64,000 bases of DNA, taken from NCBI GenBank assembly GCA_014729775.1, contig WJJJ01000007.1, forward strand, positions 94,302 through 158,301. Reading direction: 5' to 3'. Under the pieces are notes generated by a model. It was not told the DNA's origin and searched no databases. It worked only from the letters and a program-made list of their open reading frames with translations. The translations under genes were made by a program, and so were the position numbers. How positions within the stretch are numbered: the first letter of the stretch is position 1; every line of letters begins with the position of its first letter. The DNA is from Candidatus Omnitrophota bacterium (GTDB lineage: Bacteria; Omnitrophota; Gorgyraeia; Duberdicusellales; 4484-171). Positions 1 through 64,000 of this stretch are shown here, piece by piece.

Positions 1-1
1 T

Positions 2-562
2 CGTTACGACCGACAGGATGCCAATCATTACGATACTATTTCGGCTTTTATCAAGTCGATTCGGGGAAGTGATCCCGACAGCGCCTTATACTGGTTGGCC
101 AAAATGATACACGGGGGAGAGGATCCCCGTTTTATTGCCCGAAGGCTGGTCATTCTGGCCGCTGAAGACGTGGGCAACGCCGAGCCTTTCGCGCTTGTGC
201 TGGCAACGAACTGCTTTCGCGCGGTCGAGGTGATCGGGTATCCGGAAGCGAAATTGATTCTAGCGCAAGCCACGGTGTATCTGGCCTGTGCTCCGAAGTC
301 AAATGCCAGCTATCAGGCGATACTCGCGGCGATTGCCGATATAGAGCGGTCCCGCACGGTGGAAGTTCCTTCGCATCTGAAAACCCACGCCCGTACCTAC
401 CGCTATCCGCACCGAGTACGGCATGAGGGGATCGGCGGATTCGTCCCGCAAGAATACGGCGCGCCGCGGGACTATTTCTTTCCCTCGGATGCGGGATACG
501 AACGGAAAATGAAGGAATTTTTGGCGCGGATCGGCGAGCTGGAGAAAAGGGAAGAGGGCTGA
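2..562 (+). CDS. rarA: Replication-associated recombination protein A (RarA/MgsA), 3' end (5' part lies outside window)
   Basis: Open in-frame from nt 2. Translation (...HYDTISAFIKSIRGSDPDSALYWLAKMIHGGEDPRFIARRL...) matches the conserved MgsA/RarA C-terminal domain. Confidence 0.6.
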   Translation, partial: RYDRQDANHYDTISAFIKSIRGSDPDSALYWLAKMIHGGEDPRFIARRLVILAAEDVGNAEPFALVLATNCFRAVEVIGYPEAKLILAQATVYLACAPKSNASYQAILAAIADIERSRTVEVPSHLKTHARTYRYPHRVRHEGIGGFVPQEYGAPRDYFFPSDAGYERKMKEFLARIGELEKREEG

Positions 563-649
563 GGTCTCTTGGGAATGGGGCTTGAGTTTTACCGGTATTG
601 TGGTAAATTGAGATAATCTATCCAGCAAAATAAAGGAGGAGCATCTCTG

Positions 650-1624
650 ATGATTAAAGAAATATCTATTCCGAAAGTGAAGAACCCCATTTTTATCGCC
701 GCGTGGCCGGGGATGGGAGAGGTCGCGTATCGAACCGCGCTTTTTTTGAAAGAAGTGCTCAACTGCAAGATGTTCGCCAAGCTCGAGGCGCAAAAGTTCT
801 TTCGGCCCGCCGCGGTGACGGTGGATAAAGGGGTGATTGAACTGCCGAGAATGCCGGCGGGATTCTTTTATTACGGAAAGGGAAAAAATCTTCCGGACGT
901 GATTCTGTTCCTCGGCGAAGCCCAGCCTCCGCTTGAGTATGCCGAAGACCTCGCGCAAATGATCGTGACCTATGCCAAGAAATACAAAGCGCAGTTCTTG
1001 TACACGTTTGCCGCGAAACCCGAATCGATCGATCACAAGAGCGATCCGCGGGTATGGATTGCCGCGACTCATCAGGAAATTCTCGGCGAGTTCAAATCCG
1101 CTCCGCTCAAGCATCTTGAGGAAGGGCAGATCAGCGGATTGAACGGGATCGTGCTCGGCGCGGGCAAAAGGAAAGGGCTCAAGGGAGTGTGTCTGCTTGG
1201 GGAGGTCCCCTTCTATACGGTGCAGATAGAAAACCCCAAAACCTGTGCCAAGATACTGCAGATAATCGGCGATAAGCTGGATTTGCATTTGAACATCGCA
1301 CCGCTCATGGAACGCGCAAAATTCATCGAAGAAGAAGTGGATAAATTGATCAATTACATCAAGGGTGAAACTCCCTCACCCGCGCAGGGACCGATGCCTT
1401 TAAGCGAGGATGATATCGACCGTCTGAGGAAGGATCTGGCGACGTATTCCAAACTTCCCCAGTCGGCGAGAAACAAGATCGAATCTTTATTTCGACAGGC
1501 AAAAAAAGACGTCGCAAAGGCCGGTGAACTGAAATCACTGCTTGATCAGTGGAACGTGTACAAAGAGTACGAAGACCGTTTCCTTGATTTGTTCAAAAAA
1601 GGAAAGGGAGATCAGTCCAACTGA
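650..1624 (+). CDS. PAC2 (proteasome assembly chaperone 2-like) family protein
   Basis: 324 aa ORF with AAGGAGG 8-10 nt upstream of the ATG. N-terminal IFIAAWPGMGEVA motif resembles the PAC2/DUF75 family. Confidence 0.5.
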   Translation: MIKEISIPKVKNPIFIAAWPGMGEVAYRTALFLKEVLNCKMFAKLEAQKFFRPAAVTVDKGVIELPRMPAGFFYYGKGKNLPDVILFLGEAQPPLEYAEDLAQMIVTYAKKYKAQFLYTFAAKPESIDHKSDPRVWIAATHQEILGEFKSAPLKHLEEGQISGLNGIVLGAGKRKGLKGVCLLGEVPFYTVQIENPKTCAKILQIIGDKLDLHLNIAPLMERAKFIEEEVDKLINYIKGETPSPAQGPMPLSEDDIDRLRKDLATYSKLPQSARNKIESLFRQAKKDVAKAGELKSLLDQWNVYKEYEDRFLDLFKKGKGDQSN

Positions 1625-1663
1625 CTGCGCGGTGAATTAAGGCAAAGAAACAAAGATTTTTCC

Positions 1664-2380
1664 GTGTACGAGGAACGGAAATACCGGGGATGGGCACACG
1701 CGCCCTGGTGCGTGCCGCTTTGCTTTCGGGAGAGTGATGTGGTCGTGTATGCGGACCGCGCTCTCCCCCGGGAACCCCTTGATGATGCACTGCGCAACGT
1801 GTATCACGCGATTGGATCTTACGCGCAGCAAAAACCCGCATTTCACCATTCCCTGTCTTCTCTTCCCCCTGATGAGGACGCCCCCGCGATCGTACGGCAA
1901 ATGCTGAGTGTTTCCCGGCGAACAGGGATCGGTCCCTTTGCCGCCGTTGCCGGAGCGGTCGCGCAGGCCGTGGGCGAAACCGCGCGCACCCTGGGTGCGC
2001 GTGAAATCCTGGTGGAGAACGGCGGCGATGTCTATCTGTGGATCCAGATTCCCAAAACAGTCGGGGTATACGCGGGTGAGCAATTCCCGGTACCCTTGGA
2101 GATCCGCGTGCCTGCCCGAAAACGCCCGTTCGGTATTGCCTCCAGTTCCGCGCGCATCGGTCACAGCTTGAATTTGGGCCGGGCGGATTTGGTCACGGTG
2201 ATCGCCGCAAGCGCTCCGCTTGCCGACGGCTTCGCGACTGCCTATTCCAATCGGGTCAGGACGGCCGCGGACGCGCAAAAAGTGCTTGCGCGTGCAAAGG
2301 CGCGACCGGACGTATACGGGATTCTGGTGTGCGTTGAAGACCGGCTGTTTCTGCAGGGGGAAATAGAGCTTTCCGGATAG
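1664..2380 (+). CDS. UPF0280/ApbE-like family protein (hypothetical)
   Basis: 238 aa ORF. Motifs IGPFAAVAGAVAQ and ILVENGGDVYLW recall the UPF0280/ApbE-like family. The overlapping minus-strand ORF is judged an antisense artefact. Confidence 0.4.
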   Translation: MYEERKYRGWAHAPWCVPLCFRESDVVVYADRALPREPLDDALRNVYHAIGSYAQQKPAFHHSLSSLPPDEDAPAIVRQMLSVSRRTGIGPFAAVAGAVAQAVGETARTLGAREILVENGGDVYLWIQIPKTVGVYAGEQFPVPLEIRVPARKRPFGIASSSARIGHSLNLGRADLVTVIAASAPLADGFATAYSNRVRTAADAQKVLARAKARPDVYGILVCVEDRLFLQGEIELSG

Positions 2381-2390
2381 CGCCTTCCGG

Positions 2391-3152
2391 CTATATCCGT
2401 ATCGTGTCAAAATCGGCGGGAAACACCATCCGGGGAATGGGGTCGAGTTCTCTGCGGATGCGTGTTTCTTCTTTGCCATCCAGCAGTAAAAAATGCACGG
2501 GAATCAGCGTCAGCCGGGGCCGGGAGCGCATAAACCCGGCAAGTTGTGCCGAGTTAGTGTGGAGCCGGAACAGGCGCGGATATCGGGAAAAATACGTAGA
2601 GGATGCGGTGCATTCGTGGATAAGTATTCGGTAAGGCTCGGCCGCTTCGAGTAATTCGGGACGGTAGGCCGTGTCTGAAGAATAGAAGAACGATTTTTTC
2701 CCGCAGGTAAGTTTTACTCCGAACGATTCGGGCGTGTGTACGTTGGGAATAGCTTCCAGGCGTACGCCGTGGGTGGCAAACGAAACAGTTTCCCCGCGCA
2801 CATCTCTGTATTCGAGTTTGGGAAATTGCGGACGATCGAGCCGGAACGCGGCGCGGAGCCGGTCGACGAGGGCGAATACTGAAGGAGTCGAGTAGAGGAT
2901 TATTTTACGATTCAGGTATGCCTGGGTATGGATAAGCGATATGATGCCGTAGACGTGATCGGGGTGCAGGTGAGTGATCACGATGCGCCGAAGAGACTGG
3001 AAGGGCACCCCCGTCCGGTTCAGTTTTTGGCTGATGCTCCCGGGACAGTCGATGAGCAGGGTGAACTTTCTATGACGGATGAGCAAAGAGGTGTTATCTC
3101 TCGTCGCGGTAGGAACGCTTGCAGCGGTGCCTAAAAACGTGATCCGGGCCAT
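2391..3152 (-). CDS. MBL-fold metallo-hydrolase (RNase Z-like)
   Basis: 253 aa. ITHLHPDH metal-binding motif typical of the metallo-beta-lactamase fold. Convergent with the upstream plus-strand ORF. Confidence 0.6.
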   Translation of the reverse strand: MARITFLGTAASVPTATRDNTSLLIRHRKFTLLIDCPGSISQKLNRTGVPFQSLRRIVITHLHPDHVYGIISLIHTQAYLNRKIILYSTPSVFALVDRLRAAFRLDRPQFPKLEYRDVRGETVSFATHGVRLEAIPNVHTPESFGVKLTCGKKSFFYSSDTAYRPELLEAAEPYRILIHECTASSTYFSRYPRLFRLHTNSAQLAGFMRSRPRLTLIPVHFLLLDGKEETRIRRELDPIPRMVFPADFDTIRI

Positions 3153-3203
3153 GTGTGTGCTCTTTTTGTTCCGGGAGCGAAAAATCGGCGCGGGGAGAAA
3201 TTA

Positions 3204-3287
<84 letters not shown>

Positions 3288-3310
3288 AGTTTCACCTTCT
3301 CTATTTTTCC

Positions 3311-3345
3311 CGGCAGACAAGTCTGCTAATTCCGCCATTCTCGCA
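3311..3345 (-). repeat. Degenerate copy of the tRNA-Leu 5' portion (acceptor/D-arm-like), about 22/25 identical
   Basis: gtctgctaattccgccattctcgca (3321-3345) resembles gtctgccaattccgccaccctcgca (3263-3287). It is preceded by the small hairpin cggcagac-aa-gtctgc. Confidence 0.4.
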
Positions 3346-3414
3346 TCAAAAGGCGCTCCAGGCAGCCGGAAATTGTTTCTTTTATACCACAGATTCTGAA
3401 TTGATGCAACGATA

Positions 3415-4347
3415 TTACGAAGAGCGGGTATCAAAAATATACTTGCTCCCCGGGAATTTTTTTGCGTACGCTTTCATTTCCGCCCCCAGAGAGCTTATTT
3501 CCGCGGTGTGACTAAAGCGGTGTGTGTGGTTGGTGAGGATTCCGATAGACACGGAAAGAAAGCCGAATGCATGAATTTCCCCGTCTCTCCCCTGCGTTTC
3601 GATGCTCTTTTTTTTCCGGTCTTTTTCCTCGAAAAAAGAGGGGGAGGTGCCGTCGAATTGAAGGATGATTTCTTTGGCGATCGCTTCCGCTTTGTCCGGT
3701 TCCGTGATTACGACGAAATCGTCTCCCCCGATATGCCCGATAAAGTCGTTGACGGTGCCTTTCTTTTGCACGGCGGAAATGATGAGACGTCCCGTTTTTC
3801 TGATAACTTCGTCTCCTTTTTCGAATCCGTAATAATCATTGAGAGCCTTAAAATGGTCGATGTCGAGATAGAGTACCGCGAAAGGTTCTTTTTTTCGAAT
3901 TTTTGCTTCCAGTTCACGGTTAATGGAAGCATTCCCCGGGAGTCTCGTGAGCGGATTGGCGTCGAGGTTGATATTGGAGCGGCGGATCAGCATTCTGATC
4001 CGCGCTTCAAGTTCTTCGGGGTTGAACGGTTTCACCATGTAATCGTCAGCGCCTGATTCAAGGCCTTTCACTTTGTCTTCCGTTTCCCCTTTTCCGGTCA
4101 GCATGAGCACCGGCAGGTGAAGCAGCAAAGGGTCGCGTCTGAGCGCCTGACAGATTTCCGTTCCGTTCGTGTCGGGAAGCATATAATCCAGAATTACGAG
4201 ATCCGGTGATTCCTTTTTCAGCGCGCGCATTGCCTCTTCTCCGGTGGCCGCCGTGGCGACCTGGAAATCCCCCTCCAAGCACGCCAGGATCAGGTCGCGA
4301 ATATCGGGATCGTCGTCCACCACTAAAATTTTTATTTTCAGCATCAT
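3415..4347 (-). CDS. Response regulator with REC domain and GGDEF-type (GGDDF) diguanylate cyclase domain
   Basis: N-terminal LVVDDDPDIRDL...ILDYMLPDTNG receiver motifs. C-terminal GGDEF-domain motifs (YLDIDHFKALND, GHIGGDDFVV). Start codon overlaps the HK gene by 4 nt. Confidence 0.8.
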   Translation of the reverse strand: MMLKIKILVVDDDPDIRDLILACLEGDFQVATAATGEEAMRALKKESPDLVILDYMLPDTNGTEICQALRRDPLLLHLPVLMLTGKGETEDKVKGLESGADDYMVKPFNPEELEARIRMLIRRSNINLDANPLTRLPGNASINRELEAKIRKKEPFAVLYLDIDHFKALNDYYGFEKGDEVIRKTGRLIISAVQKKGTVNDFIGHIGGDDFVVITEPDKAEAIAKEIILQFDGTSPSFFEEKDRKKKSIETQGRDGEIHAFGFLSVSIGILTNHTHRFSHTAEISSLGAEMKAYAKKFPGSKYIFDTRSS

Positions 4348-5819
4348 TCCGCCTTCTTTAACGTAAAAGAAAAAGTCGTTCCCTGTTCCGGTTGTGATTC
4401 CAGCCAGAGATTCTGCTTGTGGCTGTCGATGATCCTTTTCACCAGTGAAAGACCGAGACCACTTCCCCGGATTTGCCGGTTGACCGGATTATCGACGCGG
4501 TAGAATTCCTGAAATATTTTTTCCTGGCTTTCTTCATCCATCCCGTAACCGGTATCTTTGACCGTAATAACGGCCGCGTCGTCATTCGCGCTGCAGGAAA
4601 GAGTAATCGTGCCTCCTTCGGGGGTGAATTTTATCGCGTTATTCGTTAAGTTGATCAATACCCGTTCGATTAATGAGCGGTCCATGAACACCCGGCAGGT
4701 TTCAGGCGCGGTGACCTGCAGGGTCTGGCGCTTCGCCTGTGCCTGGAGAAGCAGGAGATCGGCAACTTCGGAAATGAGCGGAGCAATATCATCGGGGACG
4801 ATGTTGATCTCCATTTTTCCGGACTCAATGCGGGAAATGTCGAGCAGCGTATTGACCATTTTTACGAGCTTATCTACATTCTCGTCAATTTTTTCAAGAC
4901 GCGCTTTGGCTTTTTCCGGCAGTTTCCCGAATTTTTCTTTTACTAACAGTGAAGAGAATCCTTTTACCGAAGTGAGAGGGGTGCGAAGTTCGTGGGATAC
5001 GCTCGAAATAAAATTGGATTTCATCCGGCTTACGGTCTCCACCTTTCTCAAACTTTTTACCAGTTCATTGGTCCGTTCGTTTACTTTCTTCTCCAGGTCG
5101 TCTTTCGCCTGATAAAGCTCCTCGAAAAGGTTGATATTGTCCAGACACTGTCCCAGGTACATGCACACGATAGAGAATATTTCCTTTTCTCCCCGCTGCA
5201 CCTCTGATGCGGACAGTAGATCCGAAACCAGGAATATTCCGTACACGTGTGACCGGGCCTTGATCGGGGCCAGCAGATAATCATCACGCTCGAGGAGCGT
5301 TTTGAGCTCTTTTACCGTGTTCATTTCCGAGGAAAACAGATAGGTGGTCTTTAAAAGTTCTTTCTTCGCCGAAAGAAACCGAATGATCCCGTCGATCTCT
5401 TCCTGCGAGAAACCGATATTCGTTTTTACCTCAAGGGCCTCCGTCGTGACCATCAGTCCCTTTTTGAAGCCCAGGACCTGAATGAGATGCTCGTCGATCT
5501 GCCGGAAAAGATGCTCCCGATCCATGATTTGCAGTGAAGAAAGAATGATGTTCTTCAGCAGCACAAGTTTATCGAGTTTGTCCTCTACTTCTTCCTGGTA
5601 AAGTTTTAGTTCCATGTCGCTTTTGATGATCAGTTTCGCTTCCTGGTCGAGCGACTGCACTGTTTGATTCAGGTAGTCGATGTTCTTTTTAAGAATTCCG
5701 ATGGTTTGCAGTTTATTCACCAGATACAGGACGAGCACGATAATTGCGGAGCCGGCGAGGAAAAAAGTGGCCAGGAGAGGATCGAGAGAACGCAAAAAAT
5801 GCTGAAAATTCATTTCCAT
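4344..5819 (-). CDS. Sensor histidine kinase (membrane anchored, HisKA + HATPase_c)
   Basis: Hydrophobic N-terminus, H-box SHELRTPLTSVKGF, N/G-box motifs (NLTNNAIKF, DTGYGM, GSGLGLSL). Overlaps the upstream FIST gene by 10 nt. Confidence 0.8.
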   Translation of the reverse strand: MEMNFQHFLRSLDPLLATFFLAGSAIIVLVLYLVNKLQTIGILKKNIDYLNQTVQSLDQEAKLIIKSDMELKLYQEEVEDKLDKLVLLKNIILSSLQIMDREHLFRQIDEHLIQVLGFKKGLMVTTEALEVKTNIGFSQEEIDGIIRFLSAKKELLKTTYLFSSEMNTVKELKTLLERDDYLLAPIKARSHVYGIFLVSDLLSASEVQRGEKEIFSIVCMYLGQCLDNINLFEELYQAKDDLEKKVNERTNELVKSLRKVETVSRMKSNFISSVSHELRTPLTSVKGFSSLLVKEKFGKLPEKAKARLEKIDENVDKLVKMVNTLLDISRIESGKMEINIVPDDIAPLISEVADLLLLQAQAKRQTLQVTAPETCRVFMDRSLIERVLINLTNNAIKFTPEGGTITLSCSANDDAAVITVKDTGYGMDEESQEKIFQEFYRVDNPVNRQIRGSGLGLSLVKRIIDSHKQNLWLESQPEQGTTFSFTLKKAE

Positions 5820-6940
5820 AACATCGAAAAAATATTTCCCACGTTCCAGTCGATTCTTTGTGCCTGTGTGTCAGGGAAAAGAGCGTAATCCGAATAAAAA
5901 CCAATCATGCGAAACGCAGGTCCCAATGCGTTTTTGATCGTTTTTATTTCTTCGTGGGCGTGGTCTTTCAGTATCCTTTTTCTCAATAAAGAGTTTACCA
6001 CAAAAAGAACCCCGCCCCCATGTTTTTTTATCGGAGAGAGCGCTCCCGGGATGATTTCGAAATCGGTCGACGGGTCGAGGAACATGAGGTGTCCCCGGCA
6101 CCGGGAGGCAACGTTGCCGACGCACACCAGGGAACCGTCATCGAGGATGTCAGCAACGTGGAGAAGTTTTGTGGCGCCATGGGCGTTGATTCCGAGAGGA
6201 TAAAGTTTGAAGAGGCGGTGTTGTTTGAATGCTTCGAATTTTTCTTCCAGATAATGTTCGTATAATTTTTCGGCCGGTTCCCCGTTAATTTCGATAATGA
6301 CGTTTTTCTCCTGTATGGTCCGGGTAACCGTAAAAGGCTTGCCCAGAGGGAAGAACCCCTGGATGGTATGGGGAACGATTTCCTGCCCGCGAAAAAAAAG
6401 ATGCTGGATGCCTTCCTGGTAACTGCCGCCCATGCATTTGCAGTGTTTCGTGAGCAGGGTGGAAACATATCCTGCGCCGTACAGAGGGGAAAATCGTCCC
6501 AGCGCCAGTTCCGCCCCGCGCAGATAACTCCGCGGAGAAAACTGGGAAGGGAGAAAGGCCAGCAGCGGCCGTTTCTCCCCAACCGCGGGGGTGGCGCGGG
6601 TGAGTTCCCGAAGAGAGGTCTCCACTCTCTGCGGCTCGTCGGAGGTGATGATCTGTTCGCGGCGCTGGACGGTTTCGCTGTTGACGCAGAATGCGGCGAT
6701 TCCGCGGGGAATGATCCGGTCTTCGTAGATCAGGGCCGGCGACTGGATGCCTACCATTGCTTCGGGGTGCAGGGTGAAGTTGATGGTTTTGAGCACGGTA
6801 TGGGCGTTGAAACCGGGGGTGAAGAAAGTGAACAGGAATCGGATGTGTTTGGGAAAGAAGGTTTTAATTCGCAGCGAAAGGTCCTTGATTCCCTGTTCGC
6901 CTTGTTTTTCGCTGAGCGCAATTGCGTATCGGTCGGCCAT
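5810..6940 (-). CDS. FIST-domain signal transduction protein
   Basis: 376 aa with the N/C organisation of the FIST sensory domain family. First gene of a 3-gene minus-strand operon with the HK and REC-GGDEF. Confidence 0.6.
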   Translation of the reverse strand: MADRYAIALSEKQGEQGIKDLSLRIKTFFPKHIRFLFTFFTPGFNAHTVLKTINFTLHPEAMVGIQSPALIYEDRIIPRGIAAFCVNSETVQRREQIITSDEPQRVETSLRELTRATPAVGEKRPLLAFLPSQFSPRSYLRGAELALGRFSPLYGAGYVSTLLTKHCKCMGGSYQEGIQHLFFRGQEIVPHTIQGFFPLGKPFTVTRTIQEKNVIIEINGEPAEKLYEHYLEEKFEAFKQHRLFKLYPLGINAHGATKLLHVADILDDGSLVCVGNVASRCRGHLMFLDPSTDFEIIPGALSPIKKHGGGVLFVVNSLLRKRILKDHAHEEIKTIKNALGPAFRMIGFYSDYALFPDTQAQRIDWNVGNIFSMLWK

Positions 6941-7093
6941 TGAACATTGTGCGCGGTCTGTCCGCCGCGTTCAGAATGAAATAGTGGGCTCCTGTCCTGC
7001 GATTACCTTACCATATTGGACCTGACAAATCAACTGCTTCCGGCGTGTCTCCTCCGTGAGGCGGATCTTTGCCGGCTCACTGTAAACGTTTTC

Positions 7094-7122
7094 TTGACAA
7101 CCGCCGGTGAATATGTTATATA
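7094..7122 (+). promoter_or_regulatory. Sigma70-like promoter (TTGACA-17-TATATA) for cvpA, in the divergent intergenic region
   Basis: TTGACA at 7094-7099, 17-nt spacer, TATATA at 7117-7122, about 18 nt before the cvpA ATG. No SD is visible. Confidence 0.45.
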
Positions 7123-7140
7123 CTAATCAAATTACCTCTA

Positions 7141-7713
7141 ATGGAGAAATTTGCGCGGCTCAGTTTTATAGATTTTTTCTTTCTCATTGTCTGTATCCGT
7201 CTGCTGTGGAACGCCTTCCGGGACGGAGTGGTGCTCGAAAGTATTTCGCTTGCAGGTCTTCTTGTCCAAACAATACTCTCTTTTCATTTTTATCCCGTGC
7301 TTACGCAAAGGATACTCGCAAAGGCGGAATTTATTCCACGCCAGCTTTGTGAAGGGATCTCGTTTGCCGTTCTCTTTTTTGGGATCGGCGTCTTATTTTT
7401 TTTTATCCGGAAAGCCGCGGCAGTCGGGCGGAGAAAAGACCAGCGTCCCTGGGGGCAGCGCTTTGCGGGAGCGGGGATCGGCGCGGTCCGGGGAAGTATT
7501 GTGGTGAGTGTTTTTCTCTTTCTTTTTTCACTCTTCTCTTTTCCGGAAAGGAGCTTCGCCGGAAGCCGTCTTTGGCTGAAGGAGATCGCCCCGGTCCTGT
7601 ACGCGGTGGCGGGTCAGGGAATCCGGATCTGGGATGAAAGTTTTGAATTAAATCCCAAAGTAGCCTCCTATTCTTCGGTGGTGAAACAGGCGCAAGGCGA
7701 GAAAGGAGAATAG
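7141..7713 (+). CDS. cvpA: CvpA family membrane protein
   Basis: 190 aa with four hydrophobic helices. Sequence is typical of CvpA (colicin V production protein) family members. Confidence 0.55.
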   Translation: MEKFARLSFIDFFFLIVCIRLLWNAFRDGVVLESISLAGLLVQTILSFHFYPVLTQRILAKAEFIPRQLCEGISFAVLFFGIGVLFFFIRKAAAVGRRKDQRPWGQRFAGAGIGAVRGSIVVSVFLFLFSLFSFPERSFAGSRLWLKEIAPVLYAVAGQGIRIWDESFELNPKVASYSSVVKQAQGEKGE

Positions 7714-7717
7714 TGCG

Positions 7718-8686
7718 ATGAAATTAGGCGAGCTTTATCAAATGGTGATCCAAAAAGGTCTTGAGGCCGATGTCCGGCCCCAGGAGCAGATATCTCGAGC
7801 ACGGGAAGCAAGACGCGCCGTGTATGACCGCCTTCCCCCATGGCAAAAAAAATGTGTCGATCAGAAGGAGTGGATGAATCCGTTCTCCGATTCCCGTATT
7901 TTGTGGGGGGAGGAAGAACAGGAAATCCGCAGTGCATTGGTGGGAATCGACATCTCCGGTGAAGAATTGCTCCTGATCGACCGCATGCGGGAGAAAGGAC
8001 GCGCGCTTGACCTGGCGATATCTCACCATCCGGCCGGGAGCGCGTACGCGAATTTTTACGAAGTCATGGATCTTCAGGTGGACATGTTTTCTCAACAAGG
8101 GGTGAGCGTTGCGGTTTCGGAAAATCTCGTGGGGGAGCGGAAATCCCAGATCGCGCGGAAGGTGAGCGCGGTGAATCATCAGCGGGCGGTCGATGTCGCG
8201 AAGTTGCTGGGGATCCCTTTTCTGTGCATGCATACTCCCTGCGATAATCTCGCCTATCGGCACGTGCACGCGCTTATGGAGCATCATGCGCCGGCAACGC
8301 TGGGGGGGGTGGTCGAATTGCTCTATTCGGTGCCCGAATACGAAACTGCCGCCAAAGAGAATAATCCTCCAAAAATTATCATCGGGAAAAACTCTTCAAG
8401 GGTGCGCAAGATCCACGTGGAATTTACCGGAGGAACGGAAGGTCCGCAGAGCATTTATTCCCGGCTTGCTTCTCAAGGGGTCGATACGATCATCGCGATG
8501 CATCAATCCGAGGCGCATTTTAAGAAATGTAAAGAAGCAAATATCAACGTGATTTTTGCGTCGCACATTGCCTCCGATACCCTCGGGGTTAATCTTATGC
8601 TGGACCATTTGGAACAAAAAGAAACACTGGAAATCATGGAATGTTCGGGATTCCGGCGGGTTTCCCGCAACGGAACGCAGAAGTGA
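7718..8686 (+). CDS. Nif3-like dinuclear metal centre protein (YqfO/GTP cyclohydrolase 1 type 2 family)
   Basis: 322 aa. Sits immediately upstream of dnaG, the conserved position of NIF3/yqfO. His-rich motifs (ISHHPAG, MHTPCDN, ASHIASD). Confidence 0.65.
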   Translation: MKLGELYQMVIQKGLEADVRPQEQISRAREARRAVYDRLPPWQKKCVDQKEWMNPFSDSRILWGEEEQEIRSALVGIDISGEELLLIDRMREKGRALDLAISHHPAGSAYANFYEVMDLQVDMFSQQGVSVAVSENLVGERKSQIARKVSAVNHQRAVDVAKLLGIPFLCMHTPCDNLAYRHVHALMEHHAPATLGGVVELLYSVPEYETAAKENNPPKIIIGKNSSRVRKIHVEFTGGTEGPQSIYSRLASQGVDTIIAMHQSEAHFKKCKEANINVIFASHIASDTLGVNLMLDHLEQKETLEIMECSGFRRVSRNGTQK

Positions 8687-8693
8687 ACGAACT

Positions 8694-10421
8694 ATGATCC
8701 CGCAGGAATTTATTGATGAAGTGCAGAACCGTACCGATATCGTCGAGGTGGTCAGTCAGTATATCCCCTTAAAACGGGCCGGGAGAAATTATAAGGCAGT
8801 CTGTCCGTTTCATAACGAGAAGACGCCTTCGTTCTTTGTGAATCCGCAAAAACAAATATTTCACTGCTTCGGTTGCGGAGAAGGCGGCGGCGCGGTTCAG
8901 TTCCTGATGCAGTATGAAAAAGTAGGGTTTGTAGAGGCGATGGAGATTCTGGCCCAGCGGCTGGGGATGACCGTACCCACGGAAAAAGGGGTCAAACACG
9001 CACGCAAAGCGGTGCTCTATGACATTATGTACGAAGCTGCCCGGTTTTATCATGAGCAGCTCACGCAGCATCAGGACGTCCGCCGGTATCTGCGGCACCG
9101 GGGGGTAGGAGAGCGGACCATCGAAACGTTTCAGCTGGGATATGCGCCCGGAGAAGCGGTACTTACCGCCTCTCTGCGCAAGAAAGGGTTTTCCCTGGAA
9201 ATGATCGAAAAAGTCTCTCTTTGTCAATTTGCGCGCGGGAGATACAGGGATATGTTTCGTGACCGGGTGATGTTTCCTGTCCGGGACGCGCGGGGACGCG
9301 TCGTGGGATTCGGAGGCCGTCTCTGGCGGAAAGACTCCTTCGGTCCCAAATACATTAATTCCGTGGAAAACGTCCTTTACCAGAAACGAGTACATTTGTT
9401 CGGTCTTCATGTGGCGAAGGAGCATATTACCGCGCAAGATTCGGTGATCGTGTCGGAAGGATATCTGGACATGATATCTCCTTTTATGCGCGGAATAAAA
9501 AATATCGTGGCGTCTTTGGGTACGGCATTGACCCACGAACAGGTTCGTCTGTTGAAACGGTACGCATCGGAGTTCATTCTGCTGTTTGATTCCGATAGTG
9601 CCGGAAAAAACGCGGCGATGAGAGCGATCGACGTACTGCTGGAGCATGAACTGCAAATATCGATCGTAGTCCTGCCCCCGGGGGCTGATCCCGACTCGCT
9701 TGTCCGGCAGGAAGGCAGGGAGGGGTTTTCCCGGCTTCTGGAAGGAAAAAGGGGTTTTTTCCCTTATAAAATGGAATGCCTCAAAGAACAGTGGGATATG
9801 CAGAGCGTACACGGGAAATCACGGATCGTACATGAGATGCTGGCGTCACTGCACCGGATTCCGAGTGAGGTGGAAAAACATGAATATATGAAGAAACTCG
9901 CAGCGGAAGCGATGGTCCGGGAAGAAGTCATCTTTGCCGAATACGCGCAAAAATACGGCCGCGGGCGGCAGGCCGCGGCCTCAAAGCCGGATTCGCAGGA
10001 TATTCCCTTTTCTCTTACGGAAAAGATATTGCTGAAATGCGTCTGTATGAATCCTCAAGCGGGTGAAATGTTGTGCCGGAATGTGCGCAGCGACGATTTC
10101 TCTTATCCCTTGGCGCGCCGGGCGGTCGAAAAACTTTGTGAACAAAAAAGTGTCCGGGGCGCACCGTTTTCGGATCTGCTGTCGAAAATGGGCGAGCGGG
10201 AGATATCCGGTTTCTTAAGCGGTATTGTGTGCGACGACACTATCCCGTATAATAAAGAACTTTTCAGGGAAAGCATGGAGAAGCTGCGGCAAAAACGGAT
10301 TAAAAAAATGAAGGCCGAAATGAAAGCGAAAATCCAGGATGCCGAAAGAAGAGGCGATCACGAAATGGTACGAACACTTATGAATAATTACGGAAAAATA
10401 AGCGGGGTAAGCAATGGGTAA
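8694..10421 (+). CDS. dnaG: DNA primase
   Basis: Zinc-ribbon [11 protein letters not shown]...[14 protein letters not shown] motifs ([23 protein letters not shown]). ATG at 8694 follows the NIF3 stop. The ORF-track N-terminal extension is rejected. Confidence 0.9.
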
Positions 10422-11970
10422 GAAAAAACTGTTGGAGAGAAGCATCGAACAGTTGGTGACTCTGGGAAAAAAGAAAGGATATCTCACCTACGACGAGATT
10501 AATCACTTTCTTTCGGAAGACATTATAAACGCGCAGGAACTTGATGCGATCTTTAGCCGTCTCGATACTCAAAAGATATCCATTCTGGAAACAAGGGAAG
10601 TGCAGGAATGGGAGAAAGAGAAGGAAAAGAAGACGTCTTCCGAAGTGTCGCTGCCCATGGATGACCCGGTGAAAATGTACCTTAAGCAAATGGGACAGAT
10701 TCCTCTGTTGAGCCGGGAAGAGGAAGTGCGGCTGGCCCAGGAGATCGAAGAACGGGAGGAGGCTCTGCGTCAGGAGGTTTTTTCCACCGGGATCGCGCGG
10801 AACGCGTTTCTTGAAATCTCGCAAAAAATCATCCGGGAAGAATTGAATCCCGATGATTTCGTAAAGGGGGAGATCAAGAGCAAGGAAAAAGAGGTGCAGC
10901 GAATCCGGAAGTTGTATCAAAAACTGGTAAGAACGAAAAGGATCCCGCACCAGAAGAAAATCCTTCAGGAATACAACTTTACGATAGGGATTATCGATGA
11001 GATCATCCAGCTGATGAACCGTCTTTCTTCGGAAGCGGAACGGCTTCAAAGAAAGAGGAATCGTTTATTGTCGAACAACCGGAAAAGTAAAAAGCGTGAC
11101 CGGGAAGACCGGGCGCTCAGGAAACAGAGAAGGGAGCTTGCCAGAAAACTGGGATTCGGCACCGATGACGTGAAGAGCAAAATGAAGCTCGTGCACGACC
11201 GGCAGGGAGAGTATAACCGGGCGAAAAAGACGCTGGTCGAAGCAAATTTGCGGCTGGTGGTAAGTATTGCCAAGAAGTATGTCAACCGCGGTCTGTCTTT
11301 TCTCGATTTGATCCAGGAAGGGAACATCGGGTTGATCAAGGCGGTGGAAAAATTCGAATACAAACGGGGATATAAATTTTCCACGTACGCGACCTGGTGG
11401 ATCAGGCAGGCGATTACCCGAGCGATCGCGGACCAGGCGCGGACAATCAGGATCCCGGTGCATATGACCGAAACAATCAACAAGATCATCCGGATTTCCC
11501 GTCTGTTCATACAGGAAAAGGGGCGGGAGCCGACGCCGGATGAGTTATCCAAAGAGCTGAAACTGCCGATTAGCAAGATCAAAGACATTTTGAAGGTTTC
11601 CCAGCAGCCCATCTCGATCCATACGCCGATCGGAGATGACGGGGATACGTATTTCGGGGATTTTCTCGAAGACAAGAAAGCGGTCTCTCCGGCAAATGCC
11701 ACGGTGTTTTCAATGTTGAAGGAGGAGCTCGAGCAGGCGATGGACAGTCTTACCGATAGGGAACGCAAGATCCTTACGCTGAGATTCGGGCTCGAAGACG
11801 GAGCGCCCAAAACTCTCGAGGAAGTGGGCAGTATTTTTAAGGTGACGCGCGAACGGATCCGGCAGATAGAATCAAAGGCGTTGAAGAAACTGCGCCATCC
11901 CAGTCGATCCCGGCGGCTCCAGGCATTTTTGGAGCTTACGCTGTTTAAAGGGAAATACCGTCCTTCCTGA
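10414..11970 (+). CDS. rpoD: RNA polymerase primary sigma factor (sigma-70)
   Basis: Regions 1.1-4 recognisable ([11 protein letters not shown], region 2 [42 protein letters not shown], region 4 TLEEVG...TRERIRQIE). 8-nt overlap with dnaG. Confidence 0.95.
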
Positions 11971-12000
11971 TCATACCCTGTATCTTCTCCTGCGCGAAAT

Positions 12001-12024
12001 CCGCGGCCCGCGGACGGGTTTTTC
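12001..12024 (+). terminator. Weak intrinsic-terminator-like hairpin after rpoD
   Basis: ccgcg-gcc-cgcgg stem followed by acgggTTTTTcc. Short stem and short U-tract, so marginal. Confidence 0.25.
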
Positions 12025-12026
12025 CT

Positions 12027-12054
12027 TTGCATTGGATTTTTTTTGAATTATAAT
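12027..12054 (+). promoter_or_regulatory. Sigma70-like promoter TTGCAT-16-TATAAT, 7 nt upstream of the TrpB2 ATG (candidate leaderless start)
   Basis: TTGCAT at 12027-12032, TATAAT at 12049-12054, ATG at 12062. No SD is possible in the 7-nt gap. Confidence 0.4.
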
Positions 12055-12061
12055 AAATTTT

Positions 12062-13411
12062 ATGAATGAATACACAATTCCTCTTTCGGAACGGGAACTT
12101 CCGCGTGAATGGTATAACATCCAGGCCGATCTTCCCTTTGAGGTTCCCCGTCCGGTGCATCCCCTGACGCATATGCCGTTGAAGAAAGAGGATTTGCGCC
12201 CTCTGTTCCCCGATGTCCTCATTGACCAGGAATTTACCGGAAAAAAATGGGTCCGGATACCCGCGCCGGTGCGCGATGCCTACCGGTTATGGCGGCCCAC
12301 GCCGTTGAAACGCGCCCGCCGGCTGGAAAAGCAGCTGAAAACGACATGCCGGATCTATTACAAGGACGAGAGTGTGTCTCCGACCGGAAGCCATAAAACG
12401 AATACGGCGGTGGCACAGGCGTATTTCAACATGCGGCAGGGAGTGAAACGGCTTACTACTGAAACCGGAGCCGGTCAGTGGGGGGCGGCGCTCAGTTTTG
12501 CCTGCAACGTCTTTTCTCTGAAGTGCAGAGTGTTCATGGTGAAGGTGAGTTTTCATCAAAAACCGTTCCGAAAGTCACTGATGCATATTTGGGGATCGGA
12601 AGTATTCCCTTCTCCGTCACATTTGACGGCCAGCGGGAGAAAGATTCTGCAGGCTGACCCGCACTGTCAGGGGAGTTTAGGCATGGCGATCTCGGAAGCG
12701 GTGGAGGAAGCGGTGCATCACCGTGCGACGAAATATTCGTTGGGGAGCGTGCTCAATCACGTGTTGCTGCATCAGACGGTAATCGGGATGGAAGCGAAAA
12801 AACAGCTCAAGCGAGCCGGGGAAACGCCTGATTATCTTATCGGGTGCGTAGGCGGAGGAAGTAACTTCGGGGGATTTGTGTTCCCTTTCCTGGCGGAGGT
12901 GCTCAGGAAGAAAAAAATTCGGGTGATCGCCACTGAGCCGACCGCTTGTCCCACGCTCACTAAGGGGCTCTATAAATATGATTTCGGCGATACCTCCTGT
13001 CTGACCCCGCTGATCAAAATGTACACGCTCGGGCATGGATTCGTGCCGCCGGGAATTCATTCCGGAGGGCTGCGGTATCACGGCTGTTCTTCCCTGGTGA
13101 GCGCGCTGCGGTCTCATAAAATCATTGAAGCGCGGGCGTTCCATCAAACCGCGGTTTTCAAAGCGGCGGTCTTGTTCGCCAAAACTGAAGGGATCGTCCC
13201 CGCGCCTGAGTCCGCACACGCGGTGAAAGCCGCCGTTGACGTGGCGCGGAAAGAAAAGAATAAAACGATCGTATTTAATCTCAGCGGGCACGGATTTTTG
13301 GACTTGTCTTCGTATGACAAATTTCTGAAAGGGGAATTAAAGGATTTTGCCTATCCGGTCAGTAAAATAAAGAAGGCATTGAAAGAGGTTCCCGCTTCCG
13401 AAAATGGATAA
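12062..13411 (+). CDS. TrpB-like PLP-dependent enzyme, TrpB2 subfamily (tryptophan synthase beta-like)
   Basis: 449 aa. PLP-lysine context [16 protein letters not shown] glycine loop, and TrpB2-type N-terminal extension. Distinct from the canonical trpB at 62.6 kb. Confidence 0.75.
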
Positions 13412-13700
13412 CAAAGATCAGGCACAGCACAAAGTGGAACAGATCGCCCGCCTTGCGCGCATCGAGATCACGGAAGATGAGCGCCGGTCCTTGGGCGGGC
13501 AGTTTGCGCAGATACTCGAGTATGTCGATGCACTGAAGCAGGTGCCGGTAGAGGGAGTGCCCCCGATGCGCGGTCTGCATAAAAATGACGCGGCGACTCG
13601 AGAGGATCGCGTGGTTCCCAGCGCGCTGCCTCCGGAAATTCTACGCAATGCTCCTGCCCGGAAAGACGGAATGTTCAAAATCCCGAAAGTGATCGAATAG
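13404..13700 (+). CDS. gatC: Asp/Glu-tRNA amidotransferase subunit C
   Basis: 98 aa with GatC-like sequence ([16 protein letters not shown]...[11 protein letters not shown]). Lies upstream of gatA-gatB and overlaps the TrpB2 gene by 8 nt. Confidence 0.8.
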
Positions 13701-13710
13701 ACCAAAGAGA

Positions 13711-15153
13711 ATGAAAGAGTTTACCGAAATGTCCGGGGTTAAACTAGCCCGGTTGATCGCTGAGCACGAACTTGATGAGGTCCAAGTGGGAACAGCCAGT
13801 GCCGCCCGTAGCCGCGCGATGGACGCGGACTTGAATTGTTTTATTTCCGTGTATCCCCAGCCGATAAAGGGCGAGGGGGATTCTGCCCTTCGCGGGGTTC
13901 CCGTTGCCCTGAAGGATAATATCAGTGTCCGGGGCAAGCCGCTTACCTGCGCCTCAAAGATTTTGTCCGGATATACGGCACCTTACGACGCGACCGTGAC
14001 CGTCCGTTTAAAACAGGCCGGGCTGCAGATTATCGGATCCACGAACATGGATGAATTTGCGTTCGGCTCATCCACGGAGAATTCTTGTTACGGTCCGACT
14101 GCAAATCCCTGGGATACGGGGCGCGTGCCCGGCGGGTCCAGCGGCGGTTCTGCGGCGGCGGTCGCGGCGCGGCTGGTTCCCTGCGCGCTGGGTTCGGATA
14201 CCGGCGGATCGATCCGTCAGCCGGCCGCCTTATGCGGAGTGGTGGGAATGAAACCGACCTACGGAAGGGTATCCCGCTATGGACTGGTGGCGTTTGGTTC
14301 CAGCCTGGACCAGATCGGGCCTTTTACGACTAATTTCGAGGACTGTGCTCATTTGCTGAATGTGCTTTGCGGTGCTGATCCGCGGGATTCTACCTGCGCT
14401 TCCGTCGCGGTTCCGGACTTTACCGCGGTGCTGAATTCAGGGGTAAAGGGATTGACAATAGGGATTCCCCGCGAATACTATGCCGACGGTCTGGATTCGC
14501 AGGTGCGTGCTGCGCTGGAGGAAGTGCAAGAGGTATTCGCCGCGCAGGGCGCGCGGTGCGTTCCGGTCAGCCTTCCCCATACGCGATATGCGGTCGCGGC
14601 GTATTATATTATCGCCTCTTCGGAAGCGAGTTCCAATTTGCAGCGGTTTGACGGGATTCGCTACGGCCGCCGCGTTCCCAGGGATTCACTGGGAGAGGTG
14701 TACGGATATTCCCGCGGGAGCGGGTTCGGAGCAGAATCAAAACGCCGGATATTCCTCGGTACGTACTGTCTTTCCAGCGGCTACTATGACGCCTATTATA
14801 TACGGGCGCTCAAAGTGCGGACCTTGATCCGCCGGGATTTCGAACAGGCGTTTACCCAGGCGGACGTACTGCTTACTCCCACTACGCCCGCGCCCGCGTT
14901 CCTCCGCGGGGAAAAAACCGGTGATCCTCTGCAGATGTATTTATCCGATGTCTTCACCAGTTCCGCCAATCTTGCCGGTGTGCCCGCGGTTTCGTTTCCC
15001 TGCGGATATACGCGGGAAGGGTTGCCTGTCGGCGCGCAGTTGATCGGCAGGGCATTTGACGAAGAAACGCTGATCCGCGCCGGGAACGCGTATCAGCAGC
15101 ACACCGCGTTTCATGCGCGGATTCCGGAGAAATATGGACCAGAATCAGTTTGA
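13711..15153 (+). CDS. gatA: Asp/Glu-tRNA amidotransferase subunit A (amidase signature)
   Basis: Amidase signature [13 protein letters not shown]...[13 protein letters not shown]. 480 aa. Confidence 0.9.
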
Positions 15154-16567
15154 GACCGTTATAGGACTTGAGGTTCACGTGCAGTTGCGCACCGAATCTA
15201 AGATATTCTGCGCCTGCTCTACGGAGTTCGCCCAGCCGCCGAACACGAATGTGTGTCCGGTATGCGCGGGGTATCCGGGAGTACTGCCGGTGTTGAACCG
15301 CGCGGTATTGGCGCTCGCGGTACGCGTGGCTTCCGCCTTTGGCTGTACCGTGCAGGAATCGATATATTTCGAACGGAAAAATTATTTTTATCCGGATCTC
15401 CCAAAAAATTACCAGATCTCTCAATATAAAGTTCCCTTGGGGAAAAACGGCGGGGTGGAACTTGAAACCGGCCGCACGATTTGTGTCGAACGGGTGCATC
15501 TGGAAGAAGACGCGGGGAAGCTTACGCATAAAGAAGGGGGTTCTCTGGTGGATTTAAACCGGGCCGGGACCCCTCTTCTGGAAATCGTCTCCATGCCCGA
15601 TATCCGGTCTCCCCGGGAAGCGTTCGAGTATTTACGGACTCTGAAAATGATTTTACAGTATATCGAAGCGTCGGATTGTGATATGGAAAAGGGTTCGCTT
15701 CGCTGTGACGCCAATATCTCATTGCGCCGGAGAGGAGAAGAACGGCTGGGAACGAAAGTCGAATTAAAGAACATGAATTCTTTTCGGGGGGTTCGGGATG
15801 CGCTTACGCATGAACAGGAACGGCAGAAAGAGGTGCTGTGCGCCGGACGAACAGTGGTCCAGGAAACGCGGTTATGGAATGTGGACCGTCAGCGCACAGA
15901 GTCGATGCGTACCAAGGAAGAAGCACATGATTACCGGTATTTTCCCGATCCCGATCTTCCCGATTTTTCCGTTCCGGATGAGCTCATCGCCAGGGAAGCG
16001 GCCCGGGTCGGCGAATTGCCGTTGGCGAGAAAGAAGCGGTTTGCCGAGCGTTATTCCCTTGACGAGGGGCAGCTCGAAGTGTTGGTCGGACAGAAAGCGC
16101 TGGGAGATTTCTTCGAAGCCGCGCTTAAATATTATTCACAGCCGCGCGAAATCGCGAAATGGATTATCGGTCCGTTCCTGGAACAGGTCAATGCTCTCCC
16201 ACAGGGGATGCGAGGGGTAAGTATTTCTTCCCAAAACTTCGCAAAGATAGTACAATACTTCTCTGAAGGGAAATTGAATAATCTCGCGGCCAAGAAAGTC
16301 CTTGCGACCGCGGTCCTGTCGACGCAAGACGTCGATGAGATTATCCGGGAACAGGGACTCGAACAAATTTCCGGCGAGGACGAACTTGCCGGATATGTGC
16401 GGGATATTATCAGTGAGCAGCAGGAGGCGGTTTCCCAGTATTTATCGGGAAAAACTCAAGCAGTCATGTTTTTGGTCGGACAAGTGATGAAAAAAACGCG
16501 GGGAAACGCCAATCCCAAAAAAGTAAAAGCTTTATTCGAAAAAGAACTGGAGAAAAAACGGTCCTGA
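15134..16567 (+). CDS. gatB: Asp/Glu-tRNA amidotransferase subunit B
   Basis: N-terminus [18 protein letters not shown] is typical of GatB. The internal ATG at 15134 is preferred over the ORF-track start at 15113. Overlaps gatA by 20 nt. Confidence 0.9.
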   Translation: MDQNQFETVIGLEVHVQLRTESKIFCACSTEFAQPPNTNVCPVCAGYPGVLPVLNRAVLALAVRVASAFGCTVQESIYFERKNYFYPDLPKNYQISQYKVPLGKNGGVELETGRTICVERVHLEEDAGKLTHKEGGSLVDLNRAGTPLLEIVSMPDIRSPREAFEYLRTLKMILQYIEASDCDMEKGSLRCDANISLRRRGEERLGTKVELKNMNSFRGVRDALTHEQERQKEVLCAGRTVVQETRLWNVDRQRTESMRTKEEAHDYRYFPDPDLPDFSVPDELIAREAARVGELPLARKKRFAERYSLDEGQLEVLVGQKALGDFFEAALKYYSQPREIAKWIIGPFLEQVNALPQGMRGVSISSQNFAKIVQYFSEGKLNNLAAKKVLATAVLSTQDVDEIIREQGLEQISGEDELAGYVRDIISEQQEAVSQYLSGKTQAVMFLVGQVMKKTRGNANPKKVKALFEKELEKKRS

Positions 16568-16637
16568 GGAGGAGACGCTTCACTGTCTTCAAAAGAAGTG
16601 CGGGGGAAGTTGCGGAAATCAAAGGAGGAGCGCGCGC

Positions 16638-17849
16638 ATGAAAAGAAAAATAATCGCAGGGTTAGCTATAGTGACGGTTCTGTCTTCCTATTGGATAGGG
16701 TTTTCTCTCGGGACCGAGCAGGAAGACATATACGAAAAACTCGATATCTTCGCGGAAAGCATCGCGGTGATCGAGCGTAAATACGTGGAAGATAAGCAGA
16801 TGGAGGAATTGATTTACGGCGCGCTCGACGGCATGCTGCTGTCGCTCGATCCCTACAGTCAGTTTCTTACTCCCGACGATTATAAGGAATTGTTGGTGGA
16901 AACCGAAGGGAAATTCGGCGGGCTTGGAATAGAAATTACGATTCGCGACGGACTGCTTACCATTGTGTCCCCCATGGAAGGAACACCGGCCTGGGACGCC
17001 GGGCTGAAAGCCGGTGATGTCATCGTCAAAATCGAAGAGGAAGTGACGAAGGGGATTACCCTGTTGGATGCCGTAAAGAAACTGCGCGGGGAACCGGGCA
17101 CGGAAGTGACGATTACCGTTTTACGGGAGAAAACGCGCAATGTCGAAGACGTGACGATCACCCGCGGGATTATTAAAATTCAGGATATCAAAGGGGGGCA
17201 GATTCTGGAGGACGGCATCGGATACCTGAGGATCGCCGAGTTCCGGGAAACTACCCATAGAGATCTGGATAAAGTGCTGTCCCGTCTCGATCAAAAGGAA
17301 TTGAGAGGACTTATCGTGGATGTCCGCAACAATCCCGGAGGATTGCTGGATTCGGCGGTAAGGGTGTCCAGCCGGTTTCTTGAGGCCGGAGCGCGGATCG
17401 TATCCACGAAAGCCCGCGGAGAAAAAGAACGGACCTATGATGCGGTCAGCGGCGGCTCGAAGATATTGGGGGTGCCGATGGTCGTGCTGATCAATAAAGG
17501 AAGCGCATCCGGCAGTGAGATCCTCGCCGCGGCACTGCGTGACCATAACCGGGCGGTACTGCTCGGCGAAACCACCTTTGGGAAAGGTTCGGTGCAGACC
17601 ATTGTCCCTTTAAGCGACGGATCCGCCTTGCGCCTCACGACGGCAAAGTATTATACTCCGGCGGGAATCAGCATCCACGATAAAGGAATAGAGCCGGATA
17701 TTACCGTTGAAGAGAAGGAAATGGAAAGCGCCGAAGACGTGTTTAAAAAACTCCAGGAACAAAAGAATGATTTCGACTACAAAAAAGATTACCAGATTAT
17801 CCGCGCGCTTGATCTGATCAGGGGTATGCTGGTGCTCTCGCAACGATAA
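16638..17849 (+). CDS. ctpA: Carboxyl-terminal processing protease (S41 family) with PDZ domain
   Basis: Signal anchor, PDZ (GLKAGDVIVKIEE) and S41 catalytic region (LINKGSASGSEIL...GETTFGKGSVQ). Confidence 0.85.
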   Translation: MKRKIIAGLAIVTVLSSYWIGFSLGTEQEDIYEKLDIFAESIAVIERKYVEDKQMEELIYGALDGMLLSLDPYSQFLTPDDYKELLVETEGKFGGLGIEITIRDGLLTIVSPMEGTPAWDAGLKAGDVIVKIEEEVTKGITLLDAVKKLRGEPGTEVTITVLREKTRNVEDVTITRGIIKIQDIKGGQILEDGIGYLRIAEFRETTHRDLDKVLSRLDQKELRGLIVDVRNNPGGLLDSAVRVSSRFLEAGARIVSTKARGEKERTYDAVSGGSKILGVPMVVLINKGSASGSEILAAALRDHNRAVLLGETTFGKGSVQTIVPLSDGSALRLTTAKYYTPAGISIHDKGIEPDITVEEKEMESAEDVFKKLQEQKNDFDYKKDYQIIRALDLIRGMLVLSQR

Positions 17850-17851
17850 CG

Positions 17852-18841
17852 ATGTACGTGCTCGGCATCGAGACTTCTTGTGATGAGACTTCGTGCGGAG
17901 TCGTCCGGGGCCGGCATCTTTGTTCCCTGGTAACCCGTTCCTCTCTGCCCGCGCACAGGCAGTTCGGCGGGGTAGTGCCGGAAATCGCCACGCGCGCGCA
18001 TGTGCGGGTGATCGACCGGGTGTGCGCCGCAGCGATCGAGGACTGGGGCGGATCCCTCAATCAACTTTCCGCGATTGCGGCAACCGTCCGTCCCGGACTG
18101 ATCGGGTCCCTGGTCGTCGGAGTCAATTTCGCCAAGGCCCTGGCCCTGGCGCTTCGAAAACCATTCATCGGCGTGAATCATTTACACGCCCATCTTTTTG
18201 CTCCGTTCATCAACGCGCCTGAGCCTCCCGAATTTCCCTTTCTGGGGATCGTCGTTTCCGGGGGGCATACCGATATTTACCGGGTGGATGATTTTGACCG
18301 CATTCAGCTCCTTGGCGGAACCGTTGACGATGCCTGCGGGGAGGTGTACGACAAAGTCGCGCGGACGTTCGGATTAGGGTATCCCGGCGGGCCGGTGATC
18401 GACAGACTTTTTGATCCCGCGGAAAAAAACGCCTTTCAGTTTAAATGCGGGCGTTCGGGGCTGGAGGTGAGTTTCAGCGGGATCAAGACCGCGCTGGTGT
18501 ACGCGCACCGGGAATATGCGGACCGGGGCGGGTTGGACCAGAAGACGGTGGTGCGGCTGATGTCTTCTTTTCAGGAATCCCTCGTATCCACGCTCGTCGA
18601 AGTGCTTCGGGAAGCGGTCCGCCGCAGCGGGCTCTCGACTGTGGTCTGTGGGGGGGGCGTGACGGCCAACCGCTATTTAAGAACGCGGCTGAAAGAATGC
18701 GCTTCTGAATTCAAGGCGGTATTGCCTCCTATGGAGTATACCGCCGATAACGCTGCGGGAGTTGCAGGATTAGGATTTTACCTGTATAATGAGAAAAATT
18801 ACGTTTCTCCGCTGTCATTAGAGGCGGAGAGCCGGGGGTAA
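17852..18841 (+). CDS. tsaD: tRNA N6-adenosine threonylcarbamoyltransferase
   Basis: MYVLGIETSCDETS N-terminus and Kae1/TsaD His motif (VNHLHAHL...GGHTD). Confidence 0.9.
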   Translation: MYVLGIETSCDETSCGVVRGRHLCSLVTRSSLPAHRQFGGVVPEIATRAHVRVIDRVCAAAIEDWGGSLNQLSAIAATVRPGLIGSLVVGVNFAKALALALRKPFIGVNHLHAHLFAPFINAPEPPEFPFLGIVVSGGHTDIYRVDDFDRIQLLGGTVDDACGEVYDKVARTFGLGYPGGPVIDRLFDPAEKNAFQFKCGRSGLEVSFSGIKTALVYAHREYADRGGLDQKTVVRLMSSFQESLVSTLVEVLREAVRRSGLSTVVCGGGVTANRYLRTRLKECASEFKAVLPPMEYTADNAAGVAGLGFYLYNEKNYVSPLSLEAESRG

Positions 18842-18842
18842 T

Positions 18843-19268
18843 ATGGGGGTAGTATCGACCGCGATTCGTCTCATAGTGGCGTTTCTCTGCGGTTCTCTTC
18901 TCGGATTTGAACGGGAACGGAAATCGCGGGAAGCGGGATTGAGGACGCATATTCTGGTATGTGTCGGGTCCGCGCTTTTTATGCTGATTTCGCTCCATGT
19001 CTATGAAGCATATCCGGAAGCCGACTCTCTCGACCCATCCCGGATCGCGGCCGGGGTGGTGACCGGGATCGGTTTCCTGGGAGCGGGGACCATCATCCGC
19101 AGTCAGGAAGGGATCCGCGGACTCACGACCGCGGCAAGTGTGTGGATGAGTTCGGCGATCGGTCTCGCCGTCGGGTCCGGGTATTACATTGCCGCGATCA
19201 TCGCTACGGTTATCGCCTATCTGTGTTTGTCTTCATTAAAGCGGGTTGAAAAGAGATTCGAACGATAA
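18843..19268 (+). CDS. MgtC/SapB family membrane protein
   Basis: 141 aa. LGFERERKSREAGLRTH motif and hydrophobic helices typical of MgtC/SapB. Confidence 0.7.
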   Translation: MGVVSTAIRLIVAFLCGSLLGFERERKSREAGLRTHILVCVGSALFMLISLHVYEAYPEADSLDPSRIAAGVVTGIGFLGAGTIIRSQEGIRGLTTAASVWMSSAIGLAVGSGYYIAAIIATVIAYLCLSSLKRVEKRFER

Positions 19269-19330
19269 AAGGAAACGAAGAGAAGGGGCTTTACAAGGCG
19301 AAGTTCCCGTGTAATTGAGGAGGTGGAGCG

Positions 19331-19819
19331 GTGGCGCGAAAAAGAGAAGAGAAGATCCTGGACGTCAATGCCACGATGCAGGGAAGTTTGGTGTTTTCCG
19401 ACCCGGTAAATTTACGGATAAACGGCCAGTTTGAAGGGACGCTTACCACCCGCGGAAATTTAATCATCGGAAAAAGCGCGCGGGTAACCGCAAACATCCG
19501 GGGAGAGAATATCGTGATCGGCGGTAAGGTGAAAGGGGATATTCAATCGACGAAAACCGTCGCGTTGACCGCAACCGCTCAGATATTCGGAGATATTATG
19601 ACTCCCAAGATCGCGATTGAAGAAGGCGCGGTGTTCAACGGAAATTGTTCCATGCGGGAAGGGAAAATCACGTTGGTCGAACTTTCCGATTATCTTTCCG
19701 TTGATGAGTCAAAGATCATGGAATGGGTGAATAACGGACGGATTCCCGTGGAGAGTTCTTCCGACGGACTGCTGTTTGACCGCCATGAAGTAGAATCCTG
19801 GATAAGCCAAAATTCATGA
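19331..19819 (+). CDS. Bactofilin-domain protein with C-terminal helix-turn-helix (HTH_17/excisionase-like) domain; GTG start
   Basis: Beta-helical bactofilin repeats (NLRINGQFEGTLTTRGNLIIGKSARVTANIRGENIVIGGKVKGDI...) followed by an MerR/excisionase-like HTH. GAGGAGG RBS before the GTG start. Confidence 0.6.
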   Translation: MARKREEKILDVNATMQGSLVFSDPVNLRINGQFEGTLTTRGNLIIGKSARVTANIRGENIVIGGKVKGDIQSTKTVALTATAQIFGDIMTPKIAIEEGAVFNGNCSMREGKITLVELSDYLSVDESKIMEWVNNGRIPVESSSDGLLFDRHEVESWISQNS

Positions 19820-20142
19820 TTTCCGCAAAGAGGTCCGCGATGAAAGAGAAGTTGTTAACTACACGCGAAGCGTCGCAGCAACTGAAGCTTTCGGAAAAAG
19901 AACTGATTGATCTGGCCCGTACGGGTTTAATCCCTCATTTTAAACTCGGCGGGGAATTCCTGCGGTTCAAGCAACAGGACATTGTCCGGATCCGCCGGGA
20001 GATCAAAAAATACAATCTGCCGCACAGAAAAGTGCAGAGATGGGAAAGAATAAAAGAATTTCTCTATTTTCACGATTTCTATCTTATTGCCTCGGCGCTG
20101 ATCATCGGCTTGCTGTGGATTTTGATCCGGGATTTTTCCTAA
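19816..20142 (+). CDS. HTH_17-type DNA-binding protein with C-terminal transmembrane anchor
   Basis: N-terminal HTH (LLTTREASQQLKLSEKELIDLARTG). C-terminal hydrophobic segment FYLIASALIIGLLWILI. 4-nt ATGA overlap with the upstream gene. Confidence 0.5.
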   Translation: MISAKRSAMKEKLLTTREASQQLKLSEKELIDLARTGLIPHFKLGGEFLRFKQQDIVRIRREIKKYNLPHRKVQRWERIKEFLYFHDFYLIASALIIGLLWILIRDFS

Positions 20143-20369
20143 TGCCTCCTTATGCGATCCTGCTTTTTCTCTGGAAATTTATTCCCGCAATGGTATAATA
20201 ACCACTTGATTTTTCCGGCAGGAGACGACACGAATCCCTGATGATTTCGAGAAAGAAGATCGCGTGTCAGACGGTGAGACTGTCCGTGCGCGGTACGCTC
20301 ATTGAACAAACGGTCCCCTTGGCAGGTGCCGGTATTTTGCGGCGGGGGGCCTGGTCGTTTTCTTTTTGC

Positions 20370-20443
20370 GGCGGTGTAGCTCAGGCTGGCAGAGCAAACG
20401 GCTCATACCCGTTTTGTCGGTGGTTCAAGTCCACTCGCCGCCA
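20370..20443 (+). tRNA. tRNA with CAT anticodon (elongator tRNA-Met or tRNA-Ile2-lysidine type; not initiator-like)
   Basis: Manual fold: acceptor GGCGGTG/CGCCGCC with a G1-C72 pair, D-arm GCTC/GAGC, anticodon loop CTCATAC, T-arm GGTGG-TTCAAGT-CCACT. 74 nt, no encoded CCA. Confidence 0.85.
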
Positions 20444-20498
20444 CGTTTTTTTCCGGAGGAAGGGAGCGGTGAAAGCGAAGAGGAAAAGGAGGGAATAA

Positions 20499-20768
20499 AT
20501 GGAAGTCCGTGTGGAAAAACCCGATCAAAACACGCTTGCGCAGTTGAACGTATCAGCCTGGCCTATTTGGGAGAAGCAAGAGAGTACCTTTGAGTGGAGT
20601 TACCCCCAGCAGGAAATCTGTTATCTGCTTGAAGGACGCGCCGAAGTCACCTTGCCTTCAGGAGAAAAGGTTGCCTTTGGGGAGGGCGACCTGGTCACAT
20701 TCCCCCAGGGGCTTGACTGTACCTGGCATATCATTCAAAAGGTCCGCAAGCATTATCAGCTTGGCTGA
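20499..20768 (+). CDS. Small cupin-domain protein (DUF861/cupin_3-like)
   Basis: 89 aa with a good GGAGGG RBS. Sequence resembles single-domain cupins. Confidence 0.5.
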   Translation: MEVRVEKPDQNTLAQLNVSAWPIWEKQESTFEWSYPQQEICYLLEGRAEVTLPSGEKVAFGEGDLVTFPQGLDCTWHIIQKVRKHYQLG

Positions 20769-20817
20769 CCGGACCGCATATCTCGCAAATCCTGCTTAGT
20801 GATGACCTCATTCCCTA

Positions 20818-20845
20818 TTGACTTTTTTTTAAATGTTAGTAAAAT
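20818..20845 (+). promoter_or_regulatory. Sigma70-like promoter (TTGACT-16-TAAAAT) in the AT-rich region upstream of the biosynthetic cluster
   Basis: TTGACT at 20818-20823, TAAAAT at 20840-20845. Followed by a ~110-nt leader that contains a perfect 12-bp palindrome. Confidence 0.4.
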
Positions 20846-20869
20846 TTTAATAATCAAATTTTATCTTCC

Positions 20870-20881
20870 CTCTCGAGAGAG
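20870..20881. promoter_or_regulatory. Perfect 12-bp palindrome CTCTCGAGAGAG in the cluster leader (candidate operator)
   Basis: Read directly from the sequence. Located about +25 relative to the predicted -10, upstream of the AMP-ligase start. Confidence 0.3.
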
Positions 20882-20957
20882 CCTCTTCTTTTGCAGTTTC
20901 CCCTGTGGAGGCAATGTTCACGGGAAGAAAAGCACTTTTTAGGAATATTGTACTGGT

Positions 20958-22478
20958 ATGGACATCGCTTCTCTTCTTTCTTCTCATGCCGCCGATCGGC
21001 CGGGAAAAACCGCGGTACAGACCCGCGGCCGGTCGATGTCGTTCCGTGAACTGGCGCGCCGGGCGTTTCAGGTAAGCGAGTTTCTCGAACGCCGGGGCGT
21101 GGTGAAGGGAACGCACGTCGGGATATTTCTCCCCAACAGCGTTGAGTCGGTGTGGATTCAGCTGGGAATCTTATGCCGGGGCGCAGTCTTGGTACCGCTG
21201 GACTATATGTTATCGCAGGAGGAAGTTATCGCCTTTCTTCATCACAGCGGCGCCGCGCTTCTTTTCTTCCAGCCGAAAAAGGGGATCGATGCCGCCGAGG
21301 TGCGGGCGCGTTGTCCGCACCTGCAGAGTGTGGTGCGCTGCGGCGATTCTCCGGGAGAGGAGCGAGGCGGTGATCTTGACGAGCTTGTTTCGTACAGCGG
21401 TCGGGAGCCGAAAGGTTCCGTGTCTCCGGATGATCCGGCGGCGCTGTTTTATACTTCGGGTTCGACGGGGCGGCCCAAAGGGGTGGTACTCAGTTTTGGA
21501 CATCTGGATAATCCCGTTGAAACGATAGGAAAATATTTGCAGGTGGAGGAGACAGACGTGTTTTTGTGCGGAGGAGTTCCGTTTTCTCATGTGGGCGGTC
21601 TCGATTATCTTCTTCTGACAGCCTCGTTCGGCACGACGCTGGTGCTCATGGAGCGTTTTCATCCTTTGGAATTCCTGAGAAACATCGCGGAGTTCGGCGT
21701 GACGATATTTTGCATTGTTCCGGCGATGTATGTCGCGATCCTTGCCCTGAAAGAGTACGAACGGTTTGATCTGTCTTCTCTGCGCTACGCCGTAGTATTC
21801 GGCGCTCCTTCTTCTCCGGCGTTATTGTGCAGGTTTCACCGGATGTGTCCCAATGCCGGAGTGCTCAACGGATGGGGCATGACCGAAACCGCCGCACCGA
21901 ACACGTTTTCTCCCCGGGACGAGGAAAAATTAAGCACGATCGGACGGTTTGAGCTCGGCACTGAAGCGCGGTTGAGCGATGATGCCGGACGGGAAATCTC
22001 CGGCCCGGGAGAAGGCGAGTTATGGGTGCGGGGGCCGGCGGTGATGAAGGAATATTTTAAGGACCTGGAACTTACCCGGCAGACAATCACGCCAGAGGGA
22101 TGGCTGAAAACAGGAGATATCGCCCGTCGCGACCGGGAAGGCATCTATACTATTGTAGGAAGAAAAAAGGATATGTTAAAGGTTGCCGGAGAGATCGTGT
22201 TTTGCGCCGAGGTCGAAGAGGCGCTCCAGATGCATCCGGAGGTGCGGGAAGCCGCCGTGATCGGCGTTCCCGACCGTTTCCGCGGAGAGGTGCCCAAGGC
22301 TTTTGTGGTTTTACGGGACGAGGCGGCGCATGGTGGCGAACATCTGCGGGAGTTCCTTCGCGCGCGCCTGGCCCATTTCAAAATTCCGCATTTTTTCCAG
22401 GTGTGCGGTTCATTGCCGAAAAACAGAACAGGGAAGATCGATAAACGGCTGTTAAGGAAAACAGAAGAATCCGTATAA
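20958..22478 (+). CDS. AMP-dependent synthetase/ligase (acyl-CoA or aryl-CoA ligase, ANL superfamily)
   Basis: AMP-binding motif YTSGSTGRPKGV, A8/A10-like motifs (GWLKTGD..., PKNRTGKIDKRLL). 506 aa. Confidence 0.85.
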   Translation: MDIASLLSSHAADRPGKTAVQTRGRSMSFRELARRAFQVSEFLERRGVVKGTHVGIFLPNSVESVWIQLGILCRGAVLVPLDYMLSQEEVIAFLHHSGAALLFFQPKKGIDAAEVRARCPHLQSVVRCGDSPGEERGGDLDELVSYSGREPKGSVSPDDPAALFYTSGSTGRPKGVVLSFGHLDNPVETIGKYLQVEETDVFLCGGVPFSHVGGLDYLLLTASFGTTLVLMERFHPLEFLRNIAEFGVTIFCIVPAMYVAILALKEYERFDLSSLRYAVVFGAPSSPALLCRFHRMCPNAGVLNGWGMTETAAPNTFSPRDEEKLSTIGRFELGTEARLSDDAGREISGPGEGELWVRGPAVMKEYFKDLELTRQTITPEGWLKTGDIARRDREGIYTIVGRKKDMLKVAGEIVFCAEVEEALQMHPEVREAAVIGVPDRFRGEVPKAFVVLRDEAAHGGEHLREFLRARLAHFKIPHFFQVCGSLPKNRTGKIDKRLLRKTEESV

Positions 22479-22499
22479 ACCGTTAAGGAGGAATACGTT

Positions 22500-23249
22500 A
22501 TGATGCAGCGGGACGTGCATATGAAACCCGGAGATTTACTCGAGTCGCTCCAGTTTCAGCCTGGTGATTTCGGTCCGGTCGCACTGGTGAGCGGACAGCC
22601 CCACCGGGCAAAAATGTGCCTTAAGAAGCTTGAGAACCCGGTGAAAAATTTTACCTTTTTGGGGTATACGTTTTGGACCGGGACCTACCAGGGGCAGAAG
22701 GTTACCGTAGGCAATGGAGGATTTTATGCGCCTGATTCGGCTTTTGTCACCGAACTGCTCTGTTTCGGCGGAGTCGACATATTAATCCGGCTGGGATCTT
22801 GCGGAGCGCTGCAGGAACAAATTGAGATCGGGGATTTTATCGTCGCGGATAAGATTCTTCGCGGAGACGGCGCGACCCGGTACTATGTGGATGATTCCTT
22901 TGTGCCCCGCGTGGACAGTGCACTTGCGAATTCCCTGTGTGCGCTTTTCCGCGGAGTGGGCACGGTGCACCAGGGCGGGATCTGGACCACGGATGCATTA
23001 TTCAAGGAAACCAAAGAGATCGTCAATCCTTATATTGAACGCGGCGCGATCGCCGTTGATATGGTGACTTCTCCGTTCGTGACCGTGGCCAATCAATACG
23101 GGAAGAAATGCGCGGCCGTGCTGTCGGTTTCGGACAATCTCATTACGGGCCGGCTCGGATTCACGGATTTTCGGTTTTATGAAGCGGAATTGAAGATGAC
23201 CGACGCGGTTTTTCAGCTCGTTGCGCAGAGCGAGGGAGCAAAAAAATGA
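22500..23249 (+). CDS. Nucleoside phosphorylase, PNP/UDP (phosphorylase-1) family; possible MTA/5'-deoxyadenosine phosphorylase
   Basis: 249 aa. Fold motifs (VTVGNGGFYAP, GSCGAL, DMVTSPF). AAGGAGG RBS. Confidence 0.65.
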   Translation: MMQRDVHMKPGDLLESLQFQPGDFGPVALVSGQPHRAKMCLKKLENPVKNFTFLGYTFWTGTYQGQKVTVGNGGFYAPDSAFVTELLCFGGVDILIRLGSCGALQEQIEIGDFIVADKILRGDGATRYYVDDSFVPRVDSALANSLCALFRGVGTVHQGGIWTTDALFKETKEIVNPYIERGAIAVDMVTSPFVTVANQYGKKCAAVLSVSDNLITGRLGFTDFRFYEAELKMTDAVFQLVAQSEGAKK

Positions 23250-23536
23250 ACATTGAATGGAGGCCCGATGCCGAGCAGGTGTTTCAGCAGGTCGTTTCTC
23301 ATTTGCCGCAGTTCCACCGGAGTATCGCGGAGCGGCTGGTAAGAGAAAAAGCCCCGGAACTCGCGCGGTCCCGCCAGGCGGAAAGAGTCACCCGGGAAGA
23401 CGTGATAGGCGCCTTCATGCAGGAAGTTCCCCCGGCTTTCAAAGAGATGCTTGAGCGGTTGCTTCACAAGCTGCGCATTCCCTGGGACGGTTCCCAAAAT
23501 GATCGAGCACAGACAGCAGATCAGGATACGGACTAG
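23246..23536 (+). CDS. PCP_red-like small protein (protochlorophyllide reductase C-terminal-domain-like)
   Basis: 96 aa, ATGA-coupled to the upstream gene. N-terminal W..DAEQVFQQV..LPQFHRSIAERLVREKA resembles standalone PCP_red domain proteins. Confidence 0.4.
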   Translation: MNIEWRPDAEQVFQQVVSHLPQFHRSIAERLVREKAPELARSRQAERVTREDVIGAFMQEVPPAFKEMLERLLHKLRIPWDGSQNDRAQTADQDTD

Positions 23537-23939
23537 CGCGGATCTCGTTTTTGATGAATGCGTCCGCTGGTGGAGAAGTCCGTGGTGGCCGCCGGTTCCG
23601 GTGGAGTTCCGGGAACTACAGCGTCACGCGGGAGAATGGGTATACGAACAGAAAATCAACATGCCCTGCGGTCCCCGATGGCGGGTGCGGCAGGTGCGCG
23701 CCGACCGCGGAGCGAAACGCGTCGAACGGAGATTTACCCGGGGAGTTTTTTCCGGCGGCGGGGAGCTGATAGATCTTCTGCCGGAGGAGGCGTCAACGAA
23801 AATTTCGTACGAGTTTTCTTTCCCTTCCCGGAATCCGGCGGTGGTATGCGCCTGGTACGCGGTGGCGAAATATTTTCACCGGCAAAGCGTGCAGAGAGTA
23901 TTCCATGCGATGAAAACCTATCTGGAGGCGGATGAATGA
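23499..23939 (+). CDS. SRPBCC-fold protein (polyketide cyclase/dehydrase-like), Trp/Arg-rich
   Basis: About 146 aa from the internal Met. Start is uncertain and it overlaps the previous gene out of frame. Fold assignment is by similarity pattern only. Confidence 0.4.
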   Translation: MIEHRQQIRIRTSADLVFDECVRWWRSPWWPPVPVEFRELQRHAGEWVYEQKINMPCGPRWRVRQVRADRGAKRVERRFTRGVFSGGGELIDLLPEEASTKISYEFSFPSRNPAVVCAWYAVAKYFHRQSVQRVFHAMKTYLEADE

Positions 23940-24946
23940 AAATTGCGGTGATCGGATGCGGCGCCATCGGAGGAACTCTTCTCGCCTATTTGTCCCGCGC
24001 GGGCGCAGACGTTAGGGGCGTAATGAAATCCTCTCAGCTCGCCGATGTGAGCGGAAAGGGCTTGCGGCTGGAAGGTGCGCGCGGCGCGGAGCAGGTCAAG
24101 GTGCGCGGGGTTGAACGTCTTGGGGAACCGGTGGATCTGGCGGTGTGCGCGACAAAAATCCCCGATCTGGAAGAAGCGTTGGAACGCGCCGCGCCGTTTC
24201 TGCGGGACGCGGTTACGGTGACGACTCAGAACGGGGTGGCGGCCGACGCGATTGCGCAGAGGTTCGTTCCCCGGGAGCGGATACTCAGCGGCGTGGTGAT
24301 GTTCGGGGCAACGTACCTGCCGCCTGCGAAGATCGTGCATCATTTTGAAGGTCCTCTTTTGCTGGGGAATCCCTGGGAAAAGAAGGTTCCCCGCGCCGAA
24401 GAGATCAAAAGGGAGTTGTCCCGGGCGGTGGAAATTTCTTTCTGTCCCGACATCCTTGGTGCAAAATATTTGAAATTATTCGTGAACCTGAATAACTGTG
24501 TTCCGGCAGTGCTGGGCTGTTCTTTGCAGGAGGCGTTTTCCTCTCCCGAAATTGCGGAAATCGCCGTTCGGTTAAACCGCGAAGCCTACCGGGTAGTGGC
24601 CGCGCGGGGGATCGTCCTGCAGAGTTTACCCACCTATCCCAAGGAACGGTTGGAAAAATTGGTGTCACTGCCGGTAAAAGAGGCCGCGGGAATTTTTTCT
24701 CGTATTATGCAGTCTTTGAGCGAAACTCCGGTGTACGGTTCGGTTTTGCAGAGTATCCGCCGTGGACGCAGGTCGGAGATCGATTATTTAAACGGAGAAA
24801 TAGTGCGGCTGGCCGCACAGGGTTCTCAGCCGGCGTTCTATAACCGGACTATCGTGGACATGGTGCATTCCGTGGAACAATCGGGACGCTTTTTCTCCCG
24901 GGAGGAATTAGTGAAAAAAATGGAGCAAGAAAAGGAGGCGGCATGA
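23936..24946 (+). CDS. Ketopantoate reductase-like (ApbA/PanE family) NAD(P)-dependent oxidoreductase
   Basis: N-terminal Rossmann motif MKIAVIGCGAIGG. 336 aa. ATGA overlap with the upstream gene. Confidence 0.75.
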   Translation: MKIAVIGCGAIGGTLLAYLSRAGADVRGVMKSSQLADVSGKGLRLEGARGAEQVKVRGVERLGEPVDLAVCATKIPDLEEALERAAPFLRDAVTVTTQNGVAADAIAQRFVPRERILSGVVMFGATYLPPAKIVHHFEGPLLLGNPWEKKVPRAEEIKRELSRAVEISFCPDILGAKYLKLFVNLNNCVPAVLGCSLQEAFSSPEIAEIAVRLNREAYRVVAARGIVLQSLPTYPKERLEKLVSLPVKEAAGIFSRIMQSLSETPVYGSVLQSIRRGRRSEIDYLNGEIVRLAAQGSQPAFYNRTIVDMVHSVEQSGRFFSREELVKKMEQEKEAA

Positions 24947-25542
24947 GCGCAGATCCGCAGCCCAAGATCGTATTTCCCAAAATAAAACTCACGGTCATTA
25001 AGAAAGAAGGGCATTGTTATCATCATTATGAGGTGGGTGACGAATTCATCCTGGACGACTTCACCCATCCGCCGAAGCATTTTTGCGCCGGTATTGTGAA
25101 ATCCGCGTTTCCCTGTTTTTATGCGCTTACCTTCGGGTCTGAATTCAAATTCATGGACAATACCAAATCGATTACGACTACTTGTCCCGATAACGGGAAG
25201 CTCACCTTTAAAATCGAACTGCTCGACGAACAGGGCGGGGTAATCGAAAAACCTAAGGAGAAGCCGCCGAAACCGAATCCGAAGCAGCTGGAGATTGAGG
25301 TGGAGGAAGTCCGCGGGCATTGTTTTTTCGGATACAAAAAGGGGGATACGTTTCGTACTACCGGGTTGAAAACCCCCGTGGACTTCTGCGGCGCGGCGTA
25401 CAGCGTGCTGTTCCCGGTATTGTTCGCGCTGAATTTCGGCGCCGAATTCCCGTTCGAAAAAAACCCGGTGTGCAAAACAGGAATCACCTGTCCCGATGGC
25501 GGCAACATCAAATTTAAAATTACAAGAGTGGAGGACCGATGA
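24943..25542 (+). CDS. Tandem-duplicated TIGR04076-like protein (two Cys/His-rich repeats)
   Basis: Two homologous halves of about 90 aa, each with EGHC/RGHC ... GDEF/GDTF ... FCxxxxxxxFP ... ALxFGxEF ... CPD(N/G)G ... FKI motifs. 4-nt overlaps with both neighbouring genes. Confidence 0.55.
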   Translation: MSADPQPKIVFPKIKLTVIKKEGHCYHHYEVGDEFILDDFTHPPKHFCAGIVKSAFPCFYALTFGSEFKFMDNTKSITTTCPDNGKLTFKIELLDEQGGVIEKPKEKPPKPNPKQLEIEVEEVRGHCFFGYKKGDTFRTTGLKTPVDFCGAAYSVLFPVLFALNFGAEFPFEKNPVCKTGITCPDGGNIKFKITRVEDR

Positions 25543-26792
25543 GAAGAGTCGTGATTACCGGACTCGGCGTGATCTGCGCCGCCGGAGAGGATAAAGACCG
25601 GTTTTATCAGAATTTGATCGACGGGGTGCCCTGCATTGAACGGGTTGAGAATTTTGACGTGAGTTTGTTTAATTCCAAAATTGCCTCTCAGGCGGCGGAT
25701 TTCGATCCGCGCAAATTTGATATTCCGGATTTTCAGCGCATGGACCGTTACGTCCAGATGTCACTGGCGTCGGCGAAACAGGCCGTGGACGATTCCGGGA
25801 TCGATTTTTCCCGGACCGACCGGCGCCGGTGCGGCGTGGTGCTCGCCAACGCGATCTGCGGCACGCGTTTCATGGAGGAAGAATTTTTGCTGGTGACCGA
25901 CTGGGGAAAAAATCCCATTGATCCGCGCAAAGGGCGTCCCTACCTGTATGACGCGGCCATGTTTAATACTCCCAGCGCGGAAATCGCGGCGCGTTACCGC
26001 ACACAGGGGATCAACTGTACGATTTCGACCGGGTGTACCGCCGGCACGGATTCGATCGGGTTTGCCTACGAGTTGATTCGGGAGGGCCGGCAGGAGTGCG
26101 TGCTCGCCGGCGCGGGAGAAGCGCCGATCACGCCGATCACCTTCGGCGCGTTCGATGTGGTAAACGTATTATCCAAAAGAAACGACGATCCCCATCGCGC
26201 GTCAAGACCGTTTGATCACCAGCGGGACGGATTCGTCATTTCCGAGGGCGCGGGAATTCTGATGCTGGAGGAATTAAATCATGCCCGGGAACGCGGCGCG
26301 CAGATCTATGCCGAAATCACCGGATACGGAACCAGTTGTAACGCCTATCATATGACGGATCTGCCGCCGGACGGGGAACCTATGGCCAGGTGCATGCGTG
26401 ATGCGCTTGCCGAAGCCGGCATTCCTCCGGATAAAATCGGATATGTGAACGCCCACGGCTCTTCCACCCGGCAGAACGACGCTTTTGAAACCGACGCGTA
26501 TAAAAAGGTATTTCAGGAGTATGCGTATCACGTACCCATTAGTTCCATAAAGTCCATGATCGGACATCCTTTGGCGGCGGCGAACGCGGTGGAAAGCGTA
26601 CTGTGCTGCATGGTGTTCCGGCACGGGTATCTTCCGCCGACGATTAATCATGAAGAGCCGGATCCGAAATGTGATCTCGATTACATACCGAACACGAAAC
26701 GAGAGGGTGCGCCGGAGTACATCCTGAAAACGAGCAGCGGGTTTTCCGGCATTCATTCTTCGATCGTTTTCAAAAGATGGAGCGCGCGATGA
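25539..26792 (+). CDS. Beta-ketoacyl synthase, type II PKS KS-alpha-like (FabF family), catalytically complete
   Basis: Active-site Cys in ISTGCTAGTDS. His residues in VNAHGSSTRQND and KSMIGHPLAAAN. 417 aa. Confidence 0.9.
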   Translation: MRRVVITGLGVICAAGEDKDRFYQNLIDGVPCIERVENFDVSLFNSKIASQAADFDPRKFDIPDFQRMDRYVQMSLASAKQAVDDSGIDFSRTDRRRCGVVLANAICGTRFMEEEFLLVTDWGKNPIDPRKGRPYLYDAAMFNTPSAEIAARYRTQGINCTISTGCTAGTDSIGFAYELIREGRQECVLAGAGEAPITPITFGAFDVVNVLSKRNDDPHRASRPFDHQRDGFVISEGAGILMLEELNHARERGAQIYAEITGYGTSCNAYHMTDLPPDGEPMARCMRDALAEAGIPPDKIGYVNAHGSSTRQNDAFETDAYKKVFQEYAYHVPISSIKSMIGHPLAAANAVESVLCCMVFRHGYLPPTINHEEPDPKCDLDYIPNTKREGAPEYILKTSSGFSGIHSSIVFKRWSAR

Positions 26793-28024
26793 AGGAACGA
26801 GTAGCCATTACGGGAATGGGAATAGTATCGCCCTGCGGTCTGAAAAAGGAAACGTTCTGGGCGAATTTGAAGCGGGCCGGATCGTACGTGGAAACCGTCA
26901 CACGATTCGACACGTCACTGTATCCGAGCCGGATCGCCGGACAGGTGCATGATCTTGATCCCTACACCCACCTTTCCGGCCGGTTGATCAAAAAAATCGA
27001 TGTGTTTTCTCATATGGCGCTGGTCGCCAGCGAACAGGCGCTTCAGGATGCCGGAGTGGATCCTGCCTCGGTGGACAAGAACCGGGTGGGGGTTTTCATG
27101 GGAAATGCTCTCGGTGGATGGCTGTTCGCGGAAACCGAGCTCAGAGACATGTATATCGAGGGTCGGGAAGGAATTTCGCCGTATATGGCCAGCGCGTGGT
27201 TTCCCGCGGCTCCGCAGGGACAGATTACGATTTATTATGGATTCAAGGGGTACAGCAAAACGATAGTCGCCGATCGAGCTTCTTCCGGACTCGCGTTATG
27301 GTACGGCGCAAGGACGATCAGGCAGAAAAAGAACGATTACGTATTGGCCGGAGGGATGGAAGCGCCTATTACCCCGTATGCCTTGCTGTGTGCCAATACC
27401 ATGGGCGGGTTATCGAAACAAAACCTCACGCCTGCCTCGGCGTATAAACCGTATGATTTATACCGCGACGGATTCGCCCTCGCAGAGGGCGCGGGCACCC
27501 TGATGCTGGAAAGCGAGACACAGGCGCGCCGGCGCGCGCGGCAGATTTACGGGTATCTTCAGGGGATCGGCTTTGCCTCGGACGGATACCATTACGCCCG
27601 GAGCGCTCCGGATTCGAGCGCGCTTGAATACGCGATCACCCAGTGCCTTGAAGATGCCGGATGGAAGACCGGCGAGGTCGATTACGTGTGTTTGGACGCG
27701 GAAGCGAGTCAGGTCGGCGACTGGTTGGAGTCCCGGGCGTTGAGAGAGGTGTTCGGCGCACATTGCGACCGGATGGCCATGAGCGCACCGAAATCGATGT
27801 TCGGTAATCTGTTGGGCGCGCAGACCGCGGTTGATCTGATTCTCACGTTGCTCTCGATGGAGCACGAGACGGTCCTGCCGACGATCAACTATCAAATGCA
27901 TGATCCTTACTGCGGGCTTGATTACACGCCGAACGTTCCCCGCCGCAGATCCATGCAAAAAGCGCTGCTGCTGTCCCGGGGCCGGGGCGGAATCCATGTG
28001 GTGGTGGCGGTCGAGAAAGCCTGA
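26777..28024 (+). CDS. KS-beta / chain-length-factor-like ketosynthase paralog lacking the Cys-His-His triad
   Basis: Thiolase fold, but the Cys position reads IVADRASSG and both His motifs are replaced (LDAEASQVGD, SMFGNLLGAQ). Overlaps KS-alpha by 16 nt. Confidence 0.8.
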   Translation: MERAMKERVAITGMGIVSPCGLKKETFWANLKRAGSYVETVTRFDTSLYPSRIAGQVHDLDPYTHLSGRLIKKIDVFSHMALVASEQALQDAGVDPASVDKNRVGVFMGNALGGWLFAETELRDMYIEGREGISPYMASAWFPAAPQGQITIYYGFKGYSKTIVADRASSGLALWYGARTIRQKKNDYVLAGGMEAPITPYALLCANTMGGLSKQNLTPASAYKPYDLYRDGFALAEGAGTLMLESETQARRRARQIYGYLQGIGFASDGYHYARSAPDSSALEYAITQCLEDAGWKTGEVDYVCLDAEASQVGDWLESRALREVFGAHCDRMAMSAPKSMFGNLLGAQTAVDLILTLLSMEHETVLPTINYQMHDPYCGLDYTPNVPRRRSMQKALLLSRGRGGIHVVVAVEKA

Positions 28025-28041
28025 GAAACAAAGGAGGGAGA

Positions 28042-28275
28042 ATGGAACTTTCCGAAGAAGTCCTTCAGACGATTTGTGAAACCTTGGAAGTAAAAAAGGA
28101 AGAGTGTCCGCCGGAACAGAAATTATACGATTCGATCGGGGTGGATTCCACGGAGATGGTCGAGCTGGTAGTCGCGCTCAATAAACGGTTCGGCATCAAA
28201 ATCGAAACGAACGAAATTACTAAGTTTTCGACGCCCTCTCAGATTTGTGAAATCGTCGCGAACAAGAAGGCATGA
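28042..28275 (+). CDS. Acyl carrier protein
   Basis: 77 aa. Phosphopantetheine-attachment context YDSIGVDSTEMVELVV. Confidence 0.8.
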   Translation: MELSEEVLQTICETLEVKKEECPPEQKLYDSIGVDSTEMVELVVALNKRFGIKIETNEITKFSTPSQICEIVANKKA

Positions 28276-28279
28276 TCCG

Positions 28280-29086
28280 ATGCGAATGGTGGATTTAAGC
28301 CTTCCTATCGACGATACCGCTTTTGAAGTGCACCCGTTGCGTATCGAGCGTACCGGACACAAGGAGGGGATCGAAAAGCTTAATAAAGTCATGATGTCAC
28401 GGATGCCGGGAGGAGCCGAACGCTTCAAGGCCGGTGAGCGCATCATCCGGCCTTCGGACGTGCCGGGTCAAGAGTTTCTTTCGCTGGAAATGGTCTACTC
28501 ATCCGTGCACAGCGGGACGCATTTGGATTATTCTTATCATTACGGAAGCCGGTCCGAGGGCCGGGCGTCGAAGCCGGCTTCGGAGATTCCCCTGGAATGG
28601 TGCGCCGGGCCGGGTGTGAAGCTGTCTTTGCGGGATGCGCAGCCGGGCGGGGCGATCACCGCAGACGACCTTCGGGCGGAACTGGACCGGATCGGGTATG
28701 GACTTAAGCCTTATGATATTGTGCTCATTTCCACCGGCTGCGACCGCTTGTTCGGCGGATCAGAATATTTCTCAGAATATCCGGGGATTGATCCCGGCGC
28801 GATCGATTTTCTTTTGGATTCCGGGATAAAAATTTTCGGGGTTGATACCATGGGAATTGACCGGCCGTATAAGTATATGATGAAGGAGTTCCTTGAGGAG
28901 AAAAACACGCAGGCGCTTTGGCCGGCGCATTTTCACGGCCGCAAAAGGGAATTCGTCCACATTGAACGTCTGGCGAATTTGGCGGCGCTTCCCGATTATG
29001 GATTTACCGTGTTCTGTTTTCCGGTGAAAATCCGTAATACCGGAGGAGCCTGGGCCAGGGTCGTGGCGCGGGTGCAAGAGCAGTGA
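28280..29086 (+). CDS. Cyclase-family protein (kynurenine formamidase-like fold, PF04199-type)
   Basis: About 268 aa from the ATG at 28280, just after the ACP stop. Metal-binding H-x-GTHxD-like motif (SSVHSGTHLD). Confidence 0.65.
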   Translation: MRMVDLSLPIDDTAFEVHPLRIERTGHKEGIEKLNKVMMSRMPGGAERFKAGERIIRPSDVPGQEFLSLEMVYSSVHSGTHLDYSYHYGSRSEGRASKPASEIPLEWCAGPGVKLSLRDAQPGGAITADDLRAELDRIGYGLKPYDIVLISTGCDRLFGGSEYFSEYPGIDPGAIDFLLDSGIKIFGVDTMGIDRPYKYMMKEFLEEKNTQALWPAHFHGRKREFVHIERLANLAALPDYGFTVFCFPVKIRNTGGAWARVVARVQEQ

Positions 29087-29118
29087 AAACAGGACGATGA
29101 AACGAAAGGAGGTTGTTC

Positions 29119-29547
29119 ATGGCGCATACGGTGAACAGAATCGTCATTGATGCCGATTACGAGAAAGTGTTCGAGATGAGCAACGATATCGGCCGCTGGA
29201 AAGAATTTTTTAATGAATATACCGATTCCAAAGTGCTCAAAAAGGAAGGGAAGAAAATTACCTTTGAATTAACCCATCAGAAAGGAACCCGCTGGACATC
29301 ATACCGGATATTGGCGAAAGAGGAGAGGTTCGCCTACGCGTCCCGGATGGAACCGATGGCTCCTTTTCAGTACATGAAAATCATATGGCTCTACCGGGAA
29401 ACCGAAGGGGGAACGGAGATGACATGGATTCAGGATTTCTCCATGGCGCCGGACGCGAAGGTGGATGATTCCCGGGCCGAACAGATGATTAACGAGCATT
29501 CCAAAGAAAATCTGAAGCGGTTTAAAGAGATCATCGAAAATTCCTAA
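29119..29547 (+). CDS. SRPBCC-fold protein (aromatase/cyclase-like, polyketide_cyc2-type)
   Basis: About 142 aa. AAGGAGG RBS 6 nt before the ATG at 29119. Confidence 0.6.
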   Translation: MAHTVNRIVIDADYEKVFEMSNDIGRWKEFFNEYTDSKVLKKEGKKITFELTHQKGTRWTSYRILAKEERFAYASRMEPMAPFQYMKIIWLYRETEGGTEMTWIQDFSMAPDAKVDDSRAEQMINEHSKENLKRFKEIIENS

Positions 29548-29552
29548 AGATC

Positions 29553-30686
29553 ATGCCGCGGAAACACTTTTGGGTATTCTGTCTGCTTTTTTTTACTCTT
29601 TCGTTCGGGGTCGCCGCGACGGCTGCGCTGGTTCCGTCGATCGCGGAGTATTTCGGACGGCCGAAAGAGGAGGCGATCAGGCTTACCTGGTTGTATATGC
29701 TTCCTTACGGCATTTTCGCGTTGTTCTGGGCTCCCCTCACCCGGGTAGTGAGAATAAAGACGCTGCTGACCTGCGCAACCGCGGGGTTTTCCGTCGCGGC
29801 GTTCCTGTTCAGTTTTGCGCCGACGTTGCCTCACGCGTTTCTCTACCGGTTTCTCATGGGGAGTTTCGGGTGCAGTTTTGTGCCGTTGTCGCTGATCGCG
29901 GTCGGCAAAACGGTCGATTCCGGCAAAAAAGGGAAATACATCGGAACGTTTTTTTCTCTTTCCTGGGTGTCGACGCTGATCAGCGTGTTCCTCAGCGGGT
30001 TCATTCCCTGGAGAATGATTTATCTTGTGCCTGCGGTGCTGGCGCTGTGCGCCTGTCTGTTGGTCCGCCTGTGGCTGGAAGATCTGGATTTCCGCCAGAA
30101 AGGGGTCGGGGTCAGTTATCTGAGGACTTTGCGCGATCCGGCGGCGTTTTCTTTCTTTCTGGTGATCATGGCCGGAAGTTTCTTGTATCACGGGGTGCAG
30201 CAGCGCCTGGGGATGTTTTTTGCGGACGCGTTTTCATTACGCCAGGTGGTGATCAGCAGTATTTATACGCTGGCTACGCTGAGCGCGATCGTGTTTGAAT
30301 TTACCGGAGGGCACCTGTGCAGTCGGTTCGGGAATATCCCGGTCACCCGCGTCGGGTTTTTCGTCATGAGCGGATTTATTCTGCTTTTGTTGTGTTCGCG
30401 GCAAATGCCGGTGCTGATCTGGAGCATTCCTCTTTGGGGCGCGGGATGGGCGTTGACCCACGTGGGGATCTCGTCGCGGTTGACCGATTTTCCCGATCAG
30501 GTGATGCGTGACGCGTCGAGTTTGAACAGTTCCCTGCGGTTTACCTTCGGGGGGCTGGGCGCGTTCGCCGGCGGGCTGTTATTGAACATAGTGGGATTCG
30601 GTTTTCTTTTTCTGATAATGGGAACGGGGATTGTTCTGTTAGGCGCAGTGCTGCCCAAAATGTTAGGGAGGAGAGGTGCAACATGA
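29553..30686 (+). CDS. MFS transporter (likely exporter)
   Basis: 377 aa, about 10-12 hydrophobic helices, MFS-like loop motifs. Confidence 0.8.
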   Translation: MPRKHFWVFCLLFFTLSFGVAATAALVPSIAEYFGRPKEEAIRLTWLYMLPYGIFALFWAPLTRVVRIKTLLTCATAGFSVAAFLFSFAPTLPHAFLYRFLMGSFGCSFVPLSLIAVGKTVDSGKKGKYIGTFFSLSWVSTLISVFLSGFIPWRMIYLVPAVLALCACLLVRLWLEDLDFRQKGVGVSYLRTLRDPAAFSFFLVIMAGSFLYHGVQQRLGMFFADAFSLRQVVISSIYTLATLSAIVFEFTGGHLCSRFGNIPVTRVGFFVMSGFILLLLCSRQMPVLIWSIPLWGAGWALTHVGISSRLTDFPDQVMRDASSLNSSLRFTFGGLGAFAGGLLLNIVGFGFLFLIMGTGIVLLGAVLPKMLGRRGAT

Positions 30687-31450
30687 AATCATTGGAAGGA
30701 AAAACGGCGATCGTGACCGGCGCCAGCGGCGGAATCGGACAGCAAATCGTGCGCAGGCTCGCGGCGCAGAAGATGAAAATCGTACTGGCCGCGCGGCGGA
30801 TGGAAGTACTTGAGGAGCTCAAATCCGGTCTCCCCGTGCCGGAAGACGCGGTATGCGTCAAATGCGACGTGACCGATCAGCGGAATCTGGAGGAACTTGT
30901 CGCCGCCGCGGTACGTTCCTTCGGGAAGATCGATGCCCTGATAAACGGCGCCGGCGTATCCAGTCAGCATCCGTTCTGGGAACAGCCGCTCGAAGATATC
31001 GGAAAGATTATGTATACCAACTATTACAGTTATGTCATGCTTGCCCGTCTGGTGGTGAATCATATGAAAGACGCCGGCAGCGGACATATCGTAAACATTA
31101 CCAGCGGGTCGGTAATGGTGGACCCGCCGCCGCGTAATTTTATCGTGTATACCTCGCTGAAGGTCGCGCTGCGGGCGTTCGCCAAGGGGCTGTTCTGGGA
31201 AATGAGAGATTTCGGTATCAAGGTGACTTCTATTTTCCCCGGAGTGACCAAAACGCCTTTAACCGGAAAATTGAAAGAGGTCTCGAAAACACAGGAGAGA
31301 CTTATTGATCCGGCGGTCGTTGCCGATACCGTGGTGTTCGCGCTCCGGCAGCCGGCCAATGCCTGTCCTTTGGAGCTGGCGGTGATCAACCAGCAGACTC
31401 CCTGGACCAAGCCGGTCATTCCGTTTTCGCAGGACCATCCGGAAGAATAA
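30683..31450 (+). CDS. Short-chain dehydrogenase/reductase (SDR) family oxidoreductase
   Basis: TGASGGIGQ Rossmann motif, NAG, and YxxxK (YTSLK). 255 aa. ATGA overlap with the MFS gene. Confidence 0.85.
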   Translation: MKSLEGKTAIVTGASGGIGQQIVRRLAAQKMKIVLAARRMEVLEELKSGLPVPEDAVCVKCDVTDQRNLEELVAAAVRSFGKIDALINGAGVSSQHPFWEQPLEDIGKIMYTNYYSYVMLARLVVNHMKDAGSGHIVNITSGSVMVDPPPRNFIVYTSLKVALRAFAKGLFWEMRDFGIKVTSIFPGVTKTPLTGKLKEVSKTQERLIDPAVVADTVVFALRQPANACPLELAVINQQTPWTKPVIPFSQDHPEE

Positions 31451-31521
31451 AGAAGGAAGAGGCTGAGAGGGGAAGGAACAAAAGTGCAGAGATATCAAAG
31501 TATCGCGTTTGATTTTTTGCG

Positions 31522-31550
31522 TGCCGGCGGCCCGGCAGGAAGTTTTCGTT
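31522..31550 (+). terminator. Terminator-like hairpin (TGCCGG-cggc-CCGGCA) plus T-rich tract after the SDR gene
   Basis: 6-bp GC stem with 4-nt loop, followed within 5 nt by TTTTCGTTT. Suggests a transcription-unit break inside the cluster. Confidence 0.3.
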
Positions 31551-31587
31551 TGATGTGCTCACAGAAGAAAAAATAAAAAAGGAGGAG

Positions 31588-33051
31588 ATGATGAAGGTTT
31601 TATTCGTTTCACCGAAACTCGGTGCATGGGCTACTCACGGAGAACACCGGGCGCCGAACCAGCTCTACGCGCAATGGGCCGCGTATATCCGGCAGCAGGG
31701 CTATGAAGATCTGGAAGTGCTGGATTGTAAGGCCTGGGATATTCCCATGGACGCAATGGTGGAAGAGGTCAAAAAAAAGAAACCGGATGCGGTGGTGTTG
31801 GGCGACATGCTGCATTCCTACGGAGGATTCGCGATCTTGTGGTATTTCAACGAAACCGCTTCGCGGATCAAGCATGCGCTGCCGCAGACCAGGATTATTG
31901 TCGGAGGGCTTTGGTATTCATCGATGCCGACGGAAACACTAAAGCAGAATCCCGCGATTGATTACGTGGTGATGGGAGAAGAGGAAGCGTTCTGCGAATT
32001 GATCGACGCGCTGGCAAAGGAGAAGTCAACCGAAGCGATTCCCGGGGTGACTTCGAGGATTGACGGGAAAGTCGTGCTGGGGCCGCACCGTCCTCTGCGG
32101 ATGGATCTGGATTCTCTTCCTTTGCCGGCCTATGATTTGTTTCCGATGGACAAATACGTCGGCCATACGCACTGGAAGCCGTTCGTGGAAATGGTAACCT
32201 CACGGGGCTGTCCCTCGGCCTGTACGTTTTGCTACGAGTGGGACCAGTATGATCCCCGGCACCCGGAAGATTTCCTCAAATGGCGGGCCAAGTCCCCGGA
32301 ACGGGTGATCGAGGAGCTGGAGTTACTGCACACGAAGTTCGGCACTAAGGTGGTGGTCATCCAGGACGATAACTTTAACGTGAATCCCGACCGCGTGAAG
32401 CGGTTTTGCGAATTGAAGAAAGAGCGGAATATTCCGGTCAAATGGGTGTCACTGGGCCGTGCAGTGGATTGGATCAACTGCGAGAAAATTCTTCCGCTCA
32501 TGAAAGAAACCGGGATGTTTATCGGAGTGTTCGGGATCGAAGTGACGACTCCCGAAGAATTAAAGCAGATCGCCAAAGGGATCACGGTTGAGCAGATCCA
32601 GAAAACCGTGGAAATTCTTCGCGCCAATGATATCGCGATCGTTGCCGATATCATGATGGGGTTTGACGACGATACCGAACAGCGGATTAAACAACGTTAC
32701 GAATTTACCGACAAAGTCGATCCCGACATTCTTTGGATCGGATACGTCACGCCCGCGCCGAATTCGCCGATTTGGCGGCAGCGGGTGAAACGGGGGGAGA
32801 TCGATCCGTCCAAGATCGATTTCCTGAAGTGGGATTTTCTCCATCCGGTAATGGATACCCCGCATCTGACGGTGGATGATTACGGCCGGTTGGGCGCATG
32901 GTGCATGCGGGAATTTTATTCGAAACCCGGGCGCATCCAGCGGATCATGACCAGTGATTTTGACGAACTCGCGAAACTGTGTTTCCAGGACGTGATGCGC
33001 GGAGTTTCGAAATGGGAAGAAGGAGCAGTGAAGGGAGAGAAACACATCTGA
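31588..33051 (+). CDS. B12-binding domain radical SAM enzyme (class B rSAM)
   Basis: N-terminal B12-binding-like region. CxxxCxxC radical-SAM cluster motif in GCPSACTFCYEWDQ. GGAGG RBS. Start is the first or second ATG of MMKV. Confidence 0.85.
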   Translation: MMKVLFVSPKLGAWATHGEHRAPNQLYAQWAAYIRQQGYEDLEVLDCKAWDIPMDAMVEEVKKKKPDAVVLGDMLHSYGGFAILWYFNETASRIKHALPQTRIIVGGLWYSSMPTETLKQNPAIDYVVMGEEEAFCELIDALAKEKSTEAIPGVTSRIDGKVVLGPHRPLRMDLDSLPLPAYDLFPMDKYVGHTHWKPFVEMVTSRGCPSACTFCYEWDQYDPRHPEDFLKWRAKSPERVIEELELLHTKFGTKVVVIQDDNFNVNPDRVKRFCELKKERNIPVKWVSLGRAVDWINCEKILPLMKETGMFIGVFGIEVTTPEELKQIAKGITVEQIQKTVEILRANDIAIVADIMMGFDDDTEQRIKQRYEFTDKVDPDILWIGYVTPAPNSPIWRQRVKRGEIDPSKIDFLKWDFLHPVMDTPHLTVDDYGRLGAWCMREFYSKPGRIQRIMTSDFDELAKLCFQDVMRGVSKWEEGAVKGEKHI

Positions 33052-33062
33052 CGAATCGTGAA

Positions 33063-33101
33063 GATCCTTGATTCCTGATCCAGGATCCCGAATCAAGGAT
33101 C
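33063..33101. repeat. Near-perfect 39-nt palindrome (GATCCTTGATTCCTGATCC-A-GGATCCCGAATCAAGGATC) between the rSAM and amidohydrolase genes
   Basis: Read directly from the sequence. Outer 12-bp arms are perfect inverted repeats. A related 13-mer CTCGATCCTTGAT recurs at 41541-41553. Confidence 0.6.
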
Positions 33102-33116
33102 GAGCATCTATTTATT

Positions 33117-34034
33117 ATGATTTGCGACGCGCACATTCATTACATTCCGCAAGAGCTTTCCGAGCATACTTCGTTTTACCGCGGAGTATGGACGCGCAGG
33201 GATGCGTTGTACCGTTATCTGGAGGAGGAAGGGATCGAACGGGCCCTGCTGGTATATCCTTCCACCGACGCTCATCTCAAGATCGGGATTCGGGACACCG
33301 TGCGGATGTATAACTCCGCGGCCGAACGGGTGATGCGGGATAATCCCAAAGTGCTCGCGGCGGCCTTGGTAAATCCGCACGAACGGGATTCTCTGGAGGT
33401 GCAGATTGATTCCCTTGCGCGGCGGGGATTCCGGGCGGTCAGCCTGAGTTCAAGTTACGAGGGCAAGTTTCTGGTGCGGGAACTGTTTCCGCTTTTTGAC
33501 GCCGCCGCCCGGCATCAAATGGCGGTGTACATTCATCCTCAGACCATTAACCCGATCGGTTTTGAACGGGTCAAAGATCCGCTGCTGATGCCGGTTCTTG
33601 AATACAGCTTTGACCTTTCGATGTGCATGGGATTAATGATGATGGAAGGGGTGTTTTCCCGCTTTCCCCTGCCGTTTGTGTTTTCCTCGCTGGGCGGAGT
33701 GATTCCCCTGCTCGCCGGCCGTTTCGATCGGGTGTATGCGATGCTGCGCGCGCGGGGATACGTGAAGGATTTAGGCCGGCCGCCCACGGAAATCCTGGGC
33801 ACGGTGTATGTTGATATTTCCGGAGCGACGCCCGCGACGCTGGCGTTGGCCCGAGATCTTTACGGGGATGACCGTCTTCTCTGGGGTTCCGATTATCCGG
33901 TACACGCCGATGCGGACCGGCGCGGTGCGTTACTGGCGGATGTTCCCGCGGCCGCCAGGCGTAAAATTCAGCGGGAGAATTTTTTTGCGGTGTTCGGTAT
34001 GACGATTCCGCCGGGAAAAAAGGAGCGGGAATGA
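33117..34034 (+). CDS. Amidohydrolase family protein (amidohydrolase_2/TIM-barrel metal-dependent hydrolase)
   Basis: N-terminal MICDAHIHY metal-binding motif. 305 aa. No SD is visible upstream. Confidence 0.75.
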   Translation: MICDAHIHYIPQELSEHTSFYRGVWTRRDALYRYLEEEGIERALLVYPSTDAHLKIGIRDTVRMYNSAAERVMRDNPKVLAAALVNPHERDSLEVQIDSLARRGFRAVSLSSSYEGKFLVRELFPLFDAAARHQMAVYIHPQTINPIGFERVKDPLLMPVLEYSFDLSMCMGLMMMEGVFSRFPLPFVFSSLGGVIPLLAGRFDRVYAMLRARGYVKDLGRPPTEILGTVYVDISGATPATLALARDLYGDDRLLWGSDYPVHADADRRGALLADVPAAARRKIQRENFFAVFGMTIPPGKKERE

Positions 34035-34837
34035 TCGTATACGTGAACGGCTCTTTTCGCGATCAAAGTGCCTGCGGAGAAGTGTATGAACCCGGCTTTC
34101 TTTTCGGATGGGGATTGTTTGAAACCATGCGGGTCTACGGCGGCAAGCTTCCTTTTCTCCATCTGCATCTGGAGCGGTTGAAACGCGGCATGGGCCTGGT
34201 GCGTCTGGAACCGGTTTCATGTGAATGGGAACATACGCTGCAGGAAACACTGCGGCGCAACGAGATAGACGAAGGATACGTGCGTATTTCTGTGTATAAA
34301 CGGAAGGAAGGAACCGGGGTAAGCATATATGCGGCGCCGTTTCGATATTACGGTCCGCAGATGTATGAACGCGGGGTTGATCTTTTCTTTTCTCCCTGTA
34401 CGAGGCATCCCGGCGAGATTGCGTCGCGGGTCAAGTCGATGAGTTATCTGCAGAACCGTCTTGCCTGGCTCCAGGCCCAGGAACAGGGATGCGCTGAGGC
34501 GCTCATGGCCGGTCCCTGCAGAACACTGCTCGGCGGCGCCCGGAGTAATGTGTTTATCGTCCGTCACGGGGAAACAGTTACCCCGGCGGCCCGGGACGGG
34601 GCGTTTGAAGGGGTGACCAGGAAAGTCGTGCTGGATATGCTGAGCGATTTAAAGATACCGTTTCGGGAAGGGAAGGTATCTGCCGGCGATGTGTATGCCG
34701 CCGACGAGGTATTTCTTACCAGCGCGCTCATGGAGATCATGCCGGTCGCCCGCTGCGGACGGCTTGAGGTAGGAACGCGGGAGAAAACCGTGATCCCGGC
34801 ATTGCGCGCCCGGTATCGGGAGATTGTGTATGAGTAA
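34031..34837 (+). CDS. Class IV aminotransferase (branched-chain aminotransferase/ADC lyase family), PLP-dependent
   Basis: 268 aa with fold-type IV motifs (ETMRVYGGK, ...NVFIV..G...TP). ATGA overlap with the amidohydrolase. Confidence 0.75.
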   Translation: MIVYVNGSFRDQSACGEVYEPGFLFGWGLFETMRVYGGKLPFLHLHLERLKRGMGLVRLEPVSCEWEHTLQETLRRNEIDEGYVRISVYKRKEGTGVSIYAAPFRYYGPQMYERGVDLFFSPCTRHPGEIASRVKSMSYLQNRLAWLQAQEQGCAEALMAGPCRTLLGGARSNVFIVRHGETVTPAARDGAFEGVTRKVVLDMLSDLKIPFREGKVSAGDVYAADEVFLTSALMEIMPVARCGRLEVGTREKTVIPALRARYREIVYE

Positions 34838-35765
34838 TCCGTCCGGGAAGTTCCAAAGTCCGTTGCTGTTTCCGGTACGGCTCAACCGGGATTCTCTCAC
34901 GGTGCTGGACGAGACCGCCCTGCCGTTTGAGGAAAAATATCATGAGGTGAGGGACCTTGCCGCGGCCGAGAAACTCGTGCGCGAGATGAAAACCCGGTCG
35001 TTAGGACAGGTGCTGTTGTTCTTCGGCTGCGCGGTGTTGTGGGAAAACCGGGTTTCACCCGAGGAGATCGCCCGGCGCATGCACCGGGCGCGGCCTACGT
35101 TCGATTTCGAGTATCTGGCCCGGCTCCTGCGTGCATGGCAGCGGCGGGGAGTTCCCTACCGGACCGCAACGGAGCGGTTCCTCGCCGGATTCGACGCTGC
35201 CCGAAAAGCGCGGGCCGACGAGCTTGCTTCCCTGCTTCCTTCGCCGGCGAATGTGCTGACAATCTGCAACGTGAACGGAGAACTTCTCTATTTGGCGCAG
35301 GCACTGAGCACGCGCAGTGTTCCCGTGCATGTGTATGTGGCAGAAACCAGGCCTTATTTGCAGGGTAGTCGTCTTACCTTTTGGGAGCTTCAGCGTGCCG
35401 GCGTGCCCTCGACACTGTTGTGCCAGTCGCAGGCGGCGGAGATAATGCAGCAGGACACGGTGAATGCCGTCGTGACCGGAGCCGATCGCGCGACTGTCCG
35501 GGGCGATATTATGAACAAGATCGGCACGTACGCGCTGGCCCGCTGCGCGCGGTATTTTAATATTCCGGTGTATGCGTTAACGCAGTATCCCCGGGACGTT
35601 GATATCGACCGGATCCCTCTGGAAGAGCGTCCGCCGGAAGAGGCGTTTCTCTTTTTACCGGATTCCTATCCCCGGGTAGATGCCGTGTATCCGGCGTTCG
35701 ATGTGACCAAAAAGGAATATCTCACCCGGTCTGTCGAATTGAAGGTGTCCAGTGAAATTAGCTGA
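34830..35765 (+). CDS. eIF-2B alpha/beta/delta-family isomerase, MtnA-like (S-methyl-5-thioribose-1-P / 5-deoxyribose-1-P isomerase-like)
   Basis: Conserved C-terminal motif VVTGADRATVRGDIMNKIGTYALA is equivalent to MtnA GADRIAANGDTANKIGTY. 8-nt overlap with the upstream gene. Confidence 0.75.
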   Translation: MSNPSGKFQSPLLFPVRLNRDSLTVLDETALPFEEKYHEVRDLAAAEKLVREMKTRSLGQVLLFFGCAVLWENRVSPEEIARRMHRARPTFDFEYLARLLRAWQRRGVPYRTATERFLAGFDAARKARADELASLLPSPANVLTICNVNGELLYLAQALSTRSVPVHVYVAETRPYLQGSRLTFWELQRAGVPSTLLCQSQAAEIMQQDTVNAVVTGADRATVRGDIMNKIGTYALARCARYFNIPVYALTQYPRDVDIDRIPLEERPPEEAFLFLPDSYPRVDAVYPAFDVTKKEYLTRSVELKVSSEIS

Positions 35766-36222
35766 TATCGATCAGGGAATATTGGTGTGGGGTCCCGTAT
35801 CGGAGGAAGGTCTCGATCGTCTCCAGGCCGAAGGCCGGCTGGCGGTGGCGGCTGAATGCCGGCCTTTTCTGGTGGGACTCAGGTATAATGTTCCGCGGTT
35901 GCAGGCCCGGGGAATCCGGTTCGTGTATTGTCCGGATGAAGCGGTCGGGCTGCTTTGCGGACAGGGACGGCTTGGAAAAACATTTTTGTTTCTCCGGCGC
36001 TTCGATCGGGATACGTTGACGGGGTTAAGCGGCGTGGGGCTGGCGTATGTGCTCAGCCGGCTCCACGGAATTACGATCGAGGAATTTCTTCAGGGACCGC
36101 TTCCGGCGGAGAACTGGGATCCGGACGCGGCAACGCTCGCGAACAAGCCGGTACTTCCCTCCATCGTCCCCCCGGGCAAGGTGAGAAGCCGTGAGACGGA
36201 AATGGTAAGGAGAATCCGATGA
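35752..36222 (+). CDS. Hypothetical protein; possible degenerate paralog of the MtnA-like C-terminal segment
   Basis: GTG start. LQARGIRFVYCPDEAVGLLCGQGRLGKTFLFLRRFDRDTLTGLSGVG parallels LQRAGVPSTLLCQSQAAEIM...VVTGADRATVRGDIMNKIGT of the upstream gene. Could still be non-coding. Confidence 0.3.
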   Translation: MKLADIDQGILVWGPVSEEGLDRLQAEGRLAVAAECRPFLVGLRYNVPRLQARGIRFVYCPDEAVGLLCGQGRLGKTFLFLRRFDRDTLTGLSGVGLAYVLSRLHGITIEEFLQGPLPAENWDPDAATLANKPVLPSIVPPGKVRSRETEMVRRIR

Positions 36223-37211
36223 CCGAAGAAAAGAAAAAGACCGAGATCATCCGCTGGGCCGAACGGCTCAACCAACGAGGACTGGTAAGCGCGCGCAGCG
36301 GGAACCTGTCCTGTAAAGACGGACGGGGAAATCTTTTCGTGACCGCGCACGACAGTTATTTGGGGGATCTTTCTCCGCAGGAGATTGTGCGGATAGATCT
36401 TGCCGGGAAAAAAATCGAGGGAGGACCCGATCCGACCAGCGAGAGTTCCCTGCACTGCGGTATCCACCGGAGATTTCCGGAAATGGATGCGGTAGTGCAC
36501 GCCCATTCTCCGTGGACGACGGCGTTCTTTCATTATTACCGGACACTGGAGATTTTTTCGTTCGAAGCCCGTTTCTACCTGGGACAGCTTCCCGTGATCG
36601 CGCAGGAAACCCCTACCGTGACCGATCCCGAGCCGGTACTGAACGCGCTGGACACGGCGAATATCGTGGTGTTACAGCATCACGGAGTAGTCACCGCGGG
36701 GAAAGACTTCCGGGAAGCCGCAAGTCTCGTCGAGTTGCTCGAAGAGCAGGCACGGGTAAACCTGATGCTTCGTCGTCCTTTTGCCGATGCGGAGAAAGAG
36801 GATTCGCCGGACCGGGAGGAGGCCGTGCAGAAAAAAACGTACCCCATGCTTTCGGTTGCGCACCGTGAGCGGCTCGCGGAAATCGTGAATGGGGACGAAG
36901 AGGTGCAGCGGCTCGGCCGGAAGTACGGTCTTACCTGTACCCTGGCGGTTAGAAATCAGGAAAACGGGAAAACGATGAGGTTTCAATATCAACGGGGGCG
37001 GATTATCAGCGTCGATGAAGCGCGGGACGCCGAATTCGTCATCATAGGGAATGAACCGGTGTTGAAAAAAGTGTTTAACCGGCAGCTGGATCCATTTGTC
37101 GCGTTGACCCAGGGGAAGGTAAAAACAAAAGGTGATTTTTCCAAGATGAGCCGGTGGTATCCGGTGATGGTGCGGACCTTCCAGTTATGGGAGCAGGCAC
37201 CGGTTGAATAA
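36219..37211 (+). CDS. Class II aldolase/adducin-domain protein fused to a C-terminal SCP2 sterol-carrier-like domain
   Basis: N-terminal about 190 aa class II aldolase fold (metal-binding His motifs HAHSPW, LQHHGVV). C-terminal about 110 aa SCP2-like (...GKVKTKGDFSKMSRW...). AAGGAG RBS. Confidence 0.7.
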   Translation: MTEEKKKTEIIRWAERLNQRGLVSARSGNLSCKDGRGNLFVTAHDSYLGDLSPQEIVRIDLAGKKIEGGPDPTSESSLHCGIHRRFPEMDAVVHAHSPWTTAFFHYYRTLEIFSFEARFYLGQLPVIAQETPTVTDPEPVLNALDTANIVVLQHHGVVTAGKDFREAASLVELLEEQARVNLMLRRPFADAEKEDSPDREEAVQKKTYPMLSVAHRERLAEIVNGDEEVQRLGRKYGLTCTLAVRNQENGKTMRFQYQRGRIISVDEARDAEFVIIGNEPVLKKVFNRQLDPFVALTQGKVKTKGDFSKMSRWYPVMVRTFQLWEQAPVE

Positions 37212-37244
37212 AGAGCGGAGAAATCAGCCAAAGGAGTCGAGACC

Positions 37245-38681
37245 ATGAATATATTTCCTTATTATATTGACGGCGAGGCGCGCCGCAGCGGGCAGGAAAA
37301 AGAAATAAGAAATCCGGCGAGCGGCGAAGTATTCGCACGGTGCTGGCATGCCCGGCCCGAGGATGTTAAAGACGCGGTGATCGCGGGCAGGCGCGCTTCG
37401 GCCGAATGGGGAGAAGCAACATTTCAGGAACGCGCGATTTTACTGCGAGAGATCGCCCGGGTGCTGCGGGAACACGTGCACGAACTGGCAGAGCTTGAAT
37501 CCAGGGAAATCGGGAAACTGCTCAAGGAATCATTGTTTGTCGATATCCCGCTTGCTGCGGAAGTATTTGAATACTATGCGTCTTTCCTGGAGACGCTCGA
37601 ACAAAAAACAATGGAGAGCGCGTTTGGACGTGAAGAAGTGCTTTTTGATCCCTACGGCGTGTGCGGGATTTTCCTGCCGTACAACGTGCCCCTGATGATT
37701 TTCGGGTACAGCGCCGCCGCCGCGCTCGCGGCCGGAAACGCCGTGATTCTCAAACCCTCGGAGTACGGGCAGTTGTCGGTTTTGCGGCTTATGGGATTGA
37801 TCCGGTCCTTCGATATGCCCAGGGGGCTGGTGCAGGTAGTGACCGGCGAAGGGGGCGTGATCGGGGACTGCCTCTCCAGGAGCGAGGTCGATCTTATTTC
37901 GTTTACCGGATCAAGAAAAACCGCGCAAAGGATTATCCGGAATTCGGCCGATGCCCCCAAGAAGATTATGTGTGAATTGGGCGGAGCGAACGTGACCGCG
38001 GTATGGGAAGATGCGAATCAGGACGCGGCGGTGCAAAATTTACTGGCCTCGTCTTTTCTCAAACAAGGACAGATATGTATCGGTACCAGTATTGCTTTGA
38101 TCGAAGAAAAGATCTATGATCGCTTCATAGAGGAGTTCTGCCGACGGATAGATTTGATTCCTCAGGGAGATCCGTTTTTGCCTGAGACCGGATTGGGCCC
38201 TCTTCCGTCTTCCGAATACGCCGCGGCCGTGGACCGCCGTGTTCGGGAATGCCTGCGCCGGCATGGGGGGCGGCTGCTGCGCGGAGGAGTCTGGGAGAAA
38301 GAATCCGGTCTTGTGTATCCTCCCACGGTTATCGAAGTGCCCCATGTGGTCTATGAAGAATTTTTCGCACCGGTGGTATTGGTCAAGAGATGCAGCCGGC
38401 AGGAGATCGAACCCGCGATTCAGGCGAATCCGTCCGGTCTGGTACTGCAGTTGTGGACGGCGGATGCCGGGCGGGCCCGGTGTATCGCCCGCCGGGCGCG
38501 GTACGGAACGGTGTGGATCAACACCTTCGCCCAGATGAATGCCCAGACTCCGTTCGGAGGACAACGGACGAGCGGGTGGGGCCGGAACCTCGGAAAAGCG
38601 GGGTTTTTTGAGTATGTTCAGCTCAAGCACATAGGGTACGGCAGGCAGTCCAGTCCGGTGGAAGGCTGGTTCGGGGTGTAA
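37245..38681 (+). CDS. Aldehyde dehydrogenase family protein
   Basis: 478 aa. ALDH Glu/Cys motifs (ELGGAN; catalytic-Cys context GQICIGTS). AAGGAG RBS. Confidence 0.9.
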   Translation: MNIFPYYIDGEARRSGQEKEIRNPASGEVFARCWHARPEDVKDAVIAGRRASAEWGEATFQERAILLREIARVLREHVHELAELESREIGKLLKESLFVDIPLAAEVFEYYASFLETLEQKTMESAFGREEVLFDPYGVCGIFLPYNVPLMIFGYSAAAALAAGNAVILKPSEYGQLSVLRLMGLIRSFDMPRGLVQVVTGEGGVIGDCLSRSEVDLISFTGSRKTAQRIIRNSADAPKKIMCELGGANVTAVWEDANQDAAVQNLLASSFLKQGQICIGTSIALIEEKIYDRFIEEFCRRIDLIPQGDPFLPETGLGPLPSSEYAAAVDRRVRECLRRHGGRLLRGGVWEKESGLVYPPTVIEVPHVVYEEFFAPVVLVKRCSRQEIEPAIQANPSGLVLQLWTADAGRARCIARRARYGTVWINTFAQMNAQTPFGGQRTSGWGRNLGKAGFFEYVQLKHIGYGRQSSPVEGWFGV

Positions 38682-38714
38682 GGCCGCGCCGGGCGGCCGC
38701 GGGCACAAAAAGGG

Positions 38715-38743
38715 TTGACAGATGAAAAAGAGTGTGCTATTAT
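38715..38743 (+). promoter_or_regulatory. Consensus sigma70 promoter TTGACA-17-TATTAT ending 8 nt before the rplU ATG (candidate leaderless start)
   Basis: TTGACA at 38715-38720, TATTAT at 38738-38743, rplU ATG at 38752. The ORF-track upstream ATG at 38722 lies inside the promoter. Confidence 0.5.
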
Positions 38744-38751
38744 CACGCCCT

Positions 38752-39069
38752 ATGTGGGCAGTAGTGGAAATCGGAAAAAAACAGTATATGGTGTCTCCCG
38801 GGGAACAGGTCCAGGTCCAGCGCCTGAAAACCGATGAATCCAATATCGTTTTTGATAAGGTGTTGCTGGTGTCCGACAGCGGTAAGGTTTCCGTCGGCAC
38901 TCCCTATGTCGAAAAGGCAAAAGTAAAAGCCAAAATCCTGGGTGAGGAAAAAGGGAAAAAGGTCCGGGTGTATAAATTCAAACGCCGGAAAAAGTATCGT
39001 AAAACACAGGGACACCGTCAGCGTTATTCCCGCATCGAAATTTCGGATATTTCGACACCCTCCCGTTAA
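38752..39069 (+). CDS. rplU: 50S ribosomal protein L21
   Basis: MWAVVEIGKKQYMVSPGEQVQV aligns with the L21 N-terminus (MYAV..GGKQ..V). 105 aa. Confidence 0.85.
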   Translation: MWAVVEIGKKQYMVSPGEQVQVQRLKTDESNIVFDKVLLVSDSGKVSVGTPYVEKAKVKAKILGEEKGKKVRVYKFKRRKKYRKTQGHRQRYSRIEISDISTPSR

Positions 39070-39186
39070 CTTCTTCTTCGTGGATGTGATCCCAAATTCT
39101 TTTCCCGCGGAAATTTATTTTTCGGTCCGGTCTCTTACAAACGCCGGGAAATATGATACAATAAAGGCTTCTTAACGGGGTTTTCA

Positions 39187-40269
39187 ATGAAAAAAATCGT
39201 GGTAAAAGTAGGCAGCAGCGTGATTGCTCCGCAGGGGCGGTTGGACACTGCGCTTGTCGGTAGGCTCCTCGTCGATATTCACGAAGCCGAACGGCAGGGT
39301 TTCCGGATGATCCTGGTGAGTTCGGGAGCGATCGCCTGCGGGATGCACGCGCTGGGATATCGGGAGAAACCGCGGGATACTGCCTCATTAATGGCGATTT
39401 CTTCCTGCGGGCAAATCGCGTTAATGGATGTATTCAATGCGAAGTGTAAGCGCCTCAAGCGTTCCTGCGCGCAGCTTTTGCTCACTTGGGAAGATTTCGA
39501 TCATCGTGCGCGGTTTAAGAACGTGCGCAAGACGATCGAAAAACTGCTCTCTTTCGGAGTGCTCCCGGTGATCAATGAGAACGACGTGGTGTCGTTTGAA
39601 GAGATCCGGTTTGGGGATAACGACCGCTTATCGGCGCTGGTGGCGGATTTAATAACCGCGCAAAAGCTTATTATCCTTTCCGACGTGCACGGTCTATACG
39701 ACGGAGAAACGTTAGTGAAGGAAGTCGTGAAAATGGAGTCAAAGATTCCGGCAATGGTGCGCCGGTCCCGATCGGGGCATACCAGCGGTGGAATGCAGAC
39801 CAAATTACAGGCGGCGGCGATCGCAATGTCGTCGGGGATCCCCACCCATATCGCATACGGCAGGGAAAAGAACGTCATTTCCCGCATCGTCGGCGGAGAG
39901 CATATCGGCACGCTGTTCGCTCCGCTGGAGAAGATCGGCAAGGCGCGTAAGCGCTGGATTGCCTTCGGAAAAAAGCCGAAAGGGAAACTGTATGTGGACG
40001 AGGGAGCGGCGGAGGCGGTGTTGCACAAAGGGAAAAGTCTTCTGGCGGTGGGTATCCGCCGCGTCGAGGGGCGGTTTGCGCGCGGGGATGCGGTGCATGT
40101 GCTGGACGAACAGGGAACGCTTCTCGGGTACGGAATCGTAAACTACGACGCCGCGGTCTTGCGGGAAAACGGGGATCAGCGGCTGGAAAAAGCCGTAATT
40201 CACAGAGACGATTTTGTCCGCGCCTGGGAAGAGGGATGGTATTGCAATCCCTGTATTGTCAGGAAATAA
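39187..40269 (+). CDS. proB: Glutamate 5-kinase with PUA domain
   Basis: Amino-acid-kinase N-terminus KIVVKVGSSVIA and C-terminal PUA domain. 360 aa. Confidence 0.9.
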   Translation: MKKIVVKVGSSVIAPQGRLDTALVGRLLVDIHEAERQGFRMILVSSGAIACGMHALGYREKPRDTASLMAISSCGQIALMDVFNAKCKRLKRSCAQLLLTWEDFDHRARFKNVRKTIEKLLSFGVLPVINENDVVSFEEIRFGDNDRLSALVADLITAQKLIILSDVHGLYDGETLVKEVVKMESKIPAMVRRSRSGHTSGGMQTKLQAAAIAMSSGIPTHIAYGREKNVISRIVGGEHIGTLFAPLEKIGKARKRWIAFGKKPKGKLYVDEGAAEAVLHKGKSLLAVGIRRVEGRFARGDAVHVLDEQGTLLGYGIVNYDAAVLRENGDQRLEKAVIHRDDFVRAWEEGWYCNPCIVRK

Positions 40270-40279
40270 GGAGTGGAAG

Positions 40280-41530
40280 ATGAGCCGTTACGTAAATAAA
40301 CTGGTACGCGAAGCGAAAGAGGCCAGTTATCAGCTTGCGCAGCTGAGTACCGCCGAAAAAAACCGGGCGTTGCGCGCAATGGCCGGGGCCGTGCGCCGGT
40401 CGAAAAAATTTATCATTGAGGAGAACCGGAAGGATCTTCGCGCGGCCCAAAAGAACGGTCTCGCGAAAAGCATGATTGACCGCCTCGCGCTTACCGAAAA
40501 ACGCGTTGCCGCGATCGCCCAGTCGCTGAAAGAGGTTGCTTCACTTCCAGACCCTCTCGGGAAGACCATTGCCGCCTGGCGCCGTCCGAACGGACTCCGG
40601 CTGAAAAAGGTCCGCGTTCCGCTGGGCGTAGTGCTGATTATATACGAAGCCCGGCCGAACGTGACGAGCGACTGTGTGGGATTATTGTTTAAAACCGGAA
40701 ATGTAGGGATACTCCGGGGAGGAAGAAATGCCCTGCGATCGAACCAGGCGCTGGGCCGGGTGCTCTCCGAGGCGCTGGCCTCAAGCGGAATTCCTTTTCC
40801 CGCTTTTTTTGTGGTGGAAAAGCCCCAGCGTACCTACGTGGATGAGCTCCTCCGGCAAGAGGGAAGCATTGATTTGGTAATTCCCCGCGGAGGAGAGTCA
40901 TTAATTCGTACCGTGGTGGAGAAATCCCGCGTACCGGTGATCAAGCATTATAAAGGCATTTGTCATCTTTTTATCGACGAAAGCGCCGATATCAAACAGG
41001 CGTTATCGATATGCGTCAACGCCAAGGTCCAGCGACCCTCGGTGTGCAACGCCGTCGAGACGATTTTAGTCCATAAGGAGATCGCGAAAGAATTTCTCCC
41101 CCGGCTAAAAAAAGAATTTTCTCCCTTACAGGTACAGATGCGCGGTGATCCTGCCGTCTGCAGAATGCTGCCCGGAACAAGAAAAGCGACGGAAAAAGAC
41201 TGGCGTACTGAGTATTTGGATTTGATTGTTTCTCTCCGGGTGGTAAAGAATGTGGAAGAGGCGATCGCCCACATTAATCGATACGGGTCGCATCATACCG
41301 ACAGCATTCTTACCCGGAACAGAAGCAACGCGAAACGGTTCGTTCGGGAGATCGATTCGGCCTGTTGCTTTGTGAACGCCTCGACCAGGTTTAGTGACGG
41401 ATTTCAGTTTGGGCTCGGCGCAGAAATCGGTATTTCGACCGATAAGCTTCATGCCCGGGGACCGATGGGGCTGGAGGAACTCACGACGTACAAATATATT
41501 GTGGAAGGACAGGGGCAGGTGAGGGCGTAG
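40280..41530 (+). CDS. proA: Gamma-glutamyl phosphate reductase
   Basis: ALDH-like fold with ProA motifs. AAGGAG RBS. Internal ATG at 40280 chosen just after the proB stop. Confidence 0.9.
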   Translation: MSRYVNKLVREAKEASYQLAQLSTAEKNRALRAMAGAVRRSKKFIIEENRKDLRAAQKNGLAKSMIDRLALTEKRVAAIAQSLKEVASLPDPLGKTIAAWRRPNGLRLKKVRVPLGVVLIIYEARPNVTSDCVGLLFKTGNVGILRGGRNALRSNQALGRVLSEALASSGIPFPAFFVVEKPQRTYVDELLRQEGSIDLVIPRGGESLIRTVVEKSRVPVIKHYKGICHLFIDESADIKQALSICVNAKVQRPSVCNAVETILVHKEIAKEFLPRLKKEFSPLQVQMRGDPAVCRMLPGTRKATEKDWRTEYLDLIVSLRVVKNVEEAIAHINRYGSHHTDSILTRNRSNAKRFVREIDSACCFVNASTRFSDGFQFGLGAEIGISTDKLHARGPMGLEELTTYKYIVEGQGQVRA

Positions 41531-41619
41531 ATCGTTAATTCTCGATCCTTGATACTCGCTCCTTGATGTGCGAGAGGGGAGGATCGAAGATCGGCGTATC
41601 AGCCGTGGGAAAAAAAGAA

Positions 41620-42186
41620 ATGAAAACCGGGATTCTAGGAGGAACGTTTAACCCGCCGCATATCGGACATTTTGTGCTGGCGTCGGAAGTGAAATACCGG
41701 CTGGAGCTGGACCGGGTGATTTTTATGCCGGCACATGTTTCTCCGCTCAAGGGGGAAGAAGAAACCGCGGACCCCGGGCACCGGTTTCGAATGCTGGAAG
41801 AAGCGCTTCCCGGTGAAGGATACGAAGTGTCGGATCTGGAGATCTCGCGGGGCGGCATTTCCTATACCATTGATACGGTAAAAGAGCTCCAGCGGCGCCG
41901 GCTTGATGAGGAAATGTATCTGATCATCGGAGCGGATCAGGCTGCGGCATTTGATTCATGGAAAGCGCACCGGGAATTGACCGAGCGGACGACGGTGGTG
42001 GTGGCGAAACGAAAGACGTTTCCCCTGCCCGATGACAGCCGTTTCCGGATAGTCGAAATCCCCCAGCTGGAAGTGTCCTCTTCGGAAATACGGCGGAGGG
42101 TAAAGCGGGGGGAGCCTGTCCGGTATTTGGTGCCGGAAACGGTCCGCCGCTATATGATGCGGCACCGGCTTTATATGCACACCTAA
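41620..42186 (+). CDS. nadD: Nicotinate-nucleotide adenylyltransferase
   Basis: GGTFNPPHIGH nucleotidyltransferase motif. Conserved position after proBA. Confidence 0.85.
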   Translation: MKTGILGGTFNPPHIGHFVLASEVKYRLELDRVIFMPAHVSPLKGEEETADPGHRFRMLEEALPGEGYEVSDLEISRGGISYTIDTVKELQRRRLDEEMYLIIGADQAAAFDSWKAHRELTERTTVVVAKRKTFPLPDDSRFRIVEIPQLEVSSSEIRRRVKRGEPVRYLVPETVRRYMMRHRLYMHT

Positions 42187-42215
42187 AAAGCGAGCGCCAA
42201 ACGAAAGGAGCGAAT

Positions 42216-43607
42216 ATGATCAAATTCGGAACGGATGGATGGCGGGCGGTAATCGCGGAAGATTTTACTTTTGAGAATCTGCGTGTCGTGAGCCAGGCGA
42301 TCGCCGATTATGCGAAAAAAAATAAAAAGGGAGGAAAGCGCATTGTGGTCGGCTACGATTGCCGGTTCTTGTCCCGGGAGTTCGCGCAAACCTGCTGTGA
42401 AGTGTTTGCCGGAAACGGAATGAAAACCGTCTTGTCCGACCAGGCCATTCCCACTCCCACGGTAAGTTTTCATTGTCTTCATCGCAAATACGACTTGGGG
42501 ATCATGATGACCGCTTCGCACAATCCCGCGCACTTCAACGGGTTAAAAATCAAAACGCGCGACGGAGGCGCGGCGGACAATACGGTGACCAGCGCGGTCG
42601 AAAAACTTCTCGGACAGCGCAAGCCGAAGACGCTCTCACTGGATAAAGCGAAAAAGAAGGCGTTGTTCCGCACCGCTGATCTCACGCGGGATTACGTGTC
42701 TTTTTTACGCGGATTCGTCGACGTAAAAAAAATAAGAAAACTGAAAGCCAGAGTGCTGGTGGATACCATGTACGGTGCCGGCGATACGTTCGTCGAAAAA
42801 ATTCTGGGAAAAACATCACTGGAAATAAACTATCTTCATAATGAGTACAATCCTTCGTTCGGCGGGATGCACCCGGAGCCGGTGCCGGTAAATCTGCAGG
42901 CGTTGATCAAAGGCGTTCGCAAGGGAGGGTACGATCTCGGTGTTGCGCTTGACGGCGACGCGGACCGGATCGCGATCATCGACAGCAAAGGGAATTTTAT
43001 CAGCGCCCAGACCTTACTGCCTTTGCTGGCCGTGCACATGGTGAAAAACAGGCATGCATCCGGGGGGATCGGCAAAACCGTGGTAGGAAGCAATTTAATT
43101 GATCAAGTTGCGTCGATGCTGAACGTCGCCTGTTACGAAACCCCGGTTGGATTTAAGTATATTTCGAATTTGTTCAAGGAGAAAGTGATTTGTATCGGCG
43201 GAGAGGAAGCCGGCGGGATCGGCGTGAAAGGGTACGTGCCCGAACGCGACGGGTCCGCCTCGTTTCTCTTACTGCTGGAAATGCTCGCCGTGGAAAAGAA
43301 AAGTTTTCAGGAGCTTCTCACGCTTCTGTACCGCCAATGCGGGCGGTGGTACTACCGGCGCGAATCCATTCCCGTGGCCAGCGTGAAGAAGAGCCTGGAA
43401 CAGATGAAACTGCCCGCCGAAATTCTGGGGAAGGAAATTCTGCGGGTGAATACGCTCGACGGGGTAAAGTTAATTACCAAAAATTCATGGTTGATGTTCC
43501 GTAAATCGGGGACCGAACCGATTGTCCGGGTGTACGCGGAAGCGAAAACCAACAAGGAAGTCGGTCAGCTGCTGAAGCTGGGTAAGAAGATGATCTATGC
43601 TTTATAA
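42216..43607 (+). CDS. Phosphomannomutase/phosphoglucomutase family (alpha-D-phosphohexomutase)
   Basis: Active-site phosphoserine loop TASHNP, metal-binding DGDADR, and sugar-binding GEEAGG. Confidence 0.85.
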   Translation: MIKFGTDGWRAVIAEDFTFENLRVVSQAIADYAKKNKKGGKRIVVGYDCRFLSREFAQTCCEVFAGNGMKTVLSDQAIPTPTVSFHCLHRKYDLGIMMTASHNPAHFNGLKIKTRDGGAADNTVTSAVEKLLGQRKPKTLSLDKAKKKALFRTADLTRDYVSFLRGFVDVKKIRKLKARVLVDTMYGAGDTFVEKILGKTSLEINYLHNEYNPSFGGMHPEPVPVNLQALIKGVRKGGYDLGVALDGDADRIAIIDSKGNFISAQTLLPLLAVHMVKNRHASGGIGKTVVGSNLIDQVASMLNVACYETPVGFKYISNLFKEKVICIGGEEAGGIGVKGYVPERDGSASFLLLLEMLAVEKKSFQELLTLLYRQCGRWYYRRESIPVASVKKSLEQMKLPAEILGKEILRVNTLDGVKLITKNSWLMFRKSGTEPIVRVYAEAKTNKEVGQLLKLGKKMIYAL

Positions 43608-44190
43608 ATTTTCCACGCTGCTGGCCCGCGCCATTTTGATACTCGGCTTTGATCTCAAAATTCGGGGGAGAGAATCAATTCCCCCGGCCGGTCCTTTTTT
43701 GCTGGTCGCTAATCACGAGAGTAATTTTGATCCCCCGGTGCTCGCCGCCGCGTGTCCCCGCGAAATATATTTTTTGGCCAAAGAAGAATTGTTTACGGTT
43801 CATCCGTTATTGGGGATCTATCTGAGGAAAGTGAACGCGCTGCCTCTCAGGCGCGGCCGGACCGACATTTCCAGCGTGCGCAGTGCCGTCAAAGTCCTGA
43901 AGAACGATCCCTTGCTGGTGTTCCCTCAAGGACGGCGGGGAGTGAGTCTGGCCGAGGTCAAGCCCGGGGTTGGGTTCCTGCACCGGAAAACGAGAGTGCC
44001 GGTCGTTGCCGCCGCGGTGAAAGGCACGGGGCAGGTGCTGCCCAGAGGAGCGAAGATGGTGCGCCGCGGGAAAATCTCCGTACGGTTTTCTCCGGTAGGG
44101 GCGCTTCACCCCGGGGATTCGGCTGAGGAAGCCGCCGGAAAGATCATGAGTCGAATTATCGCTCTGCTGGACGCTCCCGAAAGTGTGTGA
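43597..44190 (+). CDS. plsC: 1-acyl-sn-glycerol-3-phosphate acyltransferase
   Basis: HxxxxD acyltransferase motif in LVANHESNFDPP, plus FPQGRR motif. Confidence 0.8.
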   Translation: MLYKFSTLLARAILILGFDLKIRGRESIPPAGPFLLVANHESNFDPPVLAAACPREIYFLAKEELFTVHPLLGIYLRKVNALPLRRGRTDISSVRSAVKVLKNDPLLVFPQGRRGVSLAEVKPGVGFLHRKTRVPVVAAAVKGTGQVLPRGAKMVRRGKISVRFSPVGALHPGDSAEEAAGKIMSRIIALLDAPESV

Positions 44191-44207
44191 TTTCTTCTGT
44201 TTTTATG

Positions 44208-44236
44208 TTGACAAGGCTGTCTATTTAGGAGATAAT
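44208..44236 (+). promoter_or_regulatory. Sigma70-like promoter TTGACA-17-GATAAT upstream of rpsA
   Basis: TTGACA at 44208-44213, GATAAT at 44231-44236. AAGGAGG RBS precedes the rpsA ATG at 44270. Confidence 0.45.
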
Positions 44237-44269
44237 CTAAAAAATTTTTACTAAGGAGGAATTTCTTTT

Positions 44270-45820
44270 ATGGAAATGGTATCGAGTGAACTGCAAAACG
44301 CATATTTTGAGACGATCAAAGAACTTCGGGAGGGCGAAATCGTCACCGGCAAGCTTGTCGGCAGCACTCCCAAAGAAGTAATCGTTGATGTCGGGTATAA
44401 ATCCGAAGGGATTATTCCCCGGGAAGAATTTGAAGACGTGAATTTAGACGATCTGGATGAATTTGACGTGTTCGTGGAAAACGTCGAAGACGAGGAAGGC
44501 AAGATCATTCTTTCGTTTAAACGGGCGAAAGAGGTCAAGGGATGGCAGACGCTTATCCAGGAGCATTCCGAAGGAGACATCGTTGAAGGGGCGATTTCCC
44601 GCAGAGTAAAGGGAGGATACATGGTCGCGGTATTTGGGGTCGAAGGATTTCTGCCGAAGAGCCTTTCCGCTCTGCGTCACGTAAAAGAGAATGTGATCGG
44701 GAAAAAGTTTCATTTCCAGATCGTGAAAATGAGCAAAGCGAAAGGGAATTTCATTCTTTCCCGCAGGGACGCGATCCGTGTGGAGCGGGAAATCATGCGG
44801 AAAAAGATATGGGAAGAGATCGAAGTAGACAAAGTTCTCGAAGGTCGGGTGAAAAGCATTACCAATTTCGGCGCGTTTATTGATCTCGGCGGCGTGGACG
44901 GCCTGCTTCACATCGGAGATATGAGCTGGAAAAAGATCACCCATCCTTCTGAAGTGGTGGCAGTGGGAGATCAGATCCAGGTGCTGGTATTGGGTTTTGA
45001 CCGGGAGAAAGGCAAGATATCACTTGGGTTGAAACAAATGACGCCCGATCCCTGGAAGGAAATAGACAAGAAATTCCCCGTCGGTACCGTGGTGAAAGGA
45101 CGCATTACCAATATTCAGAATTACGGTATTTTCGTGGAACTTGAAAAGGGAATCGAGGGACTGGTTCACATAAGTGAAATATCGTGGACGAAAAGATTCG
45201 TGAATCTCCAGGAAATGTTCGCCATCGGCGACGCCGTGGAAGCAAAAGTGATCGGTGTCGAGCCGGAAGAGAAAAAAATATCGCTGAGCGTCAAGCAGAC
45301 CGAAAAGGATCCGTGGGAGGAAGTGGAGAATTTAGTTTCCATTGATTCCGTGGTGAAAGGCGTGATCCTCGGATACGGCGACGGATGCGCTTACGTGGAG
45401 GTTGAGAACGGACTGGAAGGAGTGATCTACAACGAGGATATTTCCTGGACGAAACGCATCACCAAAACCCAGGACGTGCTCAAGCGCGGATCCTCGCATA
45501 AAATGAAAGTGCTGGGCATCGACCGCGATCAGCGTAAAGTGCTGCTCGGGATCAAACAGCTCAGCGAGGATCCCTGGCCGCAAATTCTGCAGGAATATCC
45601 CGTGGGAACCGTAGTTGAGGGAGAGGTCGTGAAGATTACCAATTTCGGTGTGTTTGTGAAGATATCCGAAGAACTCGAAGGATTGGTGTTTTCCGGAGAA
45701 ATTGATTCGGAACGGATGGAATCCCTCAACCCGCGGGATAAACTCATGGTGAAGATCATCAGGATCGACCCCGGCTCCGCAAAAATAGGTCTCTCGGCTC
45801 GTACCGAAGAGACTGAATAA
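44270..45820 (+). CDS. rpsA: 30S ribosomal protein S1 (six S1 domains)
   Basis: Repeated S1 OB-fold units (G.V..I...G.FV.L..G..GL.H.SE). 516 aa. Confidence 0.9.
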   Translation: MEMVSSELQNAYFETIKELREGEIVTGKLVGSTPKEVIVDVGYKSEGIIPREEFEDVNLDDLDEFDVFVENVEDEEGKIILSFKRAKEVKGWQTLIQEHSEGDIVEGAISRRVKGGYMVAVFGVEGFLPKSLSALRHVKENVIGKKFHFQIVKMSKAKGNFILSRRDAIRVEREIMRKKIWEEIEVDKVLEGRVKSITNFGAFIDLGGVDGLLHIGDMSWKKITHPSEVVAVGDQIQVLVLGFDREKGKISLGLKQMTPDPWKEIDKKFPVGTVVKGRITNIQNYGIFVELEKGIEGLVHISEISWTKRFVNLQEMFAIGDAVEAKVIGVEPEEKKISLSVKQTEKDPWEEVENLVSIDSVVKGVILGYGDGCAYVEVENGLEGVIYNEDISWTKRITKTQDVLKRGSSHKMKVLGIDRDQRKVLLGIKQLSEDPWPQILQEYPVGTVVEGEVVKITNFGVFVKISEELEGLVFSGEIDSERMESLNPRDKLMVKIIRIDPGSAKIGLSARTEETE

Positions 45821-45917
45821 CCCCAACATACCGCAAATCGTCCGGATTTCCCGGGAGCTGTGAGCGAATGCCGGGGAAATGCCGAAAGAGGATTCCTGAT
45901 CCGGCCGCGGAGAAACG

Positions 45918-47114
45918 ATGAATAAAGGACTGGTGCAGAAGCAGTTGGCGGCTTTTCGCGAACACGCGGTAGAGGTGCTTCCCGAGGAAGCGCTTACCGA
46001 AAAAATCACAAAAGCCGTCCGGGAAGAGAAACCGCTGAAGCTCAAAATCGGCTTGGATCCTACCGCGAGCGATATTCATTTTGGTCATACCGTCGTCTTA
46101 AGAAAGCTCCGGAAATTGCAGGATTTCGGGCATCAGGTATACCTTATAATAGGGGATTTTACGGCGCGGGTCGGTGATCCTTCCGGCCGGACGCAGCTGC
46201 GGCCGGTATTAAGCGAGGAGGAAATACGCCGGAACGCCGAAACCTATACCAGCCAGGCGTTCAAAGTTCTTGACCGGAATCGTACCTGCGTGCGGTGGAA
46301 CAGCGAATGGTTTTCTTCGATGTTGCTGTCCGATTTTTTCCCTTTGCTGGGAGTGTCCACCGTGGCGAGGATGCTTGAACGCGATGATTTCGCTCAGCGG
46401 ATGGATCAAAAGAAACCGTTGTCGTTATCGGAGCTGGTATACCCTCTTATCCAGGGGTATGATTCCGTGAAAATCCAAGCCGACGTAGAATTCGGCGGGA
46501 CTGATCAGACCTTCAATCTGTTCATGGGAAGGCAGATGCAGGAATATTTCGGCCAGGTTCCTCAGGCCGTGATTACCATGCCGTTGCTCGTCGGGCTGGA
46601 CGGGAAAAATAAAATGTCGAAGTCGCTCGATAATTATATCGGGATTACTGAAGAGCCCGGCACCATGTTCGGAAAAACAATGAGCGTTTCCGATGAGGTG
46701 ATGGAGGAATACGCGCGTCTGTTGACCGATTTCCCGGAAGAGGAATTGAGATCAATGCATCCCAAAGAAGCAAAACTCGCACTTGCCGGGAAACTGGTGG
46801 CACAGTATCATTCGGACGCGGAGGCGGCTGCTGCGCGAAAGGAGTTTGAACGGGTATTCTCGGCACGCGGACTGCCGCAGGATATCCCGGTGTATGAGAG
46901 CGGAGCAAGGCGGGTGGATTTGATCGAAGCGTTGTCCCTCAGCGGGACCGTACCTTCCAAAAATGAAGCCCGGCGTCTATTTGCGCAGAAGAGTGTCTCT
47001 CTGCTGGCCGGCGACGCGGCGGTTACTTTGGAGGATCCGGTACAGGAGCTCCCGCCTGAAGGGGTTACCCTGAAAATTGGCAAAAAACGCTTCCTGCGGA
47101 TTGTCCCAAAATAA
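45918..47114 (+). CDS. tyrS: Tyrosine--tRNA ligase
   Basis: HIGH-type motif HFGHT, KMSKS motif, and C-terminal S4-like domain. Confidence 0.9.
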   Translation: MNKGLVQKQLAAFREHAVEVLPEEALTEKITKAVREEKPLKLKIGLDPTASDIHFGHTVVLRKLRKLQDFGHQVYLIIGDFTARVGDPSGRTQLRPVLSEEEIRRNAETYTSQAFKVLDRNRTCVRWNSEWFSSMLLSDFFPLLGVSTVARMLERDDFAQRMDQKKPLSLSELVYPLIQGYDSVKIQADVEFGGTDQTFNLFMGRQMQEYFGQVPQAVITMPLLVGLDGKNKMSKSLDNYIGITEEPGTMFGKTMSVSDEVMEEYARLLTDFPEEELRSMHPKEAKLALAGKLVAQYHSDAEAAAARKEFERVFSARGLPQDIPVYESGARRVDLIEALSLSGTVPSKNEARRLFAQKSVSLLAGDAAVTLEDPVQELPPEGVTLKIGKKRFLRIVPK

Positions 47115-47118
47115 ATTC

Positions 47119-47146
47119 TTGAAATATAAATAAGGATTGATATAAT
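47119..47146 (+). promoter_or_regulatory. Sigma70-like promoter TTGAAA-16-TATAAT upstream of gap-pgk-tpiA-secG
   Basis: TTGAAA at 47119-47124, TATAAT at 47141-47146. About 90-nt leader with a GGGAGG RBS before the gap ATG. Confidence 0.45.
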
Positions 47147-47238
47147 AAACGGCCAATAGGGGAGGTCTTCACGCGAACTCGCCGTATCAGGAACGTCTCA
47201 CACAAGGCGCAGGAAATACACACAAAAAGGGAGGAACA

Positions 47239-48240
47239 ATGGCAGTAAAAGTAGGAATTAACGGGTTTGGACGTATCGGAAGACTGGTGTTTCGGGCTGC
47301 GATGGAGCAGGGCATTTCTGATATCGAGATCGTTGCGGTCAACGATTTGACCGACTCGGCGACGCTGGCGCATCTTCTTAAATATGATTCGAATTTCGGT
47401 ATTTTTCCCTACGAGATCAAAGAGGAATCCGACGGATTTTCAGTCAACGGCAAAAAGATTAAAGTTTTGTCCGAGAAAAACCCGGCCGATCTTCCGTGGA
47501 AAGATCTCGGCGTGGAAGTAGTAGTGGAATCGACCGGACTCTTCCGCGACGCGGAAAAGGCCGGCGCGCATCTGAAGGGCGGCGCCCAGAAAGTGATCAT
47601 TTCCGCTCCGGCCAAAGGCGGGGTCCCCACCTTCGTGCTGGGAGTGAACGAAGACTCTTTTGACGCGTCCAAGGATACGATCGTGTCCAACGCTTCCTGT
47701 ACGACGAATTGTATCGCTCCCGTGGTGAAGGTGATTCAGGATACGCTGGGAGTCGAACGGGGATTAATGACGACCATACATTCCTACACGAACGATCAGA
47801 AAATATTGGATTTGCCGCATAAAGATCTGCGCCGCGCCCGCGCCGCCGCGATTTCCATGATTCCCACGACGACCGGAGCGGCGAAGGCGGTCGGGTTGGT
47901 CATGCCGGAACTGAAAGGGAAAATGGACGGCTTGGCGATTCGCGTGCCCACGCCTACGGTTTCTCTCGTTGACGTGGTACTGCAGGTGAAAAAGGAAGCA
48001 ACGAAGGACGAAGTCAATTCATTGCTGGAAGAGGCGGCAAACGGAAAGCTGAAGGGAATCCTGGGAGTGAGCCGGGAAGAACTGGTTTCGGTTGATTACA
48101 AGAAGAATCCCTTATCTTCGATCGTCGACGCCGGCCAGACGTTCAGTTCCGGGAGTATGGTAAAGATCCTTTCGTGGTACGATAACGAATGGGGCTATTC
48201 GTGCCGCATCCTGGATTTGATTAAGTACATGAATAAATAA
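47239..48240 (+). CDS. gap: Type I glyceraldehyde-3-phosphate dehydrogenase
   Basis: NGFGRIGR Rossmann motif and catalytic SNASCTTNC motif. Confidence 0.95.
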
Positions 48241-48258
48241 CGCCGATTCGGAGGACGT

Positions 48259-49440
48259 ATGAAAAAAAGAACACTCAAGGATATCGAGCTGAACGGGAAA
48301 CGGGTAATTGCGCGCGTTGATTTCAATGTGCCCTTACAGGAAGACGGATCGATCAGCGATGATGCCCGTATCCAGGCGGCGCTGCCGACTATTCGCTATA
48401 TTCTTGAGCAGAATCCGGCTAAGCTCATTTTAATGAGCCACCTGGGCCGGCCGAAAGGGAAAGCGGATGATTCTCTGCGGATGGATCCGGTTGCCCGGCG
48501 TCTTTCCGAACTTTTGGGAGAAAAAGTAGAAAAGACCGAGGATTGTGTCGGTCCCGAGGCGGAGAAAAAAATACGGGAAACAGGTGCGCGGGTCGTGGTG
48601 CTTGAGAATCTCCGGTTCCATCCGGAGGAAAAAGCGGGGGACAAGGAGTTCGCGCAGAAGCTGGCGTCCTACGCGGACGTCTACGTCAACGACGCATTCG
48701 GAACGGCGCACCGGGCCCACGCGTCCACCACGATCATTGCCCAGTACCTGCCTTCGTGTCTCGGGTTCCTGATGGAAAAGGAAGTAAAATTCCTTTCCTC
48801 CGCGCTCAATCCTCAAAAACCTTACGTGGTGATCCTCGGCGGAGCGAAAGTGTCGGACAAAATCGAAGTGATTTCTCAGCTTATGAAGAGCGCGGACACG
48901 ATTCTGATCGGCGGGGCGATGGCCTATACTTTTTTGAAAGCAAAAGGTGAATCCGTGGGCGCCTCGCGGGTGGAAAATGAAAAACTCGAGGTTGCGGCGC
49001 ATATCTTGCAGGAGGCCGGACAGAAGGGCGTGAAGATCGTGCTTCCGGTCGATCACCTGGTCGTGGAAAAGCTTGATGCGCCGGCAAGTGCCAAGACCGT
49101 TGAGAGCATTCCCGAACAGACAATGGGGGTGGATGTGGGCCCGAAGACGGTGGAGCTGTTTGAAGCCGAACTGAGAAATGCGAAAACAGTACTGTGGAAC
49201 GGGCCGTTAGGAATATTTGAAACTGCCGAATACGCCGCCGGAACGGAAAAAATTGCCGGATTCTTAGGGAAATTGAAAGAGGCGGTAGTGATCGTCGGCG
49301 GAGGAGATTCAGCCTCGGCGGCGAAACAGTTTCGGGTGGCTCACCAATTGAATCACGTGTCGACCGGCGGCGGGGCATCACTTGAATTCCTTGAGGGGAA
49401 AACGCTTCCCGGGATTGCCGCGGTCGCGGAAAAAGAATAA
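48259..49440 (+). CDS. pgk: Phosphoglycerate kinase
   Basis: Conserved PGK motifs (RVDFNVP, ILMSHLGRP, GGGASLE). Confidence 0.95.
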   Translation: MKKRTLKDIELNGKRVIARVDFNVPLQEDGSISDDARIQAALPTIRYILEQNPAKLILMSHLGRPKGKADDSLRMDPVARRLSELLGEKVEKTEDCVGPEAEKKIRETGARVVVLENLRFHPEEKAGDKEFAQKLASYADVYVNDAFGTAHRAHASTTIIAQYLPSCLGFLMEKEVKFLSSALNPQKPYVVILGGAKVSDKIEVISQLMKSADTILIGGAMAYTFLKAKGESVGASRVENEKLEVAAHILQEAGQKGVKIVLPVDHLVVEKLDAPASAKTVESIPEQTMGVDVGPKTVELFEAELRNAKTVLWNGPLGIFETAEYAAGTEKIAGFLGKLKEAVVIVGGGDSASAAKQFRVAHQLNHVSTGGGASLEFLEGKTLPGIAAVAEKE

Positions 49441-49461
49441 CGCGAAAGGGAAGGGAATAAA

Positions 49462-50220
49462 ATGAGAAAACCGCTGATTGCAGGAAACTGGAAAATGCAT
49501 AAGATCGTATCGGAAGCGGTTGAATTAACGAAGAATATCGTTCAGGGGGTTGCGGATGTTTCCGCGGCGGATGTGCTGGTGTGTCCTCCGTTTACCGCGC
49601 TGGCCCCGGTATATAAAGAGCTTGAATCAAGTTCGGTGCAGCTGGGTGCGCAGAACGTGCACTGGGAAACACAAGGCGCATTTACCGGGGAAGTTTCTCC
49701 TCTTATGGTGAAAGATGCCGGGTGTGAGTATGTGATTGTCGGGCATTCCGAACGCAGACAGTACTTCGGGGAGACTGATCAGACGGTCAATAAAAGGCTT
49801 AATGCCGTGCTGGGCGTCGGACTCATTCCCGTGCTTTGTATCGGGGAGAGTTTGCAGGAACGCGAAGCGGAGCAAACCTCTACCGTGATTGAAAAACAGC
49901 TCCGGGACGGGTTGAACGGTATTTCGGAAGAGGACGCGCGGCAGATGGTCATTGCCTATGAGCCGGTGTGGGCGATCGGTACCGGGAAAACCGCGACGCC
50001 GGAGCAGGCCGGAGAAGTGCATCACGCGATACGCGCCTGGCTGAGCGAAGCGTATTCCCAGGAATGCGCGGCGGGCATCCGGATCCTTTACGGAGGCAGC
50101 GTCAAACCCGGGAATATCGGGGAGTTGATGACAAAAGAAGATATCGACGGTGCGCTTGTCGGCGGAGCTTCGCTGACCGCCGATTCGTTCGTGGGAATCG
50201 TAAAGAACGCGATACAATAG
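49462..50220 (+). CDS. tpiA: Triose-phosphate isomerase
   Basis: IAGNWKMH, VGHSERR, and AYEPVWAIGTG motifs. Confidence 0.95.
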   Translation: MRKPLIAGNWKMHKIVSEAVELTKNIVQGVADVSAADVLVCPPFTALAPVYKELESSSVQLGAQNVHWETQGAFTGEVSPLMVKDAGCEYVIVGHSERRQYFGETDQTVNKRLNAVLGVGLIPVLCIGESLQEREAEQTSTVIEKQLRDGLNGISEEDARQMVIAYEPVWAIGTGKTATPEQAGEVHHAIRAWLSEAYSQECAAGIRILYGGSVKPGNIGELMTKEDIDGALVGGASLTADSFVGIVKNAIQ

Positions 50221-50222
50221 CC

Positions 50223-50621
50223 ATGTATACTTTTTTCTTTTTCCTTCACATTCTGGTAGTGATTTGCCTGTTGGCTGTGATTTTAGTTCAGCGCGGCCGA
50301 AGCGGCGGCCTGGTCGAGGCGCTTGGGGGCGTAGAATCGATATTCGGTACCAAGACCAGCAGTTTTTTCGTCAAGGCGACCGTGATTTTGGCAATTCTTT
50401 TTTTTGGAACCTCGATTACGCTGGCGTATCTTTCCAAAGAGCGGGGCCGGTCACTGATGAATCGGGTTCCGGCGTCGGTGTCTCCGGGCGAGAAAACCGG
50501 CCAAATTCCCGCAGCCGAAGAAGAAACTTTTCCTTCGACCACTTCCGGCACAGGCGCCCCAGAGGATACGGCAAATGAGGTCCGGCAACACCAGGAAAAT
50601 TCTGCATCCGAAGCTGAGTGA
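50223..50621 (+). CDS. secG: Preprotein translocase subunit SecG (with polar C-terminal extension)
   Basis: Internal ATG 2 nt after the tpiA stop. N-terminus FFLHILVVICLLAVILVQRGRSGGL...LFFGTSITLAYL matches SecG. The ORF-track N-terminal extension is rejected. Confidence 0.75.
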   Translation: MYTFFFFLHILVVICLLAVILVQRGRSGGLVEALGGVESIFGTKTSSFFVKATVILAILFFGTSITLAYLSKERGRSLMNRVPASVSPGEKTGQIPAAEEETFPSTTSGTGAPEDTANEVRQHQENSASEAE

Positions 50622-50644
50622 ATTCCGGGACCGGTGAAATATTC

Positions 50645-50673
50645 TTGACATAATTTCTTCCCTATGTTAAATT
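50645..50673 (+). promoter_or_regulatory. Possible sigma70-like promoter TTGACA-17-TAAATT upstream of the TPR gene
   Basis: TTGACA at 50645-50650, TAAATT at 50668-50673. Confidence 0.3.
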
Positions 50674-50681
50674 AAGAAAAA

Positions 50682-51515
50682 ATGAAAAGGTTTCTGGCAA
50701 TTCTTTTCTTCTCCGTTTTTCTTTCCTTACCCGCCGCGCACGGGCAGACCAGTGATGCGATGCAGGAACAGGCCCGTCAATACCGCGAGGCAGGATATCG
50801 TCATCAAAGCGCAGGGGACCTTCAGCGGGCGCTTCAGTACTATCAGAAAGCAGTGCAGATGGATCCCACCTACGCGGAAGTCGTGAATGATTTGGGCGTG
50901 GTCTATGAGGCGATGGGGGATCTGGGACGCGCGGAAGAATTATACAAAAAGACATTAACTATTGATTCTTCGTATTTACCCGCTTACACGAACTTGGCGT
51001 TTCTTTACGAGAAAAAGGGAGATGTGACCGAAGCGACGTACTATTGGAAAAAACGTTACGAACTGGGGAATAAAGGCGAATATTGGCGTGAGGTCGCCCG
51101 GCAGCATCTTCTCCGGCTCGGCACATATCCCCAGATCCGGCAGGAAATGCTCGAGAAAAAGGCGGCTCGTCTCTCGAAAGAGATGGTGTATCAGCGTGAA
51201 CAAAAACGCTTACAGAGGAACCAGGAAGCGAAATTACATTATGACATCGGCACCAATCTCGTGATCAACGGCGATTATTCGCAGGCGCTCAAAGAATTTC
51301 GAACCGCTCTCGCCACCAACCCTCCGGATAAGGAATTGATGGAAAAGATCACCGATGCTTATCAAAAAACGGAACGGATCTATATCCGGGAACAGGCGCT
51401 TCACGATACGGAGGAAGCGTTGAATTCGATAAAAGACGAAGATTTCCTTGCGGCAGGAGAAAAACTCAAGGATGCGCTTTCAGCCGTGTTCCGTATTGCC
51501 CGAGAAGAACAATAA
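50682..51515 (+). CDS. TPR-repeat protein with signal peptide
   Basis: Signal peptide MKRFLAILFFSVFLSLPAAHG and several TPR-like repeats (ALQYYQKAVQMDP..., AYTNLAFLYEKKGD). Confidence 0.65.
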   Translation: MKRFLAILFFSVFLSLPAAHGQTSDAMQEQARQYREAGYRHQSAGDLQRALQYYQKAVQMDPTYAEVVNDLGVVYEAMGDLGRAEELYKKTLTIDSSYLPAYTNLAFLYEKKGDVTEATYYWKKRYELGNKGEYWREVARQHLLRLGTYPQIRQEMLEKKAARLSKEMVYQREQKRLQRNQEAKLHYDIGTNLVINGDYSQALKEFRTALATNPPDKELMEKITDAYQKTERIYIREQALHDTEEALNSIKDEDFLAAGEKLKDALSAVFRIAREEQ

Positions 51516-51650
51516 TATACCAGCCTTTTTCACTTTTAAATCAAATGGTTTTCTTTCTTCAGGCAGCGTAATGTAAAGGAGGCCCTTAACCGTAGCGGAT
51601 TCTTTCTCTTCTGCGCGACGTTCGCGTGTCCCTGAGTATTTCTGACCTCC

Positions 51651-54158
51651 ATGTCAAAACAAAAAACCATTTATCTCCTCGACGGGACTTCGTTATGTTA
51701 TCGTGCGTTTTACGCGCTCCGGCTTTCAAATTCAAGGGGGTTTCCCACCGGAGCCGTATACGGGATGTATCAAACGCTCAAAAAAATAATCGATAAATAT
51801 CATCCGGAGTATCTCGCGGTCTGCTTCGATGTGTCCCGCAAAACGTTCCGTACGGAAAGATACGAGCAGTATAAAATTCAGCGGCCTCCCTTGCCCGATG
51901 AATTCAAAATGCAGATTCCGATAATTAAAAAAATGATTTCACTGTTGGGTTTGCGGATCGTAGAGAGGGAAGGATTTGAGGCCGATGACGTGATCGCTTC
52001 TCTTGCCGAAACGGGCAGGGAGCAGGGAGGCAAGGTGGTAATCGTCAGTTCGGATAAGGACATGTACCAGCTTCTGGATAATGAAAAGGTCATTATTTAC
52101 TCGCATCAGAAGGATGAATTTATTTCCGAAGGTTCATTCAGAAAAAAATGGGGATTCGCACCGGTGCGGATGATCGACTATCTGTCACTGGTCGGTGACA
52201 GCTCCGATAACGTTCCCGGGGCGAAAGGGATCGGGAAAGTCGGTGCGAAAAAACTGCTGAAAGAGTATTCTACGATCGAGGATATTTTCGCCAGGATTGA
52301 TCAGGTGCCGGCGAGGACTCGGACCCTGCTGGAAGAGAGCAGGGACGATATTCTGCTCAGTAAAGAATTGATCACCCTTCAGCCGTGTGAAATGAAGCTT
52401 ACGCTTAAGGATCTGCGCGTACAGGATCCCGACGCGGAGGAATTGTTTCACTTGTTTCAGGAAATGGAGTTCAAAAAACTGCTTAAGGATCTGCCGCGGA
52501 CCGGGAAGGCTTTTGTACCGGAAGTGAAGTCGGGTGTTCCGGAAACGCTGTTTTCCCGCGTCGGGACCATTGCCTTGTATTTCACGCGGGAAAAAGGATT
52601 CGTGTACGATCCCGCGGATGAGTGCGTACGGGAAGATTCCCGTCTTTCCGTGGAGAAAGCGGTGCTGCGGACGCGGCGGGGAAGCCTCTCATCCTACGGG
52701 GTAAAAGAACAAATGAAATTCCTTGATGCTGCCTGCGCCGAGCGGGTGAGTTTCGACGTGAAGATCGCCGCCTATCTGCTTTCGCCCGAATCGGGCGGGT
52801 ACGACCTTTCAAGTCTCGCGGCGCGCTATCTTGAAATGCAGACGGGGGAACTGCCCCCGGCACACTATCCCTATTTTATCGGGCGGCTTACGTCTGTTTT
52901 TCAAGATGAACTGAAGAAACAGGGGCTAGATGAATTGTTTTCCGAAGTGGAAATGCCGCTGGTCGGCGTGCTCGCGCGCATGGAATCCCACGGGATTTCC
53001 GTCGATATTTCGATGCTGAAAAAACTTGAGACAAAGGTGAGTACGCGGGCACGGGTTCTGGAAGAAGAGATCTTCTCCGCCGCCGGACATGAATTTAATT
53101 TGAATTCTCCGGCTCAGGTGCAAAAAGTTTTTTTCGAAGAGCTGGGCATCCCTCCGGTCAAAAAGACAAAAACCGGGTATTCCACCAATGAGGAGGTCCT
53201 TACTAAACTCTCTCCGTCTTTTCCCATCGCGGAGTCCCTGCTGGAATTCCGCCAGTTGAATAAATTGCGTTCCGCGTATCTTCAGCCGTTAATCCGGCAG
53301 GTAAAAGAAGGGAAGGGGAAGCTGCACACGACTTTTCATCAGACTTCCACCCAGACCGGCAGGCTCTCCTCGGCGTCGCCGAACCTGCAGAATATACCTG
53401 TAAGGGGCGAGTTCTCCTTTCTCTTGAGAAAGGCTTTCGTCCCCTCGTTTCCTGAAGGCTATTTACTTTCCTGCGATTATTCGCAGATCGAACTCAGAAT
53501 TCTCGCCCATTTTTCGCAGGATCAGCGGCTGATGGATGCCTTTCGTACCGGTGCGGATATTCACCGGTATACGGCGTCGTTGCTGTTCGGGAAGCCGCAG
53601 GAAAAGGTTACCGCCCAACAGCGGGGAGTTGCCAAGCGGGTGAATTTCGGTATTCTTTACGGGATGAGTTCCTTCGGCCTCTCCCGGGAATTGAAGATCA
53701 GTCCTCAGGAGGCACAGCGGTTCATTGATGAGTATTTTGCCCGCTATCCCGGAGTGCAGGAGTTTATTGACCGTATTTACGCCGAAACGGAAACGCGGGG
53801 GTATGTGCGTACGCTGAGAGGGAGGAGACGCGCGCTGCCGGATATTACGCATCGCAATCCGCACGTACGGGATTTCGCCAGACGACAGGCAGTAAATACC
53901 CCGATTCAGGGCACCTCCGCGGATCTCATCAAATGTGCGATGGTGAATATCGACCGGCAGATGCGGCAGCGCCGGCTCACGGGAAAATTAGCGATTCAAA
54001 TACACGATGAATTGGTGTTTGATATTCCGAAGGAAGAACTTCGGGAAACTGCCCGGCTCGCGCGTACCTGCATGGAAGAAGGGCTGCAGTTACGGGTTCC
54101 GGTAGTCGCGAATGTGAAATACGGGCATAATTGGGCCGACATGGAAACACTGAAATGA
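51651..54158 (+). CDS. polA: DNA polymerase I
   Basis: N-terminal 5'-3' exonuclease motifs (LLDGTSLCYRAFYA, DDVIASLA). C-terminal family A polymerase motifs (DYSQIELRILAH, RRQAVNTPIQGTSADL, QIHDELVF). Confidence 0.9.
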   Translation: MSKQKTIYLLDGTSLCYRAFYALRLSNSRGFPTGAVYGMYQTLKKIIDKYHPEYLAVCFDVSRKTFRTERYEQYKIQRPPLPDEFKMQIPIIKKMISLLGLRIVEREGFEADDVIASLAETGREQGGKVVIVSSDKDMYQLLDNEKVIIYSHQKDEFISEGSFRKKWGFAPVRMIDYLSLVGDSSDNVPGAKGIGKVGAKKLLKEYSTIEDIFARIDQVPARTRTLLEESRDDILLSKELITLQPCEMKLTLKDLRVQDPDAEELFHLFQEMEFKKLLKDLPRTGKAFVPEVKSGVPETLFSRVGTIALYFTREKGFVYDPADECVREDSRLSVEKAVLRTRRGSLSSYGVKEQMKFLDAACAERVSFDVKIAAYLLSPESGGYDLSSLAARYLEMQTGELPPAHYPYFIGRLTSVFQDELKKQGLDELFSEVEMPLVGVLARMESHGISVDISMLKKLETKVSTRARVLEEEIFSAAGHEFNLNSPAQVQKVFFEELGIPPVKKTKTGYSTNEEVLTKLSPSFPIAESLLEFRQLNKLRSAYLQPLIRQVKEGKGKLHTTFHQTSTQTGRLSSASPNLQNIPVRGEFSFLLRKAFVPSFPEGYLLSCDYSQIELRILAHFSQDQRLMDAFRTGADIHRYTASLLFGKPQEKVTAQQRGVAKRVNFGILYGMSSFGLSRELKISPQEAQRFIDEYFARYPGVQEFIDRIYAETETRGYVRTLRGRRRALPDITHRNPHVRDFARRQAVNTPIQGTSADLIKCAMVNIDRQMRQRRLTGKLAIQIHDELVFDIPKEELRETARLARTCMEEGLQLRVPVVANVKYGHNWADMETLK

Positions 54159-54201
54159 GGACGCCGCTTCCATATGATGCCGGAGAAGGAGTGTGCGGGC
54201 G

Positions 54202-54795
54202 ATGACGGTAGTCGGTCTTACCGGCAGTATGGCTTCCGGGAAAAGTAAGGTCGCGGCGCAGTGGGCGCGGCGGGGAGCCGCCGTGTTCGATGCCGATGAT
54301 TGCGTGCATCGGCTGTATGCCGCATCCGGAAGCGAAGTGATGAAACAAATTGCGCAAGTATTTCCGCAGGCCTGCCACAAGGCAATAATTGACCGGGATA
54401 TCCTGAGGAAACTGGTCTTTGACCGGCCGGAAAATATGAAAAAGCTGGAAGAAATCGTGCATCCGGCGGTGCGCGCGGAGTTATGCCTGTGGATACGGCA
54501 ACAGAGAGCGCAGGCGCGCACGGCGGTGGCTGAAGTCGCGTTGCTGTATGAAAAAGATTGGCAGGGGTTGTTCGATAAAGTCGTAGTGGTGTGCGCGGAT
54601 CGTCCGCGGCAGCTGGAGCGTATCCGGAATATGCTGAACTGTTCCCGGGAAGATGCCCGCCGCCGCTTAAGTTTTTTTCTGTCCGATGATGAGAAAAGGA
54701 CTCTTGCGGATTATGTGATCGAGAATGACGGAAATGAACAGGATTTGCTGCACAAAGCGGATACTGTATGGGAACAAATAAAAATCAATGCGTAA
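54202..54795 (+). CDS. coaE: Dephospho-CoA kinase
   Basis: P-loop VGLTGSMASGKS. ATG at 54202 preferred over GTG at 54193 on RBS spacing. Confidence 0.85.
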   Translation: MTVVGLTGSMASGKSKVAAQWARRGAAVFDADDCVHRLYAASGSEVMKQIAQVFPQACHKAIIDRDILRKLVFDRPENMKKLEEIVHPAVRAELCLWIRQQRAQARTAVAEVALLYEKDWQGLFDKVVVVCADRPRQLERIRNMLNCSREDARRRLSFFLSDDEKRTLADYVIENDGNEQDLLHKADTVWEQIKINA

Positions 54796-54848
54796 GTGTT
54801 TCCTTCGGCGTGAGATCCGCGGGGACACGAATTTAAGGAGGAGCTCGT

Positions 54849-56114
54849 ATGAGTACAAGTATTGATCTTGCGAAGTTGAAAGGGATGAAGATCTCGGAAC
54901 TGGCGAAGATGGCGAAAGACCTGAAGGTGAACGGGATCAGCGGATTAAAAAAACAGGAGCTGATTTTTAAGGTTCTGCAGGCGCAGGTAGAAAAAGAGGG
55001 GCTTATGTTCGGCAGCGGTGTGCTGGAGGTCTTACCGGAAGGGTTCGGCTTTTTGCGCTCTACCAACTACAATTATCTGCCGTCGCCCGATGATATTTAC
55101 GTGTCGCCTTCGCAGATTAGAAAATTTTCATTGCGCACGGGTGACACGGTCAGCGGCCAGATACGTCCGCCGAAAGACAATGAAAAGTATTTCGCCCTGC
55201 TCAAAGTCGAGGCGGTAAATTTTGAGCATTCGGAAGAAGCGCGCAACCGTGTTCTTTTCGATAACCTTACGCCGATCTATCCCAAAGAACGGTTTATTCT
55301 GGAGACTACGCCGGAGGAGATGTCGAGTCGGATTCTCGACTTGCTTTGTCCCATCGGCAAAGGACAGCGGGGATTGATCGTTGCGCCGCCCTACAGCGGG
55401 AAAACCGTCCTTCTTCAGCGGGTGGCCAACGCCATTATGAAAAATTATCCGGATGTGATCCTCATGGTGTTATTGATTGACGAGCGGCCCGAAGAAGTGA
55501 CGGAAATGAAGGTGACCGTGAACGGAGAAGTGATGAGTTCGACCTTTGACGAGCCGGCTCAGCGCCATGTGCAGGTCGCCGAAATGGTGCTGGAAAAAGC
55601 CAAACGTCTGACCGAACATAAAAAGGATGTGGTCATTCTCCTTGACAGTATTACCCGTCTCGCCCGGGCCTACAATCTGGTCGAGCCTCATTCGGGCCGG
55701 ATTCTTTCCGGGGGAATTGATTCCAACGCCCTGCATAAGCCGAAAAGGTTTTTCGGCGCGGCCCGCGCCCTCGAAGAGGGCGGGTCTCTGACGATCCTTG
55801 CCACCGCCCTGATCGATACCGGATCGAGAATGGATGACGTGATTTTCGAGGAGTTTAAAGGGACCGGAAATATGGAAATTACCCTTGACAGAAGCATATT
55901 TCAGAGGAGAATATACCCTTCGATTGACATCAAAAGGTCGAACACCAGAAGGGAAGAATTGCTCATTCATCCCGATGAACTGCAGCGGATTTGGGTGCTC
56001 CGTAAAGCCCTGAATGAGCTGAACTCGACGGAGGCGCTGGAGTTGCTGATCGAAAAGCTGTCCAAAACCAAGAATAACGTGGAGTTTCTGCTTACGTTGA
56101 ACAAAAGCAAATAA
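54849..56114 (+). CDS. rho: Transcription termination factor Rho
   Basis: N-terminal Rho_N, OB-fold RNA-binding region (FGFLR), P-loop PPYSGKT, and RecA-like ATPase. Confidence 0.95.
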
Positions 56115-56166
56115 GCGGCAGTGCCCGGTGCCGATCAGGTACGCGGAAATAGAGGAGGTGAACGCA

Positions 56167-56370
56167 GTGAAAGAGAAAGGACATCCGAAATATGAACAGG
56201 CGACGATTGTATGTGCCTGCGGGAATTCAGTGCATACAAGATCGACGAAAAAATCCATTCACGTCGAGATATGTGCAAAATGCCATCCTTTTTTTACGGG
56301 AAAACAGAAATTTGTCGATACCGAAGGGCGTGTTGATAAATTCCTTAAGAAATACGGCAAGAAAAAATGA
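56167..56370 (+). CDS. rpmE: 50S ribosomal protein L31 (Zn-ribbon type)
   Basis: GTG start 8 nt after AGGAGG. HPKY...CACGN...[12 protein letters not shown] matches L31. The ORF-track upstream start is rejected. Confidence 0.8.
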
Positions 56371-56532
56371 GGTCATTTTTTGTCCCGTGCGAAGAAAATA
56401 CGGATCTGCACCGGGGGAGAATAACCGGAGAGACCCGGATGTCCGCGGGGGGAGTCTTCCGGAGATAATCCGGAGATGCGTTGCGGGCGAATTTCTGTGT
56501 AGAGTATGTTTCGCATCTTTGGAGTATGAAGG

Positions 56533-57603
56533 ATGATAAACTTCGGCAAGTTCCGCGAAGAATATGAAGTTCTTGCCCAAGAACTTGCGGCCGAAGAGGT
56601 ATTTAAAGACCGCGAACGGTACGTAAGCCTTTCCAAACGCTTCTCTTTCCTTGAGCGCGTTCTCCAGCTCGTCGACGAACGCGAACGGATGCTGCGAGAG
56701 CAGGATCAGCTGAAAAAGATGATTGCCGACGAAGGTGAGGACGAAGAAATGAAAACAATGGCAAAAGACGAACTGCCTCATCTGGAAGAAAAGGCAGCCG
56801 CATTGGAGGAGGATCTGGAGGAAATGATCTTTCAGCAGGATGAGCCGGAGCGGGATTTGATTTTCGAAATACGTGCCGCCGCCGGAGGAGACGAAGCCAC
56901 GCTCTTTGCGGGTGATTTATTCAAAATGTATTCCCGGTACATCGAAGGAAAAGGATGGAAACAGGAAGTCTTGAGTTCGCATGAAACAGAGGTCGGAGGC
57001 CTGAAAGAAATCAATTTCTCGGTGAAAGGGGAGGGGGTCTTCTCTCATTTGAAGTTTGAGAGCGGCGTGCACCGCGTGCAGCGGGTGCCGGCGACGGAGT
57101 CCGGAGGGCGTATCCATACTTCTACCGTGACCGTGGCAGTGCTCATTGAGCCCAAAGAGATCGAATTCCGTTTGAACCAGGAAGATTTGAAAATAGAAAC
57201 TTTCCGTGCTTCGGGACGGGGCGGGCAGCACGTGAACGTGACCGATTCGGCGGTGCGCATCACCCATTTGCCGACGCACACGACGGTCAGCTGTCAAGAT
57301 GAACGTTCGCAGATTAAGAACAGGGAAAAAGCGATGCGGGTGATCAAGGCGCGGGTGCTGGAGAAAAAAGAGCGCGAGGAAGGGAAAAAGCGGGGCGATA
57401 TCCGGCGGACGCAGATCGGGAGCGGTGAACGGAGTGAGAAAATACGCACGTATAATTTCCCCGAACGGCGCGTGACCGATCACCGGATTAATTTTACTCT
57501 GTATCGGCTGGAGGCCGTGCTTGAAGGCGATCTCGACGAAATCATAAAGAAACTGAGGAAAGCGGACCGGCGCAAGAAATATGAATCTAAAGGACTGGCT
57601 TAA
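56533..57603 (+). CDS. prfA: Peptide chain release factor 1
   Basis: GGQ motif SGRGGQHVN and PxT-region (RVPATESGGRIHTSTV). Confidence 0.95.
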   Translation: MINFGKFREEYEVLAQELAAEEVFKDRERYVSLSKRFSFLERVLQLVDERERMLREQDQLKKMIADEGEDEEMKTMAKDELPHLEEKAAALEEDLEEMIFQQDEPERDLIFEIRAAAGGDEATLFAGDLFKMYSRYIEGKGWKQEVLSSHETEVGGLKEINFSVKGEGVFSHLKFESGVHRVQRVPATESGGRIHTSTVTVAVLIEPKEIEFRLNQEDLKIETFRASGRGGQHVNVTDSAVRITHLPTHTTVSCQDERSQIKNREKAMRVIKARVLEKKEREEGKKRGDIRRTQIGSGERSEKIRTYNFPERRVTDHRINFTLYRLEAVLEGDLDEIIKKLRKADRRKKYESKGLA

Positions 57604-58396
57604 AGCCCAGCGGGGCGCGTTGTGTGAGAATGAGGTGCGGTTTGTATGGGATGTGCGTTTCCCGGAGGAGGCGCTGCCGGTTCTCGGCGATGTTTCCCTG
57701 AGCCGGATACAACTGGACGTGTGCAACGAGATTGTCCGGAGGAAGCGGGCAGGGACGCCTCTGCCTTATATTTTGGGAAGGGAAATGTTTTATGGTTTGA
57801 TGTTCGAGGTGAACTCTTCCGTTTTGATCCCGCGTCCCGAAACGGAAAGGATCACCGAACGGGCGCTGGCCTGCGCGGGTGACGGAATGCAGGTGCTCGA
57901 TCTGTGTTCCGGTTGCGGCAATATCGCCGTCGTGCTCAAGACCCATCTTCCCGGCCTGCGGGTGTACGGTGCGGACAGTTCTGCGGAAGCCCTGGAGGTT
58001 GCCGCGGCAAATGCGCGCCGGCACGGGGTGTCGATCGACTGGATACATGCCGATTTGTTTTCCGGTGTGCGCGGGAGGAGGTTCGATCTCATTGTGTCCA
58101 ATCCTCCTTACGTGGCTCCGGAGGAAATCAGGGGGACGTTATGCGCCGAGCCCAGGAGCGCGCTCGACGGCGGCCGGGAAGGAACAGCGATGATCGACCG
58201 CATACTGCGGGATGCCCCGGCCTTTTTGAAAAAAAAGGGACACCTTATCCTTGAAATCGGGTATAATCATAAAGAGTATGTGGCCCGGCAGGTTTCGCGA
58301 GCAGGATGTTATTCCGTGAAAGAATGGATCGTGGATTATGCCGGTATTTCTCGCGGAGTAGTCCTCCAGCATCACCAAGAGAGGAAATATGGATAA
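57581..58396 (+). CDS. prmC: Release factor glutamine N5-methyltransferase (PrmC/HemK)
   Basis: SAM-binding DLCSGCGNIA and NPPY motif IVSNPPYVA. 23-nt overlap with prfA. Confidence 0.85.
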   Translation: MNLKDWLKAQRGALCENEVRFVWDVRFPEEALPVLGDVSLSRIQLDVCNEIVRRKRAGTPLPYILGREMFYGLMFEVNSSVLIPRPETERITERALACAGDGMQVLDLCSGCGNIAVVLKTHLPGLRVYGADSSAEALEVAAANARRHGVSIDWIHADLFSGVRGRRFDLIVSNPPYVAPEEIRGTLCAEPRSALDGGREGTAMIDRILRDAPAFLKKKGHLILEIGYNHKEYVARQVSRAGCYSVKEWIVDYAGISRGVVLQHHQERKYG

Positions 58397-59654
58397 ATTT
58401 ATCGTGCAGAATTCTTCTTTACGCGGTACCGTTTCCATCAGCGGCTCCAAGAATGCCGCGCTGCCGATGATGGCGGCTTCATTGTTAACCGACAAAACAT
58501 GCGAGTTCCACCGGGTACCGGATTTGATGGATATCAGGACGATGGGTAGAATACTCGAAGTGCTGGGGAAAAAGGTGGAATTCCGGGCCAAAAAGCTTGT
58601 GATCCGGCCGGGAAGCGGAGCGCTTCGTTCGAGCGGTCTGGCTCCCTATCAATTGGTGCGCACCATGAGGGCTTCTTTTTGTTGTTTGGGGCCGCTGCTC
58701 GCCAAAAACAAAAAGGCGAAAGTCGCCCTGCCGGGCGGGTGCGCGATCGGCGTGCGGCCGGTCGATCTGCATCTGAAAGGATTACGAGAGCTCAACGCCC
58801 GCATCGAAGTGCAAAAAGGGTACTGTTTCGGTGACGGCAGTCAATTGAAGGGTGCGCGTATTTATTTAGGCGGTCCGTTCGGCTCCTCGGTGCTGGCCAC
58901 CGCAAACGTGCTGATGGCTGCGGTGTTGGCGCGGGGCCGCACGGTAATCGAATACGCCGCCTGTGAACCGGAAATCAAAGCCTTGGCCGAAGTCCTGAAA
59001 AAAATGGGTGCCCGCCTCGAGGGAGCAGGAACGCCTCGTATCGAGATCGAAGGAGTGAGAACCCTTTGCGGCGTAGTGCATGAGGTGCCGCCGGACAGGA
59101 TCGAAGCGGGGACGTTTATCGCCGCGGCGCTGGGAACGAAGTCGTCCATTGAACTGCAGGGAGTCGACGCGTCTCATCTTACTTCCGTGACGGAAGTCGT
59201 GAAAACGATGGGAGGAGCGCTTCAGTTCCGGGACGACCGCTGCCGGGTGCGGGCTCCCCGGACGCTTCGGCCGGTAAATATTACCACCCTGCCTTATCCC
59301 GGGTTCCCTACCGATCTGCAGGCCCAGTTTACGGTATGCTTGACTCTGGCCAAGGGTATTTCCCTGATTACCGAGAAGATCTATCCCGACCGTTTTATGC
59401 ATGTGCAGGAGTTGAACCGGATGGACGCCAAGATTCAGCGGACCGGACCTTATGCGATTATTGAAGGCCGGCGCCGGCTATACGGAGCTGAAGTGATGGC
59501 GTCGGATCTGCGGGCCTCGGCGGCGTTGGTGATTGCCGGGCTCGCGGCTGAAGGGACGACTGAGATACTCCGCGTGTACCATATAGACCGCGGATATGAG
59601 CACATCGAACGGAAATTGAGGAAACTGGGAGCGAAGATCCGCCGGATAAAGTGA
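58389..59654 (+). CDS. murA: UDP-N-acetylglucosamine 1-carboxyvinyltransferase
   Basis: EPT-fold. MurA motifs (ISGSKNAALP, catalytic Cys in LPGGCAIGVRPVD). Confidence 0.95.
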   Translation: MDKFIVQNSSLRGTVSISGSKNAALPMMAASLLTDKTCEFHRVPDLMDIRTMGRILEVLGKKVEFRAKKLVIRPGSGALRSSGLAPYQLVRTMRASFCCLGPLLAKNKKAKVALPGGCAIGVRPVDLHLKGLRELNARIEVQKGYCFGDGSQLKGARIYLGGPFGSSVLATANVLMAAVLARGRTVIEYAACEPEIKALAEVLKKMGARLEGAGTPRIEIEGVRTLCGVVHEVPPDRIEAGTFIAAALGTKSSIELQGVDASHLTSVTEVVKTMGGALQFRDDRCRVRAPRTLRPVNITTLPYPGFPTDLQAQFTVCLTLAKGISLITEKIYPDRFMHVQELNRMDAKIQRTGPYAIIEGRRRLYGAEVMASDLRASAALVIAGLAAEGTTEILRVYHIDRGYEHIERKLRKLGAKIRRIK

Positions 59655-59655
59655 T

Positions 59656-60222
59656 ATGAAAATTCTGGTCATTGATAATTATGATTCTTTTACCTACAAC
59701 CTTGTGCAGTATCTGCAGGAGCTCGGCGCACGCACCGTCGTGTACAGGAACGATGAGGTTTCCGTGGAGCAGGCCCGAAAAAAAAGAATCGATAAAATCG
59801 TGATTTCCCCGGGTCCGGGCCGTCCTGAAAGTGCGGGGATTAGCTGTGCGCTCATAAAGGAAATGTATTCACATATTCCGATATTAGGAGTCTGTTTAGG
59901 GCATCAGTGCATTGGGCAGGTATTCGGCGGAGAAATCGTAAAATCGGGTAAAATAATGCACGGCAAGACGTCCCAGGTATTTCATCACGGCCGGGGGCTT
60001 TTTCACGGAATTCCCAGTCCCTTTACCGCGACCCGTTATCATTCCCTGGTGATTTCCCGCAATAATTTTCCGGTCAATTTAACCGTGACTGCGCGGACGA
60101 AGGACGATACAATAATGGGAGTGAAAGAAAAGACCAATCCTTTATTCGGAGTCCAGTTTCATCCGGAGTCCATCCTCACGGGTGAAGGAAAAACTCTCCT
60201 GAATAATTTTCTGAAAATATGA
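59656..60222 (+). CDS. trpG: Anthranilate/aminodeoxychorismate synthase glutamine amidotransferase component II
   Basis: Class I GATase triad context LGVCLGHQ, plus GVQFHPES. Confidence 0.85.
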   Translation: MKILVIDNYDSFTYNLVQYLQELGARTVVYRNDEVSVEQARKKRIDKIVISPGPGRPESAGISCALIKEMYSHIPILGVCLGHQCIGQVFGGEIVKSGKIMHGKTSQVFHHGRGLFHGIPSPFTATRYHSLVISRNNFPVNLTVTARTKDDTIMGVKEKTNPLFGVQFHPESILTGEGKTLLNNFLKI

Positions 60223-61262
60223 TACGAGAAGCATTGCATCGTCTGGCGGAAGGAAAATCTCTCTCTTACGAGAAGACGCGGGAAGTGTTCGAGGAAATAT
60301 TTGAAAAGAGGGCCTCGGCCGCGCAGATTGCCGCGTTTTTGTTCGGATTGAAACGGAAAGGCGAAACCGAACAGGAAATCGCCGCCGCGGCCGCCGTGGT
60401 GCGGAGTAAAGCCAGGAAAATTCTGATACGGGACAATTTGGTCGAGATCGACACGGAAGATGAATTCCTTGTCGACACCTGCGGAACCGGAGGTTCCGGA
60501 GTGGCCAAAGCGAATATCTCCACCGGGGTGGCCTTTGTGGTAAGTGCGGCCGGCGTGCGGGTCGCGAAGCACGGGAACCGGGCGATGTCTTCCGGATGCG
60601 GCAGCGCCGACGTGCTGGAAGCGCTGGGTGTCGATGTCAACGTGCCGCCCGAAATCATGGCCGATGCGATCCGTGCCACGGGAATCGGATTTCTTTATGC
60701 GCCGTTGTATCATCCTGCGTTAAAGGAAGTCGCCGGGATACGCCGGGAGATGGGCATCAGGACTATTTTCAATATTCTCGGTCCGTTGTGCAACCCGGCA
60801 CAGGCAACGCATCAGCTGTTAGGGGTGTATCGAAAAGATCTTGTGCCGGTCATGGCCAGGGTGTTGAGACGGCTGGGGACAAAGAACGCGCTAATCGTAT
60901 GGAGTGAGGATTTGAAAGATGAGGTGTCTCTTTCCCGGCCGACCTACGCGGCGCTGCTGCGCAACAAAAGAGTCCGCCAGTTTCTTATCCGTCCCGGTGA
61001 TTTTAAATTAAAAAGAATGCGCAAGGTCCCTCCGGCGGTCAACGATGTCCGGACCAGCGCGCGGTTGCTGAGAGAAGTCTTTCGCGGGGAGCATAATCCG
61101 GCAAGGGATCTGATCCTGGCGAACACGGCAGCTTGTTTTCTTATGATGGGGAAGGTAAAAGAGTTGAAAGCCGGCGTGGATATGGCCGCCGAACTGATCG
61201 ATTCCGGGGCGGCGGGGAAGAAGTTAAAGGAACTGAAAATATTCGTGGCGGATCATGCATAA
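60219..61262 (+). CDS. trpD: Anthranilate phosphoribosyltransferase
   Basis: Motifs DTCGTGGSG and KHGNRAMSS. Confidence 0.9.
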   Translation: MIREALHRLAEGKSLSYEKTREVFEEIFEKRASAAQIAAFLFGLKRKGETEQEIAAAAAVVRSKARKILIRDNLVEIDTEDEFLVDTCGTGGSGVAKANISTGVAFVVSAAGVRVAKHGNRAMSSGCGSADVLEALGVDVNVPPEIMADAIRATGIGFLYAPLYHPALKEVAGIRREMGIRTIFNILGPLCNPAQATHQLLGVYRKDLVPVMARVLRRLGTKNALIVWSEDLKDEVSLSRPTYAALLRNKRVRQFLIRPGDFKLKRMRKVPPAVNDVRTSARLLREVFRGEHNPARDLILANTAACFLMMGKVKELKAGVDMAAELIDSGAAGKKLKELKIFVADHA

Positions 61263-62037
61263 CGTATTGTCTCTTATTCTGGATGCGAAAAAGAAAAAGG
61301 TGGCGGTCTTGAAAAAGAACCGCCAGGCACTGAGGTCTTTAGTGAAAAAAGCGCCTGCTCCGCGATCTTTCAGCAAAGCGCTTCGCCGGGATAAAAAAAT
61401 CTCTTTGATCGGGGAAATAAAGCAGGCGTCTCCGTCAGAGGGCATTCTGAGAAAAGAGTTCGATCCGTTCAAGATCGCCCAGGCATACGCAAAAGCGAAA
61501 GTGAACGCGATCTCCGTGCTCACCGAAGAGGAATTCTTTTTAGGGAAGCTCAGCTATATCGAGTCCATCAAGAAAAAGATGAACATTCCCGTCCTGCGAA
61601 AGGATTTCATCATTGACGAAGCGCAAATTCTGGAAGCCCGCGCGGCAGGCGCGGATTCCGTGTTGCTGATCATGTCGATTCTCAAAGAGGAGCAGTTTAA
61701 GAAGCTTTATGCGTTGGCAAAAGAATTGAAAATGGAACCACTGGTGGAGGTGCATACTGAAAAAGAGCTGAAGAAGGTCCTCCAGGTCGGGGTAGAGATC
61801 GTGGGAGTAAACAACCGGAACCTGCATACTCTGCAAGTTGATCTGAAAAAGACGGAAAAGCTCATGCCGTTTATCCCAGCTGATGTCGTCAAGGTAAGTG
61901 AGAGCGGAATTCATTCTTTGAAAGACGTACTGTTGCTCAAAGGGTTGGGAGTCAACGCGGTATTAATCGGCACCGCGTTTATGAAAGCCGATCAGATTGA
62001 AGAGAAAGTACGGGAACTCCATCCGGATAGAGAATAA
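61255..62037 (+). CDS. trpC: Indole-3-glycerol phosphate synthase
   Basis: IGEIKQASPS, DFIID, and VNNRNL motifs. Confidence 0.9.
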   Translation: MHNVLSLILDAKKKKVAVLKKNRQALRSLVKKAPAPRSFSKALRRDKKISLIGEIKQASPSEGILRKEFDPFKIAQAYAKAKVNAISVLTEEEFFLGKLSYIESIKKKMNIPVLRKDFIIDEAQILEARAAGADSVLLIMSILKEEQFKKLYALAKELKMEPLVEVHTEKELKKVLQVGVEIVGVNNRNLHTLQVDLKKTEKLMPFIPADVVKVSESGIHSLKDVLLLKGLGVNAVLIGTAFMKADQIEEKVRELHPDRE

Positions 62038-62654
62038 TGAAGGTCAAAATTTGCGGGATCACCAACGAACGGGACGCGCGCGCGGCAGCCTCCGAAGGAG
62101 CCGATGCCCTCGGATTTATCTTCGTGGAAAAAAGCCCGCGCTATATCTCTCCGGATGACGCCGCTTCGGTTATCCGGCAGATCGGTCCCTATGTGACCAC
62201 GGTCGGGGTATTCGGGGATCATCCGGCCGAACAGGTGCGCGTGATTGCCGGGCGGACGGGGGTGTCAGTACTGCAATTTCACGGAAGCGAGAGCGCGGAT
62301 TTTTGCCGCGGGTTTTCGCCCCGATGGAAGGTCGTGAAAACGGTATTTCCCCATCAGCGGCCTTACCGGCCGGCGGTTGCCGGGTATTCCGCGGACGCTT
62401 ATCTGTGTGACGTGTTGTTCGAACAGAAAACGCGGGGTGTTTCCCGTCTTGCGCCGGATGCCTTGGAAGAGATCAAGGAGCTCATACGGGACGGGGTGCG
62501 GATCGTGATTTCCGGAGGGATTACTCCCGCGAACGTGGAAGAAATTCTTCCTCTACGCCCTTACGGGATTGATGTGTGCAGCGGAGTCGAACATGGTCCG
62601 GGGCAGAAAGATCCGGATAAGATGAAATGTTTGCTGAGCAAGGCGAGGCAATGA
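62037..62654 (+). CDS. trpF: Phosphoribosylanthranilate isomerase
   Basis: [10 protein letters not shown]-terminus, QFHGSE, and SGGI motifs. Confidence 0.85.
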
Positions 62655-63829
62655 CTATTCCCGACAAGAAAGGATATTTCGGACAGTTCGGCGGCCGGTT
62701 TATTCCGGAAACACTCTCCTGCTGCGTCGACGAATTGAACGAAGCTTATCGCGAAATAAAGAAGAACAAGGAATTCCGCGGTGAGCTGAAAAATCTGCTA
62801 CATACGTTCGCCGGGCGTCCCACCCCGCTTTATTTCGCCGGCAAATTAAGCCGTCTGTTCGGTATCAAGGTGTATCTGAAACGGGAGGACCTGCTGCATA
62901 CCGGCGCGCATAAAATTAACAACGCGCTGTCCCAGGCGCTGCTTGCGAAATATATGGGGAAAAAGAGGATCATTGCCGAAACAGGAGCCGGGCAGCACGG
63001 GGTAGCGGTAGCGACTGTCGCGGCGCTGTTCGGGTTCAAGTGCGACATTTTCATGGGGGAGGAGGATATCCGCCGCCAGAAAGTGAACGTGTCCCGGATG
63101 CGTATTCTGGGTGCCCGGGTGGTGCCGGTGTCGTCGGGGACAAGAACTCTGAAGGACGCCTGCAGTGAAGCGATGCGGGATTGGGTCACCCGCGTCAAAG
63201 ATACGTATTATCTGGTCGGGTCTACGTTCGGTCCCCATCCTTATCCGCTGCTCGTGCGCGATTTCCAATCCGTGATCGGGAAAGAAGCGCGGAAACAGAT
63301 CCTTCGCGAAACGGGACGTCTGCCCGAATATCTTATTGCCTGCGTCGGGGGCGGCAGTAACGCTATCGGCTTGTTTCATCCGTTCTTCAAAGACAAAAAG
63401 GTGGAATTTATCGGGGTGGAAGCCGGGGGGCTGGGCATCCGCCGGGAGAATTCGGCTTCGCTGGTAGCCGGGCACGTAGGCGTGTTGCACGGGACCAAGA
63501 CCTACGTGCTTCAGGATAAATTCGGGCAGGTGAAAAACGCCCATTCCGTCGCGCCGGGACTTGATTATCCCGGGGTCGGACCTGAACATGCCCATTACGC
63601 GAAAAGCGGCCGTGCCCGGTACGTGGCCGTTTTAGATCGGGAAGCGCTGGAGGGGTTTTCTTTACTCTCCCGGCAGGAGGGAATTATCCCGGCGTTGGAA
63701 TCGGCGCACGCAATTGCCTACCTGAAAAAAATAAAACCCAGACGGAAAAATGCCGTGGCGGTAGTCTGTTTGTCGGGGCGGGGGGATAAGGACCTCGATA
63801 TTCTTCAGGAATATGAGCATGACGATTGA
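62651..63829 (+). CDS. trpB: Tryptophan synthase beta chain (canonical TrpB1)
   Basis: [13 protein letters not shown]-lysine HTGAHKINN, and GGGSNAIG motifs. 4-nt ATGA overlap with trpF. Confidence 0.95.
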
Positions 63830-64000
63830 GGAAACGTTTCGTGTCCTAGCGGAAGAGAAAAAGCGGGCGTATATCCCGTATCTTCCCTGCGGATTTCCCA
63901 CGCTTGCCCATACCGAAAAACTGATTTTGGCTCTGCAGGATGCCGGCGCGCACGTCATTGAACTGGGAATGCCGTTTTCCGATCCTCTCGCCGACGGGAA
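63813..64000 (+). CDS. trpA: Tryptophan synthase alpha chain, 5' part (continues beyond window)
   Basis: [30 protein letters not shown]...[14 protein letters not shown] matches the TrpA N-terminus. Overlaps the trpB end out of frame. Confidence 0.7.

Follow-up and report, generated by a model that had tools for sequence, protein, structure and literature searches.

We propose that four open reading frames at 34830-38681 of the window (the whole 64,000-nt stretch of DNA that was analysed), together with a purine nucleoside phosphorylase (PNP) and an AMP-forming ligase, make up a diverged relative of the DHAP shunt that probably feeds a polyketide synthase (PKS) with its starter, a reading to which we give a probability of about one half. 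The four frames encode an IF-2B/MtnA-like isomerase, a half-copy of this isomerase, a class II aldolase fused to an SCP2 domain, and an aldehyde dehydrogenase (ALDH). On our best reading of the sequences, the overall route would lead from a nucleoside through a pentose-1-phosphate and a pentulose-1-phosphate to DHAP and an aldehyde, and from the aldehyde through an acid to an acyl-adenylate. A precedent for this order of enzymes is the fluoroacetate pathway, in which a PNP, isomerase, aldolase and ALDH act in turn on SAM-derived 5'-fluoro-5'-deoxyadenosine (PMC6079011, PMC6302742). No description of the system found here turned up in the searchable literature.

Open reading frames and Pfam matches bear out, coordinates included, all of the genes that an earlier note had named on the + strand: the isomerase (which contains its quoted motif, VVTGADRATVRGDIMNKIGTY), the aldolase, the ALDH, the PNP and a B12-binding radical SAM enzyme (Table 1). 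The note had placed the first three in a row. They do follow one another on the + strand, but they are not strictly adjacent, given that the half-copy lies between isomerase and aldolase; both this frame and the SCP2 domain had been missed. The ligase belongs to the same module as the PNP, isomerase, aldolase and ALDH. Gene junctions are overlapping or at most 66 nt long, which fits a single operon. No separate mtn pathway was found within the window.

Table 1. Features of the locus, with positions in the window.
Feature	Position	Strand	Basis or remark
AMP-forming acyl ligase, proposed last module step (acid activation)	20958..22478	+	PF00501 + PF13193
Hexameric-type purine nucleoside phosphorylase, proposed first step	22500..23249	+	PF01048 PNP_UDP_1, E 1e-33
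Conserved left block: small PCP_red/DUF2621-like protein, ~150-aa unknown, ApbA/PanE-family reductase, tandem TIGR04076 protein	23246..25542	+	order kept in ~50 loci
KSα, KSβ (chain-length-factor-like), ACP	25539..28275	+	PF00109/PF02801 twice; ACP ORF 28042-28275 with DS motif
PF04199 cyclase, SRPBCC cyclase/dehydrase, MFS transporter, SDR	28247..31450	+	kept in 55-71 loci
B12-binding radical SAM enzyme	31588..33051	+	PF02310 (E 8e-11) + PF04055 (E 3e-23)
Amidohydro_2 (ACMSD/LigW-type decarboxylase family) and class IV aminotransferase-fold protein (optional in family)	33117..34837	+	
IF-2B-family (MtnA-like) pentose-1-phosphate isomerase (predicted)	34830..35765	+	PF01008 IF-2B, E 3e-35
Degenerate isomerase half-copy, 156 aa	35752..36222	+	hhalign to isomerase family
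Class II (Zn) aldolase domain	36219..36788	+	PF00596 Aldolase_II, E 1.5e-36; whole ORF 36219-37211
SCP2 lipid-binding domain, fused C-terminally to aldolase	36831..37211	+	PF02036, E 5.9e-7, 30.2 bits vs cut-off 21.3
Non-acylating aldehyde dehydrogenase	37245..38681	+	PF00171 Aldedh, E 6e-113

At least 566 species genomes, nearly all from Omnitrophota, carry the surrounding KSα/KSβ/ACP and B12-radical-SAM cluster, and the arrangement recurs in at least 80 independent genomes, which is far beyond chance. The module travels as a unit: within the loci, the isomerase is followed by the aldolase, directly or through the half-copy, 51 times and the aldolase by the ALDH 37 times, while the pairs ligase-PNP (18), PNP-isomerase (18) and ALDH-ligase (3) also recur. 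There are three module arrangements, including a contiguous ligase-PNP-isomerase-half-copy-aldolase-ALDH (L035, L058); PNP-isomerase-aldolase-ALDH-ligase occurs in L059, L063 and L084. Some other Omnitrophota have the PNP directly beside the isomerase-aldolase-ALDH block. Less favourable to our reading, hundreds of genes separate the PNP/ligase block from the isomerase block in two complete genomes, and the ALDH is absent beside the aldolase in some loci (L004, L006, L023). Among its neighbours, the Amidohydro_2 gene is found in 71 loci and the class IV aminotransferase-fold gene in only 26; MMPL, LolA-like and DUF1302 proteins or RND exporters adjoin the cluster.

None of the module proteins reaches the curated NCBIfam cut-offs (MtnA, MtnB, FucA, DeoD, MTAP). 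The PNP, whose homologues across Omnitrophota are 66-74% identical, scores 93-97 bits against DeoD and 17.5 against MTAP, and in the PDB it best matches the S. solfataricus MTA phosphorylase, a hexamer (1jds, 94.5 bits). Across the family the catalytic Asp (VSDN) and the phosphate Arg/Ser are retained, but all 46 members have Val (VDMV) in place of the ribose-binding Glu of VEME. This enzyme would phosphorolyse a purine nucleoside modified or deoxygenated at C5', giving the base and a pentose-1-phosphate. Ordinary nucleoside or ribose-1-phosphate catabolism, in which the PNP would act on adenosine or inosine with their 5'-OH, the isomerase would form ribulose-1-phosphate, and the aldolase would yield DHAP and glycolaldehyde destined for glycolate, seems to us highly unlikely. 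It draws on the DeoD-like character of the PNP, with an N-terminal His in a 'PH[ILM]'-like context that we take to resemble the His4 with which DeoD binds the 5'-OH, on a weak match of the aldolase to haloarchaeal ribulose-1-phosphate aldolase (67 bits), and on a GlcF-like FeS/CCG protein that heads the sister operon described below. Yet the ribose-binding Glu is gone, we know of no MtnA-family enzyme dedicated to converting ribose-1-phosphate to ribulose-1-phosphate, and the SCP2 domain, the type of ligase and the linkage to radical SAM and PKS genes would all go unexplained.

For the isomerase, the earlier note had named grouping with eIF2B proper or with R15P isomerases as evidence against its reading. 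The MtnA models instead score best, at 166 and 152 bits, although short of their cut-offs (271 and 279), compared with 71 bits for R15P isomerase and 33-42 for eIF2B proper. Cys146, Asn147, ETRPYLQG, Asp219-Arg220, NK/GTY, Arg56 and RPT88-90 are invariant in 52 homologues. Relative to T. maritima MtnA, two loops are shortened by deletions of 7 aa and 3 aa, and these sit beside the catalytic Cys. The half-copy has no Pfam match but aligns to the Rossmann half of the isomerase (hhalign 97.3%, E 1.9e-11), retaining E-x-R-P and lacking the catalytic Cys and Asp. It is found in 22 of 53 loci, and natural fusions (P0361, 467 aa; P0512, 511 aa; P0527, 474 aa) link the two frames, so that the half-copy is likely a non-catalytic partner. 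In this genome the isomerase (Cys146/Asp219) and its half-copy subunit would together produce the pentulose-1-phosphate.

The aldolase is equidistant, by NCBIfam scores and Foldseek, from FucA, YgbL/OtnC, aq_1979 and DrdA; its AF2 model (pLDDT 89.9) matches 2opi, 6voq, 2irp and 6btg of these families, respectively, all at ~1e-13. Asn29, Glu75, His94, His96 and His155 do not vary among 80 homologues. It would split the pentulose-1-phosphate into DHAP and an aldehyde comprising C4-C5 plus the 5-substituent. Every NCBIfam score lies below cut-off, and those for OtnC (96 bits), the MtnB model PRK09220 (74) and aldolases (96/92) are comparable, which is what might favour an MtnB-type dehydratase or OtnC-type decarboxylase in a methionine-salvage-like or tetronate-like route. 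We find this hardly credible, given that Pfam annotation of the cluster shows no enolase-phosphatase, dioxygenase or kinase partners, that the MtnB equivalog model, whose cut-off is 137 bits, gives only 58, and that the DHAP-phosphate site and the Zn/Glu residues match aldolases. We judge equally poorly a module running in reverse, from DHAP and a long-chain aldehyde to an unusual sugar nucleoside. In principle the PNP, isomerase and aldolase could each work in either direction, but non-acylating ALDH chemistry is effectively irreversible, and such an aldehyde-consuming enzyme follows the aldolase in 37 loci. Flux would therefore run from aldehyde to acid. The ALDH itself keeps its catalytic ELGG Glu and GQxC Cys in 38/38 homologues, and its nearest curated families, all below cut-off, are BADH, aminobutyraldehyde DH and phenylacetaldehyde DH.

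Structural models indicate that the C-terminal domain of the aldolase has a true SCP2 fold: the model (pLDDT 91) matches T. thermophilus SCP2 (2cx7) in Foldseek with a TMq of 0.85 and an rmsd of 1.6 Å, and also UbiJ-SCP2, alkylsulfatase SCP2 domains and MFE-2 SCP-2L. About two thirds of the homologues carry a precomputed PF02036 match, and the domain is as conserved as the catalytic one. It may hold or channel the aldehyde on its way to the ALDH, which would oxidise it to the acid that the ligase then adenylates. The best NCBIfam match of the ligase is the long-chain-fatty-acid-CoA ligase PRK06187 (387 bits, cut-off 476). Its motif NGWGMTET has Gly at the position of the Trp that closes the substrate pocket in acetyl-CoA synthetase, marking it by sequence as probably of the medium/long-chain rather than the acetate type. 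The acid that it loads could be unrelated to the ALDH product.

A sister operon in another lineage, on at least 15 metagenome contigs, reads MarR | FeS-CCG - PNP - fused isomerase - aldolase-SCP2 - ligase - 109-aa ORF, without an ALDH beside the aldolase. It shares the PNP 'DMV' signature and the isomerase loop deletions with the cluster module, so that the ligase and SCP2 domain are intrinsic to the module. With no radical-SAM gene within 8-10 kb and no PKS gene nearby, it shows that the module is autonomous of the cluster and, as a point against our preferred reading, needs no dedicated radical SAM enzyme.

The radical SAM enzyme of the cluster, co-conserved with the module and presumed to be the source of the SAM-derived nucleoside, has an invariant CxxxCxxC motif and shares 71-82% identity with its counterparts in the best 80 of the at least 566 species genomes. 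BchE (202 bits) and HpnJ (145) are its best NCBIfam matches, both far below cut-off; locus L004 carries a 37%-identical B12-radical-SAM gene inside the module. A serious but less probable alternative is a DHAP shunt tied to the cluster, whose sole task is to clear 5'-deoxyadenosine made by this enzyme (perhaps also MTA), yielding adenine, DHAP and acetaldehyde for acetate and possibly acetyl-CoA, with no carbon directed into the product. The Omnitrophota cluster always includes a radical SAM enzyme, the PNP is nearest, among solved structures, to an MTA phosphorylase, the isomerase is nearest to MtnA, the sister operon resembles a general salvage operon, and DHAP-shunt/Drd clusters are widespread (PMC6079011). 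Furthermore, 13-15 loci have an LsrF-equivalog thiolase (354 bits, cut-off 297) and a Zn-ADH within the module, which fits a small C5 substrate and plain salvage; these could take 5-deoxyribulose-1-P via P-HPD to DHAP and acetyl-CoA. However, acetaldehyde requires neither the strongly conserved SCP2 domain nor a ligase of this type, the substrate loops of all the enzymes have diverged from housekeeping families, and the minimal locus L004 would spend four of its six enzymes on disposal. For most Gorgyraeia, moreover, an MTA phosphorylase annotated by KO is reported (preprint 10.64898/2026.06.07.730766), the annotation denoting either a separate gene or the cluster PNP itself.

An unlikely special case of our preferred reading is that the radical SAM enzyme adds a 5'-deoxyadenosyl radical to a hydrophobic acceptor (cf. 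HpnH, MqnE), the PNP strips adenine (cf. HpnG/MqnB), and the isomerase and SCP2-aldolase cut the ribose so that the acceptor ends up two carbons longer and as an aldehyde, which is oxidised, adenylated, and used by KS/ACP or exported. UbiJ-SCP2 and alkylsulfatase SCP2 domains hold lipophilic substrates, and the long-chain-type ligase, the adjoining exporters, the isomerase deletions, the lost PNP Glu, the radical SAM gene within the L004 module, and weak similarities of the radical SAM enzyme to HpnJ and of the PNP to HpnG all agree with this. Against it, the known adenosylating enzymes HpnH and MqnE are, to our knowledge, not B12-domain proteins, no radical SAM gene lies near the sister operon, and the LsrF-equivalog score points to a small substrate.

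The logic that the earlier note had proposed, phosphorylase then 1-P isomerase, aldolase and ALDH, is therefore upheld by the linkage, the invariant catalytic residues, the MtnA scores and the MTA-phosphorylase relative. The canonical shunt is not, given the sub-cut-off scores of all the proteins, the SCP2 domain, the ligase and the autonomous operon without a radical SAM gene. These same features suit the other possibility raised in the note, that the enzymes supply a building block for the product, no less well than they suit disposal. On the PKS side, KSα has Cys-His-His in 60/60, while in KSβ the Cys is replaced by Arg (45) or Lys (21), never by Gln, and the His residues by Asp/Asn, and Pfam annotation reveals no acyltransferase or KSIII gene in the cluster. 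Lacking the priming Gln and these genes, the PKS is probably supplied with its starter by the module, whose ligase is the only acyl-loading candidate in the cluster. In Omnitrophota, then, the nucleoside would most likely come from the SAM that the radical SAM enzyme uses up, and the activated acid would most likely prime the ACP as polyketide starter while an inhibitory by-product is also removed; the SCP2 fusion and the ligase suggest that the module feeds the product of the cluster rather than clearing waste alone.

The genes considered here belong to one dense array on the forward strand (20958-38681), in which neighbouring genes around 34830-38681 either overlap or are separated by no more than 66 nt. 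Domains were called by comparing Pfam and NCBIfam profile scores with their curated cut-offs, and these assignments, together with the reading frames themselves, bear out the earlier note's observation of an MtnA-like isomerase, a class II aldolase and an aldehyde dehydrogenase in a row, in one cluster with a phosphorylase and a B12-binding radical SAM enzyme (rSAM). Two components had been overlooked: a 156-aa ORF in the interval between isomerase and aldolase, and an SCP2 domain on the aldolase. The window comes from a Candidatus Omnitrophota MAG, and its proteins are 100% identical to GF333_02000, GF333_02075 (the isomerase) and GF333_02085, which NCBI labels hypothetical, and no second IF-2B or PNP gene lies within the 64-kb window.

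Genes of the array, in the order in which they occur
Feature	Coordinates	Strand	Remark
AMP-forming ligase	20958-22478	+	
PNP_UDP phosphorylase (PNP)	22500-23249	+	
Small conserved protein	23246-23536	+	96 aa; weak PCP_red/DUF2621 match
ORF of ~150 aa		+	no assignment given
ApbA/PanE reductase		+	
TIGR04076 protein	24943-25542	+	tandem
KSα		+	
KSβ	26777-28024	+	
ACP	28042-28275	+	
PF04199 cyclase		+	
SRPBCC cyclase		+	
MFS transporter		+	
SDR		+	
B12-binding radical SAM enzyme	31588-33051	+	
Amidohydro_2		+	
Class IV aminotransferase fold		+	last gene before IF-2B
IF-2B family protein (isomerase)	34830-35765	+	
156-aa ORF	35752-36222	+	
Aldolase_II + SCP2	36219-37211	+	
Aldedh (aldehyde dehydrogenase)	37245-38681	+	

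Housekeeping genes flank the array on both sides, with gatCAB, tsaD and a tRNA gene upstream and rplU, proBA and nadD downstream. The tRNA gene (20370-20443) and a EutQ-like cupin gene (20499-20768) lie just upstream of the ligase. An Rfam search of the whole window, including the region upstream of the cluster, returned two tRNAs only and no SAM, SAH or cobalamin riboswitch, while a promoter and terminator scan of the region gave signal no higher than shuffled expectation. The sole notable promoter-like site (38715-38743; 11/12, extended -10) falls after the aldehyde dehydrogenase stop and before the likely true rplU start, which fits an operon boundary at that point. Two small genes of the array also deserve comment. 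The gene for the 96-aa protein is kept in 48 loci and is easy to miss, being overlapped on both strands by longer, probably spurious ORFs, and the TIGR04076-family protein consists of a ~90-aa Cys-rich unit in tandem duplicate, its gene always preceding KSα.

The isomerase carries the PF01008 IF-2B fold (Pfam E 3.1e-35), and its best PDB matches are the MtnA structures 2yrf and 1t9k, at ~100 bits; MtnA is taken here to include DrdI. Its scores against MtnA models (PRK05720, 166 bits, cut-off 271; TIGR00512, 152 bits, cut-off 279) far exceed those against the ribose-1,5-bisphosphate isomerase model TIGR00511 (71 bits, cut-off 314) and eIF2B models (33-42 bits), so that the designation MtnA-like holds, with every score below its cut-off. 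Given those low scores, and given that Pfam and NCBIfam searches of the cluster detected neither RuBisCO nor AMP phosphorylase genes, we discarded the eIF2B subunit and ribose-1,5-bisphosphate isomerase identities. Cys146, Asp219, Arg56 and Arg88 are invariant in 52/52 homologues, as are the ETRPYLQG and NK/GTY motifs; from the 2yrf and 1t9k alignments we take Cys146 and Asp219 to be the equivalents of the catalytic Cys160 and Asp240 of Bacillus subtilis MtnA, and the two arginines to be those that bind phosphate. The canonical MtnA substrate loops (RGAPAIG; CNAGALATxxYGTALG) are not kept, and relative to Thermotoga maritima MtnA the family has deletions of 3 and 7 aa in two loops that flank the MtnA active site. 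The 156-aa ORF has no Pfam match. By hhalign (97.3%, E 1.9e-11) its family matches the Rossmann half of the isomerase, without the catalytic residues. Of 53 loci, 22 have the ORF, and in the remaining 31 the stop of the isomerase gene overlaps the start of the aldolase gene. Natural fusions of the ORF to the isomerase exist in other sequences, and from these sequence relationships we read it as an optional, non-catalytic partner of the isomerase. A 474-aa fused protein of this kind (10001-11425 of a locus in GCA_002347965.1) stands beside a Usp gene without PNP or aldolase, suggesting that the two-part architecture is wider than the gene set described here; one member of its sequence cluster is labelled Nitrospirota.

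The phosphorylase is of the hexameric DeoD type, and its nearest solved relative is the Sulfolobus solfataricus MTA phosphorylase (SsMTAP), an indirect hint that MTA and/or 5'-deoxyadenosine may be substrates of the route, but it scores only 93 bits against DeoD (TIGR00107, cut-off 232) and 17.5 against MTAP (TIGR01694, cut-off 275), with weak matches to HpnG (45 bits, cut-off 187) and futalosine hydrolase (23 bits, cut-off 125). The catalytic Asp is retained, Val stands in place of the ribose-binding Glu (VEME motif) in 46/46 family members, and an RGDGxTxYYV loop is specific to the family. The aldehyde dehydrogenase keeps the Glu and Cys of non-acylating enzymes in 38/38 homologues. A pocket-closing Trp is typical of acetyl-CoA synthetase; the AMP-forming ligase has Gly at that position, and its best score is to a long-chain ligase.

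In the aldolase, His94, His96, His155, Glu75 and Asn29 are invariant in 80/80 homologues, and correspond to the zinc ligands His92, His94 and His155, the catalytic Glu73 and the DHAP-phosphate site Asn29 of Escherichia coli FucA. Its NCBIfam scores are all sub-threshold (aldolases 96 and 92, OtnC 96, MtnB 74 and Ru1P aldolase 67 bits), and the Foldseek E-values of the modelled protein against FucA, YgbL, aq_1979 and DrdA spread within one order of magnitude; thus neither profile score nor fold separates it into FucA, DrdA, MtnB, OtnC, aq_1979 or Ru1P aldolase. An identity as MtnB of methionine salvage was rejected on a TIGR03328 score of 58 bits (cut-off 137) and the lack of MtnC-, MtnW-, MtnX- or MtnD-like genes in the cluster. 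Where single-domain class II aldolases have ~200-215 aa, this protein has 330, with a C-terminal SCP2 domain (Pfam 30.2 bits, gathering score 21.3) that is present family-wide and equals the catalytic domain in conservation. A model of this domain by itself (pLDDT 91) matched Thermus thermophilus SCP2 (2cx7) best by Foldseek (TMq 0.85, rmsd 1.6 Å), and the top 46 matches were SCP2 domains only, 2cx7 being followed by UbiJ-SCP2, alkylsulfatase SCP2 domains and the SCP-2L of MFE-2. The domain suggests that the aldehyde may be lipophilic, or handed over in a protected manner.

Mapping the window proteins on 85 loci, we found that the cluster is kept in its entirety, in three arrangements. In the first, that of the window, ligase and phosphorylase form the 5' end of the cluster and isomerase, optional 156-aa ORF, aldolase and aldehyde dehydrogenase the 3' end. 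The second runs SDR, Amidohydro_2, phosphorylase, isomerase, aldolase, optionally an LsrF-like protein and a Zn-ADH, aldehyde dehydrogenase and, in some cases, ligase; in the third, ligase, phosphorylase, isomerase, 156-aa ORF, aldolase and aldehyde dehydrogenase all precede the PKS genes. Adjacencies were counted as ligase to phosphorylase 18, phosphorylase to isomerase 18, aldolase to aldehyde dehydrogenase 37 and aldehyde dehydrogenase to ligase 3. These arrangements and counts lead us to regard the five enzymes as one mobile module inside the cluster. The co-location of phosphorylase, MtnA-type isomerase and class II aldolase that the earlier note described is thus well founded: the three genes are contiguous in at least 18 loci and again in the sister operon described below, and in the window they share an operon-like cluster, 11.6 kb apart. 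One reduced array (L004) consists of ligase, phosphorylase, isomerase, rSAM, 156-aa ORF and aldolase followed by an MMPL/LolA-like/DUF1302 exporter, with KS genes absent nearby and an rSAM only 37% identical to that of the window. In two curated complete genomes, CP070807 (L086) and CP070684 (L087), ligase and phosphorylase lie ~490 and 920 genes from the isomerase block. In both, an ApbA gene truncated to 99-119 aa marks the point after which the cluster is split; the cupin gene keeps its place before the ligase in CP070807 only, and in CP070807 no KS genes accompany the rSAM block.

When 1.8 billion cluster representatives were searched exhaustively with HMMER, more distant isomerase relatives (35-45% identical) came to light, several of which are fusions of 470-510 aa. 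The operon of one (P0512) encodes an FeS protein (Fer4_8+CCG), a phosphorylase, a fused isomerase, an aldolase of 327 aa, an AMP-forming ligase and a 109-aa ORF. Its aldolase aligns end to end with that of the window, SCP2 domain included (34% identity), its phosphorylase is 46% identical and shares the DMV and RGxGxT signatures, its ligase is 34% identical, and in its isomerase the loop that follows the catalytic Cys-Asn is shortened in the same way (THCNISGE) and the MKTRAFGQV form occurs. A metagenome scan placed this sister operon on at least 15 contigs (52-66% G+C), where a MarR gene leads it, housekeeping genes lie on either side and no rSAM or KS gene occurs within 8-10 kb; the contigs (L090-L111, for example L108, 7373-14351) come from higher-GC soil and sediment metagenomes. 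The sister operon indicates that the module, ligase and SCP2 fusion included, is an autonomous unit that was joined to PKS and rSAM genes in Omnitrophota.

As to the PKS genes themselves, a discrete ACP is present and the KSα Cys-His-His triad is intact in 60/60, while KSβ has Arg in 45 genomes and Lys in 21 where the Cys would be, and Asp or Asn at the His positions. Gln, which lets chain-length factors prime via malonyl decarboxylation, was found in 0/66. Judged by sequence, the set would best be called type II PKS-like, as it lacks the Gln of a minimal type II PKS; the KS proteins score nearest to FabF. It resembles type II PKSs with non-acetate starters in its KSα and KSβ genes, discrete ACP, PF04199 and SRPBCC cyclases and SDR, and differs from them, as from the type II PKS-like cispentacin enzymes AmcF/AmcG, in the Arg or Lys of KSβ and the nearness to FabF. 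AmcF/AmcG have an adenylating loader, and here the adenylate-forming enzyme is the sole loader candidate in the cluster, in which a domain search detected neither an acyltransferase nor a KSIII gene.

The chemistry that these enzymes could perform in series is as follows. The phosphorylase would split a nucleoside with phosphate into base and pentose-1-phosphate, the isomerase would convert the latter to a pentulose-1-phosphate, and the aldolase would cleave this to DHAP and an aldehyde, which the dehydrogenase would oxidise to an acid for activation by the ligase as an acyl-AMP. This is most likely the sole chemistry to use all five enzymes in their conserved order. We propose that the module supplies a starter to the PKS and also clears a SAM-derived nucleoside, a reading to which we assign a probability of about one half, and for which we infer the identity of the nucleoside, the direction of flux and the loading of the ACP. 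It is favoured by several indications that the acid is put to use, not thrown away: the ligase belongs to the module in both lineages and has the Gly substitution and long-chain affinity; KSβ has Arg or Lys and never Gln beside a normal KSα; the cluster has no acyltransferase or KSIII gene; and the SCP2 domain hints at a lipophilic aldehyde or protected hand-over. A starter made from a nucleoside would be unprecedented among known modes of type II PKS priming. Plain nucleoside catabolism to glycolaldehyde fits this context less well and appears quite improbable, and readings in which the aldolase-type enzyme is a dehydratase or decarboxylase, or the route runs in reverse, also fit it less well and seem barely credible.

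The earlier note had proposed the 5'-deoxyadenosine/MTA DHAP shunt, or else supply of a building block for the product. In DHAP-shunt and 5-deoxyribose disposal, a phosphorylase, a 1-phosphate isomerase and a class II Zn aldolase lead to DHAP and an aldehyde (PMC6079011). The module shares its reaction order and gene clustering with the shunt (MtnP or MtnN+MtnK; MtnA; Ald2) and with Bacillus DrdK/DrdI/DrdA, the isomerase retains the MtnA catalytic Cys and Asp, and the aldolase is structurally as near to DrdA (6btg) as to FucA. To this extent, in enzyme order and catalytic residues, the shunt logic stands. However, every module protein falls under its curated family cut-off, the DeoD/SsMTAP-type phosphorylase has Val for Glu in the ribose site, two loops of the isomerase are shortened and its degenerate partner, separate or fused, is optional, an SCP2 domain is joined to the aldolase, dehydrogenase and ligase extend the route to an activated acid, and the module sits in a PKS/rSAM cluster rather than beside sugar transporters. 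Pure disposal of the radical SAM by-product, although the simplest chemistry, and one to which the rSAM-free, salvage-like sister operon lends some weight, is opposed by the type of the ligase, the presence of SCP2 and substrate-loop changes that are specific to the family, and we hold it possible but on balance unlikely.

Disposal is also favoured by a variant of related loci. In 13-15 related clusters, none of them that of the window, a DeoC-family protein reaches 354 bits where the LsrF equivalog model requires 297. Its gene and that of a Tdh-like Zn-ADH adjoin the aldolase or aldehyde dehydrogenase gene (L001, 14195-16071; L003, L011, L012, L017, L022, L036, L040, L049 and L084). LsrF is the 3-hydroxy-5-phosphonooxypentane-2,4-dione (P-HPD) thiolase of AI-2 processing; unlike the AI-2 system, these loci lack the Lsr transporter, kinase and LsrG, and the gene stands beside Zn-ADH and aldolase. 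From sequence, the pair may oxidise 5-deoxyribulose-1-phosphate at C4 to P-HPD and convert this to DHAP and acetyl-CoA. That the LsrF substrate would be C4-oxidised 5-deoxyribulose-1-phosphate is our own suggestion, a literature search having found no paper that links LsrF to 5-deoxyribulose-1-phosphate.

There are two further precedents for such a chain. Streptomyces cattleya uses a fluorinase, the FlB phosphorylase, a 5-FDRP isomerase, an aldolase and fluoroacetaldehyde dehydrogenase to turn a SAM-derived, 5'-modified 5'-deoxyadenosine into a two-carbon acid that is the wanted product (PMC6079011, PMC6302742). The module has the same chain from phosphorylase to aldehyde dehydrogenase, but its cluster has no fluorinase or chlorinase gene (SAM hydroxide adenosyltransferase family), the nucleoside would come from a radical SAM enzyme, and ligase, SCP2 and PKS are additional. 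The second precedent is the pairing of a radical SAM enzyme with a PNP_UDP-family enzyme in hopanoid and futalosine biosynthesis (HpnH/HpnG, MqnE/MqnB), where the latter strips the base from a 5'-C-linked adenosine adduct and ribose carbons enter the product. The phosphorylase has weak similarity to HpnG and the rSAM to HpnJ, but the rSAM is a B12-domain protein unrelated to HpnH or MqnE, and those pathways lack trimming of the ribose by isomerase and aldolase. A corresponding reading, in which a radical adenosyl adduct is formed and its ribose then cleaved, would best explain why there is an SCP2 domain, why exporters lie nearby and why the loops are shortened; it requires an activity that no radical SAM enzyme with a B12 domain is known to have, and we think it distinctly unlikely.

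Scanning one genome per species with an alignment of six rSAM homologues, we found relatives of the rSAM encoded in at least 566 species genomes, of which the top 80 show 71-82% identity and, with few exceptions, carry the label Omnitrophota. The whole 18-kb cluster of KSα/KSβ/ACP, cyclases and B12-rSAM (20958-38681 in the window; L002-L085) likewise occurs in 566 or more species genomes, nearly all of them from Omnitrophota, and the rSAM is far better conserved than its neighbours (~50-60%). Four records (L006, L011, L021 and L042) are titled Planctomycetia, Methanosarcinales archaeon or Pseudomonadota; their clusters are 75-82% identical to those of Omnitrophota, and they are probably mislabelled or mis-binned MAG contigs. 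In ~8 loci the cluster is followed by MMPL, LolA_like/DUF1329 and DUF1302 genes, in ~10 it is preceded by an RND pump and a small P-II-like protein, and PadR regulators occur at the 5' end; lipid-type exporters flank the clusters of L001, L004, L006, L019, L023, L031 and L056, and of L049, L059, L060 and others. No UbiA/UbiD/UbiX-like quinone-pathway genes were among the recurrent flanking families, and a quinone head-group, an idea prompted by PMC10066038, was abandoned when flanking families F18, F21 and F24 proved to be a helical protein, a secreted protein and a cupin. The position of the cluster among housekeeping genes suggests a core rather than an accessory product.

The KS-CLF pairs of 'Candidatus Omnitrophica' have been catalogued without functional analysis (PMC10132072), and 'ladderane-type' BGC calls have been made for Omnitrophota (PMC9902471). 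A KO-annotated MTA phosphorylase is reported in most Gorgyraeia genomes (preprint 10.64898/2026.06.07.730766) and may be a separate gene or the phosphorylase described here. Neither of the two main genomic surveys of the phylum mentions a conserved gene cluster or polyketide genes, and in these surveys radical SAM figures solely as a Pfam domain in that preprint's giant-protein modules. Our search of the literature on Omnitrophota polyketide or radical SAM clusters and on deoxyadenosine-derived starter units found no description of the module.

Its interest lies in phylum-wide conservation combined with unusual architecture, and it comprises four or five small soluble enzymes that are open to biochemical assay. 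Annotation would also gain, as the family now goes under the names 'hypothetical', 'methylthioribose-1-phosphate isomerase' or 'L-fuculose-phosphate aldolase'. Should the module serve as a starter supply, it would extend DHAP-shunt logic from waste disposal to activated acyl supply, the aldolase-SCP2 fusion, degenerate isomerase partner and obligatory ligase being new to such a pathway. It is doubtful, though conceivable by two routes, that the 5'-deoxyadenosyl carbon of SAM enters the product. In the first, the B12-rSAM would adenosylate a lipophilic acceptor, and phosphorylase, isomerase and SCP2-aldolase would trim the adduct to a two-carbon extension ('radical C2 homologation'); in the second, the acyl starter of each following polyketide chain would be made from by-product 5'-deoxyadenosine in a stoichiometric recycling. 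If true, either would be a previously unknown use of SAM across a whole candidate phylum. Omnitrophota are an uncultured, ultra-small and possibly parasitic phylum, of which we define this as the only conserved 'secondary-metabolite-like' cluster, and its vertical inheritance among housekeeping genes makes a core product such as a lipid, pigment or cofactor more likely than an accessory antibiotic.
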